A stretch of DNA of 49,496 bases from Candidatus Omnitrophota bacterium (GTDB lineage: Bacteria; Omnitrophota; Gorgyraeia; Zapsychrales; Aceulaceae): positions 1 through 49,496 of the forward strand of contig JAKQPK010000060.1 of assembly GCA_029564765.1 (NCBI GenBank). The letters are read 5' to 3'. Shown piece after piece: positions 1-49,496 of this stretch. A model generated the notes under the pieces. That model had not been told where the DNA came from and made no database searches. It saw only the letters and a program-made list of their open reading frames with translations. How positions within the stretch are numbered: position 1 is the first letter of the stretch; each line of letters starts with the position of its first letter. A program made the position numbers and the translations under genes.

Positions 1-284
1 CGCCTTTCATCGAACGTGCGCGAGGCCCAGTCCACGGCCGCATCGATAACATCCCGCGTGATCCCGCTGTCCTTCTGCCTGAACTCCTTCGGCTGATAGC
101 AATAAGCACAACGCAGATTGCAGTCCTGCGTCATCAGGAAATAAACCGTGGTGTATTCCTGCTTGCCGTCCGTTATCGAACCGATATCGAACATGCCTTC
201 GGACTTGTACCGTTTGATCACTTCCCGGCACTGTAGCGGCAGATCGCCGCATGCCTTGCTGTTCTTAAGTTCAAATACCGGCAT
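1..284 (-). CDS. Radical SAM protein, N-terminal part (truncated by window edge; not in ORF track)
   Basis: Manual translation from ATG 284 (GGAGG upstream): MPVFELKNSKACGDLPLQCREVIKRYKSEGMFDIGSITDGKQEYTTVYFLMTQDCNLRCAYCYQPKEFRQKDSGITRDVIDAAVDWASRTFDER. CxxxCxYC motif at 99-122. Confidence 0.9.
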   Translation of the reverse strand, partial: MPVFELKNSKACGDLPLQCREVIKRYKSEGMFDIGSITDGKQEYTTVYFLMTQDCNLRCAYCYQPKEFRQKDSGITRDVIDAAVDWASRTFDER

Positions 285-672
285 CCGTCCTCCAATCCAG
301 CTTGCTTAAACCCGGTTCGATCTCCTCAATATCCAGCCCGAGTTTGTCCCTGAGAATCTGCCGGTGCGTATCGTTAAGCTCAACAACGTGCGAGACGTAA
401 ATCTTGTCCCTGTGCTTACCGGCCAGAAACAGAACAAACGCCGAAACGTTTCCCTTTTCGCCTTCAACGCCCAGATCCCTGTAAACCTCGCAAAGAACAT
501 CAACCAAAGCCTGAACGCTCATAAACCGTTTGTGCGTAAAACACTGAACAGTCAATTCGTCGAGGTTATTCCTGCACCAGTTCACCAGCTCGCTGACGGC
601 ATTCTCGCCTTCCAGCCGCGCGATCCTGAACGATACTTCCTGTGCTTTTGTCTGATCCTGAAACATTCCCAT
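271..672 (-). CDS. Hypothetical protein between the Cys-rich protein and the radical SAM gene
   Basis: TGATG overlap with the upstream stop and a 14-nt overlap with the radical SAM start. No recognised motif. The start could also be at 678. Confidence 0.7.
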   Translation of the reverse strand: MGMFQDQTKAQEVSFRIARLEGENAVSELVNWCRNNLDELTVQCFTHKRFMSVQALVDVLCEVYRDLGVEGEKGNVSAFVLFLAGKHRDKIYVSHVVELNDTHRQILRDKLGLDIEEIEPGLSKLDWRTDAGI

Positions 673-1397
673 CACCATGAATAAGGGTTACATTTACAAT
701 TCCACGCGCTGTGGTTATGCCCGCCCGAATACTCGCACGTCCCCCAGTTCAATCCGGGCGGTGTATACACACACCAATCCCACGGCACATATCCGTCCCA
801 CGCAACAGGAGGATTTGCCGATTTATATGGATGCTCTGTCGCGGACGGCAGGTTGATACTGGCGCAAATCCAGTAATGATTGATCGAGTGGTGACATTCC
901 GAATATTTATGATCATCACACGCCACGCCCGCGTGCGAACACGTCGTATAGTGATATCCGCAGTCCGCGCAATACTGGCACTGCTCGGTTTCGCAGATGC
1001 AACCGGTCATGAGCGCCTGAACCTTCTGCGTCATCTCCCTGAAATGAACACCCCTGACCTCGGTTGAAAGCGCCGTAATCGTGGGATCCGTGAAATCCAT
1101 GCATCCGGAACTGTCCTGCGGACAATACCCGGATTCACCGCGGCCCGATTTGCAAGCCGCCAATTCCGTGCGTAGTTGATCGACATGCACCTTCCGGATC
1201 TCCGTCACCAAATTCGTGATCGTCGGATCCGTAAAAGACGCCTGCGTAAGCCCGCGCCGGACAAACTCGGTGTTCAGAAACGACCTCAGCTCATCGATAT
1301 GCACCTTGCGCACCTTCGTGGATAAATCCGTAAGTACCGGATCCGTCCAAGCCGGTGTATTTGATGAGCATTGTTTTGGGGGCAACTTATGCGCCAT
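672..1397 (-). CDS. Cys/His/Trp-rich protein with three [WF]TDP...H..[EQ][LM] repeats; tail-module protein
   Basis: 17 Cys in total, 13 of them in residues 133-241. Repeats start at W17, F55 and F102. Lies in the tail operon. Confidence 0.8.
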   Translation of the reverse strand: MAHKLPPKQCSSNTPAWTDPVLTDLSTKVRKVHIDELRSFLNTEFVRRGLTQASFTDPTITNLVTEIRKVHVDQLRTELAACKSGRGESGYCPQDSSGCMDFTDPTITALSTEVRGVHFREMTQKVQALMTGCICETEQCQYCADCGYHYTTCSHAGVACDDHKYSECHHSINHYWICASINLPSATEHPYKSANPPVAWDGYVPWDWCVYTPPGLNWGTCEYSGGHNHSAWNCKCNPYSW

Positions 1398-1405
1398 ATC
1401 TCTCC

Positions 1406-1897
1406 CTACGAGGCGTAAACCGCCGTCTTATCGAAAAAGCCTTTTGTCCCTGATGCATTCGTTCCGTAATACTTGTTGTTCCCGGGTGAAGCCGCGCCGC
1501 TCTCAAGCTTCGCGGTCGAAACCCCGCCGTCCTTTAACTGCAACTGATCGCCCGCCGATACCTGAAACACTGCCGTATCGATAAGACCATCCAGATATTC
1601 CGGTGTCGTATCGCTGACATCCGCCTTCAATTTATTGGGCGAATTCTCGGTCGGCAGAACACCAGCCGCTGAAGGCACGCTTGCAAGACCCGTCAAAGCC
1701 GTTCCGCTCACCTTGCTGGCTGAGGTGATCTGCGCCAGTTTCGTATCCTCAATCCCCGCGCCCGGAGCCACCTTGTCGTTCGTGATCTGGAGGGCAGGAT
1801 CTGTCAACAGCTCCAGCGCCTCCCAGTTTGCCCGGCACGCCGGAGGGAAATTGATCAACAGCATGTCGTTTTCCGGTTTAGTCTTGTCCCAAGCCAT
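1406..1897 (-). CDS. Short tail-fibre-like protein
   Basis: Start MAWDKTKP after GAGGTG. Fibre-like motifs (ITNDKVA, IEDTKLA, LQLKDGGVSTAKL). Located downstream of gpJ. Confidence 0.6.
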   Translation of the reverse strand: MAWDKTKPENDMLLINFPPACRANWEALELLTDPALQITNDKVAPGAGIEDTKLAQITSASKVSGTALTGLASVPSAAGVLPTENSPNKLKADVSDTTPEYLDGLIDTAVFQVSAGDQLQLKDGGVSTAKLESGAASPGNNKYYGTNASGTKGFFDKTAVYAS

Positions 1898-2153
1898 CGC
1901 CCACCTCTCTTTTCTGGTACGCCTCGGCAACCTCGTTCATGTCGTGAAGCTCGATCCCATGCTCGCGTAACATCTGGACCCAGCAGACATCATGAAGCGT
2001 CATCTGCCGGGCATAGTTCTCCGCCTGCTCGGCACAGGTGAAAACAATCGGCTTCCTTTTCGGCATACGCAAAATAATGTCACCCTTGACCGCCACATAC
2101 GCCATGTCATCCGGTATCTCTTTTTTGCATTTATTACAGATCAACTTGTCCAT
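1878..2153 (-). CDS. Small putative Zn-binding protein (CxxC...HxxC)
   Basis: CNKC near the N-terminus and HDVC distally. AAGGAG SD. Overlaps both neighbours. Confidence 0.7.
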   Translation of the reverse strand: MDKLICNKCKKEIPDDMAYVAVKGDIILRMPKRKPIVFTCAEQAENYARQMTLHDVCWVQMLREHGIELHDMNEVAEAYQKREVGDGLGQD

Positions 2154-2364
2154 CGCTTACTCCTTCCGACTGATTGGCATGCTTAATGAATTTCTGCAAC
2201 AAACCGTTCAGGGTCGATTTATTGAATACCGCATCCTTGATCCCGATACTTTTTATCCGGCTGATCTCGCCGCCGTCATTGACCTTGTATAAAATGACGC
2301 CGTTCAAGAACTCGCCTTTCTCAAACTCAATAACCACCTTGTGTGGAATCAATCCCTTTGCCAT
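2134..2364 (-). CDS. Hypothetical phage protein
   Basis: AGGAGG SD; starts 8 nt after the gpJ stop. Confidence 0.7.
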   Translation of the reverse strand: MAKGLIPHKVVIEFEKGEFLNGVILYKVNDGGEISRIKSIGIKDAVFNKSTLNGLLQKFIKHANQSEGVSDGQVDL

Positions 2365-2372
2365 CTCTCCTC

Positions 2373-5300
2373 CTAAATCCCGTGGCTGTGCCAGTCGAAC
2401 ATGCCGGTCTGCGCTACGCCCTGGGCGTCGTACAGCTTCACCGTAAAACCGGTGATGCTTTTATCCGAAAATTGTGAATAGATGCCGCTTCCGCTTCGTA
2501 TCTCGATATGAACGCTTGGCTCCTCGTGGTATGTCTTGCCGAAGAAAACCTGCTTGCCGTCGACTGCCGAAACAACAGTAGCGTTGCCGTAGTCATCGAC
2601 ATCCGGCAGGTCACCAAAATACTGAAACGTCGAACAGGTGATCTCATCGCCGATATTCTCTCGGTACAGCGTGAGTTCGATCTGAAAGTACCGGCAGTAA
2701 TAATCACCGGGCTGATAATCTTCCCAATCTTTCCAGGTGATGTTGTCCTCTGAAATGCGTATCCGGAAACTGGCTGACCTCAACGTTTCCTGACCTGTGA
2801 ACCGATATGATGGGCTGTCGTTAAACTTCGTTACCCCATCGCTGTCAAACCTCCTGCCCAAAGATGTCGAAACGATCACGTCGATGCCGATATAAACGCT
2901 CGCCACATACCCGAAATCCCTGATCGGCGTCGTATACGTCCCGGACATAACACCGTCCGTGATCACGATCGACTCGCCTTCCTTTTCGATACTGTTCTTC
3001 ACGCCTTCCCAGAGCGGTTGTTCCTGATACTCTGCGATGATATTTCTGAAAGGAATCTCGGTGATCGTGACAACCGCCTCTTTTGCATTCACAGAATAAT
3101 TACCCGAGGTATCGATCCCTTTGATCCAGTACCGCTGGCCGATACCGCGTTTGACATCTTTGGTGAGATAATGCGTTCCCTGCTGAAGCGTAATAAATTC
3201 AGCGCTCTCCCAGTCAAGGCCGCGCCGGATCTCATATCCCCAAACATCCACGTCCGGGATCGGCGTCCATCCGAAATACAGCATGTCCCTGTTCCGGTTA
3301 ACCAGAAACGACGGCACATCAGATGGCGGTGCAGATTTGCCCACAATCGTGATCGTGCTTTCGGGCGCGCTTCCGAGGGCGCTTTCTTCATTAAGGGAAT
3401 CAAGCGACGTTACCCTGACCTTATAGGTGTGGTGATCGACGATATCGCCAATGATCCGGAAATTCGTCCCCGAAGTTTCTCCCCGCGCGCGCCAGCTTAA
3501 ACCGTCATCATCGCTGATATAAATTTTCGCCTTGGCGTATGACTTGACGAAATGATCCACATAGGCCGGGTGGTCGAACCAGACATCAATCGCGTTCTCG
3601 ATCGTTCCGTCTGTCTTCTTGACCAGCGATTCGGTCAAGCTGAGATTATTGACTGCCGGTATCTCGCTCGATAAAGACGAATAGTTATTCTGCGGAAGGA
3701 TAATGTCCGAATCGTCATACACCGCTTCGTTGTATTCCAGCGCGGATATCTGAACCTCGCTTTTGCCTTCCCGCTGGATCGCCACCACCCTGAAATCTTT
3801 TTTGACCTTGTTCGTCTCGCCTATCGCAAAAACATCGAAGGCCTGAGGGTCTTCCGGGAACGCTTCACACGAAACCTCCGTATGCGTACCGGTCGGCGAA
3901 GTGATAAGCCGCTCCTCGAGCGTATCGTCCGAGAATCGAACCTGAATCTTGTAAGACTTTCCGTCCTCAATGACCATTGCCCTGTCTAATTTGACAAGCG
4001 CCGCGGTACTGCCATCCTGCACCCGGCCGGAGAACCCCCACTGCGGAACATCGTGCGATATTGAAATGACATCTCCGGCCTGACAGGCGATCGCATCAAT
4101 CCCAGCCTTAAACGTGACCGAACGGTTGATATACCGCGCCACCTTTAACGCATACCTCGCCGCTCGGATCGCGTAACTTGCGCCGGTCGTAAAAAGCCGG
4201 ATCTGACTTTTACGCATCGGCTCACCAGAAGCCAGCGATTCTTCATCGATGTAGGCGACCGTTTCCTGCTGGTAGTTTTTCTCTTTATCGGTAAACTGCA
4301 CCTCGATCACGTTCGGCACCTCTTTCATCGTCTTCCAGCTCTGCGCAAACGTGTCCTTGAGGATATTGCCCATGCCGAACAGCTGGGTCGGATTCGTGAT
4401 CTTGTCGATCTTGAATGCCAAACCGCCCGCGCTGTAAACCGGCATGGCATTGAACGTGGCGCATAATTGGATCAGAACGTCGAGCGCCCTGTTGTTGCTG
4501 TCGATAACCACATCCATCCTGAACCGTTTCTCGTAACCGCCCTGACCGTCCGCAACTTTCTCCTCGCAATACTGCGACATCTCAAGAAGCGAAGCGTTGT
4601 CCAGATTCCCGGATGAAATAAACTCGCCCAGCCCGAAACGGTTGCTGATAATAAAATCCCGCAGGCACCAGACAGGGTTTCCGGAATACCTCTGGGCAAA
4701 CGTCACACCATCCCATGAAAGCAAAGTGTCGTCCGCAAGCAATCGGTAATCTGCCCCATCCCAGTAATAATCATCCCAAGCAACCGGGTCCGTACCGCTT
4801 CTGACATCCGGCACAGAAACCTTCCTGCCTTTAACAACCGATGTGATGTTCGGCATCGATCCTGAAAGCTGATCGGTCGCCAGAAGCTGAAGCCCTAAAA
4901 GCGCGGTATTGGGATAACTCAAATCATCTGTCTTAAGCTCATCGATCTGGAAAAGTAAAAGGTCGCCCTGCTTTAAGGGCTGAAGCGAACTGTCCTCGCT
5001 GGTGCGGGTAATGCGGATGTCGTACTGGCCCGGCGTAAGCCCTGCCTTGCGAAATACACGCCTCACTGAAGAACGCGACTGCGCCGAAATAGTTGTCTCA
5101 CCCAGATCGATATATGTCCCCGCGGAATGCTCTTTGTATTCGACGCGATAAGTAACGCTCCAGCTCTGGATATCACCGGAACTGGAATTCTGCTGATAAA
5201 GGCCGTTATTGAGCCGCAAGTGGATCTCGAAAGCTTCCACATCCAGATCGACCGTGGTGTAAATATAGGGATTGTTTTGCGTAAGGTTGGCGCTGACCGG

Positions 5301-5990
5301 ATAAATATTGTGCAGATCCTCGAAATTCGGGATCATGCTCTGGTAGTTCGTGCCAAAACGCCTGGTGATGGTTACGCCTTCAAAATTGACGATCGGATTA
5401 TTATTCAGCTCGATATCTTCTATCGACTCGATCTCGCCCTCGCAGATCGCCAGAAGCACATTCAAATAATGCTTGTCGCCGTCCTCCCAGAGGAACTGGT
5501 TGATGATATTCCCGCCGACTCGATGCTCTCCGTAAACCACTGCCACCGGAACCCCGACCTCCTGAATCGTTTGCACTCCATCCCATCCGTAGGTAGGCGA
5601 TCCCTCGTCCATCCCGGCAGAACCGAGATTGAAATCCGGCATTTTCGGCTGGTTCATGTACTGGTAAATGGCGTAACCCATCGAAAGAACAAAGAACGTG
5701 AACAGAAACGGATGCGCTACCGCAGCCGCCCAGACCGCTGAAACAATAAACGAAATAACAGCCACCACCGGAGCCTTGACTTCCGGGGCAACAACGATCT
5801 CGTCGCCCTCTTCGATACGTGAATCAAGGTCTTCAATGCGTTTGCCGGTAACGATCACGCGTTTGTCTTTATAATCAAACCCGGAATTATCGAGATAATC
5901 GCGCACGGATTTGCTTCTGGAATAGGTAAATTCCAGAACCTGCGCCTCCTCGAGCTTGAACGGATTGTCGATATGACGAACGGATATCAT
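2373..5990 (-). CDS. Central tail fibre / tail tip protein (lambda gpJ-like) with fused N-terminal gpI-like ubiquitin-like domain
   Basis: GVPVAVVYGE, LAICEGEI, YPNTALLG and NPVWCLRD motifs, FN3-like segments and a C-terminal beta domain. Start MISVRH by ATGA overlap at 5987-5990. Confidence 0.88.
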   Translation of the reverse strand: MISVRHIDNPFKLEEAQVLEFTYSRSKSVRDYLDNSGFDYKDKRVIVTGKRIEDLDSRIEEGDEIVVAPEVKAPVVAVISFIVSAVWAAAVAHPFLFTFFVLSMGYAIYQYMNQPKMPDFNLGSAGMDEGSPTYGWDGVQTIQEVGVPVAVVYGEHRVGGNIINQFLWEDGDKHYLNVLLAICEGEIESIEDIELNNNPIVNFEGVTITRRFGTNYQSMIPNFEDLHNIYPVSANLTQNNPYIYTTVDLDVEAFEIHLRLNNGLYQQNSSSGDIQSWSVTYRVEYKEHSAGTYIDLGETTISAQSRSSVRRVFRKAGLTPGQYDIRITRTSEDSSLQPLKQGDLLLFQIDELKTDDLSYPNTALLGLQLLATDQLSGSMPNITSVVKGRKVSVPDVRSGTDPVAWDDYYWDGADYRLLADDTLLSWDGVTFAQRYSGNPVWCLRDFIISNRFGLGEFISSGNLDNASLLEMSQYCEEKVADGQGGYEKRFRMDVVIDSNNRALDVLIQLCATFNAMPVYSAGGLAFKIDKITNPTQLFGMGNILKDTFAQSWKTMKEVPNVIEVQFTDKEKNYQQETVAYIDEESLASGEPMRKSQIRLFTTGASYAIRAARYALKVARYINRSVTFKAGIDAIACQAGDVISISHDVPQWGFSGRVQDGSTAALVKLDRAMVIEDGKSYKIQVRFSDDTLEERLITSPTGTHTEVSCEAFPEDPQAFDVFAIGETNKVKKDFRVVAIQREGKSEVQISALEYNEAVYDDSDIILPQNNYSSLSSEIPAVNNLSLTESLVKKTDGTIENAIDVWFDHPAYVDHFVKSYAKAKIYISDDDGLSWRARGETSGTNFRIIGDIVDHHTYKVRVTSLDSLNEESALGSAPESTITIVGKSAPPSDVPSFLVNRNRDMLYFGWTPIPDVDVWGYEIRRGLDWESAEFITLQQGTHYLTKDVKRGIGQRYWIKGIDTSGNYSVNAKEAVVTITEIPFRNIIAEYQEQPLWEGVKNSIEKEGESIVITDGVMSGTYTTPIRDFGYVASVYIGIDVIVSTSLGRRFDSDGVTKFNDSPSYRFTGQETLRSASFRIRISEDNITWKDWEDYQPGDYYCRYFQIELTLYRENIGDEITCSTFQYFGDLPDVDDYGNATVVSAVDGKQVFFGKTYHEEPSVHIEIRSGSGIYSQFSDKSITGFTVKLYDAQGVAQTGMFDWHSHGI

Positions 5991-6478
5991 TTTCTTAACC
6001 TGTAAAATCCTTCTGTTTTCTTTTTCCATGAAACATCATCGAGCCGCGACACTACGACCCCCTGACGGCAACAATGGATAAACCGCCTCTTGCCGAGTAC
6101 GATCCCGGCATGATCGGCAATACCTCTCGAATTAACAAACAAGACGCCGTCCAATACCTGCGGCGTTTCAACGCGATCCCAATCGTGGCCGTAATGCTCC
6201 TTGAAATAGTCCTTGCCGCTTAAACCCCACACCTTGCTGTATTCCAGATCCTCGATATCAAAAAGTCTGTAACCCAGATCCGCATAAACAAGTTTGAGAA
6301 ATCCCCAGCAATCAAGGCCTTCCATCGTCCGGCCCCTGTGGCGGTATGGGATCCCGAGATATTTCCCGATGATCGCCTTTTCTACATCACATAAATCCGG
6401 CGCGTCGGTACGGACGGAAACGCCCCGAACCGGTGATAATTCTCCAGCACCTTGCACCGCTGTTTTGTTTTGTTGCAT
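5987..6478 (-). CDS. NlpC/P60 tail assembly protein (gpK C-terminal domain only)
   Basis: YLGIPY, GLDCWG, HAGI and FIH catalytic motifs. No JAB domain. Start chosen at the ATG with an AGGAGG SD. Confidence 0.85.
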   Translation of the reverse strand: MQQNKTAVQGAGELSPVRGVSVRTDAPDLCDVEKAIIGKYLGIPYRHRGRTMEGLDCWGFLKLVYADLGYRLFDIEDLEYSKVWGLSGKDYFKEHYGHDWDRVETPQVLDGVLFVNSRGIADHAGIVLGKRRFIHCCRQGVVVSRLDDVSWKKKTEGFYRLRK

Positions 6479-6993
6479 GAAACCTCTCCTCCTGTGTACC
6501 CGCATTCGGCCGACTTAAACTTCCACGCGCAGTAATTACGCGCATATCGACGCGCGGGTAAATCAACGCCCAAGACATCGAACTTCCCGGTTAAGGTAAA
6601 CTCCACGCTCTTCTGGTCTGCGGTATAACTGTCGATATAAAAAACATCGTCCATATGCGCGTCCGGATCCGCCAGCTGGTCGGCCCAGACCATGCGGATC
6701 GTAACCTTCTTGCCTCGAAGATCGAACTGCTCCAGATAAAGCTGAACAAAACGCGACACATTCCCAAGCCGCACTTTGACCTGATCGATCTGCCCCTGAT
6801 TGTTCTCGCCGATAAACTCATGCGTCACCGGAAACTTTGAATACACCAGCCCCTGATACGTCACATCCTGGTCGAACCCCGCGATCCTCAAATCATTAAG
6901 AGAATCGTACTTTTCAAGGACATACAAAAAGATGGGTGCATTTTCCTGCTTCGATTTCTCGCTGATAAATAAGGGGCTGACATCTCTGGGCAT
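6382..6993 (-). CDS. Tail tip protein, lambda gpL-like
   Basis: C-terminal four-Cys motif (CAWKFKSAECGY...CNKTKQRC...FGAFP); position between the gpM-like and gpK-like genes. Confidence 0.85.
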   Translation of the reverse strand: MPRDVSPLFISEKSKQENAPIFLYVLEKYDSLNDLRIAGFDQDVTYQGLVYSKFPVTHEFIGENNQGQIDQVKVRLGNVSRFVQLYLEQFDLRGKKVTIRMVWADQLADPDAHMDDVFYIDSYTADQKSVEFTLTGKFDVLGVDLPARRYARNYCAWKFKSAECGYTGGEVSCNKTKQRCKVLENYHRFGAFPSVPTRRIYVM

Positions 6994-7331
6994 TACTTCA
7001 CCTCTATAAAATCAAATTCAAAGTCATAAACCTCGTACGCCTTCATCGTGAATTTAAAACTGTCCTCGGCAAAGCGAACCGTATACTCCACGGCATCGTT
7101 CGGGTTCGTCCATGTAAACGACATGAATGAACCGTATTTGCCAGAAAAGAAATTCCGCACCAGCTCCATATCGGCCTTTGTCCGGTTAGAAAACCTGAGC
7201 CGCCATTTATGTAACGGTGTCGCCCACTTGCGCCTGCGCTGTTCAACGCCGCTCTCGAACTCTGAAACAAGCGTTTTGTATTCCAGCGTCTCTTCGAAAA
7301 CAAAATCCGGTAAATAGGCAAAATCGCTCAT
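6993..7331 (-). CDS. Distal tail protein, gpM/DUF2460-like
   Basis: TLVSEFESGVEQRR...FFS...FTWTNP pattern; ATGA-coupled to the tape measure stop. Confidence 0.8.
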   Translation of the reverse strand: MSDFAYLPDFVFEETLEYKTLVSEFESGVEQRRRKWATPLHKWRLRFSNRTKADMELVRNFFSGKYGSFMSFTWTNPNDAVEYTVRFAEDSFKFTMKAYEVYDFEFDFIEVK

Positions 7332-9103
7332 GCGTAACTCCTGATCACAGAACGGATCTTCCCGTTGTTGTAAATGTCGTCGGCAATAGCGTTCGACAGC
7401 ATCTTGCGGTTTCGCCAGACATCCTGCGCATCCCATGCCTGAATGACCTGATTGACATTAATGGTCACTCCTTCACCGCGCAGCGACTCGCCGCCGTTCA
7501 GCGCGCGCAGGTTATCCGACCCGCCTATCGCCTGCATTCCCCTGCGGGAAAGCACGCCTTCGCCTGTTTGCGCAATGATCGGCACCTCATCCGGCGCAAG
7601 GCCTGAATGCGCACGGATAAACGCCCGGTTGCGCTTTTCTACCGTTCCTCCGCTATGGAACAAACTTGCCACCGGCACACCGAAGATCGTGCCGCCTGCT
7701 CCAGCCATCGCCGTAAATATCTTGATCAAAAGAAGCTTCGCCAGGATGTTTGAGATCATCTGCAGAACTGCCCTGCCGAAATCCGCGAATACCTCTTTGA
7801 CACTGCGAAGCTCTCCGGTAAATGCCTTGAAGAAAAACTGTGAAAAAGCGTTCTGCATGTTATGCGCCGACTGCTTGGCGAACTCTTCCATGACGTTAAA
7901 CTGCTGCGCAGCCGCTTCCGCGCTTTTCCCCACATCCTTGGCCACGTTCTTCAATATCTCCGCTGTCTTGTCACCGGTCTCCTTGACCTTGGCAAACACA
8001 AGGTCATACTGCTTCATCGCGTCCCGCGCGCTTTCCTGAGCCGCCAGATTGAACGCTGTACGCGCCTCTTCAAGCCCTTGAGTAAGCCCCTCGACATTGA
8101 ACTGGATCTTGTTCTCCTCCAGAGACTGCGAAAAACGCTCTACCTCCGCGGACGCCTGCCGGTATGTTTCCCCGACACTGCCGGGTAACTTTCCCAGAAG
8201 ATCGTAGAATTTAATGAGCGGCACCATAAGCGCCTGAAAGAAATCGACCGCGAAACCCAAGAGACCGTTTAAGGCATTCGTTATCCCCTGAATGAAACCT
8301 TTAACCGCGCCCGCGCCGTACTCAAGGATCGTAAAAACACCCGCCACCAGATGATTGGCAAACCCCTGCAAGAATCCAAGCACCTGCCAGAGCGACTGAC
8401 CGGCCTTTTCCATGAAATCGTTCCACTGAGATTTGAGTATCTGCACCTTTTCGTAGCTAGTCATCATTTCGAGATTCACCGCTTCAAGGTGCGATTTGCT
8501 CTGCGCGAGGATGTGATTGGCCATCGCCTGCGCCATGTGGTATTTCTGAACTTGATCGACGGTCTTGCCGGTTGCCTTGGCGTATTCCTCCGCCGCATCT
8601 TTAAGCGATAACTGAAGGCCGTACGAACGCCTCAAGGTCGTAACCAGACCGCCGGTAACCGCGCTTGAAATATTTTGAAATGCCTCTTCGGTCGTGGTGC
8701 CGAATATCCGCGCCTCGGCCCGCGCCTGCTTCATGAGCGCCGCGACCTGATCCATGTTCAGGCCCTGCGCCATGAGCGCCGAAACCTTATCTGCCACGTT
8801 TGAGAAATTGACCGTCTCCTTGGAAGCCTCCATGATCGCCTGCCGCATCTTTTGAGCATCAATGCCGACACTCTCTGCCATACGGCTAAAACTCTGCTCG
8901 ATCTGCTGAGCCTTGGCACCCATTTCCATGAGATCCCACGCCTTACGAAGCGCCATGATGCTCGCCGTAATGGCCGCAGTGATCGCCAGCCAGTTCTGCT
9001 TCCATGCATTGGCGAATCTCTGCAGGTTTCCGCGCACGCCCTCAAGGCGTTTCGTCGCTTCATCCCGAAGGCGCAATATGATCGAAAGTTCTTTATTCGT
9101 CAT
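7328..9103 (-). CDS. Tape measure protein (591 aa)
   Basis: Long Ala/Gln-rich helical protein with C-terminal HSGG...DEVPIIAQTGEGVL; follows the chaperone genes. Confidence 0.88.
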   Translation of the reverse strand: MTNKELSIILRLRDEATKRLEGVRGNLQRFANAWKQNWLAITAAITASIMALRKAWDLMEMGAKAQQIEQSFSRMAESVGIDAQKMRQAIMEASKETVNFSNVADKVSALMAQGLNMDQVAALMKQARAEARIFGTTTEEAFQNISSAVTGGLVTTLRRSYGLQLSLKDAAEEYAKATGKTVDQVQKYHMAQAMANHILAQSKSHLEAVNLEMMTSYEKVQILKSQWNDFMEKAGQSLWQVLGFLQGFANHLVAGVFTILEYGAGAVKGFIQGITNALNGLLGFAVDFFQALMVPLIKFYDLLGKLPGSVGETYRQASAEVERFSQSLEENKIQFNVEGLTQGLEEARTAFNLAAQESARDAMKQYDLVFAKVKETGDKTAEILKNVAKDVGKSAEAAAQQFNVMEEFAKQSAHNMQNAFSQFFFKAFTGELRSVKEVFADFGRAVLQMISNILAKLLLIKIFTAMAGAGGTIFGVPVASLFHSGGTVEKRNRAFIRAHSGLAPDEVPIIAQTGEGVLSRRGMQAIGGSDNLRALNGGESLRGEGVTINVNQVIQAWDAQDVWRNRKMLSNAIADDIYNNGKIRSVIRSYA

Positions 9104-9423
9104 CGCTTGAACCTGTCCCTTCTTTTCTGCATCTCCTGCTCGATTGCCTGCAGTTCCTTTTCGATCACCTCAAAAGCATCGAGCATTTTGGCTGACTGGT
9201 CGATCCAGCCGCCCGCGTTCGGCAGATATCCCTGCCGGTAAAACTGAAATGCCCTTATAAAGCTCGCCGACTGACGTGTGACGATCTTAAAAGGGCATCC
9301 TCGATACTGCGATCCGTTAAGCTCCCAGACTTCCTGGCCGGGCACTTCATATTCACATTGAATCTTTCTCCCGCTTAAACAGCTCTGGCAGTTCAGGGTG
9401 AGGCCGCCCAAATGAACCGCCAC
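9100..9423 (-). CDS. Tail assembly chaperone gpT portion (read as a gpGT fusion)
   Basis: Lies in the -1 frame from the slippery site at the end of gpG; LPNAGGWIDQ motif. Confidence 0.75.
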   Translation of the reverse strand: MAVHLGGLTLNCQSCLSGRKIQCEYEVPGQEVWELNGSQYRGCPFKIVTRQSASFIRAFQFYRQGYLPNAGGWIDQSAKMLDAFEVIEKELQAIEQEMQKRRDRFKR

Positions 9424-9425
9424 GA

Positions 9426-9851
9426 TCAGTTTTTTTGCTCGCCCTCCGACAGTTTCGATTCGTTCAAAATGACCTCGGCCAGTTCCTGCCTCAACTCGTT
9501 CGGGAACATGGCAATGATCCTGTCCGGAACGACATTTCTCATCTTGCCCGCATAATGAATCGTATCGAACTTAAGCTCGATCGGCTTCTTGGTCTCGGGA
9601 TCAAGGAAATTCGTCAGGCCCTTAAGACCGAACTTGATCGCTGTGATCTGCCGCTTGTTCCAGTTGAGCCTGACCTTAGCTTTATCATTGGGGTTGGTCG
9701 AACTCATCTCGTATGTACTGCTCTCATCGTCAACTTCGGCCCTCAACACCGGATCCAGAAGCCCGATATGAAACATGCTTGGATTTTCTTTGTCCGGATC
9801 AAGTTTTGACACATATTCGCGTGTCGCATTCACATCAATTCCTGTAAGCAT
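9426..9851 (-). CDS. Tail assembly chaperone gpG
   Basis: Between the tail tube and tape measure genes; ends EQKN-stop over a slippery sequence. Confidence 0.8.
   Translation of the reverse strand: MLTGIDVNATREYVSKLDPDKENPSMFHIGLLDPVLRAEVDDESSTYEMSSTNPNDKAKVRLNWNKRQITAIKFGLKGLTNFLDPETKKPIELKFDTIHYAGKMRNVVPDRIIAMFPNELRQELAEVILNESKLSEGEQKN
9429..9435 (-). other. -1 programmed ribosomal frameshift site A AAA AAC
   Basis: CAA AAA AAC TGA; the -1 frame continues AAA AAA CTG ATC GTG into ORF 9100..9423. Confidence 0.85.
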
Positions 9852-9865
9852 TAAACACCTCCTGT

Positions 9866-11017
9866 TTATAAAAGTAGCAAAGCGATTTCATCATCTCCCG
9901 GCTCCATCGAACCGGTCAGATCGAACGACGTCTGCGCCAGCTGAATGCCGTCGCGGTCGCCGTCATCGACCTTGTTGTAAACGATCCCTGGCGCATAGAA
10001 CCGGAACTTATTGCCATCGGTTTCTCCGTACGCCAGATCAAGCACCATCGGCGTATTGCTGAACCATTTGGAGAAGAAATCATGTGAAGCAACCGGCACC
10101 ATTTCCGGATTGAACGAACCCTGCATGTCCCTGCCGGTGATCATGTAGGACAAAATCCCTTTTGCATCGTCGATCTTGTCTTTTGAAGCCAGCGTATTCG
10201 ATACGTCGATCTCCATCTCACCAACATTGAGCGACACGCCGTCACAGGACATGACCGCGTTCAAAAGCACCGGCGGTATGGTATTGTCGAAACTCACGCC
10301 CGAGAACATCGGCGTGTCCGTAACTCCGTGTTCGACACCCTTGAAACTGAAATCAAGCGTGGCCGGTTCACCGATCTTAAAGTTGAACTTGACCGTTCCC
10401 CGGCATCCCTTTAGAAGCTTCGCCACGCCGTCCTCGTAAAGACCCATGGTCAAGGAAAGCACAGAACTGCTGATCGGCTTTATTTCAAAACCCGCGTTTG
10501 CCGGATCAGATGACGCGGTCGACACTGCGCCGGAATCCGCGCCTGTAATATGATCTCCTGTCTCAAAAACTCCGGTGAGCGCGACATAATAAAGCGCGGC
10601 CGCACCGTTTGCGGTCTTGATCACCACCCGGCCGGTTGCTCCCGATGTATCGCCGGTAATAACCTCTCCATGCCGGTAAGGCCCGCTGGTGATCGCGCCG
10701 ATCGATATTTTCTTGAGCGCATTCGACTGAAACCCGCAGGCCCTGACCAGCCTCGTCCACTCCGGCTCAACCGTAACCGATCCCGAACCTTTCAATTCGA
10801 TACTAAAATCGATCCCTGCCGAGCGTTTCCCTGCCAGTTTCCCCATCTTGGTCAACGATGCGCGGACAGGATCCCGCTGATACATCTGCGGATCGTAACT
10901 TGCCTTCGGTGAAAAATTCACCAGAATGCCTGCGTCAGCCGCCAAGAGAGTTTCCGCCGTTCCCTCTACAGCCTCGATCTTCGCCGCAAGCTGGCGTTTT
11001 CTTATGAGCATTGACAT
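9866..11017 (-). CDS. Major tail tube protein with an internal inserted domain
   Basis: Synteny; tube-like motifs (FSIELKGSG, LVRACGF, LKGCRGTVKF); Gly/Thr repeat insertion at about residues 101-175. Confidence 0.8.
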   Translation of the reverse strand: MSMLIRKRQLAAKIEAVEGTAETLLAADAGILVNFSPKASYDPQMYQRDPVRASLTKMGKLAGKRSAGIDFSIELKGSGSVTVEPEWTRLVRACGFQSNALKKISIGAITSGPYRHGEVITGDTSGATGRVVIKTANGAAALYYVALTGVFETGDHITGADSGAVSTASSDPANAGFEIKPISSSVLSLTMGLYEDGVAKLLKGCRGTVKFNFKIGEPATLDFSFKGVEHGVTDTPMFSGVSFDNTIPPVLLNAVMSCDGVSLNVGEMEIDVSNTLASKDKIDDAKGILSYMITGRDMQGSFNPEMVPVASHDFFSKWFSNTPMVLDLAYGETDGNKFRFYAPGIVYNKVDDGDRDGIQLAQTSFDLTGSMEPGDDEIALLLL

Positions 11018-11032
11018 TGCAATCCCTCCCTT

Positions 11033-11500
11033 TTAGTTCTTTACTGTCGGATCTGTCCGCAGATGACGATAGCGGACGCGAACCTCCATGATGATCCCCG
11101 CGTACGGCTGTGCCTCGGTCGTCTCAAACGGCGTTGTCCCCAGAACATCCGTATCAACCGCATTGCCCGCGCGCGTGGAGTCCTGCAGGATCGCTTTCTT
11201 TATATCTCCCTGCAGCCTGTTCAAATACGTATCGGTCGGCACCGGATCGTTCTCGTCGTTCACGAAAAATATGTCCAGATACAGGGTTAAAAAACATTCT
11301 TCAAACGGATTCGGCAAACTCGATTCGTCTTCATCACCCGGGCTGATCACCACCATCGGCATATCGACCATTCTGTTGCCGTGCATCGACCACCGCTGGA
11401 CGGTGGCAGGCGTAAAATCAAAGTTGTACCCGTTAGCGATCGTCACGCCTTCAAGTACAGTCTTGATGTTCTGCAATATCCGCTCTCTTACCGTTTCCAT
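11033..11500 (-). CDS. Tail terminator protein, gpU-like
   Basis: METVRERILQNIKTVL N-terminus, 155 aa, directly before the tube gene. Confidence 0.72.
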   Translation of the reverse strand: METVRERILQNIKTVLEGVTIANGYNFDFTPATVQRWSMHGNRMVDMPMVVISPGDEDESSLPNPFEECFLTLYLDIFFVNDENDPVPTDTYLNRLQGDIKKAILQDSTRAGNAVDTDVLGTTPFETTEAQPYAGIIMEVRVRYRHLRTDPTVKN

Positions 11501-12108
11501 CAGATCTTCCTCAACGCCTTTTCGATCGATTTATTCAAAATATCTATCCGGTAATTCACAAGGCCGTCCCATGTCCGGTAAAACCCCAGCCTCGGTTTAA
11601 TACGCACTGACCGTTTAAGCACATACAGAGGCAAGATCTTCTTTGCTCGTTTCGTCACCCGGGCCAGAAACGTCTCGCCCCTCCATCGCAAAGCCCTGAC
11701 GTTCTTCAACTGTTTCGGTTTTTTATACCGCGCTCTCAGCTTCCCCGATGGCGTAAACATCTCTGACCGCGCCGATAACGGCACTGCAAGCCGCTTACCG
11801 CCAGGATCCCTGACCGTTCCTCCGGTCTCGTGCAATTTGGCGATCTTTGATTCCGAGAAAACCTCAATGCCCATGCCCTCGATCTCTGGCGACACTAAAA
11901 ACACCCGCTTGAACGTGCCGAATAGACCATGACCTGACGCGCCTCGCACGCCCGGAGGACCCTGAAGCTGTTGCTGTCTGAACCGTTTCAAAAACCCTTT
12001 GCTGATACGATCCAAACCGTCCGCCAGCTCGAATTTAAGGACACGGGGCGCGATCTTGATCGCCCTGTCCAGCGCCCTTGTATCAATCTCTGTGATTAAC
12101 TGCACCAT
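11500..12108 (-). CDS. Basic neck/tail-completion protein (gpZ/HK97 gp10-like)
   Basis: Arg/Lys-rich; AKLHETGGTV and VRIKPRLGF motifs; synteny. Confidence 0.65.
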   Translation of the reverse strand: MVQLITEIDTRALDRAIKIAPRVLKFELADGLDRISKGFLKRFRQQQLQGPPGVRGASGHGLFGTFKRVFLVSPEIEGMGIEVFSESKIAKLHETGGTVRDPGGKRLAVPLSARSEMFTPSGKLRARYKKPKQLKNVRALRWRGETFLARVTKRAKKILPLYVLKRSVRIKPRLGFYRTWDGLVNYRIDILNKSIEKALRKI

Positions 12109-12110
12109 AC

Positions 12111-12455
12111 CTACCACCCCACCAGAAGATGCCACATCCCCTCATCACGGCTGATGACATCGTTGATCCGAGCCTCGCGGTCGAACCCTTCCGAATCTTT
12201 AAGCGTGATGCGGTCGTCGGATTTGCTTACTGCCGCAATGCCGTTCGTTACATCATTGGCGATATAAACCTCCGCCTGTTTCTTGAGCGACCGATTAATG
12301 TTTTCCTCTGCCGGCGCAAGCTCATAGCGAACCACAACGGCCGGGATCACCTTGGACACACCCGCGCCAGGCGTATATGTGATCTCCTCAGCAAACTCGC
12401 CCATGTTCAGAAAACAACCGACAGCATCTTTCGGCATCTGTTCTTTTAAGCTCAT
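12111..12455 (-). CDS. Head-tail joining protein, gpFII-like
   Basis: FLNMGEFAEEITY motif; follows the capsid gene. Confidence 0.65.
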   Translation of the reverse strand: MSLKEQMPKDAVGCFLNMGEFAEEITYTPGAGVSKVIPAVVVRYELAPAEENINRSLKKQAEVYIANDVTNGIAAVSKSDDRITLKDSEGFDREARINDVISRDEGMWHLLVGW

Positions 12456-12467
12456 GAACACGTCCTC

Positions 12468-12506
12468 AAAAGGGACCCGGGAGCAGTTACGCCCCCGGGC
12501 ATCCCC
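12468..12506 (-). terminator. Intrinsic terminator after the major capsid gene
   Basis: GC-rich stem GGGATGCCCGGGGGC/GCTCCCGGGTCCC followed by TTTT. Confidence 0.65.
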
Positions 12507-12511
12507 TGTTT

Positions 12512-13468
12512 TTAAGCGTCGACCTTCAGCAGATGCGCGAAATACGGATCCACGATTATCTCGTCCACATGCTGGCGCACGCGGAAGATGTCGCTTCTGG
12601 CCGCATCATCACGGTACTGCTCGACAGTTGCGTTCTCCGGACTGTCCGCCGTCCACAGGAATGTTCTTCCCACAGTCGGATCGGATAATCTCTGCCCCTC
12701 GCCGATCACCGCCACCATGGCAAAATCGTCGCTCCATATATCCGCACCCTGAAACGATTTGCCCTCTTTCGCGGTGTTGTAGATCGCCTTGCCGACAAGG
12801 ATCCGCTTCACACCAAGAATATCCGCCATGGCGTTGAGGATCTCCGCCTCTGTCAGCCTTGCGACATACTGGATCGCAGCCTTGATCTTCTCGTTGCCGA
12901 GAAGCCGATCGATGTTCGCCTTGCTCATGATGAGCGTTCCCGGCTCCATTCCGCAGTTCTGCCTCACCTTTTCGCGAGCTTCACGCACCTGCGCGATAAC
13001 ATCGCTTGAGGTGTTGTCCCAAGGCGCGGTCGAGAAGTCGGTAAAAAGCTTCGATCCTGTAAAAACCGCAGTATCGAAAACCTTCGACGCGATCCTCTTC
13101 TCCTGTGCCTGCAGGACCCTGCGCGTCACGATCTGGACGGTCGTAAGCTCGGCATCGAAATCCGTGGCATACATTTCCCGTTCGGAATCGTCCAGAGGCC
13201 CTTCCAAACCATGCTCTTCGCAGTTGTACTGCCGGTCTTTCGCCTGAAAGGTGTCCCGGTTGTAGTTGCCGCGAGGCGCGCGCTTGGTATCCGCTTCACG
13301 CGTAATGCTCTCCCGGGTGATCGCCGGAAAGATGCTCGCTTTCTTTTTTGTCTGGAAAATAGGCAGAACCTTCGTGCCTATGAACTCATCCTGCGACTGG
13401 ATAAACTCCAGCGCCGCTTCCCCTAACTCGAGTCTCGGTACTGCTCTTGTCCCTTGATAGTCTGGCAT
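12512..13468 (-). CDS. Major capsid protein (lambda gpE-like family)
   Basis: 318 aa with an AGGAGG SD; lies after the protease and decoration genes and before a terminator. Confidence 0.82.
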   Translation of the reverse strand: MPDYQGTRAVPRLELGEAALEFIQSQDEFIGTKVLPIFQTKKKASIFPAITRESITREADTKRAPRGNYNRDTFQAKDRQYNCEEHGLEGPLDDSEREMYATDFDAELTTVQIVTRRVLQAQEKRIASKVFDTAVFTGSKLFTDFSTAPWDNTSSDVIAQVREAREKVRQNCGMEPGTLIMSKANIDRLLGNEKIKAAIQYVARLTEAEILNAMADILGVKRILVGKAIYNTAKEGKSFQGADIWSDDFAMVAVIGEGQRLSDPTVGRTFLWTADSPENATVEQYRDDAARSDIFRVRQHVDEIIVDPYFAHLLKVDA

Positions 13469-13487
13469 GTTTCATTCCTCCTTTTGA

Positions 13488-13847
13488 TTAGGCAAATAGC
13501 CCTTCGATAACTTCACTGTCGCTTGTTGATGCTTCCAGCGCCTTGCCAATAATTGAACCGCTCACGGTTGCGCTGATCTTCCCGTCAATGGCTCCGTAAA
13601 CACTGCCTCCGGCGCTGATCGCTCCGGCCGCGACCATCTTGAACGTCCTGCCGGAACTCTTTAAATCAACGCTGACATGCTCGCCCAGAGCTGCCTTGGC
13701 CGCGGTGATCCCGATACACGCTTCACCCGCATCGGCGTATTCCACCTGCGATCCGCTTCCCGTACTCAGCTTGACCCTGCGGTAAGCTTCAAGCTCCTCT
13801 CCCGCGATAAATGCTTTTGATCCGATATTGAATTGAGACATCGCCAT
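13488..13847 (-). CDS. Capsid decoration/cement protein (DUF2190-like)
   Basis: Small and Ala/Gly-rich; AAGAISAGGSVY...GK...IGKALEA pattern; directly before the capsid gene. Confidence 0.75.
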   Translation of the reverse strand: MAMSQFNIGSKAFIAGEELEAYRRVKLSTGSGSQVEYADAGEACIGITAAKAALGEHVSVDLKSSGRTFKMVAAGAISAGGSVYGAIDGKISATVSGSIIGKALEASTSDSEVIEGLFA

Positions 13848-13859
13848 ACCTCCTTTTGG

Positions 13860-14924
13860 TTATTTTCTTTTGTCCGCTGTTGCCTTAAGCGCATCTGTCG
13901 TACTGCACCCGCTCTCTTTTTGATACTGCCGGGCGCGCTCCAGATGCGTCATCTGCTTCTTTGCCGGTTCTTCCTCCGCATCAGGCCCCAAAGACGGCGC
14001 AGAAGCTTTCTGCAGGCCATCAAGCTGTTTCTCCTGAAACTTGATGACTGAATTCTCGAATGTCGCGCCGCTCTCGACTGATTCAAGCGCGATATCGGCC
14101 ATATCCTTGAACACCTTCGATTTCTTCAAGATCGAGACTGCCCGTTCGCGCTCTTTCTTCATCCCCTCTTCAACCCCGAGCGCGTGAATGGAGTTGTAAA
14201 GGCCGGAATGTTCCGCCTTAAGCTTTTCCATCGTTATCTCTTCTGACATTTTCTTGTCCTCCTTATTTTTGTTTGCCCCGTACCTTTCCAGGAACGCGAT
14301 CACCTTCCCAACCGATTCCGGCTGGCTTAGGAACCTATCTAAAAAGACCGTCATCTCCGCGGACGGCCTGACACTTTCCGAGAAGAAAGGCATCCCGAAA
14401 AGACCGTTGTTTGCCGCTGGATCATCCACAATATCCACAGACAGAAGCTTCTTCACGCGGATAAAAGGAGGAAGATCCTCACCCTCTTTTGTTTTCTCCT
14501 CGCGGAATTCCTCGTCCCAGTGAATGACCATTGAAGACCCGAACGCCTGAGGATCGCTCTCGGCAAGGTTCATGACATATCCGGCAAGGTCGCCGTCAGG
14601 CGTTTCATGTGCAGTCGGATCGATATGCAGGTCCGCGCGCACAATATCGCCGTCCCTTCTGAAATTTCTCGTCCTCCCCAAGAACGTGCCGAGCGCGGTA
14701 CTCGACATATTCGGATGGCCGAACCTCGATTTGACTCCGGCTTTAACCTTGTTGCCAAACTCAACAACCGAATCCAGCGCTATGTCATCGAACTCACCCC
14801 TTTCGTCATGAGTAACTCCCCTGGTTACAACAGCAAAGCCTTCAATAACCTCTTCCTTGCGGTTTACGCGCACACCGGCGCCGCGCGCGATATCCGCTCT
14901 GAAATAAATGTCTTTATTCGCCAT
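13860..14924 (-). CDS. Prohead protease fused to a C-terminal scaffold region
   Basis: FGHP, FGSS and VDIVDDPA resemble herpes/T4-gp21-type protease motifs; charged helical C-terminal half; between portal and capsid genes. Confidence 0.65.
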   Translation of the reverse strand: MANKDIYFRADIARGAGVRVNRKEEVIEGFAVVTRGVTHDERGEFDDIALDSVVEFGNKVKAGVKSRFGHPNMSSTALGTFLGRTRNFRRDGDIVRADLHIDPTAHETPDGDLAGYVMNLAESDPQAFGSSMVIHWDEEFREEKTKEGEDLPPFIRVKKLLSVDIVDDPAANNGLFGMPFFSESVRPSAEMTVFLDRFLSQPESVGKVIAFLERYGANKNKEDKKMSEEITMEKLKAEHSGLYNSIHALGVEEGMKKERERAVSILKKSKVFKDMADIALESVESGATFENSVIKFQEKQLDGLQKASAPSLGPDAEEEPAKKQMTHLERARQYQKESGCSTTDALKATADKRK

Positions 14925-14956
14925 TTCTCACCTCTTTCGTCCCGGTAAAGGAAACG

Positions 14957-16573
14957 TCAATTTCGATCGGCATCGACATCCGGCTTTTTGCCCCCACGAG
15001 AATCCTCCTCGCCTTCTTCACCGGTGTTTTTCTGCTTTTCTTTTGTTTTGTTTTCATCCTGAACCTCAAGTCCGAGTTTCCGCATCTTCTCCTGCTCGCG
15101 CTTGCGCTGTTCGAAACACTCTTCCCAATCCTTGCCATCCTGCGCGTAAAGATCGGAATACGTCACGATCCCGTTTCTTAATCCGACCTCCGCGGCCTGC
15201 GCTTCTTTAAGCGGATCCACCCATTCCCAGCCCGGCGCGATCCATGAAGCCCCAGTCCAGCGCTGTCTTTTCTCGTAAAATGTATCCGCAGATATTTCGC
15301 CGTTTAAGTACGCCTCTTCCAGCAACATGTCCCAGACCGGCTGGCAGAATTTCTGCGCCAACCATTCCTGACGCATCCGGAAATAACGACGCGCTTCAAG
15401 CAGCGCCGCCCGCGCGCTTGAGTAATTCGTTTTCGAAAAGTCCTTGGCCACGAGTTCATACGGAAGGCCAAGCGCCGCAGAGATGGCTTTCAAAATGCGG
15501 TCAACGAACGGTTCGAAACTCGATCCCGGCCGCTGGGGATTAAACGACGTGATGCTCTCTCCCGGCATCAAATGCTTGATCATGCCCGGCTCAAGACTTT
15601 CAATAAACTGACCCGATGGATTTCTTTCGTAAGCACCGCCCGCCGAAACGTCCATGGACGCTTCCGAAGTTACAAAAAGCGAGAAACACGCGGCAATCCT
15701 CGCGGCCACGAGTTCGGCTTCCGCGTATTCCCCGAGATCCTTGAAATAAGATAAAACCGGCGCAAAGAACGGCACCCCGCGCGTCTGTCCCGAACGTAAA
15801 ACGTAGTAGAGGTGAAAGACATTGCGCCTGCCGTATTCATTGAACGCCGGAATCTCTATAAATTCTTTATCACCGCTTTTAGCGATTCGCGATTCGCCGG
15901 GATGCGTCTTCTGAATGAAATACGAAACCGCCTCACCCTTTTCGCCTATGCGAACGCCCGCGCGGATCGACTTGTCTGCCCGCTTATCTGAAGGCGTATC
16001 CAGCCGGTCAGATTCGATCACCTGCAAAGCCGTCCTGTAAGGGCGTGAAGGATCCTCGATCATCATCGGAACGATCAACGCTTCCCCGTTTTCAAGAATC
16101 TGGCGGTCGACAAGCTGCTGGATCTCGTAAAAGTCCATGCGCCTGCCTGCATCCGCATACGGAATCCATCTCTTCCAGACCCGCTCCGCGTCTTTCTGAA
16201 ACTTCGCCGCTTCTTCTTCACCGAGCCCGATCTCATCCCTGTCGATACGCGACTGCGGACGAATGCCCGAACCGACCACATTGACTGTCATGGTCGAGGT
16301 AATGCCGGACGCATGAGCATCGTTGCGGTTTAAATCCCGGCTCCGTTCGCGAATATCTTTCAACTCCGGCAAGAGGTCAGCATCTGCGGATCCGCCACCG
16401 GGCATCCACGATGAACGAAGGCGGTCGCGTGACGCCCCCTTGTAAGAACTGAACGATCTGGTGACCTTTATGGCTTCGCGGTACATCCGACGTTTAAGTC
16501 CCGCACGCGGTGAAAAAAAAGAAACAAGGCCGTCCAGGCCGTTGGATAACTTTTCAGCCAGCGGTGTTTTCAT
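14957..16573 (-). CDS. Portal protein, lambda family
   Basis: RSRDLNRND, GQTRGVP, NYSSARAALLE and WVDPLKE motifs. Confidence 0.93.
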   Translation of the reverse strand: MKTPLAEKLSNGLDGLVSFFSPRAGLKRRMYREAIKVTRSFSSYKGASRDRLRSSWMPGGGSADADLLPELKDIRERSRDLNRNDAHASGITSTMTVNVVGSGIRPQSRIDRDEIGLGEEEAAKFQKDAERVWKRWIPYADAGRRMDFYEIQQLVDRQILENGEALIVPMMIEDPSRPYRTALQVIESDRLDTPSDKRADKSIRAGVRIGEKGEAVSYFIQKTHPGESRIAKSGDKEFIEIPAFNEYGRRNVFHLYYVLRSGQTRGVPFFAPVLSYFKDLGEYAEAELVAARIAACFSLFVTSEASMDVSAGGAYERNPSGQFIESLEPGMIKHLMPGESITSFNPQRPGSSFEPFVDRILKAISAALGLPYELVAKDFSKTNYSSARAALLEARRYFRMRQEWLAQKFCQPVWDMLLEEAYLNGEISADTFYEKRQRWTGASWIAPGWEWVDPLKEAQAAEVGLRNGIVTYSDLYAQDGKDWEECFEQRKREQEKMRKLGLEVQDENKTKEKQKNTGEEGEEDSRGGKKPDVDADRN

Positions 16574-16779
16574 GACGGCCTCCCGAACAACGCATATGTG
16601 GTCGCCCCGCCTGCCCCGGCAATCTCGCGCCTGAGCTGATCTCGCAACTTGTAGAGATCCTGAAGCGGAATGTACTGAAGGTTGCGGCCGCCGATGGAAT
16701 ACGACTGGACCGCACCGCCGGTGATCCGCGCGTTTATCGCAGCCTCGACGTTATCAAGCATTTCCTGTTTTGTAGCCAT
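16570..16779 (-). CDS. Head completion protein, gpW-like
   Basis: VQSYSIGGRNLQY motif; AAGGAG SD; ATGA-coupled to the portal gene. Confidence 0.8.
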   Translation of the reverse strand: MATKQEMLDNVEAAINARITGGAVQSYSIGGRNLQYIPLQDLYKLRDQLRREIAGAGGATTYALFGRPS

Positions 16780-16801
16780 AGTCCGCTCCTTTAAACCCAA
16801 T

Positions 16802-16844
16802 AAAAAAGCCCACACCTCGCTCGTCGACGAGATGCAGGCTTTTT
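16802..16844 (-). terminator. Terminator-like hairpin in the leader of the head/tail operon
   Basis: AAAAAGCCTGCATCTCG/CGAGGTGTGGGCTTTTTT stem ending in a U-tract. Confidence 0.7.
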
Positions 16845-16901
16845 ACTGCTATTGGGAGCACGACAGTGATCAGCTGTCCCGCTTTGAAAACTTCTAATTT
16901 A

Positions 16902-16954
16902 ATATTACCGCAAGCACGGCATATAACAAGATGGTCGTTACTACAAAATAGTAA
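16902..16954 (-). promoter_or_regulatory. Putative late promoter with upstream dyad TTACTA-N5-TAGTAA
   Basis: TTGTTA-N16-TAATAT (16929-16902). Perfect 6-bp dyad at 16938-16954, just after the Zn-ribbon gene. Confidence 0.5.
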
Positions 16955-16957
16955 AAA

Positions 16958-17200
16958 TTATTTTTCATCATTTGCCTCCACCGATTTAAAATTTTTTCCG
17001 CATTTGACGCACAGGTGGTACCTGATCGGCGGATGGCTCGAATAGCATTTAACGTCTTTACTCCGGCATCTGGGACAGCGGACAGGAATATAACGCACGC
17101 CGTAATCTTCGCTTTCGATTTTCGGACGGCCGGGAGATCTCCCCGCCTCCGATCCGCCGCAAGGCAGCCAGCCTGATCTTTTCTCGATCCACTTTCCCAT
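16958..17200 (-). CDS. Ogr/Delta-like Zn-ribbon protein (putative late activator)
   Basis: CPRCRS...RYHLCVKCGKNFKSVE; TGATG-coupled to the terminase gene. Confidence 0.7.
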   Translation of the reverse strand: MGKWIEKRSGWLPCGGSEAGRSPGRPKIESEDYGVRYIPVRCPRCRSKDVKCYSSHPPIRYHLCVKCGKNFKSVEANDEK

Positions 17201-19032
17201 CAAAGCCACGCTCCTCCCGGCTTCCTGATCCAGTTCCTCCGGCTGTGGTCTTCTTTCATTTCCGGCTGGTGCGTCTTCATGTTTTCCATGCGCATATTAA
17301 GCGCCCGGATAATGTCTGCCGCGGACAGGGCATATATCTCGGCATCAAGAAAATGATTCGCCGCCGCTTCTTTTTTCTTCTGCCAGATCTCTTTTGCTTT
17401 ACCTGTTGTGCGGTTCCGTATCAGGACCTTATGCTCGGAAGAAACCTGGGCGAGATATTCGTCAGACGGATCGCGGTACAGGTGCCATTTGCACGGATCT
17501 TTAGATGTGACCAGCCGGTTCATCTTGTCTTTGTACTGGTTTACATTGAGATTCCACAGGACAAGACCTCCCGGGATGACCGCTCCTGTCTTCGAGTTGA
17601 TGTCGATCTTGTTTGCCCGGTAAAAACGGCCTCCCGCGATATCTTCAAGACCTTTAACTGCCTTGCTTTTATCTCCCCAGTAACGGCAGAAGCGGTAAAC
17701 CTCGTCCGTCCTGAAACCCGAATCGACGCATGTCATATAAACGGTAAGCCGCTCTTCCGACCCTTCGCGCCGGTACTCGGTCTTAAACAGGGCCTCAATA
17801 ATGTCCTCCCAGTATTCGACCCGCTCGGCCCGGATAAGCCAGGATTCTTCTCCGTACCCCCAGCCGCGGATCACGTAATAAAAATGGTCTTTCTGAACGT
17901 CAACCCCGGCGGTAAGAACCAGAACGCCCTGCGGAACCGTCCCCGGATCGTAATCACGCGCAAGCGACCTGAGCCTGTCAGCCGTGGTTTCCTCGATCTT
18001 CTCTTCCCAGACTTCAGCCAGCCACGAATTGACAAAGTTCATCAGAAGCTCGATATAATCTTTCGACTTCAGAAATTCGCAGGCGATATCGCTCCAGGTA
18101 AGCCAGGGAGAATAAAGAGAACTGATCCAGAATCCGCGGTTTCTTGAAGGTTCCTTCTTCTCTGAAACCCATTCACCTGCCTGCATCATCTTGTGCTTGT
18201 GGGCATCGCCGATCTTTTCTCCGCAGAACCTGCATTCGTACCACGCAAGCCTCCCGGACTTGATCTTTTCCGGAAGAGATTCTTCTTTCGGCCATTTGAT
18301 TTGGCTGAACACAAAGACCTGCTTGCGCCCGCAATGAGGGCATGGCACATAAAACCTGCGCTGGTCTGATTTCTCGTATTCACGGAAAATATACCCCTCG
18401 CGCGTCGTCGGAGTTGAAACCTTCACCGTCTTCCTATTCCAGAAAGTCTTCTGCCGTTCCTGCGCGAGTTTTATCGGATCCGCCTCCCTTCCCGAGAACC
18501 TCGGATACTTGTCGACCTCATCAAGAAAGAGATATCTGATCGGTCTCGATGCCAGGTCCGCAGGGCTGTTCGATCCCGCGAAATAAAGCACCATCCGGTC
18601 GAAATGATATTCAAGCTTTGTAAGATCATCGCTATTCTCCGGCACATATTTAAGCAGCGCCTGCGACGATTCGATCATCGGCCTGACACGGTTGTGGGAA
18701 ACGCTCTTTGCGTCGTCTGACCTCGGCAGCACAAGAAGCGTCGGCCCGGGATCCTGGTCGATAACAAACCCGAGCATATTGAGCATCGCTTCAGTCTTTC
18801 CGACTTGCGACGCAGCCATGATCGTGATCTCTTCCACGGCCGGATCGGTGAAAGCATCCATCACTCCCTGAAGGTACGGCGTCCTTGAAGTTTTCCACTT
18901 CCCAGGCTCCGCCGAACTCACCGGGTTGAGGTGCCTGAACCTGTCAGACCACTGGCTGACCGTTATTCTCTCCGGCCTCTTCCAGGCTTCCCTCTCCCTG
19001 ACCGTCCATATCCGGGACTTGCTCGATATCAT
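17200..19032 (-). CDS. Terminase large subunit, lambda GpA family
   Basis: ASQVGKTE Walker A, LFLDEVD Walker B, STPT, CPHCG, GVDVQ and NHFLDA motifs. Confidence 0.95.
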   Translation of the reverse strand: MISSKSRIWTVREREAWKRPERITVSQWSDRFRHLNPVSSAEPGKWKTSRTPYLQGVMDAFTDPAVEEITIMAASQVGKTEAMLNMLGFVIDQDPGPTLLVLPRSDDAKSVSHNRVRPMIESSQALLKYVPENSDDLTKLEYHFDRMVLYFAGSNSPADLASRPIRYLFLDEVDKYPRFSGREADPIKLAQERQKTFWNRKTVKVSTPTTREGYIFREYEKSDQRRFYVPCPHCGRKQVFVFSQIKWPKEESLPEKIKSGRLAWYECRFCGEKIGDAHKHKMMQAGEWVSEKKEPSRNRGFWISSLYSPWLTWSDIACEFLKSKDYIELLMNFVNSWLAEVWEEKIEETTADRLRSLARDYDPGTVPQGVLVLTAGVDVQKDHFYYVIRGWGYGEESWLIRAERVEYWEDIIEALFKTEYRREGSEERLTVYMTCVDSGFRTDEVYRFCRYWGDKSKAVKGLEDIAGGRFYRANKIDINSKTGAVIPGGLVLWNLNVNQYKDKMNRLVTSKDPCKWHLYRDPSDEYLAQVSSEHKVLIRNRTTGKAKEIWQKKKEAAANHFLDAEIYALSAADIIRALNMRMENMKTHQPEMKEDHSRRNWIRKPGGAWL

Positions 19033-19621
19033 TTATTTCCTCTTTCTTTGTTCCTGCGAATTCGTCAATGATCTCCCCCAGGGCGTCATAAAGGATCGCT
19101 TCGACCTCCCTGGGTTCTTTCATACTTAAAACAGGAGCGAGTTTCGTCGGCAAAACAAGCAAAGACCGCTTCACGATCATGATCCTGGTCACCATACCGC
19201 GCTCAACATCCTCGCTCGATACAAGCTCTCCGAGTTCTTTCCGGTAAGCAAGAAGCTCTTTCTTGTACCTGACCTCGCTCAGTTTTGACTGCCAGACATT
19301 CTTTTCATCCTTCTTTGCCCCGCCTTTTGTAAATTCACGCCAGTTCTCGATCTCAAGCAGGTTATATGTACCTTCCGGCCTCACAGGCATGCCATCCCTG
19401 ACCCAATACTGGACCGTCCTTGTCGATACCCCGAAAACTCGGGCAACCTCCTCTTGCGTAGCCACAACGCCCTCCGGCAGGTTCGCTTCATACCGCTCAA
19501 GCTCGTTAAGCTCTGCCCGGGTGAGCGGTTTATCGTTCTTCAGCTTCTCAAGGAGATAAACCTGCCTCTTCCTCTTCGCGACATCGACAACGCTCAGTTT
19601 TTTGTCTTTCTTCCTTTTCAC
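18944..19621 (-). CDS. Terminase small subunit (Nu1-like HTH plus coiled coil)
   Basis: TQEEVARVFGVSTRTVQYWVRDGMP winged HTH; GELVSSEDV; directly upstream of the large subunit. Confidence 0.85.
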   Translation of the reverse strand: MKRKKDKKLSVVDVAKRKRQVYLLEKLKNDKPLTRAELNELERYEANLPEGVVATQEEVARVFGVSTRTVQYWVRDGMPVRPEGTYNLLEIENWREFTKGGAKKDEKNVWQSKLSEVRYKKELLAYRKELGELVSSEDVERGMVTRIMIVKRSLLVLPTKLAPVLSMKEPREVEAILYDALGEIIDEFAGTKKEEINDIEQVPDMDGQGEGSLEEAGENNGQPVV

Positions 19622-20607
19622 TCCGTGCCTTCCTTCTCAAGGATCTCCCGTTTAATATGCTCCGCCACGGCGCACATGAATTTCGGCATCACCGCATTGC
19701 CGATCTGCGCCCACTGTTCTTTGAATGTTCCGGCGAATTGAAAGTCATCAGGGAATGAAGCAAGGCGTTTCAGTTCCCCGATCGTCAGAAACCTTCTTTC
19801 CTTCCAATGAAGGATCCCCGACATCCCTTCAGCAAATAGCCTTGTGATCGTGCAGAGCGGACGCTTTGGATCAGCTTTGATGAGATTGAAGTAACTGTTG
19901 ATCCCGAACTTCTTTGTCATGAAATGCGCGAGCGACTTTCCCGGCGGAATCGCGTAATAATAATCCCTGGCTTTGCCCTTCGGATAAACGACCTGTTCCG
20001 CGCAGTTAAAACCTTCAAGCGCTTTGCCAACCGAGACAACTCTCCCGCAGCCTTTAGGAAAAGACGGCTCAATATTGAGATCGTTCCTCACGCCGATAAA
20101 AATAAGCCGTTCGCGAGACTGCGCGACGCCGTAATATTTGGCGTTCATCTGCTTGCACTTGACCCGGTAATCGAGGGCCTTGAGGGATTTCAAGATATCG
20201 ATGAACCGCCCCTTCATCTTGCCTTTAACCATCCCCGGCACATTCTCCATAAGAAAAACTTTTGGCTTCAGGCCGTTTATAAGGCGGATATATTCAAGGA
20301 ACAGATCATTCCTTGAATCATTGACCTCCCGCCTGCCTGACATTGAGAACCCCTGGCACGGCGGACTGCCGTCAAAGACATCGAGTTCGCCAGGAACAAG
20401 CCCGCAGAAATTCAAAACCTCTTCAACGGTGACCGTACGGACATCCCTCACCCAGGACGGAACATCGGTGAAATTAAGTTTGAATGTATCCGCAGCGATG
20501 CCGTTCCAATCCACCGCCAGAAGTTCGCGGTACCCGGCAAGTTTATAACCGAGAGAACTTCCTCCGCACCCCGCGAAGACCGATATCACTGTTGGCTTAC
20601 CATTCAT
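19618..20607 (-). CDS. Orphan DNA (cytosine-5) methyltransferase
   Basis: FAGCGG, GSPPCQGFS, ENV, QSRER and IGNAV motifs. Confidence 0.93.
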   Translation of the reverse strand: MNGKPTVISVFAGCGGSSLGYKLAGYRELLAVDWNGIAADTFKLNFTDVPSWVRDVRTVTVEEVLNFCGLVPGELDVFDGSPPCQGFSMSGRREVNDSRNDLFLEYIRLINGLKPKVFLMENVPGMVKGKMKGRFIDILKSLKALDYRVKCKQMNAKYYGVAQSRERLIFIGVRNDLNIEPSFPKGCGRVVSVGKALEGFNCAEQVVYPKGKARDYYYAIPPGKSLAHFMTKKFGINSYFNLIKADPKRPLCTITRLFAEGMSGILHWKERRFLTIGELKRLASFPDDFQFAGTFKEQWAQIGNAVMPKFMCAVAEHIKREILEKEGTE

Positions 20608-21100
20608 AGCCGCACCCCGGACATTTGTGAGCTGTCGGGATCGCCTCATCCAGCTCCTTTTCTCTCAAGCTTTCCTCTATCACAGCCTCACCAGCCTCAT
20701 TGTCTTTCTTGAGTTCCTCGAGTTTTAACCCGATAAAACTTCCGAACCCGGAATCTTCGATCTCCTTGAGAATCTTGGCGAGGCCGTCTGTCCAAGTTCC
20801 CTCGATGCTTTCGTTGTTGAGAGCGACATTCATCGCCTTCTGCCCTTTCTCATCGAGATCGACGATCACAACCGGGATCTCGCCTTTCACACCCAGTTCT
20901 TTTAATGCCTTGTAACGCTGATGCCCTCCCACGATCTGCATGTTCCGCTGATTGACAACGATCAAGCTGACACAGCCAAACTTCTCAAGGCTTGCCTTCA
21001 ACCCGCTGAACGCCTCCTGGGTAATATCCCGGGGATTCCATTCAGAAGGAATGATCTCCTCAAAATTGACCTTCTTTAATTTGATAGGTATCTTTTTCAT
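20597..21100 (-). CDS. ParB/Srx N-terminal domain protein with C-terminal CPxCG
   Basis: WNPR, LKASLEKFG, IVGGHQR and CPGCG motifs. Confidence 0.85.
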   Translation of the reverse strand: MKKIPIKLKKVNFEEIIPSEWNPRDITQEAFSGLKASLEKFGCVSLIVVNQRNMQIVGGHQRYKALKELGVKGEIPVVIVDLDEKGQKAMNVALNNESIEGTWTDGLAKILKEIEDSGFGSFIGLKLEELKKDNEAGEAVIEESLREKELDEAIPTAHKCPGCGYEW

Positions 21101-21606
21101 GTGTTCTCCTTGAACGCCAGACCGCAGCTCGGACAGGTCAGTTCGTCCGTGATCTCCTGTTTCGCCTTCTCGACCTTCTGATCTTCAAGACCGACAGCGA
21201 CAACCCGGTCCCGCAGCTCATCCAGCTTTAAATCCTGATACTGCCCGCCGATCACTTCCTTCAATTCGGCAAGAATGGCATGAATGTTTTTTGACCAATG
21301 CCCCGAGATCCGCTTGTTGTTGAGCGTGACAGCCAGAGCCTTTTCAGCCAGGTCATCAAGATCGACCATAATGACCTCTGCGGTCTCAATTCCCAGAGAT
21401 TTGAGTGCCTCATACCGCTGGCATCCGCCAACGATCCGCATATTGCGCCTGTTCACGACCAGCAGTTCGGCATATCCGAATGATTCGATGCTTGCTTTCA
21501 GCCCTGCCTTTGCCGGATCCCCGATCTTCCGGGGGTTGTACGGCGCCGGAACCACCTCATCAAGCCTGATTTCCCTGATTTCAGGGTCAATATTGACCTT
21601 TTCCAT
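21097..21606 (-). CDS. ParB/Srx N-terminal domain protein with C-terminal CPxCG (paralogue)
   Basis: YNPR, LKASIESFG, IVGGCQR and CPSCG motifs. Confidence 0.85.
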   Translation of the reverse strand: MEKVNIDPEIREIRLDEVVPAPYNPRKIGDPAKAGLKASIESFGYAELLVVNRRNMRIVGGCQRYEALKSLGIETAEVIMVDLDDLAEKALAVTLNNKRISGHWSKNIHAILAELKEVIGGQYQDLKLDELRDRVVAVGLEDQKVEKAKQEITDELTCPSCGLAFKENT

Positions 21607-21660
21607 GTTTTTCCCCTCTTTTTACGAACACGAAATGATTAAAAATTTTTCAAATCACTC

Positions 21661-21710
21661 ACGACCCGCGCCTCGCCCGACCCGCGCCCAACACCCCCCG
21701 GCAAGGACCC
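21661..21710 (-). other. Putative cos site (cosQ-like GGGTCCT plus cosN-like 12-mer)
   Basis: GGGTCCT at 21710-21704, then CGCG-GGTCGGGCGAGG-CGCG (12-mer at 21682-21671); layout resembles lambda cos. Confidence 0.6.
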
Positions 21711-21726
21711 GAGAATGTTTTCGCGG

Positions 21727-21861
21727 TCAAAACGTAACGCATATCGTCAGCACCCCCGCGCTCATCCAGTACACAGCGTGCCGGACATCCCCCTGGTATC
21801 CGTAAACACAGGCAGCTATGAAATCCAGCACGATCAGGGTTATTGGGAATATCTTTTCCAT
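21727..21861 (-). CDS. 44-aa two-helix membrane protein (not in ORF track)
   Basis: MEKIFPITLIVLDFIAACVYGYQGDVRHAVYWMSAGVLTICVTF; TGATG-coupled to the upstream gene. Confidence 0.72.
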   Translation of the reverse strand: MEKIFPITLIVLDFIAACVYGYQGDVRHAVYWMSAGVLTICVTF

Positions 21862-22097
21862 CAGACAATCCTTCCGTTAAAGATGCGTACCGCATCGCCC
21901 ACCTTGCTCCAGTACTCTTTGTCCTCATCAGAGAACTCCGCCCACATAGCATCCATGGGTTCGACAACCGTCCTCTGAAAGACATCCTTGTCCTTATCGA
22001 TATTGACGCCCTTGGCCATCATGTAGTTGTTCCAGTTCGTCCCATCGACAAAACGCTTGTATATTGCTTTGAACTTCCTGAACTGCTCATCCGTCAT
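21861..22097 (-). CDS. Hypothetical phage protein
   Basis: 78-aa ORF, co-oriented and coupled to the next gene. Confidence 0.65.
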   Translation of the reverse strand: MTDEQFRKFKAIYKRFVDGTNWNNYMMAKGVNIDKDKDVFQRTVVEPMDAMWAEFSDEDKEYWSKVGDAVRIFNGRIV

Positions 22098-22109
22098 AAT
22101 TGCCTTCCA

Positions 22110-22293
22110 GTAGAAGAGAAAGAGTTGTTTTGTATTTACGCTTATATCTATTTCTTTTTTTCTTTTTTACTTATGTATATAGGAGAAAAAGTTTCTCTTC
22201 TTTCTCTACCCCTGCGCTAACCCTTTGTAATTTCAATAACTTCTGCGGTTGAAACACTGCAAAACAAGTTCAACCGATGCTCTACTTCTCTAC
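22110..22293. other. Putative replication origin
   Basis: AT-rich core flanked by inverted GTAGA/GAGAA-type purine repeats (22110-22124, 22195-22209, 22280-22293), immediately after the primase-helicase gene. Confidence 0.4.
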
Positions 22294-24386
22294 TAATAAG
22301 GCCGCTCCATAAAGTCATCCTGCGTTTCTCCGCCCTTCAACCCGATTCCGAACCAGAAAATGTTCCCTTTGCCCTCGCCCGCTGAAAGCATGTCCTTCGT
22401 AAAACCGCGCTTTTTCATGTAATCGATGAACTCGTTGCGTTTGACATAACGCAAGCCGTTATCTTTTGCCCACTGCTGAATGTCTTTAAGAATGAGGCTT
22501 GCCTGCGCTTTTAGATCGGTCCCCAGGACACAACGCTCTTCAATATAGTTGCCGATCAAATCGGACTCTTCCTGGTACTCGTTCGTTGCGGCAATGACCT
22601 TTTCCGGCCTGCCCAGACCGTCCTTTTGCCACATCCTGAAACCTTCAACGGCCCAGGCAAGAATGCCCTCGTATTCGGCCGCCAGCTTTTCGTCCAGCTT
22701 CGGGTCGCGCTCTTTGGGAGCGACAACCTTATCGAACGGAATGGTCACAATGCGCCGCCAGATCCCTTTATCTGTCCCTGAAATATTCGGTTTGTGGTTC
22801 GTTGCCAGAAAGATCTTGAACGTCGCGAAGAAATCGAAATATTCCCGGTGCAGAAATCGCGCGGAGATCGGGTCATCGCCTGTAAGCTGCTTGATCTGCG
22901 CTTCAGCAAGCGCCCTTGATTTACCGGATTCAAGCGACGTGACAAGCCTTGTCCCTTTGAGCCTTGCAATATCATTGGGTATGGAATCGTTATACTTCTC
23001 CATCAATGTGGATGACGGCGTGTTGATCGCGTAATCGCCGAGGATCTTGAAGACGTGTTTAAGGAACGTCGATTTGCCGTTCATCCCGACGCCGTAAAGG
23101 ATAAAAATGCACTGCTCTTTTATCGATCCCGAGAGCGAATATCCCACGGCTTTCTGCATGAACTCGACCAGCTGGGTATCTCCCAAGAATATCGACATCA
23201 AAAATCGCCGCCACTCCGGGCAGTCAGTCTCTTTCCTGTAATCGAACTCGACCCGGCGCGTGATCATGTCATCTTTGCTGTGGGGTCTTAGCTCTCCGGT
23301 CTCGAGGTTGAGCGTTCCGTTCATGCAGTTGAGCAGAAATATATCCCTGTCAAAATCTTCATTCTTGGCTGAAACGCCTTCGCTCCTGACCAGATTGATC
23401 ATCGCTTTGAGCCGCGCTTCCGATTCGCTCTTGACCGCATGCTTGAAAAGAAACTTGTCATTGCTGGCCTGCGCCATCTGGTACATCTGCTTGACGGTAT
23501 TCTTCGCGAGCTTTAGGATCCTGAACCTGTCATCCCTTTCCCATCTTGTGCCGTCCCAGATAAACCACCCGCCCAGGGCATCGCAGTATTTAATGTCCGC
23601 GCCGCATTTCTCAAAGAACAGGTTCGCGCTCCAGACATCCGTCAGCGGATCTTTCGCCTTATCGCCCGCGTTGTACCGCGACACGCTTTTCGCTATCGTT
23701 GAGACTTCTTTCTTCGGCAGGGGAGGAACGCACCGGGTATCATTGATGGCCTGAAGCGTGATATCGATCTGCGGATAGTCGAGGCCCATCTTGCGCAGCT
23801 TCACGCCCATGTGCATGAGCGTATCGTTGCGGTTCTCTTTGATCTTTGCCCCGCTGTCTGACAGGTCAACAACGGTCTTCTTTTCACTGAACAGGTCGAG
23901 CAGCCATTCCGGGGCATCGGCGACCATCGTCTCATCAGGATGGTGAGCCGCTTCCCATTCGTAGGAACGGCCGTCAATGGAACTGGGCGGACCGATAACG
24001 TACCCGCCGTCACCCCTCAAATCTATGCCCGGCCTCAACCCTGTTTTGCAGCCGACGCCTTCCGGAGGATAGCGGAAATAAATATGCCTTCCGCCGCTCG
24101 GCGTGAGAGCTTCGATTGTATGGGGCATCTCCCCGAATTCTTTTTCCAGGTCTTTGAGCGATTCATCCCCGCAAGCGCCGTTCTTGACGTCTATATCGAC
24201 AACGAAGATCCCGGAAACTTTCCCGGTCGCGATCCCGATATTCGAATGGTTCTCCGCGAACATCTTTCTGATGGCCGCTTCGTCATGCGACGCGTCCTTG
24301 AATCCGTGCTGCGTTAAAGGGATCTTCTTGTTGCATGGAAATACCGCCCAGCCTCTCCTGGCATAAATGATTGCCTGATCAAGCAT
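22293..24386 (-). CDS. Bifunctional primase-polymerase / PriCT / D5 / P4-type SF3 helicase
   Basis: NIGIATG, VVDID, TPSGGRHIYF, RGDGGYV, RNDTL, YGVGMNGKST and GIWRR motifs. Confidence 0.93.
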   Translation of the reverse strand: MLDQAIIYARRGWAVFPCNKKIPLTQHGFKDASHDEAAIRKMFAENHSNIGIATGKVSGIFVVDIDVKNGACGDESLKDLEKEFGEMPHTIEALTPSGGRHIYFRYPPEGVGCKTGLRPGIDLRGDGGYVIGPPSSIDGRSYEWEAAHHPDETMVADAPEWLLDLFSEKKTVVDLSDSGAKIKENRNDTLMHMGVKLRKMGLDYPQIDITLQAINDTRCVPPLPKKEVSTIAKSVSRYNAGDKAKDPLTDVWSANLFFEKCGADIKYCDALGGWFIWDGTRWERDDRFRILKLAKNTVKQMYQMAQASNDKFLFKHAVKSESEARLKAMINLVRSEGVSAKNEDFDRDIFLLNCMNGTLNLETGELRPHSKDDMITRRVEFDYRKETDCPEWRRFLMSIFLGDTQLVEFMQKAVGYSLSGSIKEQCIFILYGVGMNGKSTFLKHVFKILGDYAINTPSSTLMEKYNDSIPNDIARLKGTRLVTSLESGKSRALAEAQIKQLTGDDPISARFLHREYFDFFATFKIFLATNHKPNISGTDKGIWRRIVTIPFDKVVAPKERDPKLDEKLAAEYEGILAWAVEGFRMWQKDGLGRPEKVIAATNEYQEESDLIGNYIEERCVLGTDLKAQASLILKDIQQWAKDNGLRYVKRNEFIDYMKKRGFTKDMLSAGEGKGNIFWFGIGLKGGETQDDFMERPY

Positions 24387-24443
24387 GTACCGACCTCAAT
24401 ATGTAGAAAGGGGGACGGCAAAACGCCGCCCCCCTTATGATCT

Positions 24444-25172
24444 TTAATACGGTCTCTTTTCCCTTGAGTCATCCTGCGCATCCTCCTCGTGGACCTGGAT
24501 CGCATCCACCTTCGATGCGAAATCCTTCCAGAGCCGCTCGCCGACCGCGTACTCTTCAGGCTTCGCATCGCCTGCTGGCGTGACCTTTAACACCGCGTAA
24601 GTCGCGATGTCGTTGGTCTCCATCTGCGAGACAAGTTTGTACCTGCGGGAGAACATATCCCCGCCGCAGAACTTTGCGAGGGACAGAAGGTTCTTCCCTG
24701 CCCGGTAACTTGTCTTTGAGAAACTCACGATGATCGGCATGGGAACGCCCGGAAAGTAAGAAAAGAAGTTGATGAAGGTCGTCGCCAGCGGCTTTTCGCC
24801 ATTGGGGCCGAACCTCGCCTCTTCCTTGACCTTCGGGTCCAGCGGATCGGTTGACTTCCAGATGACCGCCCCGGGATCGAAATCGGGGTTGAAATTCGGA
24901 TCGTCCTTGCTCCGCGGATTGAAACGGATATAATTCTTGAACGTAAAGACCGGGATAAAATCTCCGGGCAGAACTTCTTTGGTAAGGGAGTTGATGATCG
25001 ACCCCACCTTGATGCCTTCCAACCCCTCGGTCAGCTCGGGCGAAAGCGCCTGGATCAGCTTCGCGCGCGGAATGATCAGGTCTTCCCGATCAACCCCGCC
25101 TTCAAAACCTCTCTGAACGCCCTCCGCCTGCATTAACGCGCCGCTTTGAACTTTTTCGATTTCCTGTGACAT
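24444..25172 (-). CDS. Conserved phage replication-module protein, possibly ssDNA-binding
   Basis: DLIIPRAKLIQALSPE motif, acidic C-terminal tail, position before the primase. Confidence 0.55.
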   Translation of the reverse strand: MSQEIEKVQSGALMQAEGVQRGFEGGVDREDLIIPRAKLIQALSPELTEGLEGIKVGSIINSLTKEVLPGDFIPVFTFKNYIRFNPRSKDDPNFNPDFDPGAVIWKSTDPLDPKVKEEARFGPNGEKPLATTFINFFSYFPGVPMPIIVSFSKTSYRAGKNLLSLAKFCGGDMFSRRYKLVSQMETNDIATYAVLKVTPAGDAKPEEYAVGERLWKDFASKVDAIQVHEEDAQDDSREKRPY

Positions 25173-25184
25173 AGCCTGCCTCCT

Positions 25185-25586
25185 TTATGAATAGAGCCTG
25201 ATTGACGGTTTAAGGTAATAACTGACGAACTCCGGGACTTCCGCTCCGGTCTCTATGCACTCGCTCGTGAAACTCGAGAGGCTCTGGGGCAGGACCGTTG
25301 TCTTGATAAGATCCTCTCTGCCCTGTTCCTTCAAAAATTCGAACAGGCGCTCCATATTTTCCTCTTTGCAGCTTGCATAGAGTCTCGGCTTCTGGATCTG
25401 CGCGTAACCGATGCCCTCATACTTGGCAGTAGCTACCGCAGAATTCGATTCCATGAACTCAATTAAAGCGAACTCGGTCTTTTCGTATTCCTCCTGCGCC
25501 AGCTTCAGCGATTCCTTGATAGCGTCCCGCTTTTCTTTGGCGCATTTGAACTGCAAGACCAAAGTCCTTTCTGCAGCTTTTTCCAT
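25185..25586 (-). CDS. Coiled-coil phage protein of the replication module
   Basis: AGGAGG SD; helical N-terminal half. Confidence 0.7.
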   Translation of the reverse strand: MEKAAERTLVLQFKCAKEKRDAIKESLKLAQEEYEKTEFALIEFMESNSAVATAKYEGIGYAQIQKPRLYASCKEENMERLFEFLKEQGREDLIKTTVLPQSLSSFTSECIETGAEVPEFVSYYLKPSIRLYS

Positions 25587-25598
25587 CGAACTCCTCCT

Positions 25599-25745
25599 TT
25601 ATTCGGTAAAGTCTTTTTCCGTAATCTTCATGCTGTTGTAGCCGTTGCCTTTGACAGGCACGACGACATAATGCACGCCGCTTTCATCCAGAACGATCTG
25701 GGTGATCTTGACTGGCACTGTGATCTTGTCTCCGATCTTCAACAT
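25599..25745 (-). CDS. 48-aa hypothetical protein
   Basis: MLKIGDKITVPVKITQI... with an AAGGAGGT SD. Confidence 0.65.
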   Translation of the reverse strand: MLKIGDKITVPVKITQIVLDESGVHYVVVPVKGNGYNSMKITEKDFTE

Positions 25746-26046
25746 TGTTCCCACCTCCTTCCCGGGTAATAAAGTTTCTGACTTCTTCAACGCTTCGGCA
25801 GACCTTGACTCTTCCACCTGCCTTTCGAATTTCTCGCATGACGTATTCCTGAATGGGAGTAGCCTTGTTAGAATTGACTTTAAGCTCGACCGCATAGAAC
25901 ATTCCCTCCTTGCAGATGATCAGATCCGGTATCCCGGCGGTGAACCTGTCAGCGCTTTTATAGAACCACGCCGACGGCAGCTCGCGCCGCAGATAATCAA
26001 TGACCTGATTTTTTAGTTTTGTTTCTGACAATCGCGTAAACCGCAT
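25684..26046 (-). CDS. VRR-NUC nuclease
   Basis: SETKL...GIPDL...AVELK...TPIQ PD-(D/E)xK pattern. Confidence 0.85.
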   Translation of the reverse strand: MRFTRLSETKLKNQVIDYLRRELPSAWFYKSADRFTAGIPDLIICKEGMFYAVELKVNSNKATPIQEYVMREIRKAGGRVKVCRSVEEVRNFITREGGGNNVEDRRQDHSASQDHPDRSG

Positions 26047-27418
26047 CCTGCAACCCCTGCTTCTTCTGAAGCACTTTCACAAGTTCCTCATCGATCGTTT
26101 CCCTGGCGACCATATAGATATAAAGACAGCTGTTTCTCTGGCCGATCCTGTGGATCCGGTCCCGCGCCTGGGCGTGCGCTTCATAGGAATAATCGAGGCT
26201 GTAAAAGACCATCGTCTTGCAGCTGACGAATGTCAGGCCGTGGGCCGCTGACCGAGGATGCGCTATGAGATACCTGACGGATCCGCTCTTGAACCTGTTG
26301 ATCGATTCGTCCCGGTCTTTCGTGCCTGAATAAAGCGTCGTGACCTGGTCCGCTCCGTACTTTTCCGAGATCATCTTTTCGATGACTCGGACTTCTTCGT
26401 GGAACTGCACCCAGATGATCACCTGCTGGCTTCCCAGTTCTTCCAGAATCTCCTCAAGCTCCTTGAGCTTTGACGGCCTGTCGATCGACACCGCTTCGCC
26501 GCTTTCTGAATAAAAGAACCCGGATGTCGCCTGACGCAGCTTCATTAATTTGGCGAGGACAACCTGCGCCGCGATCTCATGCCCTTCGATCTCCGTGATC
26601 AGGAAATCCCTCATCTCCTCATATGCCGTCCATTCTTTGGCGCTGAGTTCAACCTCTCGCACCTCGTCGATCTTCTCGGGCAGGTCCAGCGCCTCGCTCT
26701 TCTTCACCCAGTGCGTCACCGGGCTTACCTCTTCCATGAGCCTCCTGCGGTTCTCGGCCGTTATCGTGTACTTCCACCCCTGGCTCAAGATCTCCCGCAT
26801 CTCGTGCTTGCTCACGAACTGCCCGTTCAAATACTTCCGCTCGCCGTACCGCTCAAGATGAAAATAGGAGTTTCGGAAGGCATAGAAGGACTTGTGCAGA
26901 AGATACGGGCTGACAAACCTGATCTGCCCCCACAGCTCTGCCTCGCTGTTAGGCATCGGAGTGCCGGAAGCGATAATCCTGTACCTGAAGTATTCAGTCA
27001 GTTCCAGGAGCGTCTTTGTGGTCACGCTCTTGTTGTTCTTGAGGCGCGAACTTTCATCAAGGACGCACATGAACGAATTGCCAAACACATGACTCATGAC
27101 TTTCGGAAGATACTTCTTTGATATGAGCGCCTCGTAATTGACGATGATGATGTCCGGCTTCTCGTTCTTGATCTGCTTGAGAGGCATGGACGAAAACTCG
27201 GTGAACTTGCGGATATCCTCGCCCCATGCTGAATTGACCAGGGACAGAGGACAAACGACAAGGAGCCTCAAGCCCGGATTGACCTGTCTGTACCTCTTAA
27301 ATATTTCGAGGCATGTCCTTGTCTTCCCCAGGCCGGGATCGTGGAAAAGGGCGCAGCATCCGTTATTCCTGACCGCGATCTCGACCGCATCACTCTGGTG
27401 TTTAAACAGACTTTGCAT
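25997..27418 (-). CDS. SNF2-family helicase
   Basis: PGLGKT, LDES, SGTP and QARDRIHRIGQ motifs. Confidence 0.92.
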   Translation of the reverse strand: MQSLFKHQSDAVEIAVRNNGCCALFHDPGLGKTRTCLEIFKRYRQVNPGLRLLVVCPLSLVNSAWGEDIRKFTEFSSMPLKQIKNEKPDIIIVNYEALISKKYLPKVMSHVFGNSFMCVLDESSRLKNNKSVTTKTLLELTEYFRYRIIASGTPMPNSEAELWGQIRFVSPYLLHKSFYAFRNSYFHLERYGERKYLNGQFVSKHEMREILSQGWKYTITAENRRRLMEEVSPVTHWVKKSEALDLPEKIDEVREVELSAKEWTAYEEMRDFLITEIEGHEIAAQVVLAKLMKLRQATSGFFYSESGEAVSIDRPSKLKELEEILEELGSQQVIIWVQFHEEVRVIEKMISEKYGADQVTTLYSGTKDRDESINRFKSGSVRYLIAHPRSAAHGLTFVSCKTMVFYSLDYSYEAHAQARDRIHRIGQRNSCLYIYMVARETIDEELVKVLQKKQGLQDAVYAIVRNKTKKSGH

Positions 27419-27518
27419 TTTTCCTCTTTCCGCACGGCCTGTTTGCCTGGACCAGCTTCTGGCGGTTGTACCAGCTCAAATTTTTGTAGATCTCCTTGAG
27501 ACCCTTCTGGACTTTCAC
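27402..27518 (-). CDS. 38-aa basic peptide (not in ORF track)
   Basis: GTG start overlapping the upstream TGA, AAGGAG SD; MKVQKGLKEIYKNLSWYNRQKLVQANRPCGKRKNAKSV. Confidence 0.5.
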   Translation of the reverse strand: MKVQKGLKEIYKNLSWYNRQKLVQANRPCGKRKNAKSV

Positions 27519-27790
27519 GGCTTCGGCTCCTTCTTGACGCGTTCTACGCTGAAATTCCGTTCGCCGATGAACTTGATCATCAGCCCTGTGAAGACTTCAG
27601 CGATGTGCTCGCCAACCGGCCCCGAAACGTCGATCGCGACCTTGTCATCCGCTGCCAGATATGCGGCGTTAAGCCTGACTTTGGCCGCTCCGAAGGTGCA
27701 TTCAGCCGAAAGGACCGCGAAGGCGATCTGCTCTTCGATGAACTCCCGGCTGACCTGCTTTTTGAATATGAACTTGCAAACTTCTGACAT
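27515..27790 (-). CDS. Hypothetical early protein, first gene after the repeat motif
   Basis: 91 aa, AGGAG SD, directly downstream of the 36-bp repeat. Confidence 0.75.
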   Translation of the reverse strand: MSEVCKFIFKKQVSREFIEEQIAFAVLSAECTFGAAKVRLNAAYLAADDKVAIDVSGPVGEHIAEVFTGLMIKFIGERNFSVERVKKEPKP

Positions 27791-27806
27791 CGCTTTTCTC
27801 CTCTGT

Positions 27807-27842
27807 GGCGTACATACAGGAAATTCTTCAAAAGTGTCGCGA
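27807..27842 (-). promoter_or_regulatory. 36-bp direct repeat copy 1 (putative phage-sigma promoter)
   Basis: TCGCGACACTTTTGAAGAATTTCCTGTATGTACGCC, identical to 28770-28805. Confidence 0.7.
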
Positions 27843-27849
27843 ACTATTT

Positions 27850-28428
27850 TTAGAAATATTCATTCAGCTTTTTCTTCTGAAAAACCTCTTTGATGCGCTC
27901 GATTTCTCTATAAACATTCGAACGGTGAAGGCTTAAGACCTCACCAGCTTCAGGAACGCTCAACCCTTCATCCTTTAAAAGCCGACAGAGCTCCCTCTGT
28001 CTTGGAGTCAAACTTTTAATTGTGTTGGAAATATCAATCGAAAGTTCTGCGTGGACACGCAGATCAATGGCATGGTTCTGATCGTCAGCAAGAATGTCTA
28101 ATAAGGAAGAGGCATCTTCCTCATCTGATAATGGCTGGTTAAGAGAAATTGATTCAAAAGCGACTTTGCGTTTATCTGTTAAAAGACTTTCGATAATGTT
28201 TCGTAAATTGCGCTTAAGAACCCTGGACATATAAGTCTGTTTTGAAGCGCCCGCAGCAGGGTCGTAACCATCTTTTACGGAAGACCAAAACAACAAACTC
28301 TCTTGAAGCAAATCATCGAAATCTTCGCGAGCCAAGCACTTCCAGTTCCTCTTATGCTCATCAACAATATTCTTTGCGACACCGACTTCCCAATCCTCGA
28401 ACAACCCCCTGTAACTTGATCTCTTCAT
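27850..28428 (-). CDS. Phage-encoded sigma-70-family (ECF-like) sigma factor
   Basis: Region 2-like DFDDLLQE...YDP...TYMSRV; SISLNQPL; region 4 LTPRQRELCRLL..EGLSVPEAGEVL HTH. Confidence 0.85.
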   Translation of the reverse strand: MKRSSYRGLFEDWEVGVAKNIVDEHKRNWKCLAREDFDDLLQESLLFWSSVKDGYDPAAGASKQTYMSRVLKRNLRNIIESLLTDKRKVAFESISLNQPLSDEEDASSLLDILADDQNHAIDLRVHAELSIDISNTIKSLTPRQRELCRLLKDEGLSVPEAGEVLSLHRSNVYREIERIKEVFQKKKLNEYF

Positions 28429-28429
28429 A

Positions 28430-28462
28430 AGACACCTCGCCTTTCTTTTTTTTGAGGTGTCT
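28430..28462 (-). promoter_or_regulatory. Hairpin sequestering the sigma-gene SD
   Basis: AGACACCTC-N15-GAGGTGTCT-T-ATG, a perfect 9-bp inverted repeat. Confidence 0.6.
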
Positions 28463-28529
28463 CAAATGGGGGGATAAATAAAGGATAGGGCTTTTGAGGC
28501 CCTTACAAAATCACGGAGGAATCCGTGAT

Positions 28530-28754
28530 TTAAGTTTTCCGACGAGGCGCAACCTTGGAGATGTCAACTGCCCCGCTGAATTCCTCTTCTGTCGGCTCTC
28601 TTCCGAGAATCCCGGTCAGGACCTGGAAAACCGCTTTTGAGATGGCTTCGTAGTGAATGGCTCTCTCTGTTGCGGACACTGGCTTGTCCGGGTACACGGC
28701 TGTGAACCTGTCCCCGAATTTTTCCTGAACGTTTTGAGCGATCTTTTTTCCCAT
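28530..28754 (-). CDS. 74-aa hypothetical protein in the cro-like position
   Basis: AGGGAG SD; first leftward gene; no HTH evident. Confidence 0.65.
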   Translation of the reverse strand: MGKKIAQNVQEKFGDRFTAVYPDKPVSATERAIHYEAISKAVFQVLTGILGREPTEEEFSGAVDISKVAPRRKT

Positions 28755-28769
28755 GCCTTAACTCCCTGG

Positions 28770-28834
28770 GGCGTACATACAGGAAATTCTTCAAAAGTGT
28801 CGCGACATAAATTAAAAAAATCCTGTATATACGC
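28770..28834. promoter_or_regulatory. Symmetric element: repeat copy 2 plus an inverted copy sharing palindrome TGTCGCGACA
   Basis: TCGCGACA-N13-TCCTGTAT[GA]TACGC reads on both strands from the centre at 28802/28803. Confidence 0.72.
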
Positions 28835-28870
28835 AGCAGAGGGCGCCTGCCCAAAGAGAGCAAAAAATAG

Positions 28871-28900
28871 GTGTCATTTATGGGCAAAAAAGGATATAAT
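28871..28900 (+). promoter_or_regulatory. Sigma70-type promoter for a probably leaderless HTH-integrase transcript
   Basis: GTGTCA-N18-TATAAT; the -10 box ends 6 nt before ATG 28907. Confidence 0.55.
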
Positions 28901-28906
28901 TTAACT

Positions 28907-29296
28907 ATGAAAAACAAAGACGCCCGGTCGCTTCCGCCGGACAAACAGGAAGACATCAGAAAGAAAGCGGTTCACGCGGTTTTAAAAGACGGCAAGACCC
29001 GGGCCGAAACCGCGAAGGCTTTCGGCGTGAGCCGCCAGAGGGTTGAACTGTGGGTCAAAGAATACAGGAAAGGCGGAATGACCGCCTTGCGCTCCGGCAA
29101 ACGCGGTCGTCCGGCAGGAGGCGCACTCTCCCCTGCCCAGTCAGCCAAGATCACAGCGATCCTGAAAGACACACCCGGCCCGGTAACAAGGAAAGCCGCT
29201 GCTGAGCTAATTAAACATGAACTGAATATCGAGGTTTCGGTATGGACCGCCGGAAGGTATCTGGCGCGGTGGGGATTAAAGAGGAGGAAAACATGA
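28907..29296 (+). CDS. Stand-alone IS630-transposase-like HTH/winged-HTH protein (no DDE domain)
   Basis: DARSL..DKQEDIRKKAV, ETAKAFGVSRQRVELWVKEYRKGG..AL...KRGRP, TRKAAAELI, SVWTAGRYLARWGL; ATGA-coupled to the integrase. Confidence 0.82.
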   Translation: MKNKDARSLPPDKQEDIRKKAVHAVLKDGKTRAETAKAFGVSRQRVELWVKEYRKGGMTALRSGKRGRPAGGALSPAQSAKITAILKDTPGPVTRKAAAELIKHELNIEVSVWTAGRYLARWGLKRRKT

Positions 29297-31047
29297 TATT
29301 TGCCACAAAGACAGACAAGAAGAAACGCTGCATCATTTACACAAGATGCTCAACCGATGACCAGGCGCAGGGCGATTACACCACCCTAGACGCCCAGGCC
29401 CATCACTGCAAGAACATGATCGACGCCTTCGGGTACGAAATGGCGGACTTTGGCGAGAAAGGCGTGGTCAACGATGACGGATACTCGGGCAAAGACCTGA
29501 ACCGCCCCGGCATCCAGTCTATCCTTAAAGACATCCAGACCAAGAAGTCCTTTGACGCGATCGTCTTCTTCCGCCTTGACCGCCTCACAAGAAACCCCCG
29601 AGACCTTTACGGCATGATCGACCTGTTCAAAGCCAACGAGATCGACTTCCTTTCTGTCCGCGAGAATCTGGACAGCTCGACCGCCATCGGCCGCGTGGTT
29701 ATCGGGATCATCGGGCTTTTGTCCGCCTTTGAACGAGAGCTGACAGGCGAACGCGTCAAAGCATCCGCCATCGCCAGAGCCAGACAGGGCCGCTGGGTCG
29801 CAGGAAAACCACCGTTCGGATACAAACAGATCCCTGACGGCAATCCCCTGCCGAACGGCCGACAGCCCCACAAGGTCGTCCTTGATGAGAAGATCGCTCC
29901 CTTCATCAAGCGGATCTTTGAACTGGCCGCGGACAACAAGACCCTGACCGATATCGGCCAGGACATGATCAGCAACAATGTCCCGACATCAAAGAACTTC
30001 ATCTGGCGCAAACAGACAGTCGCCAAGATCATCAAGAATCCGTTCTACAAAGGAAAGGTCCACTATTCCGGCGAAACGCACAATGGCGCCCACCAGGCGG
30101 TCGTTGATGAAGAACTCTGGGACCGGGCAAACAAGATCGTCTCCGCAAACCTCCCGGGCCACAGGTTCATGCCTATCTCAAAGGATTACGCCAGCAAGCT
30201 GAAAGGGATCCTGAAATGCGGACACTGCGGAAGCAGTTTTGTCTCCACCCTCGCCCACAGCCACAACGGAAAGACCTTCTATTATTACGAATGCAGCCGG
30301 GGCAGGCAGAGACTCGGATGCGACACCCGAAGGATGTCAGCGACAGGGTTTGACCAAGCGGTCCTCGACTTCTTCTCCCGGGCATCAAAGGATAAAGAGA
30401 TCATTGCCAGCACCATGACAGACGCCGTCAATCACAGCAAGAAGCAGCTCACCGCCTACAACAAAGAGACCAAAGACCTGCAGAAGAAACTGGTCAAAGC
30501 CAAAGAAGCAGCCGAAAGACTTCTGAACCTTGCGATTGATAAGGTGATCACAAAAGGCACGACTTACGCGAAAAAGATGGGTGCGATCGAAACAGAGATC
30601 GCTTCACTGGAAGACAGGATGTCGAAGATTGAGGCTAAACGGAGAATCGCGGACATGTCGGCCAATTCGACCGAGTACCTGCACTCGAACATGCGTTTTG
30701 CGATGGAACGCATGGCAGACAGCCCGCCAGAGGCTCAGATCGCCCTTTTAAAGTCACTGCTCAAGGCGATCGACTTGCACGATGACCATGTGATCATGCG
30801 TTTTTATCTCGGAGATCCCTCTGGGGAGATCTCCTGTCCCATTGAAGCGCATCAAGAGCGAACCCTGCCCGGTTCTCCCGAACAGGGTTCGCCTGTGCGT
30901 CAACAATGGCGGAGAGGTCGGGATTTGAACCCGAGGTCCCGTTACCAGGACAACTGCTTAGCAGGCAGCTGCGTTCGGCCACTCCGCCACCTCTCCAAAC
31001 CTCTAAATAATCAAACCATTCACAGAGCAAGGAGAGAGTTGTGTTAA
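29293..31047 (+). CDS. Large serine recombinase (integrase), 584 aa
   Basis: YTRCST catalytic Ser, SGKDLNRPG, RLDRLTRN, PPFGY, Zn ribbon CGHCG...YYEC...C and a coiled coil; GAGGAGG SD before ATG 29293. Confidence 0.95.
   Translation: MIFATKTDKKKRCIIYTRCSTDDQAQGDYTTLDAQAHHCKNMIDAFGYEMADFGEKGVVNDDGYSGKDLNRPGIQSILKDIQTKKSFDAIVFFRLDRLTRNPRDLYGMIDLFKANEIDFLSVRENLDSSTAIGRVVIGIIGLLSAFERELTGERVKASAIARARQGRWVAGKPPFGYKQIPDGNPLPNGRQPHKVVLDEKIAPFIKRIFELAADNKTLTDIGQDMISNNVPTSKNFIWRKQTVAKIIKNPFYKGKVHYSGETHNGAHQAVVDEELWDRANKIVSANLPGHRFMPISKDYASKLKGILKCGHCGSSFVSTLAHSHNGKTFYYYECSRGRQRLGCDTRRMSATGFDQAVLDFFSRASKDKEIIASTMTDAVNHSKKQLTAYNKETKDLQKKLVKAKEAAERLLNLAIDKVITKGTTYAKKMGAIETEIASLEDRMSKIEAKRRIADMSANSTEYLHSNMRFAMERMADSPPEAQIALLKSLLKAIDLHDDHVIMRFYLGDPSGEISCPIEAHQERTLPGSPEQGSPVRQQWRRGRDLNPRSRYQDNCLAGSCVRPLRHLSKPLNNQTIHRARRELC
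30907..30996 (-). tRNA. tRNA-Ser(GCT), CCA encoded; likely integration target
   Basis: GGAGAGG/CCTCTCC acceptor stem, CT-GCT-AA anticodon loop, long variable arm, TTCAAAT T-loop. Confidence 0.95.
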
Positions 31048-31080
31048 CCCTCGCCTTGTAGCCTAAAAACACTCAGACGA

Positions 31081-31584
31081 TCAATTGAACTTTGCTTGAT
31101 CGATACGTTTCCGCTTAAAGAAATCGCTTATGAGCGCCCCGCACTCTTGCGCAAGGATCCCCTCAACAACATTCATCCGGTGATTGAGCGCCGTATGATT
31201 AGCGATATTCAAGCATGATCCACAAGCACCCGCCTTAGGATCCTTGGCCCCAAAATAAAGCGTTTTGATCCGTGCCAAAACCAAAGCTCCAGCGCACATG
31301 CTACAGGGCTCGATTGTAACATAGAGCTTGCAATCATTCAACCATTTGGATGATAGGGTGTTGGCGGCTTGCGTGATCGCAACGATCTCCGCATGAGCTG
31401 TTGGGTCTTTGAGCACTTCTACCTGATTGTGCGCACGCGCGACAATGCGATTCTGATGGACCACGACTGCCCCAATAGGAACTTCATCCGCATCGAAAGC
31501 AATCTTTGCTTGACGCAAAGCTTCGCGCATGAAATATTCATCATTATGTGTGAGCAATGCGGCTGGGGTCTTTATGTCATCCAT
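31081..31584 (-). CDS. tadA: tRNA adenosine(34) deaminase
   Basis: EVPIGAV, AHAE, TIEPCSMC and DPKAGACGS motifs. Confidence 0.95.
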   Translation of the reverse strand: MDDIKTPAALLTHNDEYFMREALRQAKIAFDADEVPIGAVVVHQNRIVARAHNQVEVLKDPTAHAEIVAITQAANTLSSKWLNDCKLYVTIEPCSMCAGALVLARIKTLYFGAKDPKAGACGSCLNIANHTALNHRMNVVEGILAQECGALISDFFKRKRIDQAKFN

Positions 31585-31760
31585 GAGGAAAATTTAAACG
31601 CTTCACATTTCGCTTTTCTCGATTCGATTATCCAGAAAAAGTGAAAATCATAAGCGTTTCCACCTCTCAAAGAAAAACGCGCCTCGTTCCATTGGACACA
31701 GCAAATTCAATCCAAGAAAAATGGTACGTATGCGCGTCTCCTCTAACTCTCAAAGAAAAA

Positions 31761-31834
31761 CGCGCCTGAGAGGGCTCGAACCTCTAACCCTCAGCTCCGT
31801 AGGCTGATGCTCTATCCAGTTGAGCTACAGGCGC
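31761..31834 (-). tRNA. tRNA-Arg(ACG)
   Basis: GCGCCTG/CAGGCGC acceptor stem, TCAGC-CT-ACG-GA-GCTGA anticodon arm, GGTTCGAG. Confidence 0.95.
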
Positions 31835-32162
31835 ATCTACACTAGTATTTTTTAGGAAGGATGCACCGGTCCAAATTTCTCCTTCTGCTATCTCAAAGAA
31901 AATTTGGTCACGGCGCAATTTCCTAAATATTTTTCAAGATGAATTGAGTCTGCTTCAACTTCCACTGATTTCAGCCTCAGAGAAAGTTGCAAGCAAGTCG
32001 CATTATCCTTAAAATTACACTAAGGAAATGCACCCGCTTCAGTTTGCGCAGAAAATTCTAAGAACTGAAGCAGGGCGCAATTACATCAATTCTTTCAACA
32101 ATAAATCATCAACTCCAACTCTCCGCTTTTTAGATAACTCGGAAAGCTGCAAAGAAGGCATA

Positions 32163-33521
32163 TTATCTCAAAACCTTATTACGGTCAAGTCCAAGACTTG
32201 CTAAGGCACCCTTAGGGTCCGCATTGTAGGCGTGGCAAAACATCGTGATCTCGTTAATAGAGCGAATATTGCGGTCTGCTAAAGTCTTCAAAATAATAGC
32301 ACGGATCTTCACTTCATCCATAATTTCTTTTGCTGTAAATCCGCTCGAGCGCGCAAGCTTATCTCGATAGATCGTGCTTGGCGAGATCGACTCAATGACC
32401 TTTTTCTCGTAATCATACTTAAAAATCGTCGATAAGAGGATCGTTTTCTGTTCCATCCCTCCGGTCTCGCTAACCTCATCGATCACGCGATAGATCTTAT
32501 CTTTCACATGGAAACGTTTTAAAATAATAAACACATCGATCAAATTCACAAGAAGCTCCGGAACATTCATAGGCTCATTTTCAAGACGCAAGATCGCTTC
32601 CCGCGCGGTCAACGCGTGAATTGTTCCCATGCAGTACTTGCCGACATTCATCGCCGTGATCAGATCTGCCGCCTCTGTACCGCGAACCTCGCCGACGATA
32701 ATACGTTCAGGACGCATGCGTAAAGTATTCTTGACGAGATCTGCCAAGGTTGTCTGATCATCGCTCTCAAGCCTTGAACAGCTATCTTCATGGAACGTAT
32801 TAAGCTCGAGGGTATCCTCAATAACGATCACGCGTTCTTTTTTAGGGATAAAACTGAATAGCGCATTCAACAGCGTTGTCTTTCCTGTTCCAGGGCCTCC
32901 TGCGAGCATAATATTGGCAGGCTTGATCGATAGTCCTTCGATGTAAAGCCATAGCTGCCCCGCAAGAAGATAAGTTAAACTCCCTCTCTCGATAAGGTCA
33001 ATGATGCTTAAAGGATCGACCTTTGTCTTCGTGATCGTGATCTGCGGGCCAAAAGGCGATGTGGCGATATTGACACGGCCTTCCAGATTGGCGAGCTCAA
33101 GATTAACGATCTTTTTATTCTCATTGCGGCCTGAAAACAGCATTAGCTTGCGGACAAAAAGATCCAACTCCATCTGATCGGAAAAACGGCATTTTGTCGC
33201 AATAAAACCTTTTTCTGAATGGTGAACAAAGATCGTATTAGTTGAGTTAATAATGATATCTTCGATCCCCTGATCGCACAAAAGATCCTCAATCACGCCA
33301 TAAGATAAAAATTGCAGAATAAATTCCTTTCGCTTTGATGTATCGGCAATCTCATCAAAGATCTCCTGAAATTTATGTCCATCGCCACTCGAACGGATCT
33401 CCTGAAGAACATGGTCAACGATAGCCTCTTTCTCATCGAGAGGCTGTAATAATGTAATCTTTCCCCAGAGCTTATCAACGATCTGATTTTCAAGCGTTAT
33501 GACCATCGATCTATTCATCAT
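32163..33521 (-). CDS. CpaF/TadA/VirB11-family secretion ATPase
   Basis: GGPGTGKTT, IEDTLEL, LRMRPERIIVGEVRG and GTIHA motifs. Confidence 0.88.
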   Translation of the reverse strand: MMNRSMVITLENQIVDKLWGKITLLQPLDEKEAIVDHVLQEIRSSGDGHKFQEIFDEIADTSKRKEFILQFLSYGVIEDLLCDQGIEDIIINSTNTIFVHHSEKGFIATKCRFSDQMELDLFVRKLMLFSGRNENKKIVNLELANLEGRVNIATSPFGPQITITKTKVDPLSIIDLIERGSLTYLLAGQLWLYIEGLSIKPANIMLAGGPGTGKTTLLNALFSFIPKKERVIVIEDTLELNTFHEDSCSRLESDDQTTLADLVKNTLRMRPERIIVGEVRGTEAADLITAMNVGKYCMGTIHALTAREAILRLENEPMNVPELLVNLIDVFIILKRFHVKDKIYRVIDEVSETGGMEQKTILLSTIFKYDYEKKVIESISPSTIYRDKLARSSGFTAKEIMDEVKIRAIILKTLADRNIRSINEITMFCHAYNADPKGALASLGLDRNKVLR

Positions 33522-33601
33522 CCCACCTTTTTATTGATGTATCATAGCATAAGTTCTTTTGGCTCACCATATCGTTTTCGCAAATCGATAGGGCTGTATC
33601 C

Positions 33602-34144
33602 TTAAGATGGATTTTCTTTATGGTGCCGCTCAAAAAGATAGCGAATATCGCTTTCCGTATTCTTCGCCGTCTGTATACCCAAATATAAAAGCAAAGAAAA
33701 CTGCCAGCACTCATCAGGACAAGCGATGAGCCCTGTCTGCACATCTTCACGGCGCTGTAAATAATCCTTGTAATAAGCGATCGTATTTTCGAAACTATCT
33801 TCATGCACATCAACGGAATAAGTTTGATTGTTATATTTTAAAGATGGCATGCTGACACCTCGAACCATCAAAAAATTCATGACCATTGGCTCGTTTAGAT
33901 CGCCCCTAGAGCTTTCTTCACTCTCAAAGCCAAGAAATTGTGGAATATTAGGAGGGAGAATGATCGTCGGCTTAGTGACGCGCACGCTCCCCTGTCGAAC
34001 GACCGTGTCGCCAAGATTCACGGATGAAGCGGACAGGATGATATATGGCACTTGTGTATCTTCAAAGGTCATCAAGTTTTTGATGCGCGATCGAATGATC
34101 TCCGTTTGCGCTAAGGCTTTCTCCCAATTTTTCTGTATATCCAT
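33602..34144 (-). CDS. Hypothetical protein
   Basis: 180-aa ORF co-oriented with its neighbours; no recognised motif. Confidence 0.75.
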   Translation of the reverse strand: MDIQKNWEKALAQTEIIRSRIKNLMTFEDTQVPYIILSASSVNLGDTVVRQGSVRVTKPTIILPPNIPQFLGFESEESSRGDLNEPMVMNFLMVRGVSMPSLKYNNQTYSVDVHEDSFENTIAYYKDYLQRREDVQTGLIACPDECWQFSLLLYLGIQTAKNTESDIRYLFERHHKENPS

Positions 34145-34199
34145 CTAAGCAACCTTTTTTAAGAAACAAGCTTATATTGCATCCTTCGATCATAGAAAA

Positions 34200-34288
34200 C
34201 GGAGAGGGAGAGATTCGAACTCTCGGGCCACCTTACGATGACCACACGCCTTCCAAGCGTGCTCATTCAACCACTCTGACACCTCTCC
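34200..34288 (-). tRNA. tRNA-Ser(GGA)
   Basis: CACGC-TT-GGA-AG-GCGTG anticodon arm, long variable arm, GTTCGAATC. Confidence 0.95.
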
Positions 34289-34396
34289 AAACCTCTAAAC
34301 AATCAAAATCCTCACTTAACCAATGGAGAGAATTGTGTCGATCCCAGGACATCGGAACAAAAAGATCGACTCACCTCTGCACAAATCCGCACTAAC

Positions 34397-34431
34397 AAAA
34401 AAGGTGTAGACGAGAAATCATGCCTACACCT
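34397..34431 (-). terminator. Intrinsic terminator
   Basis: AGGTGTAG/CTACACCT stem plus T-tract, downstream of 34463..34768. Confidence 0.6.
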
Positions 34432-34462
34432 CAAGCGTCTTTGCTCAATTCAAACCAAAAGA

Positions 34463-34768
34463 TTATTTATGGATCAACAATAAAATAAACGAAACAACGC
34501 TGATCACAAAACCTGCAATGATACCATGGGAACGTTTTTTAGTGATGATCCTATCCAGGATGTGAATCGTTGCAAGCTCAAGCTTCGGGATAAAACGCGT
34601 CTTAATTCCATACTCACGGCTTAAGGCTTTGTTAAGCGCATCAAAAGCCTCTGGCGAAACCATTAACACGATACCCGAAAAGAAACCAAAAGACACAAGG
34701 AACCTCAACGTCAGCTGCATGATCTGGATCCATTCAGATGTTTCAAAATATAATAAAATCCCTGACAT
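34463..34768 (-). CDS. Small two-TM membrane protein
   Basis: Two hydrophobic segments; AGGAGG SD. Confidence 0.7.
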   Translation of the reverse strand: MSGILLYFETSEWIQIMQLTLRFLVSFGFFSGIVLMVSPEAFDALNKALSREYGIKTRFIPKLELATIHILDRIITKKRSHGIIAGFVISVVSFILLLIHK

Positions 34769-34874
34769 ACAACCTCCTAATGTTTAACTACCGAAAGTAT
34801 ATCAAACAATATCCTGATCCGCAATAAAATCTATATAGATTTTATGACAACAGGCTAAGTATTGTTTAATTTTT

Positions 34875-35726
34875 TTATTCAAAAATAACAGTTTTATTGT
34901 TATAGCAAAGTATTTTTCTTTGCAAATGCCAACGTACCGCACGATTCAAAACGATCCTCTCGAGATCCTGCCCTTTACGCACAAGGTCTGCCAACGCGTC
35001 TCGATGGGTCACGCGCACCGTGTCTTGCTCGATAATCGGCCCAGCGTCAAGCCTTCGAACAACATAATGGCTTGTCGCGCCAATAATTTTAACACCTTTT
35101 TGATAAGCCTGACGATAAGGATCTCCCCCAGCGAAAGCCGGCAAGAACGAGTGGTGGATATTGATGATACGGTTTGGAAAATGGTTAAGAATATTCTGCG
35201 TTAAGATCTGGTGATACCTTGCCAAGACGATCATATCGATCTTCTCTTTCTTGAGCGCCAGAAGCTCTTTTTGCTCCTGAGCACGCTTTGTTTGGGGCGT
35301 GATCGGACATTCCAGAAACCTGACCCCGAATTCCTTAGCGATCACCTTAGCGTCCGCGTGATTACTGATGATCAGGCGGATCTGACAAGGCAACTGCCCT
35401 TGCCTGTGGCGCAACAGAAGATCATACAAGCAATGCAAATGCTTAGAAACAAAGATCGCAACGCGCGGTAATTGTTGTGAAAAATAAAGCGACCACGCCA
35501 TTGAAAATTTCTTCGCCAATGGCAAGAACGCTGTCTCGATCTTGGCGGTTGATAGGTCAAAATCCTTAAGCGACCACTCCACGCGCATAAAAAACGTATT
35601 GCTTTGCTCATCGATATGCTGATCAGCGCTGATAATGTTGCCGCCATGAATAAAAACAAAATTTGTCACCGCGGCTGTGATCCCCTTACGGTCCGGACAA
35701 GAAATAAGCAGTATCGCATGATTCAT
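34875..35726 (-). CDS. purU: Formyltetrahydrofolate deformylase
   Basis: ACT domain (SCPDRKGITAAV), INIHHSFLPAF, GVKIIGATSHYV and DAGPIIEQ. Confidence 0.95.
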   Translation of the reverse strand: MNHAILLISCPDRKGITAAVTNFVFIHGGNIISADQHIDEQSNTFFMRVEWSLKDFDLSTAKIETAFLPLAKKFSMAWSLYFSQQLPRVAIFVSKHLHCLYDLLLRHRQGQLPCQIRLIISNHADAKVIAKEFGVRFLECPITPQTKRAQEQKELLALKKEKIDMIVLARYHQILTQNILNHFPNRIINIHHSFLPAFAGGDPYRQAYQKGVKIIGATSHYVVRRLDAGPIIEQDTVRVTHRDALADLVRKGQDLERIVLNRAVRWHLQRKILCYNNKTVIFE

Positions 35727-35868
35727 ATAGGTCGTCCTTTGCAATAAATGTTAAAAGAAGAAAATTGTCAGCGCTTGCTCGACAAAAGCCCTAGAAGCAT
35801 CTCGCTTTTTTCTTATGTTTGTAAACATCCTCCCTCTCGGGATGGGTATTCACGTTTGAAGAAAAAAC

Positions 35869-35958
35869 TGGCGGAGAGGGAGAGATTTGAACTCTCGAGG
35901 CCCTTGCGAGCCTAACGGTTTTCGAGACCGCCACATTCGGCCACTCTGCCACCTCTCC
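35869..35958 (-). tRNA. tRNA-Ser(CGA), CCA encoded
   Basis: GCGGT-CT-CGA-AA-ACCGT anticodon arm, long variable arm. Confidence 0.95.
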
Positions 35959-36079
35959 TCAAAAATTATCTTAAACGCTTCTTTGACTTTTTTCTTGAAA
36001 TATCAGTTTTTAAAGACCTTCATCTACGGAAATCTCTATTATAAACAAATATCGCTCTTTGTTATATCGCTGACACTCA

Positions 36080-37435
36080 TCAAGATTTAATGATAGGCCA
36101 AAACGGTTTGCCTTTATTTCTTCGAACCAAACCTTCAACAAGGTCAACAAGTTTAGCGTCATATTTTCGGCCAGCACCCTCGCGGAGTTCTTTCAACGCT
36201 TTTTTAATGCCTAACGCGGGGCGATACGGTCTGTGACTTGTCATTGATTCCAAGACATCACTAACTGCCAAAATTTTTGCCTCCAGCATGATCTTGTTGC
36301 CCTTCAAGCGATTAGGATATCCGGTGCCGTCTAAACGTTCATGATGCTGATAGATCATCTCTGAAAGCGCGAACGGGAACGGGATCTCCTTGATGAGATC
36401 ATGACAACGCTGGACATGTTCCTTGATCAGATTATATTCTAGGCTGGTCAGGCTTCCTGGCTTCGTCAAAATATCTAAGGGAACGCTGATCTTGCCTAGA
36501 TCATGCAGATCCGCCGCAAGCTTTAAGCCAATTAATTGATTTTCTTCAAATTTCAGTTCTTGACCAATAACTTCCGCGATGCGCGCGACATTCTGCGCAT
36601 GAGAGAAGGTGTACGGGTCTCGGATACCTAAGGCGCGATTCAAGACCGTCAAGGCGTTCACAAGCATATTAAAGCGTTCATGTTCAAGGTTCGCGTGCGC
36701 TGTCATATCACGGGTAATACCCATCATGCCGATCACCTTTCCCTTGCGATCATAAATAGGGACCTTGGTCGTGATCACTTGATTCCATGTTTTATTCGGA
36801 AGCAATGTCCGTTCGATCTTACCAACAATAGGCGCGCCAGTGCGCATTACCTGCTGATCATCAGCGATCATTTTTGCTGCTTGATCTTTTGGGAAAAAAT
36901 CATAATCCGTCTTTCCCATGATCTCTTCTGGCTTCAGCTTAAACCCTTTGGCATAAAAACGGTTCACTTTCGTGATACGGCATTGCAGATCTTTAAAATA
37001 GATAGCATCCGGCATTTGATCTAAAAAAGACTCCATCAGATGTGCCTCATCCAGAAATTTCTGCTGATCCTGCCAAGCTTCTTGGGAAACCTGCAAACAT
37101 CCTTCGATGTAAAGATTCTTCGCGGTCTTAACAAGACGAGCGGACAGTAGGGTCGACATAGAAGGCTTCTTGGCATCAATCTTGAGCACGGCTTTAAAAT
37201 GAGACACTTTTTTGTTGCGGTATAGCAACGTTAATAATGTTCTGTAGTCAGCTGCGTGAACAAAAAAACTGGAAAATCTTTTTGTCTGTTTACCATCAGA
37301 TAAACGAGTGTCTAGGATACGCTCAAGCGCCGTGTTCACGTAAACAAAACGTTCTTTCGACTTGAGTTCATAACGAAAAAAACCAATTTGGAACATGTTC
37401 GCTACTTGTTCAATATCTAAAGCACCATTTTTCAT
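36080..37435 (-). CDS. PAS-PAS-HD-GYP cyclic dinucleotide phosphodiesterase
   Basis: PAS motif (PDAIYFKD...GKTDYDFFP), LHDLGK, HHERLDGTGYP and RPYR. Confidence 0.9.
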   Translation of the reverse strand: MKNGALDIEQVANMFQIGFFRYELKSKERFVYVNTALERILDTRLSDGKQTKRFSSFFVHAADYRTLLTLLYRNKKVSHFKAVLKIDAKKPSMSTLLSARLVKTAKNLYIEGCLQVSQEAWQDQQKFLDEAHLMESFLDQMPDAIYFKDLQCRITKVNRFYAKGFKLKPEEIMGKTDYDFFPKDQAAKMIADDQQVMRTGAPIVGKIERTLLPNKTWNQVITTKVPIYDRKGKVIGMMGITRDMTAHANLEHERFNMLVNALTVLNRALGIRDPYTFSHAQNVARIAEVIGQELKFEENQLIGLKLAADLHDLGKISVPLDILTKPGSLTSLEYNLIKEHVQRCHDLIKEIPFPFALSEMIYQHHERLDGTGYPNRLKGNKIMLEAKILAVSDVLESMTSHRPYRPALGIKKALKELREGAGRKYDAKLVDLVEGLVRRNKGKPFWPIIKS

Positions 37436-37449
37436 TTTCTTTCTTTCTA

Positions 37450-38298
37450 TTATTTTGCCTTTAAAACACCGCTTTTACGCTCTTTGGGAGCAGCCGGAGG
37501 CTCTTCAATAAGCTTCCCGCTCAATCGCACTGGAATTGTTCCAGTTACGGTTATCTCCATAGGCCCGGCAACATCTGAAACGCTCATACGGCTTTCCAAG
37601 GGTCGCGCCAGAGGATCCTGTGATGGACCCGCATGCTGTAAAAGCGGCTGGTCCTGCGGAGCTGCCTGATACTCATAACTGCGAACAATCCCCTCCAACT
37701 GTGTCGCCAGATCATCTTGCTGCATTTCGCGAAGTTTTGTGATGCATTCAAGGACCTGCGGGCTATCACCAGACATAAAATATGCCATGCCTAGACCAAA
37801 ATAAGCTGAAGGATTTTGCCATTTCTCCGCGATCTCTTTAAAATATACGATCGCATCTTTGGGGCGTGATTTTCCGAGCAAATAGATCCATCCGATCGAT
37901 AATTTTGCCTGGGTAGAATTTGGGTTAAGTTCTAAAGCTTTGAGAGTGTGTTTTTCCGCAAGATCAAAATGCCCTAACCCATAATATGATTTTCCGAGAT
38001 TAATATACGCATCCTCAAATTGGGGGTCAATGTCAACCGCTGTCTTAAAATACCACGCAACCTCGATGGGATCCAAACCCATTTGCTGATAAGCAAGGCC
38101 TAGATAATTATATGCTGGCGCGAAGTTTGGATTGATCTTGATCGTTCTCTCGTATAATTTCGTGGCGGTTTCCAGGTCGCCCTGCTGGGCTGCAATCATC
38201 GCCTCTCTAAAAATTGCCTGATAATCTTGTGCCCCGGCTGTCATAACAGAAACAGATAAAAATAAAACTATCAAAATAATTTTAAACTCATGATGCAT
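37450..38298 (-). CDS. Exported TPR protein
   Basis: Signal peptide; AYNYLGLAY and AYINLGKSY TPR repeats. Confidence 0.85.
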   Translation of the reverse strand: MHHEFKIILIVLFLSVSVMTAGAQDYQAIFREAMIAAQQGDLETATKLYERTIKINPNFAPAYNYLGLAYQQMGLDPIEVAWYFKTAVDIDPQFEDAYINLGKSYYGLGHFDLAEKHTLKALELNPNSTQAKLSIGWIYLLGKSRPKDAIVYFKEIAEKWQNPSAYFGLGMAYFMSGDSPQVLECITKLREMQQDDLATQLEGIVRSYEYQAAPQDQPLLQHAGPSQDPLARPLESRMSVSDVAGPMEITVTGTIPVRLSGKLIEEPPAAPKERKSGVLKAK

Positions 38299-38301
38299 GG
38301 T

Positions 38302-39237
38302 TTATTGACCCTCTCTGTCCATACCGTCATCGGAACCAGGATTTTTTTCAACCCTCTCTAAAATTCTCTCGTAAACACTTTTCTTCAAGGGCGGCTCTTT
38401 TGCTTCGAGCTCTTGAAGTTTTTTCTGATCCTTTTCCGTAAAAAGACCTCCCTTCATTTGATATCTCTGAGAAACCTCCTCACCCCCAGATGATGAAGCG
38501 TCAGGTTGCGGCATATTCAAAATATTATCTTCTTGTGCTCCTGCCGCACTCGCGCCAGACCCTGAACCAGCGCCTTGCGATGTAACCTGGGCCGAACCTT
38601 TCTCTGAGCCTGCAGCGCCAGAACCTGATGCTGCCCCGGATCCAGCCGAAGACGTCGAACGTTCTGAAGCTATTGTCTGCGGGCTCAATCGTGACCCCAT
38701 CAACATTTTAGCTACTTGCATGCTAACAACGACCTCATCACCGCTTGCGCGCTTTAAGCTAAAGCTTGTCTTAATGATCTTCAGCAGATCATCCGAGGTA
38801 TCAATCATATGCATGAATGAAGCGATATTCTCCAAAAGCCCCTCACATTCTAGATTGGCATAATACTCTGTAAATCCTTTTCGCTCTTTTGATTCCGCGG
38901 GAGTTATCTTGATCAAATTAATATTTGCTTCAGTGGCGATCATTTCAACTTTTTTCAAGAAGCTGGCTATGATCTGTTCTTCCGTGCGATAGGTGTTTTT
39001 GTAGTAGGAGCTAAACGCCGCGTCTTCTTCCAGGATCTGGTTCTTATATGTTACAAAACGCAAGTCACGTTGAATATTCACACGCTGCTGTCTGATCTCC
39101 TCATCATATGTTTTCATTTTTGAAAGGGACGGGCCCAAAAACATGCGATCCAGGACCATTACCAGGACGATCACTAGCGCAACATAAAATATTTTTTTTT
39201 CTTGATCGTTTAACTTTGAATAAAAATCATTTAGCAA
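38302..39237 (-). CDS. GspM/PilO-like protein with Ser/Gly-rich tail
   Basis: LNDQEKK plus TM helix, coiled coil and ferredoxin-like domain; operon position. Confidence 0.7.
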   Translation of the reverse strand: MLNDFYSKLNDQEKKIFYVALVIVLVMVLDRMFLGPSLSKMKTYDEEIRQQRVNIQRDLRFVTYKNQILEEDAAFSSYYKNTYRTEEQIIASFLKKVEMIATEANINLIKITPAESKERKGFTEYYANLECEGLLENIASFMHMIDTSDDLLKIIKTSFSLKRASGDEVVVSMQVAKMLMGSRLSPQTIASERSTSSAGSGAASGSGAAGSEKGSAQVTSQGAGSGSGASAAGAQEDNILNMPQPDASSSGGEEVSQRYQMKGGLFTEKDQKKLQELEAKEPPLKKSVYERILERVEKNPGSDDGMDREGQ

Positions 39238-39267
39238 AGTACTTCTCCTCGATAAAGCTCATGTTGT

Positions 39268-40797
39268 CTATTCTTGAACAGCTTTTGATCCGGATGCATC
39301 CGGCGCCTTTACTCGTTGCTCAGCAGCATCCTCTGTAAGATCCTCACTCCCATCATCTTGAGCGCTCTCTAACCTGAAGACGATCTCGAATGCCGCAACA
39401 TCTTTTCCGCGTTCCTTCTTCGCTGTGGTTGATCTTGTCTTCACACCCTTGAACAGATCAGAATTCTCCAGCGACCCGACAAGCGCAAAAACTTGAGACA
39501 TAGAGTCTGATGTTCCGTCGATCATGATCTTACCTTTCTCATCGATCACAAGAGAATTTAAGTAAACATCGTTGGGAATGATGCGGTAAAGTTCCGTGAT
39601 CGCTTCCAAGGGTATTAAACGGCTTGTCAAATAAGACTTAACCAAGCGCGTCTTGGTCGATATCTGCTCAAGTTTCTTGGCTTCTTCTTGGGTTGCGGCA
39701 TATTCATTCTTGATCTTTTCTAATAACGCGCCCTTAAAATAAAGCTTGCTCATCACCATCAACCCAACAACAACCAGAAAAATAAGGATCAAAGCCCCGA
39801 ACCTAAGACCTTCTCGCCCCTGCTCTTCTAAAGAACGCTGAACGCGTACTTCTTCTGGCAAAAAATCGATCTGGCTTTTTTCTGCAGCTAAAACAGGTGA
39901 AATAACATCTAAGAAAGTCGTTTTTTTCTTTGCGACTAAAACCTGTCGTGCCGCTTCCGCCACAGGAACTTTCTCGGCATAGCGAACAATACGGGAGTGA
40001 ACGCTTAAAGTATTTAAAAGTGCTTCTTGTAGCGCCTGCTGATCTTCGCCGTCATCGCTGAGGATATGTTCCGTCGGCAATTGCTCTATATCCTCGCTCT
40101 GATAAGAATCAAGGGACTGCTTGAACTCGCCAATAAAACGCTCGTAACTCTCAGGCGACTCCTCGCTAAGTTGACGGATGCCAATTGGAATGTTGCGGCA
40201 AGCGATCACTGTTCCGCGTAAAGTGATCGTAAAATCCGTAGAGAAGCTATCCACATCCAGGATGCCTGTTGGCTTTAACTCCTCACCAAGATGCAATGTC
40301 TGCGCATAAAATGCCGCGCGCACTTCTGGACCAAAAAGGATCTTAACAACTCGAACCCCTGCATTTTCAAGAATATCGACTTGACGCATGACAACCTTGC
40401 GGTTGACGATCGCGAGAAGAACTTTACTATAATTTTTCTGGTAAACACCAAAATTGATGTATCCAATAATGATCTCTTCGCGCGAATATGGCGTATGACG
40501 TCCCGCCTGGAGCTCAATGATCGAAGCGATCTCACCCGGATCAAGGGATGGGATCTCAATATTTTTTGTCGTTACAAAGCTAGAGGATAAAACGCAAATA
40601 ACTTGTGGCTTCTTGAGGCCAAAAGACATGGTTGTCTGCGCGATGATACTCGAGATCTCATCATCAGACAGGCCCTTGATCTCACGAAAAAATAAATTTG
40701 AAACTTCAGGATTGCCAGGAGCGACTTTCAGATGTGCGATCTTAAGGGTATCTTCCGTTAGTACGACGCTTAGCTGTCCATTTTTATTTTTTGCCAT
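39268..40797 (-). CDS. GspL-like PilM-PilN fusion
   Basis: Actin-like N-terminal region (ILDVDSFST, RNIPIG), IDFLPEE, TM helix and IPNDVYLNSL PilN-like domain. Confidence 0.8.
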   Translation of the reverse strand: MAKNKNGQLSVVLTEDTLKIAHLKVAPGNPEVSNLFFREIKGLSDDEISSIIAQTTMSFGLKKPQVICVLSSSFVTTKNIEIPSLDPGEIASIIELQAGRHTPYSREEIIIGYINFGVYQKNYSKVLLAIVNRKVVMRQVDILENAGVRVVKILFGPEVRAAFYAQTLHLGEELKPTGILDVDSFSTDFTITLRGTVIACRNIPIGIRQLSEESPESYERFIGEFKQSLDSYQSEDIEQLPTEHILSDDGEDQQALQEALLNTLSVHSRIVRYAEKVPVAEAARQVLVAKKKTTFLDVISPVLAAEKSQIDFLPEEVRVQRSLEEQGREGLRFGALILIFLVVVGLMVMSKLYFKGALLEKIKNEYAATQEEAKKLEQISTKTRLVKSYLTSRLIPLEAITELYRIIPNDVYLNSLVIDEKGKIMIDGTSDSMSQVFALVGSLENSDLFKGVKTRSTTAKKERGKDVAAFEIVFRLESAQDDGSEDLTEDAAEQRVKAPDASGSKAVQE

Positions 40798-40809
40798 GAT
40801 CTTGATCAG

Positions 40810-41841
40810 TTATGATTCATTCCAATAAACGATGGTGCGCGCCGCCGCATCATAAACGCAACGGACCGTATTTTGCTGTTTTCCGCCAACGGCATATCCC
40901 TTGGCCTGGATAGAGTAAAAATCTGATGTTGTTGTTATTTTCTGACTTCCATGAAGTTCGTGTACAAATAATGCATCATTCTCTGCGAACATGCTTAAGA
41001 CGCTCATTGCCGCCGCAAAATCCTCAGTCGATCGAAATGTTATATCGTCCGCAGTCCCTTCGATATCATCAAAGCCAATCCTCTTTTCAATGATATCTTT
41101 TGCTACATCGCTTGTGAAGCCAATCGCGTACAAAACCGGGAAAGTCGCTGTATTCACATTGACTCTTCCATCGCTATAGACCGTGACAAAATGACGTAAA
41201 CGTTCAAAAATATCTTTACGCATCCCTTCTACCAATAAAAGCTCTTCTACGAGCTCAAAATCACGGCCTTTCGGCTCATAGGGATAACGGAGATTTTTAT
41301 AGTATTCTTGGCTAAAAAAACCCTTAAGCGTAGTCGTTCCTGGAGTTCGCCAATCAATTATTGCGATCGCCAAACCCTCAGACCCTTCGGCATCCCATCC
41401 AAACACAGCCTGAAGAAGACGGACAAGAGAGCGCTTATCGGCAAAATTAATATTGATTTTCGATGCTTCATCTATCATACCATAATGTTTTTCATTCTTA
41501 TCGAAAGTTTTATCAAGAATTTTTCTTTCAATATCGACTGTCACATCACCAAGATCGATCGAACGAAAATCCCTAATATTATTCATAAGAAAGGCCTTGG
41601 CCGATACAACAGAAAGTGGCTGATCATTCTTCTCATAAGCAGCATGGAGCATGGCAATGGCCTTGCGAATACCAGAAGAGGCCGCTAAATACAATTTATG
41701 ACGGGATTCAAGCCTTTGCACCATGATCATTCGCTGACGAACCCCAAAACCCAGATAGATCGAGAACGTTGTCAATACAACAAGCGTCCATAGCGCAAAG
41801 ATTAGAATGCTTCCTTGACGGTTTCTCATTAACCCCCTCAT
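40810..41841 (-). CDS. gspK: Type II secretion minor pseudopilin K
   Basis: GSILIFALW, DEASKININ, AIIDWR, EELLLVEG and VNVNTA motifs. Confidence 0.88.
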   Translation of the reverse strand: MRGLMRNRQGSILIFALWTLVVLTTFSIYLGFGVRQRMIMVQRLESRHKLYLAASSGIRKAIAMLHAAYEKNDQPLSVVSAKAFLMNNIRDFRSIDLGDVTVDIERKILDKTFDKNEKHYGMIDEASKININFADKRSLVRLLQAVFGWDAEGSEGLAIAIIDWRTPGTTTLKGFFSQEYYKNLRYPYEPKGRDFELVEELLLVEGMRKDIFERLRHFVTVYSDGRVNVNTATFPVLYAIGFTSDVAKDIIEKRIGFDDIEGTADDITFRSTEDFAAAMSVLSMFAENDALFVHELHGSQKITTTSDFYSIQAKGYAVGGKQQNTVRCVYDAAARTIVYWNES

Positions 41842-42479
41842 AGATTCGAAAGGCTCGCCACCACATCGATCATACGTGTCATACGGCGAATTATCTTTCC
41901 AGCTGCGTATTCGATATCAACCTGGACCATGCTAGGCAAAACCCCTTTACCATCTTTTTGCTCCACTAATTTCTTGTCTTTACGATAAAAATAGGTCAAT
42001 GAAAAACTCTTAATACTCGACGCCAGAACAACTGGTTTCTGCCATTGCCCTTTCAAGGATTGTCCATAATTTGCTTGCTGACGCAAAATTTGACCAACGT
42101 TACCCTCAAAAGAATAGCGAACCTTACCGATCTGTTGAACATAAGGGTCTGAACCCATGCTCTTAGGGTCAGCGGCTGTCGTGACTAAAACAGGGAACTC
42201 ACAATCAACAAAAGTGCCCTTAAACTCTAACGCAGAGAAATAAAAAGTGTTGCGCCAGTCATGCGCGATCTTCTCTAAGGCGATCATGACATCTTCCTCT
42301 GGAAAATCCCGATGCGCATAATTCCAGATCTTGGTCCCGGAAGAAAAGGTTTGATAGATCGCGATGCTTACGGTCGCGAACAAGACAACAACAAGCAGAA
42401 CCTCGGTCATCGTAAACCCAAGGTATAATCGCTGCCGATACTGAAAAAAATAATTTCTATATTTACTTAGCCCGATCAT
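41838..42479 (-). CDS. Minor pseudopilin, GspJ-like
   Basis: G|FTMTEVLLVV prepilin cleavage motif. Confidence 0.75.
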   Translation of the reverse strand: MIGLSKYRNYFFQYRQRLYLGFTMTEVLLVVVLFATVSIAIYQTFSSGTKIWNYAHRDFPEEDVMIALEKIAHDWRNTFYFSALEFKGTFVDCEFPVLVTTAADPKSMGSDPYVQQIGKVRYSFEGNVGQILRQQANYGQSLKGQWQKPVVLASSIKSFSLTYFYRKDKKLVEQKDGKGVLPSMVQVDIEYAAGKIIRRMTRMIDVVASLSNL

Positions 42480-42870
42480 AATACACATAGCAACTGCGAG
42501 ACATTGTGATCGCGCGGCCCGACTCTCTCCACGACAAAACAATATCAAGCTTATAAATATTTTTTAAGGATCCTACTTGGCTTACTTGCACATGTTCATC
42601 GAAATCTACATTCGTTCCATTAATATAAGCGGAGGCCGGGGGCAGTCCCGTCAGAAGGACCTCACCCGTGACCTCCAAGCGCTTCTGAATAAGCTCAATC
42701 TTGTTGGCAAAAATGCTTAACGCATGCAGCCGATAGGTCATATGATTCAAATAATCAAGAGACTTGAAGAAAGATTGATAGATCGCCACGATCCCCAAGG
42801 AAAGAACCGCTACGGTTGTCATGACCTCAATAAATGAGAAACCACCCTGACATCTACGCTTGCAAAGCAT
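42463..42870 (-). CDS. Minor pseudopilin, GspI-like
   Basis: G|FSFIEVMTTV prepilin motif. Confidence 0.75.
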   Translation of the reverse strand: MLCKRRCQGGFSFIEVMTTVAVLSLGIVAIYQSFFKSLDYLNHMTYRLHALSIFANKIELIQKRLEVTGEVLLTGLPPASAYINGTNVDFDEHVQVSQVGSLKNIYKLDIVLSWRESGRAITMSRSCYVYYDRAK

Positions 42871-42874
42871 AAAA

Positions 42875-43297
42875 CTATTTCCAGTTCGTAATATTATCTT
42901 CTTCTGTATTTTTATTTTTGCCATCAGAAAAAAGATCGTAGTCAGGACGGTAGCGACCCGGTGAAGCATATTGATAAGGATTACCCCAAGGATCAATAGG
43001 TTCGCGTTCTATATAAGGACCATTCCAATTCTGAGGAACAGGGTTCGTCGAAGGCTTCTGCAAAAGGGCCTTCAATCCTTGTGATGTTGATGGAAAGAAA
43101 CCATTATCCAGTTCATAAAGCTTTAAGGCCGTTGCGATCATGGAATTAATATCTGCCTTGGCGGCCGCGATCTTGGCCTGCTCCGAGCGCCCCGTTAGAC
43201 GAGGAATGATCATTGCGGATAATGACCCAATGATCACAACAACAAGCAAGATCTCAACAAGCGTGAAACCGTTAGGTGCCTTACAGTAATACCTCAT
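42875..43297 (-). CDS. gspG: Major pseudopilin G
   Basis: G|FTLVEILLVVVIIG, LYELDNG.FP, WNGPY and DPWGNPY; AAGGAG SD. Confidence 0.92.
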   Translation of the reverse strand: MRYYCKAPNGFTLVEILLVVVIIGSLSAMIIPRLTGRSEQAKIAAAKADINSMIATALKLYELDNGFFPSTSQGLKALLQKPSTNPVPQNWNGPYIEREPIDPWGNPYQYASPGRYRPDYDLFSDGKNKNTEEDNITNWK

Positions 43298-43325
43298 ACA
43301 TCTCCTTTTGTTGGTCATGATCAAA

Positions 43326-44534
43326 CTATTGCGCCAGTACGTCCATCTGAAAGATCGGTAACAACATAGCGATAACAATAAACCCGACAATAGCACCGAC
43401 GATCAGGATCATCAACGGCTCTAAGATCGCTGTAAAAGCTTTAACAGCATCTGAAACTTCCTGCTCATAGTTATCCGCGATATCGCGTAGCGTATCTTCC
43501 AGCAAGCCGGATTCCTCTCCAACAGTGATCAAGCTGACGATCATCGATGGAATAAACTGGCAGTCCTGAAAACTCTTGGACAATGAATTCCCCGCTTCTA
43601 ATCCGACCTTGATCCTTAAGAAATCCTGACGGATCAGTTCGTTAGTTAATGTTGGAACAGCCACCTGTAAAGCCTTTAAAAGCGGAACGCCGCTATGGAT
43701 CAAGATCTCTAAAGTGCGACAGAAACGCGCAAGTTCGACATTGAGCAAAAAAGGACCTAATAATGGCATCCTCAAAAGTATTCGATCAAGCATTCGCTTA
43801 CCATTTCGACTCTGCGCCCAGCGTATGCATGAAAAAATCAATAAAACGACCAAAGGAAAGATAATAAACCAGCCTTGACGCAAGATCTTGCTGGTCGCCA
43901 TCAAAAATTGTGTCGGCAAAGGCAAATGCTGTCCGGCATTAATAAAAAGCTGGGAAATCTTTGGCATGACGAAAGTCAAAATAAAAATGATCGTCAAAAA
44001 ACCGACACCTGCCATAAAAACAGGATAGGCCAAGGCTGTACGGACCTTGCCTAAAAGTTCGTTCTGGGTCCTTTGATGGTCAGCGATCGTTAAGAGGATC
44101 TGCCGCAAGTTACCTCCCTCTTCGCCAACGCGGACCATGGCCACATACAAAGATGAGAAAACTTTCGGATGATCGGCCAAGCAATCAGAAAAACTTCGCC
44201 CATCTGAAATGCCTTGACGGATATCATCAATAATAAAAACAAGCATTGATCGCGGTGATTGCTTCTTAATGATCTCTAGGGCCTTAAGGATCGGGATCCC
44301 TGATTTAATCAAATTCGATAACTGACGAGTAAAAAGATACGTCTCTTTAAATGATAGGGCAAGATTGGTGCGACTTGGACGCCCGACGCCTTGCCGTTTG
44401 CGCTCAGCGACTGACACTGGCAGTATATCCTGTCGGCTGATCAGTTCTACCGCCTCATCAGGATTACGTGCCTCAATGCAGCCTTGCGCTACATCTCCTG
44501 TCTTTGTCTTTCCGCGGTACTCGTAAATCGGCAT
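43326..44534 (-). CDS. gspF: T2SS/T4P inner-membrane platform protein
   Basis: FTRQLSNLIKSGIP, GEEGGNL, ALAYP, GEESGLL and LEP motifs. Confidence 0.92.
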   Translation of the reverse strand: MPIYEYRGKTKTGDVAQGCIEARNPDEAVELISRQDILPVSVAERKRQGVGRPSRTNLALSFKETYLFTRQLSNLIKSGIPILKALEIIKKQSPRSMLVFIIDDIRQGISDGRSFSDCLADHPKVFSSLYVAMVRVGEEGGNLRQILLTIADHQRTQNELLGKVRTALAYPVFMAGVGFLTIIFILTFVMPKISQLFINAGQHLPLPTQFLMATSKILRQGWFIIFPLVVLLIFSCIRWAQSRNGKRMLDRILLRMPLLGPFLLNVELARFCRTLEILIHSGVPLLKALQVAVPTLTNELIRQDFLRIKVGLEAGNSLSKSFQDCQFIPSMIVSLITVGEESGLLEDTLRDIADNYEQEVSDAVKAFTAILEPLMILIVGAIVGFIVIAMLLPIFQMDVLAQ

Positions 44535-44545
44535 AAAACCTCTCG

Positions 44546-46771
44546 TTATTTTTTATTGGAAATTGATTGCATTTTCTGGCTGACGAGCTGAGCCAGCTTG
44601 TTGCGATCAGCACTGGAAATATCTAGAAAATAGGCTACAACATGGTAGCGCTCAACATCTTTTTCTTTCTCGACACGACAGACTTTAGCCAAACACTCCA
44701 GGGATTCTTTTTTCTGATCATCAAAGTAAATACGGATCTCGATTACCGACCCTACCGGCAAAGGCTTCTCGGAATCGATCACAACCCCACCCGCGCTAAT
44801 ATTGCGCGTTGTGGTCGCGTATTCGATATCCTTGGCATGCACGACCAAAACATCGGGATCGCTTTGAAAAATACGATATAGAACATTGAGCTTCTGATCT
44901 ACGCGTGGATACACCCGCCCATCTTGCTTCTTGTCATCTAACTCTGATCTTGAGATAAGGCGCACCGTATTTTTCTGAAAAGATGTTGGCGCCTTGGCAG
45001 ATATCGGGGGCTTCATTGGAAGAACCGCTTGTTCCAGCGACTTTACCGCTGGAACCTGCTCCCTTGATGTCACGTTCATCACTTCCTCGGGGGTAGTAAT
45101 ACCTTGCAAGACTCGACGCCAACCATCCTGGCGCAACGTACGCATGCCGTTGGCAACGGCGATTTTTTTAATGGTCTCAGCATGAACCCCTTGAAAGACA
45201 GCATGACGGATGTCATCGTTCATGACCAATATCTCATAAATAGCAGTCCGTCCATAGTACCCTGTACCGTTGCAACGGTCGCACCCTTTTCCCTGAAAAG
45301 CCCGAATACGGCTTAAATTGTCGATCGCAAGATCAGCAGCGATCTCCTCTTTTAGCTGTGGAGGACAAGGAACTTCTTCCTTGCAATTCTGACAAATAAC
45401 CCGTACGAGGCGCTGAGCGACGAAACCTTCGATACTTGAAGAGATCAAATAAGGCTCGATCTTCATTTCGATCAAGCGTGTGACCCCGCTAGGAGCATCA
45501 TTAGTGTGCAGGGTTGAAAAGACCAAATGCCCAGTTAACGCTGTGCGAATAGCAATTTCAGCGGTTTCAAGATCGCGAACCTCTCCGACCATGATAATGT
45601 CCGGGTCGTGACGCAAAACACTGCGCAATCCAGCTGCAAAGGTCAATCCAGTCTTAGGGTTAACCTGAATTTGGGTGATATTTTCCATTTCATATTCAAC
45701 TGGATCCTCAATAGTGATGATCTTTCTTTCCACAGAATTGATTTCATGCAAGCACGCATACAGCGTTGTTGTTTTTCCACTGCCAGTCGGACCTGTGACA
45801 AAAATAACACCGTGAGGTTTATGGATAAGCATCTGAAAAATATCAAGGTTGTCATTATCCAAGCCAAGGTCTTCCAACTTAAATTTCATGACCTTGGTCG
45901 GCAAGATCCTAACAACAATGCTTTCCCCTTGAGGTGTCGGGATCGTTGAAATGCGCAGGTCCAAGGTCTGTTCTTGGGTCTTGACAATGGCACTGCCGTC
46001 TTGTGGCGTGCGTTTCTCAACGATGCTCAAATTCGCCATGATCTTAATACGTGAAATGATAGCTGCGGTAAAATGCTTAACATCAGCCGGCAGCTGGGCA
46101 TCAACCAATGCCCCATCGATACGATAACGAAACCTCACCTTGTCACGATACGGTTCAATATGAATATCCGTAGCTCTCTTGCGATAGGCTTCCAGAATGA
46201 TCTGGTTAACAAGTTTTGCGACAGACGCATCTGTCCCTTTTTGATCGATTTCCTCAACACGATGGTCATGGGTATCATCGTCTGAAACTTTACGCTGAGG
46301 CTCCTTGGTCAGGATGCGGTCAATCATGTCTGCAGCAAAACCATAATATTTCTTTAACGCATCCAAGATATCCTTCTCGCAGGTCAAAAGGACCTTGGGT
46401 TGTAATCCCAAATGAAGCCTGATCTCATCCTGAAGCTTAACATCTAAGGGCGCTGAAACGGCGATCATCATGATCTTCCCATCAAAACGGACTGGCATAA
46501 AACGATAATACCAGGCAAACTTGACGGGAATCCGGTCAATGACCGGTTGCTCGATAGACAGTGATGCGAGATCGACAGTCTCGATCTTATAAGTTTTTTG
46601 CAGCGCGCCCAGAATCTGCTGCTTGGTCACAAGCCCATTGCGCATTAGATAAGCATCCAACCCTTCATCCGAGGCCTGAACCACCTTAAGGAACTCTTGG
46701 AGCCTTTCTTTCGTTATGGCACCAGCATAAACAAGGGCTTCAAATAAGATTTTATCTGAGGGTTTCATCAT
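44546..46771 (-). CDS. gspE: GspE/PilB ATPase with C-terminal PilZ domain
   Basis: ATDIHIEP, GPTGSGKTT, LRHDPD and a CxxC...CxxC motif; C-terminal RVYPR and NISAGG. Confidence 0.92.
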   Translation of the reverse strand: MMKPSDKILFEALVYAGAITKERLQEFLKVVQASDEGLDAYLMRNGLVTKQQILGALQKTYKIETVDLASLSIEQPVIDRIPVKFAWYYRFMPVRFDGKIMMIAVSAPLDVKLQDEIRLHLGLQPKVLLTCEKDILDALKKYYGFAADMIDRILTKEPQRKVSDDDTHDHRVEEIDQKGTDASVAKLVNQIILEAYRKRATDIHIEPYRDKVRFRYRIDGALVDAQLPADVKHFTAAIISRIKIMANLSIVEKRTPQDGSAIVKTQEQTLDLRISTIPTPQGESIVVRILPTKVMKFKLEDLGLDNDNLDIFQMLIHKPHGVIFVTGPTGSGKTTTLYACLHEINSVERKIITIEDPVEYEMENITQIQVNPKTGLTFAAGLRSVLRHDPDIIMVGEVRDLETAEIAIRTALTGHLVFSTLHTNDAPSGVTRLIEMKIEPYLISSSIEGFVAQRLVRVICQNCKEEVPCPPQLKEEIAADLAIDNLSRIRAFQGKGCDRCNGTGYYGRTAIYEILVMNDDIRHAVFQGVHAETIKKIAVANGMRTLRQDGWRRVLQGITTPEEVMNVTSREQVPAVKSLEQAVLPMKPPISAKAPTSFQKNTVRLISRSELDDKKQDGRVYPRVDQKLNVLYRIFQSDPDVLVVHAKDIEYATTTRNISAGGVVIDSEKPLPVGSVIEIRIYFDDQKKESLECLAKVCRVEKEKDVERYHVVAYFLDISSADRNKLAQLVSQKMQSISNKK

Positions 46772-46781
46772 TATTAGCGAA

Positions 46782-48290
<1,509 letters not shown>

Positions 48291-48297
48291 TCATCTT

Positions 48298-49161
48298 TTA
48301 ACGTTTTCCGCCGGTCATCATACGCGATGTAAAAACCTCACGCATGCTTTTATTAATATCAGATTTCTTGGCCTTATTAAATGTCATCTGAATGCCTTTT
48401 TTCTGCTTTTGCATCTTCTGAAGACTGCTTTCTAGCTGCTGGGACTGAGCAGCGGCTTCCGAGATGGTCGTATCGTGCAACATTTCATAGAGACGGCATG
48501 CAAGCCACATGGAAGAAAGCTGCTCAATGATGTCTGCAGGCTCAGATTCTTCGATCACGTGCTCGATATTATCAACGAACTCCTCCTGCTTCGTTAAAAG
48601 CTCGTCGCACGGCAACAAGTTAACCAGCCGAGGCTTTTGTACCATAAAATTCTTCGACCAGGGATAAATAACGATCGCACGCCCCATGCGGCCTTCCATG
48701 ACCTCAGAGAACAAATAATCTTTTAAGTTGATCGCAACCTGATAAAGACCCGTTTCCTGAATGTCCTCAAAAACCTTTGTTTCAAGACCCTTGGTAATGG
48801 GTGCTAATTTTGCAGCACCTTTTCTTCCGACGGGAATAACGACACAGTTTGGTGTCTTTTCTATTTCTGCAGCAGCCGCCCGAATGACCTTTGTGTTCAG
48901 ATCCCCCATAAATCCTGCTTCAGAGGTGATCACGACTAAGCCTGTTCGCGGATTGTCATTGGAAACCAATGGATGCCGAACACGCGAAAGGCTGATCATG
49001 CGAAAAAACTCGACAAAAGACTCTCCAAAACGCGCGAACCTATCTTTACGGGTCGCCAATGTATGAAATTTATTATCGGCAACGTCCTTAAGGATCTGGA
49101 TAATGGAAACCAACTCAATGATATCATCCAGATCCCCTTTGATCTTATTGGCTTTTCCCAT
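48298..49161 (-). CDS. atpG: F1 ATPase gamma subunit, divergent
   Basis: VVITSEAGFMGDLN, VGRKG and SEAAAQ...NKAKKSDINKSMREV motifs. Confidence 0.8.
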   Translation of the reverse strand: MGKANKIKGDLDDIIELVSIIQILKDVADNKFHTLATRKDRFARFGESFVEFFRMISLSRVRHPLVSNDNPRTGLVVITSEAGFMGDLNTKVIRAAAAEIEKTPNCVVIPVGRKGAAKLAPITKGLETKVFEDIQETGLYQVAINLKDYLFSEVMEGRMGRAIVIYPWSKNFMVQKPRLVNLLPCDELLTKQEEFVDNIEHVIEESEPADIIEQLSSMWLACRLYEMLHDTTISEAAAQSQQLESSLQKMQKQKKGIQMTFNKAKKSDINKSMREVFTSRMMTGGKR

Positions 49162-49173
49162 AGCATGCGACCA

Positions 49174-49496
49174 TCAGTCACGTTGCAATTGTTTTTTAAG
49201 TTTGACACCTGTCTCTTCAATGAGACTCTTTAGACTCCCATCTAGAACAAGGCTTCCAAATCTTAACGAAACGCCACCTAAGATCTTTGGGTCCGCATGA
49301 TAAACAAAAGTTAACGCTCTTTTTAACTTGTCCGCCAAAACCTGCTCCACACGCCCCTTCGCCTCTATCGACAGATCGACCGCTGTTATAATATCGATCG
49401 TGTTTACATCGGGGCTTATCTGTGAGGCGTCGATCGCCTTGAAATTCTCAACAAATTCACTTACGAGTTGATCCTTAAAAACTGCTGACGATTTCT
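49174..49496 (-). CDS. F-ATPase delta-domain (probably b-delta fusion) protein, C-terminal part (not in ORF track)
   Basis: Manual translation: ...LVSEFVENFKAID...IITAVDLS...DPKILGGVSLRFGSLVLDGSL...QRD stop. Confidence 0.75.
   Translation of the reverse strand, partial: KSSAVFKDQLVSEFVENFKAIDASQISPDVNTIDIITAVDLSIEAKGRVEQVLADKLKRALTFVYHADPKILGGVSLRFGSLVLDGSLKSLIEETGVKLKKQLQRD

Follow-up and report, generated by a model that had tools for sequence, protein, structure and literature searches.

A cysteine-rich tail-module protein and three radical SAM/SPASM enzymes that may modify it in a lambda-like prophage of an Omnitrophota bacterium

Organization of the locus

The window, the whole stretch of 49,496 nucleotides that was analysed, holds a lambda-like prophage of an Omnitrophota bacterium. 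Its left end is only a break in the assembly: a radical SAM frame runs off the window there and resumes on another contig of the same genome, C9. The first 141 bases of the window (1-141) match the reverse complement of the C9 start exactly (141 bp). Carried on into C9, the frame encodes a protein of 407 residues, and two more radical SAM/SPASM genes stand next to it. The same join is present on contiguous public contigs, for example L007, L009 and L047. The features of the locus are as follows.

3..284, minus strand: radical SAM/SPASM enzyme 1, first 94 codons; the remainder is on C9 (L005:2-1081)
L005:1078-2163, after enzyme 1: enzyme paralogue 2
L005:2156-3319, after paralogue 2: enzyme paralogue 3
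274..672 (ORF 271..678), minus strand: putative accessory protein of 133 residues, without a known family and translationally coupled to both neighbours
672..1397, minus strand: gene of the 241-residue protein, whole (ORF)
675..1001, minus strand: Cys/His/Trp-rich C-terminal tail (residues 133-241 of the 241-residue protein), the proposed substrate region
1002..1397, minus strand: N-terminal triple-repeat domain (residues 1-132 of the 241-residue protein), with three repeat copies
1406..1930, minus strand: 174-residue protein without a family match, directly upstream of the 241-residue gene
2373..6029, minus strand: 1218-residue central tail fibre protein, J-like (phrog_31, central tail fibre J, E 3.2e-156)

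Stop and start codons overlap (TGATG) between the 241-residue gene and its successor, and the 133-residue gene overlaps the start of enzyme 1 by 14 nt. This tightly coupled run of three genes had been described in the initial annotation and is present in the sequence as described there. The complete cassette has the order 241-residue protein, 133-residue protein, three paralogous radical SAM/SPASM enzymes, a 96-residue protein and an Lcl_C (DUF1566) protein. The J-like gene marks its position as the distal end of the tail module; PHROG matches to minor tail proteins, the tape measure, the major head protein, the portal and the terminase lie further upstream of that gene. The 174-residue protein has no match in Pfam, NCBIfam or PHROG. 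Its position is kept in lambda-like cassettes, where it is 80-98% identical, and judged by that position it is probably a short tail-fibre protein.

The 241-residue protein

The protein has 17 cysteines and consists of two dissimilar parts. The last 109 residues contain 13 Cys, 9 His and 7 Trp, a composition given in the initial annotation and found again on recounting, and the first 132 residues contain 4 Cys. In an alignment of 22 homologues (45-83% identity), nine of the 13 tail cysteines are invariant, and the cysteine richness of the tail is thus not a matter of chance. The invariant residues are C133, C135, E136, E138, C140, Y142, C143, D145, C146, G147, C160, C178, W206, W218, W232, C234, K235, C236, N237 and P238, so that the acidic E136, E138 and D145 are interspersed with invariant cysteines. 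The tail is better conserved than the N-terminal domain (mean identity 0.66 versus 0.53), unlike typical receptor-binding tips.

The N-terminal domain comprises three copies of the motif TDPxxTxxxTxxRxxHxxELR, each forming one helix. AlphaFold2 predicts a confident fold for residues 11-130 (block-mean pLDDT 67-93), and residues 139-241 have a pLDDT below 50. The triple-repeat part by itself matches 3,734 cluster representatives, which include secreted or surface proteins and phage fibre-like proteins. Some short relatives (P0059, P0060, P0080 and P0092) have Cys/His tails of only 37-42 residues; narrower scans for the genomic context of these relatives found none.

No match to the 241-residue protein was found in PHROG or among known virion proteins, and 50,697 phage records of cultured phages contained no relative. 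The model of the whole protein has no solved-fold match in the PDB (best E 1.5), and an ESM Atlas look-up with the tail gave no usable match. Within tail modules, the gene follows the J-like gene here and baseplate, collagen-like or fibre genes elsewhere. This gene position suggests that the protein would be located in the virion.

The three radical SAM/SPASM enzymes

The piece of enzyme 1 inside the window carries the sequence TQDCNLRCAYC, with the CX3CX2C motif, and taken alone matches PF04055 weakly (21.6 bits, cut-off 29.5). When the C9 part of enzyme 1 is used, all three enzymes lie above this cut-off, at 33.9, 33.7 and 62.5 bits for enzymes 1, 2 and 3. The CX3CX2C motif is conserved in all of the 59, 49 and 42 distinct orthologues of the respective enzymes (100%), and in these sets the seven C-terminal (SPASM) cysteines are conserved to 98-100% in each enzyme. 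The leftward extension onto C9 therefore holds both the SPASM domain and the further radical SAM genes, two in number, that the initial annotation had proposed to look for there. The C9 part of enzyme 1 passes the TIGR04085 SPASM model (31.9 bits, cut-off 27), enzyme 3 passes PF13186 (24.4 bits, cut-off 21.5), and enzyme 2 is assigned to the SPASM subfamily by its motif only.

For each enzyme the best NCBIfam model is that of the PapB ranthipeptide maturase (NF047865), which aligns nearly end to end. The scores of enzymes 1, 2 and 3 are 106.3, 101.2 and 166.1 bits, well short of the equivalog cut-off of 340, and do not make them members of that family. They likewise fall below the cut-offs of the SCIFF maturase CteB (TIGR03974; 70, 43.9 and 107.8 bits, cut-off 425), the CrpC family (TIGR04463; 28.1, 23.7 and 49.2 bits, cut-off 525), QhpD (TIGR03906; 52.2, 63.4 and 58.5 bits, cut-off 453) and the CXXX-repeat maturase (TIGR04115; 73, 33 and 95 bits, cut-off 350). 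All three enzymes stay below the cut-offs of every characterised maturase family. They nevertheless group with the PapB, SCIFF/CteB, CXXX-repeat and QhpD maturases and not with QueE, MoaA or NrdG; a grouping with these non-peptide families would have spoken against the initial annotation, and the nearest relatives proved to be maturases of peptides and proteins. Cultured phages contain only distant radical SAM relatives, at less than 31% identity.

The best solved relative of every one of the three enzymes is CteB (PDB 5WGG). The alignments begin at residues 93, 104 and 94 of the CteB chain, that is, past the CteB RRE, and neither Pfam, NCBIfam nor the CteB alignments revealed an RRE/PqqD domain in any of them. 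The three paralogues form three old clades (support 100/99, 100/98 and 97/94), which argues for three non-redundant jobs. It was considered that the three repeats of the 241-residue protein might be a code of three leaders for the three enzymes. This was rejected because the repeat domain stands alone in the 3,734 cluster representatives, because three repeats also occur in secreted proteins lacking a Cys tail, and because the protein of the L046 type combines three repeats with two enzymes.

The 133-residue protein has no Pfam, NCBIfam or PHROG match. Sixty-one distinct homologues occur in cassettes, and it is absent from those of the baseplate type. Its AlphaFold2 model (mean pLDDT 79) has no solved-fold match (best E 0.14), so that the fold search gave no support to the notion that it is an RRE. 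An RRE/PqqD domain, which the initial annotation had anticipated on the leftward extension, was accordingly found neither in the enzymes nor in this model. The predicted complex of the 133- and 241-residue proteins scored 0.00 in a prediction made without control runs, which speaks neither for nor against binding. The 133-residue protein may act as an accessory factor.

Association of the protein with the enzymes

Homologues of the 241-residue protein were found at 121 loci. A radical SAM gene follows the homologue directly in 102 of the 102 loci that have at least 700 bp of downstream sequence, in line with the co-occurrence in phage tail modules that the initial annotation had envisaged. These 102 loci are not independent, having been drawn from three collections that share some contigs. 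The pairing is kept after clustering of the proposed substrates: in 30 of 30 clusters at 90%, 19 of 19 at 70% and five of five at 50% identity. Downstream sequence reaches at least 4.5 kb at 57 loci. Of these, 56 carry the full set of three enzymes in an unchanged order; the exception, L046, carries two.

The pairing is common to J-like siphovirus (lambda-like) tail modules and to those of the baseplate type (L043-L045), and PHROG tail families flank the cassettes. The genes of the 96-residue, Lcl_C and 133-residue proteins vary among cassettes, which leaves the 241-residue protein as the constant partner of the enzymes. Candidatus Velamenicoccus archaeovorus LiM, a member of a limonene-degrading methanogenic enrichment, has a near-identical copy in its complete genome (L047), with a 241-residue protein of 94% identity.

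Eight further viral loci that encode a triple-repeat protein served as a control set. Where the protein extends beyond the repeats, radical SAM genes lie downstream (four of four loci: L130, L132, L138 and L141); where it ends at the repeats there is no radical SAM gene (none of four loci: L137, L139, L140 and L142). Presence of the enzymes goes with the tail extension, not with the repeats. In L138 the type of tail fits the type of enzyme: a CXXX-like tract is paired with a TIGR04115-like enzyme (234 bits, cut-off 350), and behind the Cys tract lies a Hint autoprocessing module. Near Cys-heptad tail proteins an Asp/Asn beta-hydroxylase-like gene was found and no radical SAM gene, within the 0.9-1.6 kb available (L128, L129).

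Distribution and expression

Relatives of the element occur in several Omnitrophota genomes. Its distribution is patchy: among the genomes searched, none of the four others of the same family contains it. Near-identical DNA is present in runs of at least eight studies. Two studies have RNA libraries with contigs that match parts of the genes at 90-99% likeness. These contigs may stem from carried-over DNA, and the uncovered parts carry no information.

Literature searches on radical SAM or SPASM enzymes in phages, prophages, virions and tail fibres, or together with ranthipeptides, returned no description of such a system. Term searches of two Omnitrophota papers found prophage nowhere mentioned, and a term search of the main text of PMC13692751 found no mention of phages; that paper's catalogue of similar clusters from across life may contain relatives. 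The phage setting of SPASM protein cross-linking thus appears to be undescribed so far.

Proposed function of the cassette

Cross-linking by radical SAM/SPASM enzymes is familiar from peptide natural products. The constant company of a Cys-packed tail protein and enzymes of the kind that cross-link peptides suggests a covalent stapling like that of peptide antibiotics. The best explanation, to which about an even chance is given, is that the Cys-rich tail belongs to a tail-tip protein and receives thioether cross-links from the three enzymes. The 241-residue protein would be made late in infection, in the anoxic cytoplasm of the host. Its triple-repeat domain would fold by itself, leaving the 109-residue Cys- and aromatic-rich tail unfolded, to be processed in turn by three enzymes that lack an RRE, each making its own set of intramolecular cross-links. 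The bonds would most likely be Cys-to-Asp/Glu thioethers of the ranthionine type. The spacing of Cys and acidic residues in the tail differs from the CX3D motif found in PapA. The product would be a compact knob, resistant to reductants, and the modified protein would take its place at the end of the tail or of a fibre, with the triple-repeat domain as its docking part.

The layout of the protein also admits a reading in which it never becomes part of the tail. It could be a long RiPP-like precursor, with the triple-repeat domain as leader or docking part and the modified Cys core as a toxin, a signal or a metal-binding agent freed at lysis. The enzymes are indeed nearest to RiPP maturases, the short relatives with 37-42-residue Cys/His tails share the leader-plus-core arrangement, and the Hint module in L138 could free a product. 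Large leader domains and domain-to-domain recognition are moreover reported for CrpA/CrpC in the main text of PMC13692751. However, no leader peptidase or exporter family was found among the ten C9 genes, the scanned window genes or the divergent loci that were read, and the cassette lies inside the tail-fibre gene runs of two unrelated tail types. Ordinary fibre-like phage proteins (L137, L140, L142) also end in the repeat domain, and the presumed core is better conserved than the presumed leader, the reverse of what is found in most RiPPs. A freed cargo is regarded as rather unlikely. That the tail folds around zinc, iron or copper with no covalent links, while the enzymes act elsewhere, for example on a glycan, a cofactor or a different tail protein, is improbable. 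In favour of metal are the Cys-x-Cys and Cys/His patterns, which metal sites typically show, and the frequent failure of AlphaFold2 on domains of this sort; the authors of the CrpA study also weigh metal binding for CrpA (PMC13692751, main text). Yet the enzymes strictly adjoin the 241-residue protein while every other neighbour varies, they follow the tail extension instead of the repeats, and every one of their nearest families acts on Cys in peptides or proteins. The tail could also both bind metal and be cross-linked.

There is very little to suggest that the locus is a decaying or domesticated remnant without present function. The element resides in a chromosome and has relatives in several Omnitrophota genomes, as a remnant might. 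All frames are open, however, the catalytic cysteines are 98-100% conserved, and the genes for head, portal, terminase and tail are all intact. The patchy occurrence, which led to the rejection of a domesticated element, and the near-identical DNA in several studies also speak against it.

If the cross-linking of the tail is correct, radical SAM/SPASM chemistry would enter virion assembly, with three viral enzymes maturing the phage's own tail protein. The rationale would be covalent links that last in reducing, sulfidic habitats where disulfides fail. The cassette would then be a compact set of RRE-less enzymes acting on a folded fusion partner, with a possible use in protein stapling. More tentatively, and with less than an even chance, the locus may belong to a wider undescribed class of phage tail-tip proteins, in which a triple-repeat adaptor doubles as the docking domain for RRE-less maturases and the tail is matured into a knob or rod. 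Thioether stapling by oxygen-sensitive radical SAM enzymes would replace disulfides in anoxic, reducing habitats, and in related phages tails of this kind would be handled by other enzymes, for example the Asp/Asn hydroxylase-like gene of L129 and the Hint module of L138.

Comparison with known systems

The maturases with which the three enzymes group provide several points of comparison. The PapA/PapB (freyrasin) and SCIFF/CteB (5WGG) systems share with the cassette the seven-Cys SPASM motif and Cys-rich substrates with acidic residues nearby. In contrast to ranthipeptide systems, the enzyme scores here are far below the cut-offs, there are no RRE and no export or leader-cleavage genes, and the substrate is 241 residues long, includes a folded domain and is encoded in a phage tail module. 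The CXXX-repeat family (TIGR04115) is approached by the phage relative L138, with its short-spaced Cys repeats beside the 234-bit enzyme; we know of no solved chemistry for that family. QhpD is a SPASM enzyme that makes several Cys-to-Asp/Glu thioethers in a small protein of a larger assembly. Unlike in the QhpC/QhpD system, no dehydrogenase or tryptophylquinone-forming gene is found near the cassette.

The initial annotation had known of no characterised system like this one. That holds, as it appears, for the phage setting, but not for the cross-linking of a whole protein: the main text of PMC13692751 describes CrpA/CrpC and names QhpC/QhpD of quinohemoprotein amine dehydrogenase, which is the older case. 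The cross-linked archaeal protein of the CrpA/CrpC system is the closest precedent for the cassette. According to that text, CrpC, a radical SAM/SPASM enzyme with three [4Fe-4S] clusters, puts ranthionine links on the 28.8-kDa CrpA of Methanococcus voltae, so that its substrate is a whole Cys-rich protein and not a short peptide (Dieter et al. 2026, PMC13692751). CrpB, a small accessory protein, improves the yield, and recognition is partly domain to domain (PMC13692751). As described there, CrpA resembles the 241-residue protein in having an N-terminal part for recognition and, at its C-terminal end, a Cys-rich part for which structure prediction gives no fold. The two systems differ in that CrpC has an RRE, which the three phage enzymes lack, and in that the Cys tail of the 241-residue protein is not a simple repeat. 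The present system is also viral, lies inside a tail module and has three paralogous enzymes.

The prophage and its cassette

The window is the entire contig C64 of a 1.86 Mb genome that is 98% complete. In reverse complement, its bases 1-141 are identical to the opening 141 bases of C9, another contig of the same genome, and its right end (49356-49496) likewise overlaps the end of contig C19 by exactly 141 bases. Because of these exact overlaps, C9, C64 and C19 are neighbours in the assembly, and the window ends are assembly breaks, not biological ends. The gene order across the C64/C9 join is identical in the public contigs that span it, one of them, L047, being a complete chromosome, that of Candidatus Velamenicoccus archaeovorus LiM. 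The genes around the join are as follows, L005 being the C9 sequence that carries the rest of the cassette.

2373..6029, minus: lambda J-like central tail fibre, 1218 aa (phrog_31, E 3.2e-156)
between the J-like fibre and the 174-aa gene, minus: two small genes
between the two small genes and p241, minus: 174-aa protein
672..1397, minus: p241, 241 aa, the proposed substrate
274..672, minus: 133-aa protein
3..284, minus: start of the radical SAM gene for enzyme 1, whose frame continues on C9 (407 aa in full)
L005:1078-2163 and L005:2156-3319: two further, mutually overlapping radical SAM genes
C9, beyond the enzymes: 96-aa gene, then 183-aa Lcl_C/DUF1566 protein (98.2 bits), then three small ORFs
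L005:5594-6754, after the three small ORFs: TetR regulator and IS200-type transposase (Y1_Tnp, 146.9 bits)

Upstream of the J-like fibre are genes for minor tail proteins, the tape measure, the major head protein, the portal and the large terminase. The element is a lambda-like prophage that ends probably near C9:4.2-5.5 kb. Residues 67-178 of the fibre (2373-6029) also match phrog_32, a tail assembly protein family, and this 1218-aa protein may be a fusion of I-like and J-like parts. The junctions described in the initial annotation are present: TGATG joins the p241 and 133-aa genes, and an overlap of 14 nt leads into the radical SAM gene.

The proposed substrate

The last 109 residues of p241 contain 13 Cys, 9 His and 7 Trp, the composition originally noted. 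Searched against 5.8 billion proteins, p241 has 48 matches (42 full length, 39-99% identity), and none of them bears an informative name. In an alignment of 22 homologues, the invariant positions are concentrated in this tail (C133, C135, E136, E138, C140, Y142, C143, D145, C146, G147, C160, C178, W206, W218, W232, C234, K235, C236, N237 and P238), where the mean identity is 0.66, compared with 0.53 in the N-terminal half. AlphaFold2 confidently folds residues 10-135 into three repeats of one helix each and fails on residues 139-241 (pLDDT below 50). The model resembles no solved structure in a fold search, and p241 has no match among Pfam, NCBIfam and PHROG families and no relative in cultured phages.

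Among 1.84 billion cluster representatives, a profile search picked out 3,734 relatives, 15 of them with E below 1e-30. The match is nearly end-to-end for eight of these 15 and for ten of the 150 matches listed, the remainder of which cover mainly the triple-repeat part. This domain accompanies RHS, Ig or LamG domains in secreted and surface proteins, where the triple repeat often forms the C-terminus, and it also terminates fibre-like phage proteins. Since it is so widespread in other proteins, the repeats are a property of the fold, and the idea that they form a code for the three enzymes was rejected. Among 144 representatives, a Cys-rich tail follows the repeats in 30, other tails are present in 48, and 63 end at the repeats. 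Six proteins of 147-158 aa (P0059, P0060, P0080, P0092, P0122 and P0154) carry just 37-42 residues of Cys/His tail after the domain, with, for example, CxCxCxxC runs.

The three enzymes and the 133-aa protein

Extending the window leftward onto C9 revealed the SPASM domain and the additional radical SAM genes, two in number, that the initial annotation had anticipated. All three enzymes pass the PF04055 cut-off; enzyme 1 also passes TIGR04085 and enzyme 3 PF13186. Among 59, 49 and 42 distinct orthologues of enzymes 1, 2 and 3, respectively, conservation is 100% for the CX3CX2C motif and 98-100% for seven C-terminal cysteines, which form the SPASM pattern for two auxiliary clusters. The top NCBIfam model for each enzyme is that of the PapB ranthipeptide maturase, which aligns over nearly its full length with scores of 106, 101 and 166 bits, far under the cut-off of 340. 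The Nif11-type, SCIFF, CXXX-repeat, CcpM and QhpD maturases are the runners-up; the models for QueE, MoaA and NrdG, the non-peptide families, rank far lower or are absent. The closest solved structure in each case is CteB (5WGG). An RRE, also envisaged at the outset, was not found in the enzymes: the alignments begin at CteB chain residue 93-104, past its RRE. Taken together, the motif conservation, model scores and CteB alignments indicate complete SPASM enzymes of the kind that matures peptides or proteins at cysteine, which have no RRE and belong to no characterised family.

In a tree of 48 sequences the enzymes form three paralogue clades (support 100/99, 100/98 and 97/94), the first two being sisters (100/99). 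With midpoint rooting, the single enzymes of distant systems group on the clade 3 side.

The 133-aa protein has 61 distinct homologues, every one inside these cassettes. Its AlphaFold2 model is good (pLDDT 79) and matched no solved fold in a fold search. At a guess, it might be a chaperone, like the role proposed for CrpB.

Association of p241 with radical SAM genes

Homologues of p241 were collected at 121 loci (40 viral, 11 genomic and 70 metagenomic, some contigs being present in more than one collection). The expected co-occurrence was borne out: given 700 bp or more of downstream sequence, every locus (102 of 102) has a radical SAM gene directly after the homologue, and when at least 300 bp is required one is present in 105 of 106. 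At the sole miss, L082, the downstream sequence is just 451 bp long, and an ORF matching the 133-aa protein overlaps it. The pairing holds for every substrate cluster, namely 30/30 at 90% identity, 19/19 at 70% and 5/5 at 50%. Where at least 4.5 kb is available, each paralogue clade occurs once and in the same order in 56 of 57 loci; L046 has two enzymes. The pairing persists beside another type of tail genes in L043-L045, where the neighbours are baseplate-like and PAAR-like and the 133-aa gene is missing. In L062 the 133-aa homologue is placed after enzyme 1, not before it. Two extra SPASM-domain genes of about 260 aa (28.3 and 32.9 bits), without the canonical CX3CX2C start, are situated between enzymes 1 and 2 of this locus (L062:8169-9666).

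The genomic relatives of p241 reside in Omnitrophota genomes. Among 401 sampled Omnitrophota genomes the repeat domain is present in 16 and a p241-like gene in eight, the window's own genome counted in both; the gene is absent from the four other genomes of the same family in this sample. The element is patchy, as a phage would be. Near-identical DNA is found in activated sludge, wastewater and terrestrial metagenome runs from at least eight studies. Contigs from RNA libraries in two studies cover parts of these genes, at most a weak hint of transcription of the cassette.

Triple-repeat proteins without the p241 tail

As a control, viral contigs were scanned for triple-repeat proteins without the Cys tail, giving 14 loci, six of the p241 family and eight new. 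In four of the eight the protein extends C-terminally past the repeats, and in all four radical SAM genes follow directly. The 481-aa phage protein at L130:6989-8434 has a tail of about 370 residues with 88 Cys in CxxCDxD-like repeats, and a single radical SAM gene (225 bits on PapB) directly after it. An IS200/605-like pair and a lysozyme-like gene, both judged by eye, lie further downstream. The extension in L132 has 23 Cys and its enzyme scores 215 bits on PapB. The fibre and triple-repeat genes of this locus are immediately preceded by a reverse transcriptase gene (L132:5278-6501; RVT_1, 84.3 bits), which may belong to a diversity-generating retroelement or a group II intron. At L138:4405-5520, between a collagen-like tail fibre upstream and two radical SAM genes downstream (enzyme 234 bits on the CXXX-repeat family), the domain is followed by a CXXX-like Cys tract and a Hint module (PF01079, 29.9 bits; PF05203, 38.9 bits). 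This autoprocessing module behind the tract suggests that the protein may cleave itself there. The L141 extensions are Ser/Tyr/His-rich with few Cys, and the enzymes score about 100 bits on PapB.

Where the protein stops at the repeats, as in the other four (L137, L139, L140 and L142), the available sequence, only 0.6 kb downstream for L139, contains no radical SAM gene. In L128 (7001-7540) and L129 (7001-9101) the gene after a 2007-aa collagen-like fibre encodes 179 aa, 28 of them Cys arranged in about nine CxCxCxx heptads; a radical SAM gene is absent from the 0.9-1.6 kb of sequence available downstream. Two genes downstream in L129 is a gene resembling those for Asp/Asn beta-hydroxylases (PF05118, 26.9 bits; cut-off 22.6), which may be an oxygen-dependent counterpart.

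Function of the cassette and comparison with known systems

As far as genomics can go, the proposal of the initial annotation, RiPP-style maturation of a virion protein by a radical SAM enzyme, is supported. It is probable that the enzymes act on the p241 tail. The fuller reading, in which a tail-tip protein would be thioether-stapled by three non-redundant enzymes, is evenly balanced between being right and wrong. Beside enzymes whose motifs are conserved throughout their orthologues, it is scarcely credible that the cassette is a dead remnant. Release of a RiPP-like product from p241 is unlikely, even with the predicted self-cleavage in L138 in mind. Still less likely is it that the tail, for all its conserved Cys, is a metal-binding knob while the enzymes act on something else, with radical SAM genes following the extended proteins of the control.

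Modification by the p241 enzymes may be compared with several systems. Among peptide systems PapA/PapB and SCIFF/CteB come closest, and QhpC/QhpD is an older case of modification at the level of a protein. The window's enzymes are below the score cut-offs of the PapB, SCIFF/CteB, QhpD and CrpC families alike. By sequence, then, the cassette would work like CrpA/CrpC, QhpC/QhpD, PapA/PapB and SCIFF/CteB and be a member of none. CrpA/CrpC of Methanococcus voltae is the nearest precedent. According to the main text of that report, the SPASM enzyme CrpC forms ranthionine links on the 28.8-kDa Cys-rich protein CrpA, the N-terminal domain of CrpA helps recognition, an accessory protein increases the yield, and similar clusters are said to occur across life (PMC13692751). 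In the same main text the terms 'phage', 'viral' and 'tail' are absent and 'virus' occurs only in the name of the tobacco etch virus protease. A literature search found no description of a phage tail protein matured by radical SAM enzymes. The location in a viral tail module, the set of three enzymes and the proposed recognition of a folded domain without an RRE have no precedent, while the chemistry itself is precedented.

Follow-up and report, generated by a model that had tools for sequence, protein, structure and literature searches.

What controls a prophage whose divergent control region holds no recognizable XRE- or S24-type repressor, and what is the role of the motif repeated in that region? 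This question is raised by contig JAKQPK010000060.1 of assembly GCA_029564765.1 (Candidatus Omnitrophota bacterium; positions 1 to 49,496, forward strand), hereafter the window, i.e., the whole 49,496-nucleotide stretch of DNA that was analyzed. The prophage is of the tRNA-integrated siphovirus type, and its left end, which lay outside the first view, was located on contig C9. An earlier note, made from the letters alone, had proposed that a phage sigma factor recognizes the motif and thereby activates itself, the replication genes, and the integrase gene. The features that bear on this proposal are as follows.

3 to 27418, minus strand: genes for replication, packaging, head, and tail, each encoded on the P91 strand, with SNF2 helicase, VRR-NUC, and primase genes left of the p91 gene
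27515 to 27790, minus strand: p91, a 91-aa protein with a predicted ferredoxin-like fold, the first gene downstream of P91
27803 to 27843, minus strand: P91, a sigma-type promoter (-35 GCGACA at 27835-27840, -10 TATGTA at 27811-27816), heading the 91-aa gene and the entire lytic strand
27850 to 28428, minus strand: phage sigma-70-family factor (192 aa, domains 2 and 4)
28429 to 28463, minus strand: hairpin GAGACACCTC...GAGGTGTCT, predicted to occlude the sigma ribosome-binding site and start codon
28482 to 28510, minus strand: candidate weak host-type sigma promoter, TTTTGT-17-TATCCT
28510 to 28529, minus strand: palindrome ATCACGGA-TTCC-TCCGTGAT, then a T-run, built of CTCCGTGA units
28530 to 28754, minus strand: p74, a 74-aa helical protein
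28766 to 28806, minus strand: P74, a sigma-type promoter (-35 at 28798-28803, -10 at 28774-28779), heading p74 and, via putative read-through, sigma
28799 to 28839, plus strand: Pint, a sigma-type promoter back to back with P74, directed at the HTH and integrase genes
28871 to 28900, plus strand: host-type promoter match GTGTCA-18-TATAAT (10/12), the region's best
28871/28880 to 29296, plus strand: N-terminal HTH protein of the IS630 type, lacking a catalytic domain
29242/29293 to 31047, plus strand: large serine recombinase (integrase, Int), whose ORF passes antisense through tRNA-Ser
30907 to 30996, minus strand: tRNA-Ser(GCT), the right prophage end

A Two-Domain Phage Sigma Factor

The 192-aa phage protein is a two-domain, group 4-like member of the sigma-70 family. 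It matched TIGR02937 with 48.4 bits (cut-off 42.9) over residues 34-186, spanning domains 2 and 4, and PHROG 1740 at 3.9e-14. In Pfam, PF08281 scored 25.5 bits, just below the cut-off of 25.7, and region 2 was not reported; many homologues bear precomputed PF04542 and PF08281 annotations, and the family profile aligned to region 2 and regions 3.2-4 of solved SigA chains (E = 2.8e-8).

The Repeated Motif Resembles Three Two-Part Promoters

The motif forms a direct repeat (27803-27856 and 28766-28819), whose identical 36-nt core (27807-27842 = 28770-28805) lies upstream of both the 91-aa and the 74-aa gene, together with an inverted partial copy that faces the HTH and integrase genes and creates a 41-nt palindrome of 73% complementarity (28766-28806 and 28799-28839). 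The window contains precisely three copies of the 14-mer TCCTGTATRTACGC, at 27808-27821 and 28771-28784 on the minus strand and at 28821-28834 on the plus strand. When up to three mismatches were permitted, the window held 12 matches against 3.7 expected, a count reached by 0 of 100 shuffles, and with one substitution allowed, a search of the whole host assembly (1,864,461 bases, 1.86 Mb) returned only the same three sites. Two complete related prophages likewise carry three copies each, and no further candidate sigma-type motif was found in the three prophages searched. In line with the earlier note, the copies are positioned such that they would drive the integrase gene, the replication and lytic genes, and, by way of p74, sigma itself.

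Each copy consists of xxGACA, an 18-nt spacer, and TATRYA, with GCGACA as the -35 box and CCTGTATRTAC as the extended -10 element in the window, and the promoters of 33 unique phages fit xxGACA-18-[TA]AT[AG][TC]A. Host promoters, read by eye 5' of 11 of the 47 tRNA genes, follow TTGACA-17-TAnnnT, whereas the motif copies lack the TTG of the -35 box and the final T of the -10 box, and their spacer is 18, not 17, nt long, in all three promoters of the 33 unique phages. A scan of 11000-30900 detected no additional sigma-type promoter on the lytic strand beyond P91; this strand holds just one, weak, of the nine host-type promoter matches in these 20 kb. Contigs from four RNA-library runs, one of which may be DNA, cover all of 11500-31400 at low depth and, as contigs, are blind to starts, strand, and level.

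These observations bear on the notion that the motif joins a host sigma-70 promoter to a repressor operator, the phage sigma serving other, later promoters. Phage sigma factors that serve late genes are common, GACA and TAT..A partly match the host hexamers, and the back-to-back -35 boxes of P74 and Pint make a palindrome, GTCGCGAC. However, P91 is without a palindromic partner, the three host determinants are missing throughout, other candidate sigma-type motifs are lacking in the three prophages, and the variable promoter positions track the sigma allele and its region-4.2 helix, as described below. We therefore regard this notion as highly improbable.

Promoter Elements Follow the Sigma Allele

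The earlier note had called for a survey of related prophages, which recovered the same layout, i.e., Int divergent from p74, structured leader, sigma, promoter, p91, and lytic genes, in 56 related loci, mostly Omnitrophota prophages. All three promoters were found by a fixed pattern in 42 of these loci (33 unique), and the complete genome of Candidatus Velamenicoccus archaeovorus strain LiM holds two such prophages. In any one phage, the three promoters have 7 nt of the -35 and ~12 nt of the extended -10 element in common, but not the spacer, which is rich in T in P74 and P91 and rich in A in Pint. It is these shared -35 and extended -10 positions that vary from phage to phage.

Promoter distance at these specificity positions was correlated with sigma protein distance (Mantel r 0.77), with a partial r of 0.53 for sigma versus -0.04 to 0.00 for p74, p91, and Int, and of 0.61 when only P74 and Pint, neither of which adjoins sigma, were considered; in all of these statistics, related sequences share ancestry, so that independence is overstated. 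A natural swap is seen in locus L004, where p74, p91, HTH, Int, and SNF2 are 92-100% identical to those of the window, but sigma only 65%. In this pair, which represents a single event, all three -35 boxes read GTAACA in L004 versus GCGACA in the window, and G replaces T two bases before the -10 in all three promoters. Conversely, loci L054 and L056 have sigma factors that are 86% identical and neighbors that are 55-58% identical, and their ten promoter specificity positions are the same. The class of the region-4.2 helix corresponds one-to-one with the -35 class in 32/32 sequences, HRSN(V/I)YR pairing with GCGACA, HRM(I/V)(I/V)YRE with GTGACA, and PR(S/G)T(L/V)Y with CCGACA, alongside four singletons; at least seven classes of domain 4/-35 pairs were seen. 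On a tree of the N-terminal 128 sigma residues, the GCGACA class requires at least three changes.

Promoter anatomy, conservation, and covariation with sigma are thus established by sequence comparison. Since the promoter elements follow the sigma allele and not the neighbor genes, the phage's own sigma almost certainly reads the three promoters, and the earlier suggestion that it acts at the motif gains strong comparative backing. In 13 sigma loci without p74 or Int, a pattern search detected sigma-type promoters downstream of sigma and others upstream that face away from it, but none directed into sigma; autoregulation may be restricted to the p74-containing layout.

Structure and Repeats in the Sigma Leader

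The leader between the 74-aa gene and sigma is predicted to fold with -38 kcal/mol (z = -4.9), and the hairpin covering the ribosome-binding site of sigma comprises nine pairs in 24 leaders, two of them with compensatory changes. The role of RNA structure on the sigma leader, which the earlier note had also raised, is thereby strengthened. No hit approaching a gathering score came from an Rfam search of 27300-29400. A TAnnnT element follows TTTAC(T/C) or TTTTGT at a spacing of precisely 17 nt in 28 of the 32 unique leaders, and at spacings of 12-16 or 18-22 in none. The candidate host-type promoter of the window has a weak -35, TTTTGT, and was missed by the consensus scan.

Units of CTCCGTGA are kept upstream of sigma and abut the -35 of this candidate promoter. 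They are arranged as a palindrome in the window, whereas loci lacking p74 have two to four direct copies in tandem, which cannot form a hairpin. The palindrome plus T-run is a candidate terminator-like hairpin and/or operator, and the CTCCGTGA repeats look like an operator for some regulatory factor. As a site of a host regulon, CTCCGTGA was rejected: no convincing second palindrome was found in the host genome, and its half-sites numbered 126 there versus ~110 expected, about chance. The host genome has lexA, and the palindrome at the host lexA promoter, taken as a candidate LexA box, is absent from the prophage at up to five mismatches; regulation by LexA was rejected on this ground.

Such an arrangement might mean that the phage sigma reads its promoters only as a downstream activator, lysogeny being maintained by an unrecognized trans-acting repressor that controls sigma synthesis at CTCCGTGA and the leader host-type promoter. 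Candidates for this repressor are the product of a small phage ORF, p91, and a host factor, and the system would then not be repressor-free. We consider this a possible, although less probable, account. In its favor, CTCCGTGA is conserved 5' of sigma, in tandem copies even where no hairpin can form, and its units abut the candidate -35; small ORFs of no family are present that could supply the repressor, and SigN of pBS32 operates in this way with host LexA as the repressor (PMC6751061). It is weakened by the lack of a good second copy of the palindrome that would indicate a host regulon, by the absence from the prophage of the candidate LexA box of the host lexA promoter, and by the outcome of the repressor search.

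In this search, no XRE, S24, or Cro family, nor any other known repressor family, was detected in the window, whether inside or outside the control region, at the left end on C9, or in two complete relatives, and family searches of the scanned ORFs found no repressor detectable by Pfam or PHROGs. The initial observation that the divergent region has no XRE/S24 repressor hence holds for the ORFs scanned, and a conventional repressor at the then unseen left end, a reservation of the earlier note, was not encountered there by Pfam. Many small ORFs lack an assigned family and could encode a repressor; some at the far end are conserved, and another lies on the opposite strand.

The Integrase, HTH, p74, and p91 Genes

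The integrase is a large serine recombinase with Resolvase, Recombinase, and zinc ribbon domains in that order (PF00239, 1.6e-30; PF07508, 1.2e-17; PF13408, 9.5e-12). The HTH protein (138-141 aa) matches positions 1-115 of 299 of NF033545 with 69.4 bits versus a cut-off of 100, and its assignment as an IS630 transposase was rejected, the DDE catalytic domain being missing from the match. Among the 56 loci, its slot contains the HTH in 2, is empty in 43, and is occupied by an unrelated basic protein in 11, which by this comparison makes the HTH a lineage-specific insert. Present in just two loci of the same layout, it is not a core component of the switch as originally envisaged.

The HTH might nevertheless be a lysogeny repressor that binds the motif and shuts all three promoters. 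Its position, divergent from the lytic genes, is that of a classical repressor, and the region's best host-type promoter match lies just 5' of a possible start at 28907; speculatively, GTGTCA-18-TATAAT could yield a leaderless HTH mRNA from this ATG. Yet the loci with an empty or differently filled slot share the layout and motif arrangement, the overlap of the HTH stop with the integrase start (ATGA) couples its translation to that of the integrase, and the HTH of L004 is 98% identical although the -35 boxes differ. A repressor role at the motif thus appears very unlikely.

No protein family matched p74 or p91. The ESM Atlas yielded nothing usable for p74 and only unnamed phage clusters for p91. 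p74 and the integrase family are both present in 43 loci and both absent from 13, with one alone in none. This strict co-occurrence makes an integrase-linked role, e.g., as a recombination directionality factor (RDF), more likely than one as an anti-sigma; between the two functions offered earlier for the 74-aa protein, the RDF type is retained and the anti-sigma is disfavored. A relationship of p74 to sigma region 3 was rejected and stays a lead only. Its top Foldseek rows were sigma factors, but all had E values of at least 1.4; hhalign against region 3 of host RpoD gave 31% probability over 13 columns around GREPT..E, and BLASTP gave E = 0.012 across 17 residues. None of 27 family members matched Sigma70_r3 at E <= 1, and a profile search of solved structures listed no sigma. 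p91 accompanies sigma by gene neighborhood, and its predicted fold is generic ferredoxin-like (best Foldseek E 4.5e-3; best VIA Z 8.1, to a designed protein); fold searches gave no specific match, hence no function is assigned. Complex prediction for sigma and p91 returned a score of 0.00, which speaks neither for nor against binding.

Discussion

The explanation that we consider best, and hold with moderate confidence on comparative grounds, is a feedback switch in which a phage sigma (sigma-phi) reads three promoters while its own synthesis is restrained in cis. RNA polymerase carrying sigma-phi would read the three motif copies as promoters, domain 4 contacting the phage-specific -35 (GCGACA here) and domain 2 the extended -10 (CCTGTATRTAC) 18 nt further on. 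Together, these promoters seem to activate the integrase gene, sigma, and every lytic gene: Pint would express the HTH and integrase genes, P91 would express p91 and the complete lytic strand, and P74 would express p74 and then, by read-through of the structured leader, sigma-phi. Such positive feedback is plausible; however, we infer it across a terminator-like hairpin and T-run that read-through from P74 has to cross. Because its promoters are without the host determinants (TTG, last T, 17-nt spacer), the prophage would be largely silent when sigma-phi is absent. The terminator-like palindrome and the hairpin over the ribosome-binding site would hold sigma-phi synthesis low, and the weak, CTCCGTGA-flanked candidate host-type promoter within the leader can probably start it. 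Above a threshold, sigma-phi would lock on and co-induce integrase, p74, and the replication and virion genes. On the other hand, the integrase and lytic genes stand under one sigma, so the model leaves the establishment of lysogeny unexplained.

A bolder version, which we offer tentatively and regard as rather doubtful, holds that lysogeny is maintained without any dedicated repressor, all phage promoters being orthogonal to the host sigma, the cis-restrained, self-activating sigma the sole decision point, and the domain 4/-35 pairs acting like immunity groups. If true, the sigma/-35 classes would prevent a related superinfecting phage from cross-activating a resident prophage.

As in lambda CI/Cro control, a divergent region with several related cis sites separates the integration/lysogeny side from the lytic side. 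Here, however, neither an XRE/S24 repressor nor Cro was detected, the repeats are laid out like promoters and covary with sigma, and control would be exerted through activation, not repression. ECF (group 4) sigma factors form autoregulated operons with orthogonal promoter specificities, AAC-type -35 and CGT-type -10 elements and, in the strict sense, a cognate anti-sigma gene co-transcribed downstream. They share with sigma-phi the two-domain build (2 and 4), probable autoregulation, and specificity diversified via domain 4/-35 pairing. Unlike them, the sigma here is phage-encoded and preceded by a small gene and a structured leader, has no recognizable co-transcribed membrane anti-sigma (the gene downstream is p91, of no family), and pairs with GACA-18-TATRYA.

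The closest parallel is SigN (ZpdN) of the Bacillus subtilis plasmid/cryptic prophage pBS32, a sigma-70-family factor that autoactivates from a sigma-dependent promoter, has a regulon confined to pBS32 that includes replication-type genes, and is primed from a strong LexA-repressed SigA promoter (PMC6751061). Compared by description, both systems have an element-encoded sigma, feedback on its own gene (here putative), an element-confined regulon, a separate host-sigma promoter that primes sigma (here only a candidate), and no recognized element-encoded cI-type repressor. They differ in that no LexA-like box was found here, that SigN promoters are said there mostly to avoid structural genes while P91 heads the whole lytic strand, that another sigma promoter here would drive the integrase, and in host phylum. 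In Staphylococcus aureus, host sigma-H is reported to control prophage int genes (PMC2869324). The likeness lies in an alternative sigma that acts on a conserved element preceding the integrase gene of a prophage; that sigma is a host factor, reported to control neither the lytic genes nor itself from the phage. In a literature search outside subscription journals, SigN was the nearest described equivalent, and nothing emerged on Velamenicoccus prophages or a sigma-centered switch in Omnitrophota. The impression that this architecture is undescribed needs narrowing: the sigma-plus-feedback design is already known from SigN (PMC6751061), and it is for the Omnitrophota that no equivalent was found.

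The natural series of matched sigma/promoter pairs makes recognition by sigma domain 4 directly testable, and the pairs could supply orthogonal expression parts. Candidatus Velamenicoccus archaeovorus LiM, with its two such prophages, is a possible system for start-site mapping and induction if a culture of it can be had. The control layout is conserved across a prophage family in Omnitrophota, a phylum in which experimental genetics is all but absent, and, if our explanation is true, the lysis-lysogeny logic of these phages would be activation by a private sigma instead of CI-like repression.

Prophage Organization and Gene Content

The window is the complete contig C64 of an assembly of 1.86 Mb in 76 contigs, and a siphovirus-like prophage occupies bases 1 to ~30,900, where GC content is ~52% against ~44% in the host DNA alongside. 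The minus strand holds every phage gene leftward of 28754, and the only phage genes pointing rightward encode a protein with a helix-turn-helix (HTH) and a large serine recombinase, the integrase (Int).

Features of the prophage
30907-30996: tRNA-Ser(GCT), prophage terminus
Minus strand, control genes: p74 and p91 (74- and 91-aa proteins), flanking the sigma factor gene
Minus strand, replication side: SNF2 helicase, VRR-NUC, Pam3 gp33-like, Pam3 gp34-like and primase/D5 proteins
Minus strand, further genes: two ParB-like proteins, methyltransferase
Minus strand, virion side: terminase, portal, capsid and tail genes

The gene identities proposed in the earlier note were borne out. The sigma factor scores above the threshold of a curated model for the sigma-70 superfamily, and a profile of its family can be aligned with SigA chains of solved structure at regions 2 and 4; of the 299 positions in the IS630 transposase model, the HTH protein covers 1-115 and nothing beyond; and Int carries all three large serine recombinase domains. 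No family match was obtained for p74 or p91 in Pfam, PHROGs or NCBIfam. The structure model of p91 was confident and ferredoxin-like, and fold searches with it returned no informative match.

The Int ORF (29293-31047) runs antisense through tRNA-Ser (30907-30996), so that its final ~45 residues come from tRNA sequence, and the C terminus may thus differ between the integrated and excised prophage. This recalls mycobacteriophage BPs, reportedly an integration-dependent system (PMC4557955). A hairpin at 16803-16844 (18-pair stem, A- and T-runs at its flanks), which separates the terminase region of the late operon from the portal region, resembles a strong bidirectional terminator. Opposite to the late genes, an ORF at 2038-2373(+) has a 113-aa counterpart, 69% identical in protein, in the corresponding position in G002, a genome with a complete related prophage. 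It has no family, shares part of its sequence with two small ORFs of the minus strand, and could be expressed in the lysogen.

A Conserved Core of Integrase, p74, Sigma Factor and p91

With the sigma protein and its alignment as queries, 85 loci were gathered (L002 and L076 being one contig), mostly from Candidatus Omnitrophota assemblies; 75 loci, with the window counted among them, have a sigma match at E <= 1e-20. Surveying these relatives for the same layout, as the earlier note had suggested, we found 56 loci in which a p74 homologue, with sigma behind it, diverges from a serine integrase of at least 45% identity. Of the 71 loci that extend far enough downstream, 62 have p91 after sigma. 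Where the sequence upstream of sigma reached 2300 nt or more (56 loci), p74 and this integrase were both present in 43 and both missing in 13, and none had one alone. Because of this strict linkage to the integrase, our best guess from the sequences is that p74 is a directionality factor. The top fold matches of p74 were sigma factors, all below significance, and p74 (gene at 28533-28754(-)) includes, within residues ~45-66, LGREPTEEEF, near the GREPTPKE turn of host RpoD region 3; weakly, p74 could be a stand-alone fragment resembling sigma region 3.

The HTH protein had been assigned a role in holding the switch off, which the survey does not support. It was present only in the window and its near-identical relative L004; the slot between integrase and its promoter was empty in 43 of 56 loci (gap 152-248 nt) and in 11 held a basic protein of 105-129 aa, unrelated to the HTH protein. 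On this comparison, the HTH protein is a lineage-specific insert outside the core. The basic protein (L010, L013-L015, L018, L022, L041, L071, L073-L075) contains ELMLLAKERGIKNFRVINKEEL, by eye similar to a Rho-N/HeH-type DNA-binding motif; the slot seems to gather small DNA-binding proteins co-expressed with the integrase. In L005 (4489-4600) and ~40 other loci, the integrase 5' untranslated region carries a strongly conserved ~45-nt element, which on the int strand reads TTGATATAGCTTGACTTGT, 8-10 nt, TTGTTATAGGGGTGTTGT. Its TTGACT and TATAGG are spaced by 15 nt, unlike a standard promoter, and it is missing from the window, where the HTH gene sits instead. Some family members may be decaying prophages, since the sigma match ends at about residue 128 in L037 (ORF truncated) and L080, and the L077 sigma gene has an in-frame stop and an insertion.

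The Repeated Motif as a Probable Phage-Specific Promoter

The motif described in the earlier note was confirmed as a direct repeat (27803-27856 and 28766-28819) with an identical core of 36 nt, together with an inverted partial copy (28799-28839) from a palindrome overlapping the repeat. The window has exactly three instances of the 14-mer TCCTGTATRTACGC, and the same three sites alone were found in the whole assembly with one substitution allowed. In the direction of transcription, each copy reads GCGACA, 18 nt, TAT(G/A)TA, with TCCTG as the five bases preceding the -10. We read the copies as promoters before p74 (P74), p91 (P91) and HTH/integrase (Pint); because P74 and Pint stand back to back, their joined -35 boxes form the palindrome GTCGCGAC. 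Compared with host promoters (TTGACA-17-TAnnnT, read by eye upstream of 11 of 47 tRNA genes), the phage motif is without the TTG and the last T and has an 18-nt spacer. Between 11000 and 30900, a consensus scan gave the lytic strand a single host-type site, a weak one; the region's best site was on the plus strand at 28871-28900, before the HTH gene.

With a fixed pattern (8 nt, CA, 18 nt, [TA]AT[AG][TC][AG]), copies before p74, before p91 and inverted facing int were found in 42 loci (33 unique). Within one phage, the three copies agree at seven -35 bases and about twelve bases around the -10, and the spacer is unconserved among them: both P74 and P91 have a T-rich one, Pint an A-rich one. 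From phage to phage, GACA and TA..A are constant; variation falls on the two to three bases that precede GACA, on the five preceding the -10 and on the central part of the -10. Such a pattern marks a two-part promoter with phage-specific specificity. A relaxed two-part search returned exactly three copies each in the window plus left end and in the prophages of G001 and G002, the genomes with complete relatives.

Covariation of the Sigma Factor with the Promoter Motif

We compared promoter distance at ten specificity positions with protein distance. The Mantel correlation was 0.77 for sigma and lower for p91 (0.63), p74 (0.60) and Int (0.41); with the other three proteins controlled, the partial r was 0.53 for sigma and -0.04 to 0.00 for the rest. 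Using only P74 and Pint, which are separated from sigma by the p74 gene and the leader, the sigma partial r was 0.61. Over 8 kb, L004 is 92-100% identical to the window outside two patches, one covering the sigma ORF and the upstream half of P91 (28411-27812; sigma protein 65% identical) and the other the middle of the divergent promoter (28850-28762). The stretch that separates them, with the p74 gene and the leader, is 88-98% identical per 50-nt block. In L004 the -35 box of all three promoters is GTAACA in place of GCGACA, and the base two positions ahead of the -10 is in each case G where the window has T. Conversely, L054 and L056, with sigma 86% identical and neighbours 55-58%, show zero differences at the ten positions. 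Among full-length sequences, the recognition helix of region 4.2 goes with the -35 box without exception (32 of 32).

Recognition helix, -35 box and number of sequences
HRSN(V/I)YR: GCGACA, 5 sequences, window among them
HRM(I/V)(I/V)YRE: GTGACA, 11 sequences
PR(S/G)T(L/V)Y: CCGACA, 12 sequences
Four singletons: own helix each

In a tree of the N-terminal 128 sigma residues (L037 excluded, its sigma ORF being truncated), three or more changes are required for the GCGACA class even under well-supported branches, so the same helix and box recur on different sigma backgrounds. Together, the covariation, the result with P74 and Pint only, the L004 and L054/L056 pairs and the helix sorting provide strong, if indirect, comparative evidence that sigma reads the motif, and the central claim of the earlier note, that sigma acts there, is well supported at this level.

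The complete genome of Velamenicoccus archaeovorus LiM (G001) contains two family prophages (loci 1883907-1884473 and 1932136-1932705 (L099)), both of the GTGACA -35 class, with differing extended -10 sequences (CCCGATATACAC versus ATCTGTATACAT).

The Sigma Leader

Elements between p74 and sigma
Element 1: palindrome ATCACGGA-TTCC-TCCGTGAT, then a T-run
Element 2: small second hairpin
Element 3: hairpin, 3' arm spanning the Shine-Dalgarno sequence to the start codon
28510-28505 and 28487-28482, minus strand: candidate leader promoter, TTTTGT, 17 nt, TATCCT

The Shine-Dalgarno hairpin is predicted in 24 aligned leaders (9 pairs, 2 with compensatory changes), and in folding, the leader surpasses shuffled sequences by 4.9 standard deviations. 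Conservation of the CTCCGTGA unit extends to loci in which a hairpin is impossible: p74-less loci carry 2-4 tandem direct copies, which suggests that it is a binding site, instead of or besides a terminator. In L021, L025, L027, L032 and L039 (no p74, no Int), 2-4 tandem direct CCTCCGTGA(T) copies precede sigma; a sigma-type promoter is directed away from sigma, and a pattern search found none directed into it.

Immediately after the last CTCCGTGA unit stands TTTAC(T/C), or TTTTGT in the window, and TAnnnT follows exactly 17 nt past it in 28 of 32 unique leaders; at spacings of 12-16 or 18-22 nt, TAnnnT was found in 0 of 32. By conservation, TTTTGT-17-TATCCT is a plausible weak host-type promoter.

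Repressor Search at the Left End

The earlier note had named a conventional repressor at the then unseen left end as one finding that would overturn its reading. We located this end on a second contig of the assembly, C9, bases 1 to ~5500, where no repressor family was detected. Three radical-SAM genes lie there together with an Lcl_C-domain gene and small ORFs, and beyond them comes host DNA with a TetR gene and IS200. XRE, S24 and other repressor families were likewise not detected in the window or in the G001 and G002 prophages; many of the small ORFs have no family. The host encodes LexA, and the palindrome of the host lexA promoter was not found in the prophage. Control without a dedicated repressor is one possible reading.

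Three consecutive radical-SAM/SPASM genes plus Lcl_C mark the far end in L095 (G000:C9, 1-5500), G001 (1857781-1861242) and G002 (627145-630597), with 84-91% conservation between the window's phage and G002; such a cargo or modification module is unusual for a siphovirus.

A Proposed Self-Activating Sigma Switch

We propose that holoenzyme containing the prophage's own sigma factor (sigma-phi) reads Pint, P74 and P91. The phage promoters serve the host poorly, so the prophage would be silent without sigma-phi, and sigma-phi synthesis would be held back in cis. The leader promoter probably primes sigma-phi, governed by a putative factor at the CTCCGTGA units. Read-through from P74 would then give positive feedback on sigma-phi, P91 would switch on the whole lytic strand, where transcription would have to pass the terminator-like hairpin at 16803-16844, and Pint and P74 would supply integrase and p74, placing Int and the lytic genes under one shared sigma.

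Among known systems, Xpf of PBSX is sigma-like. Of the described systems, SigN of pBS32 comes nearest: there, a SigA promoter repressed by LexA and a weak constitutive promoter are joined by a SigN-dependent one that gives positive feedback, and the regulon is located on the element (PMC6751061). Compared with SigN as described there, the present family has the integrase and the entire lytic strand under sigma, a palindrome/hairpin leader architecture and visibly diversified sigma/promoter specificities, and shows no LexA-like site. A looser parallel comes from Staphylococcus aureus, where the sigma-H of the host acts at prophage int genes (PMC2869324). In the main texts of the openly accessible literature, we found no description of this family or of Omnitrophota prophage regulation.

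The host-type leader promoter, if real, would explain the source of the first sigma. We rate the system as a probable element-encoded, self-activating sigma switch, with a bearing on phage regulation and on sigma-promoter recognition.
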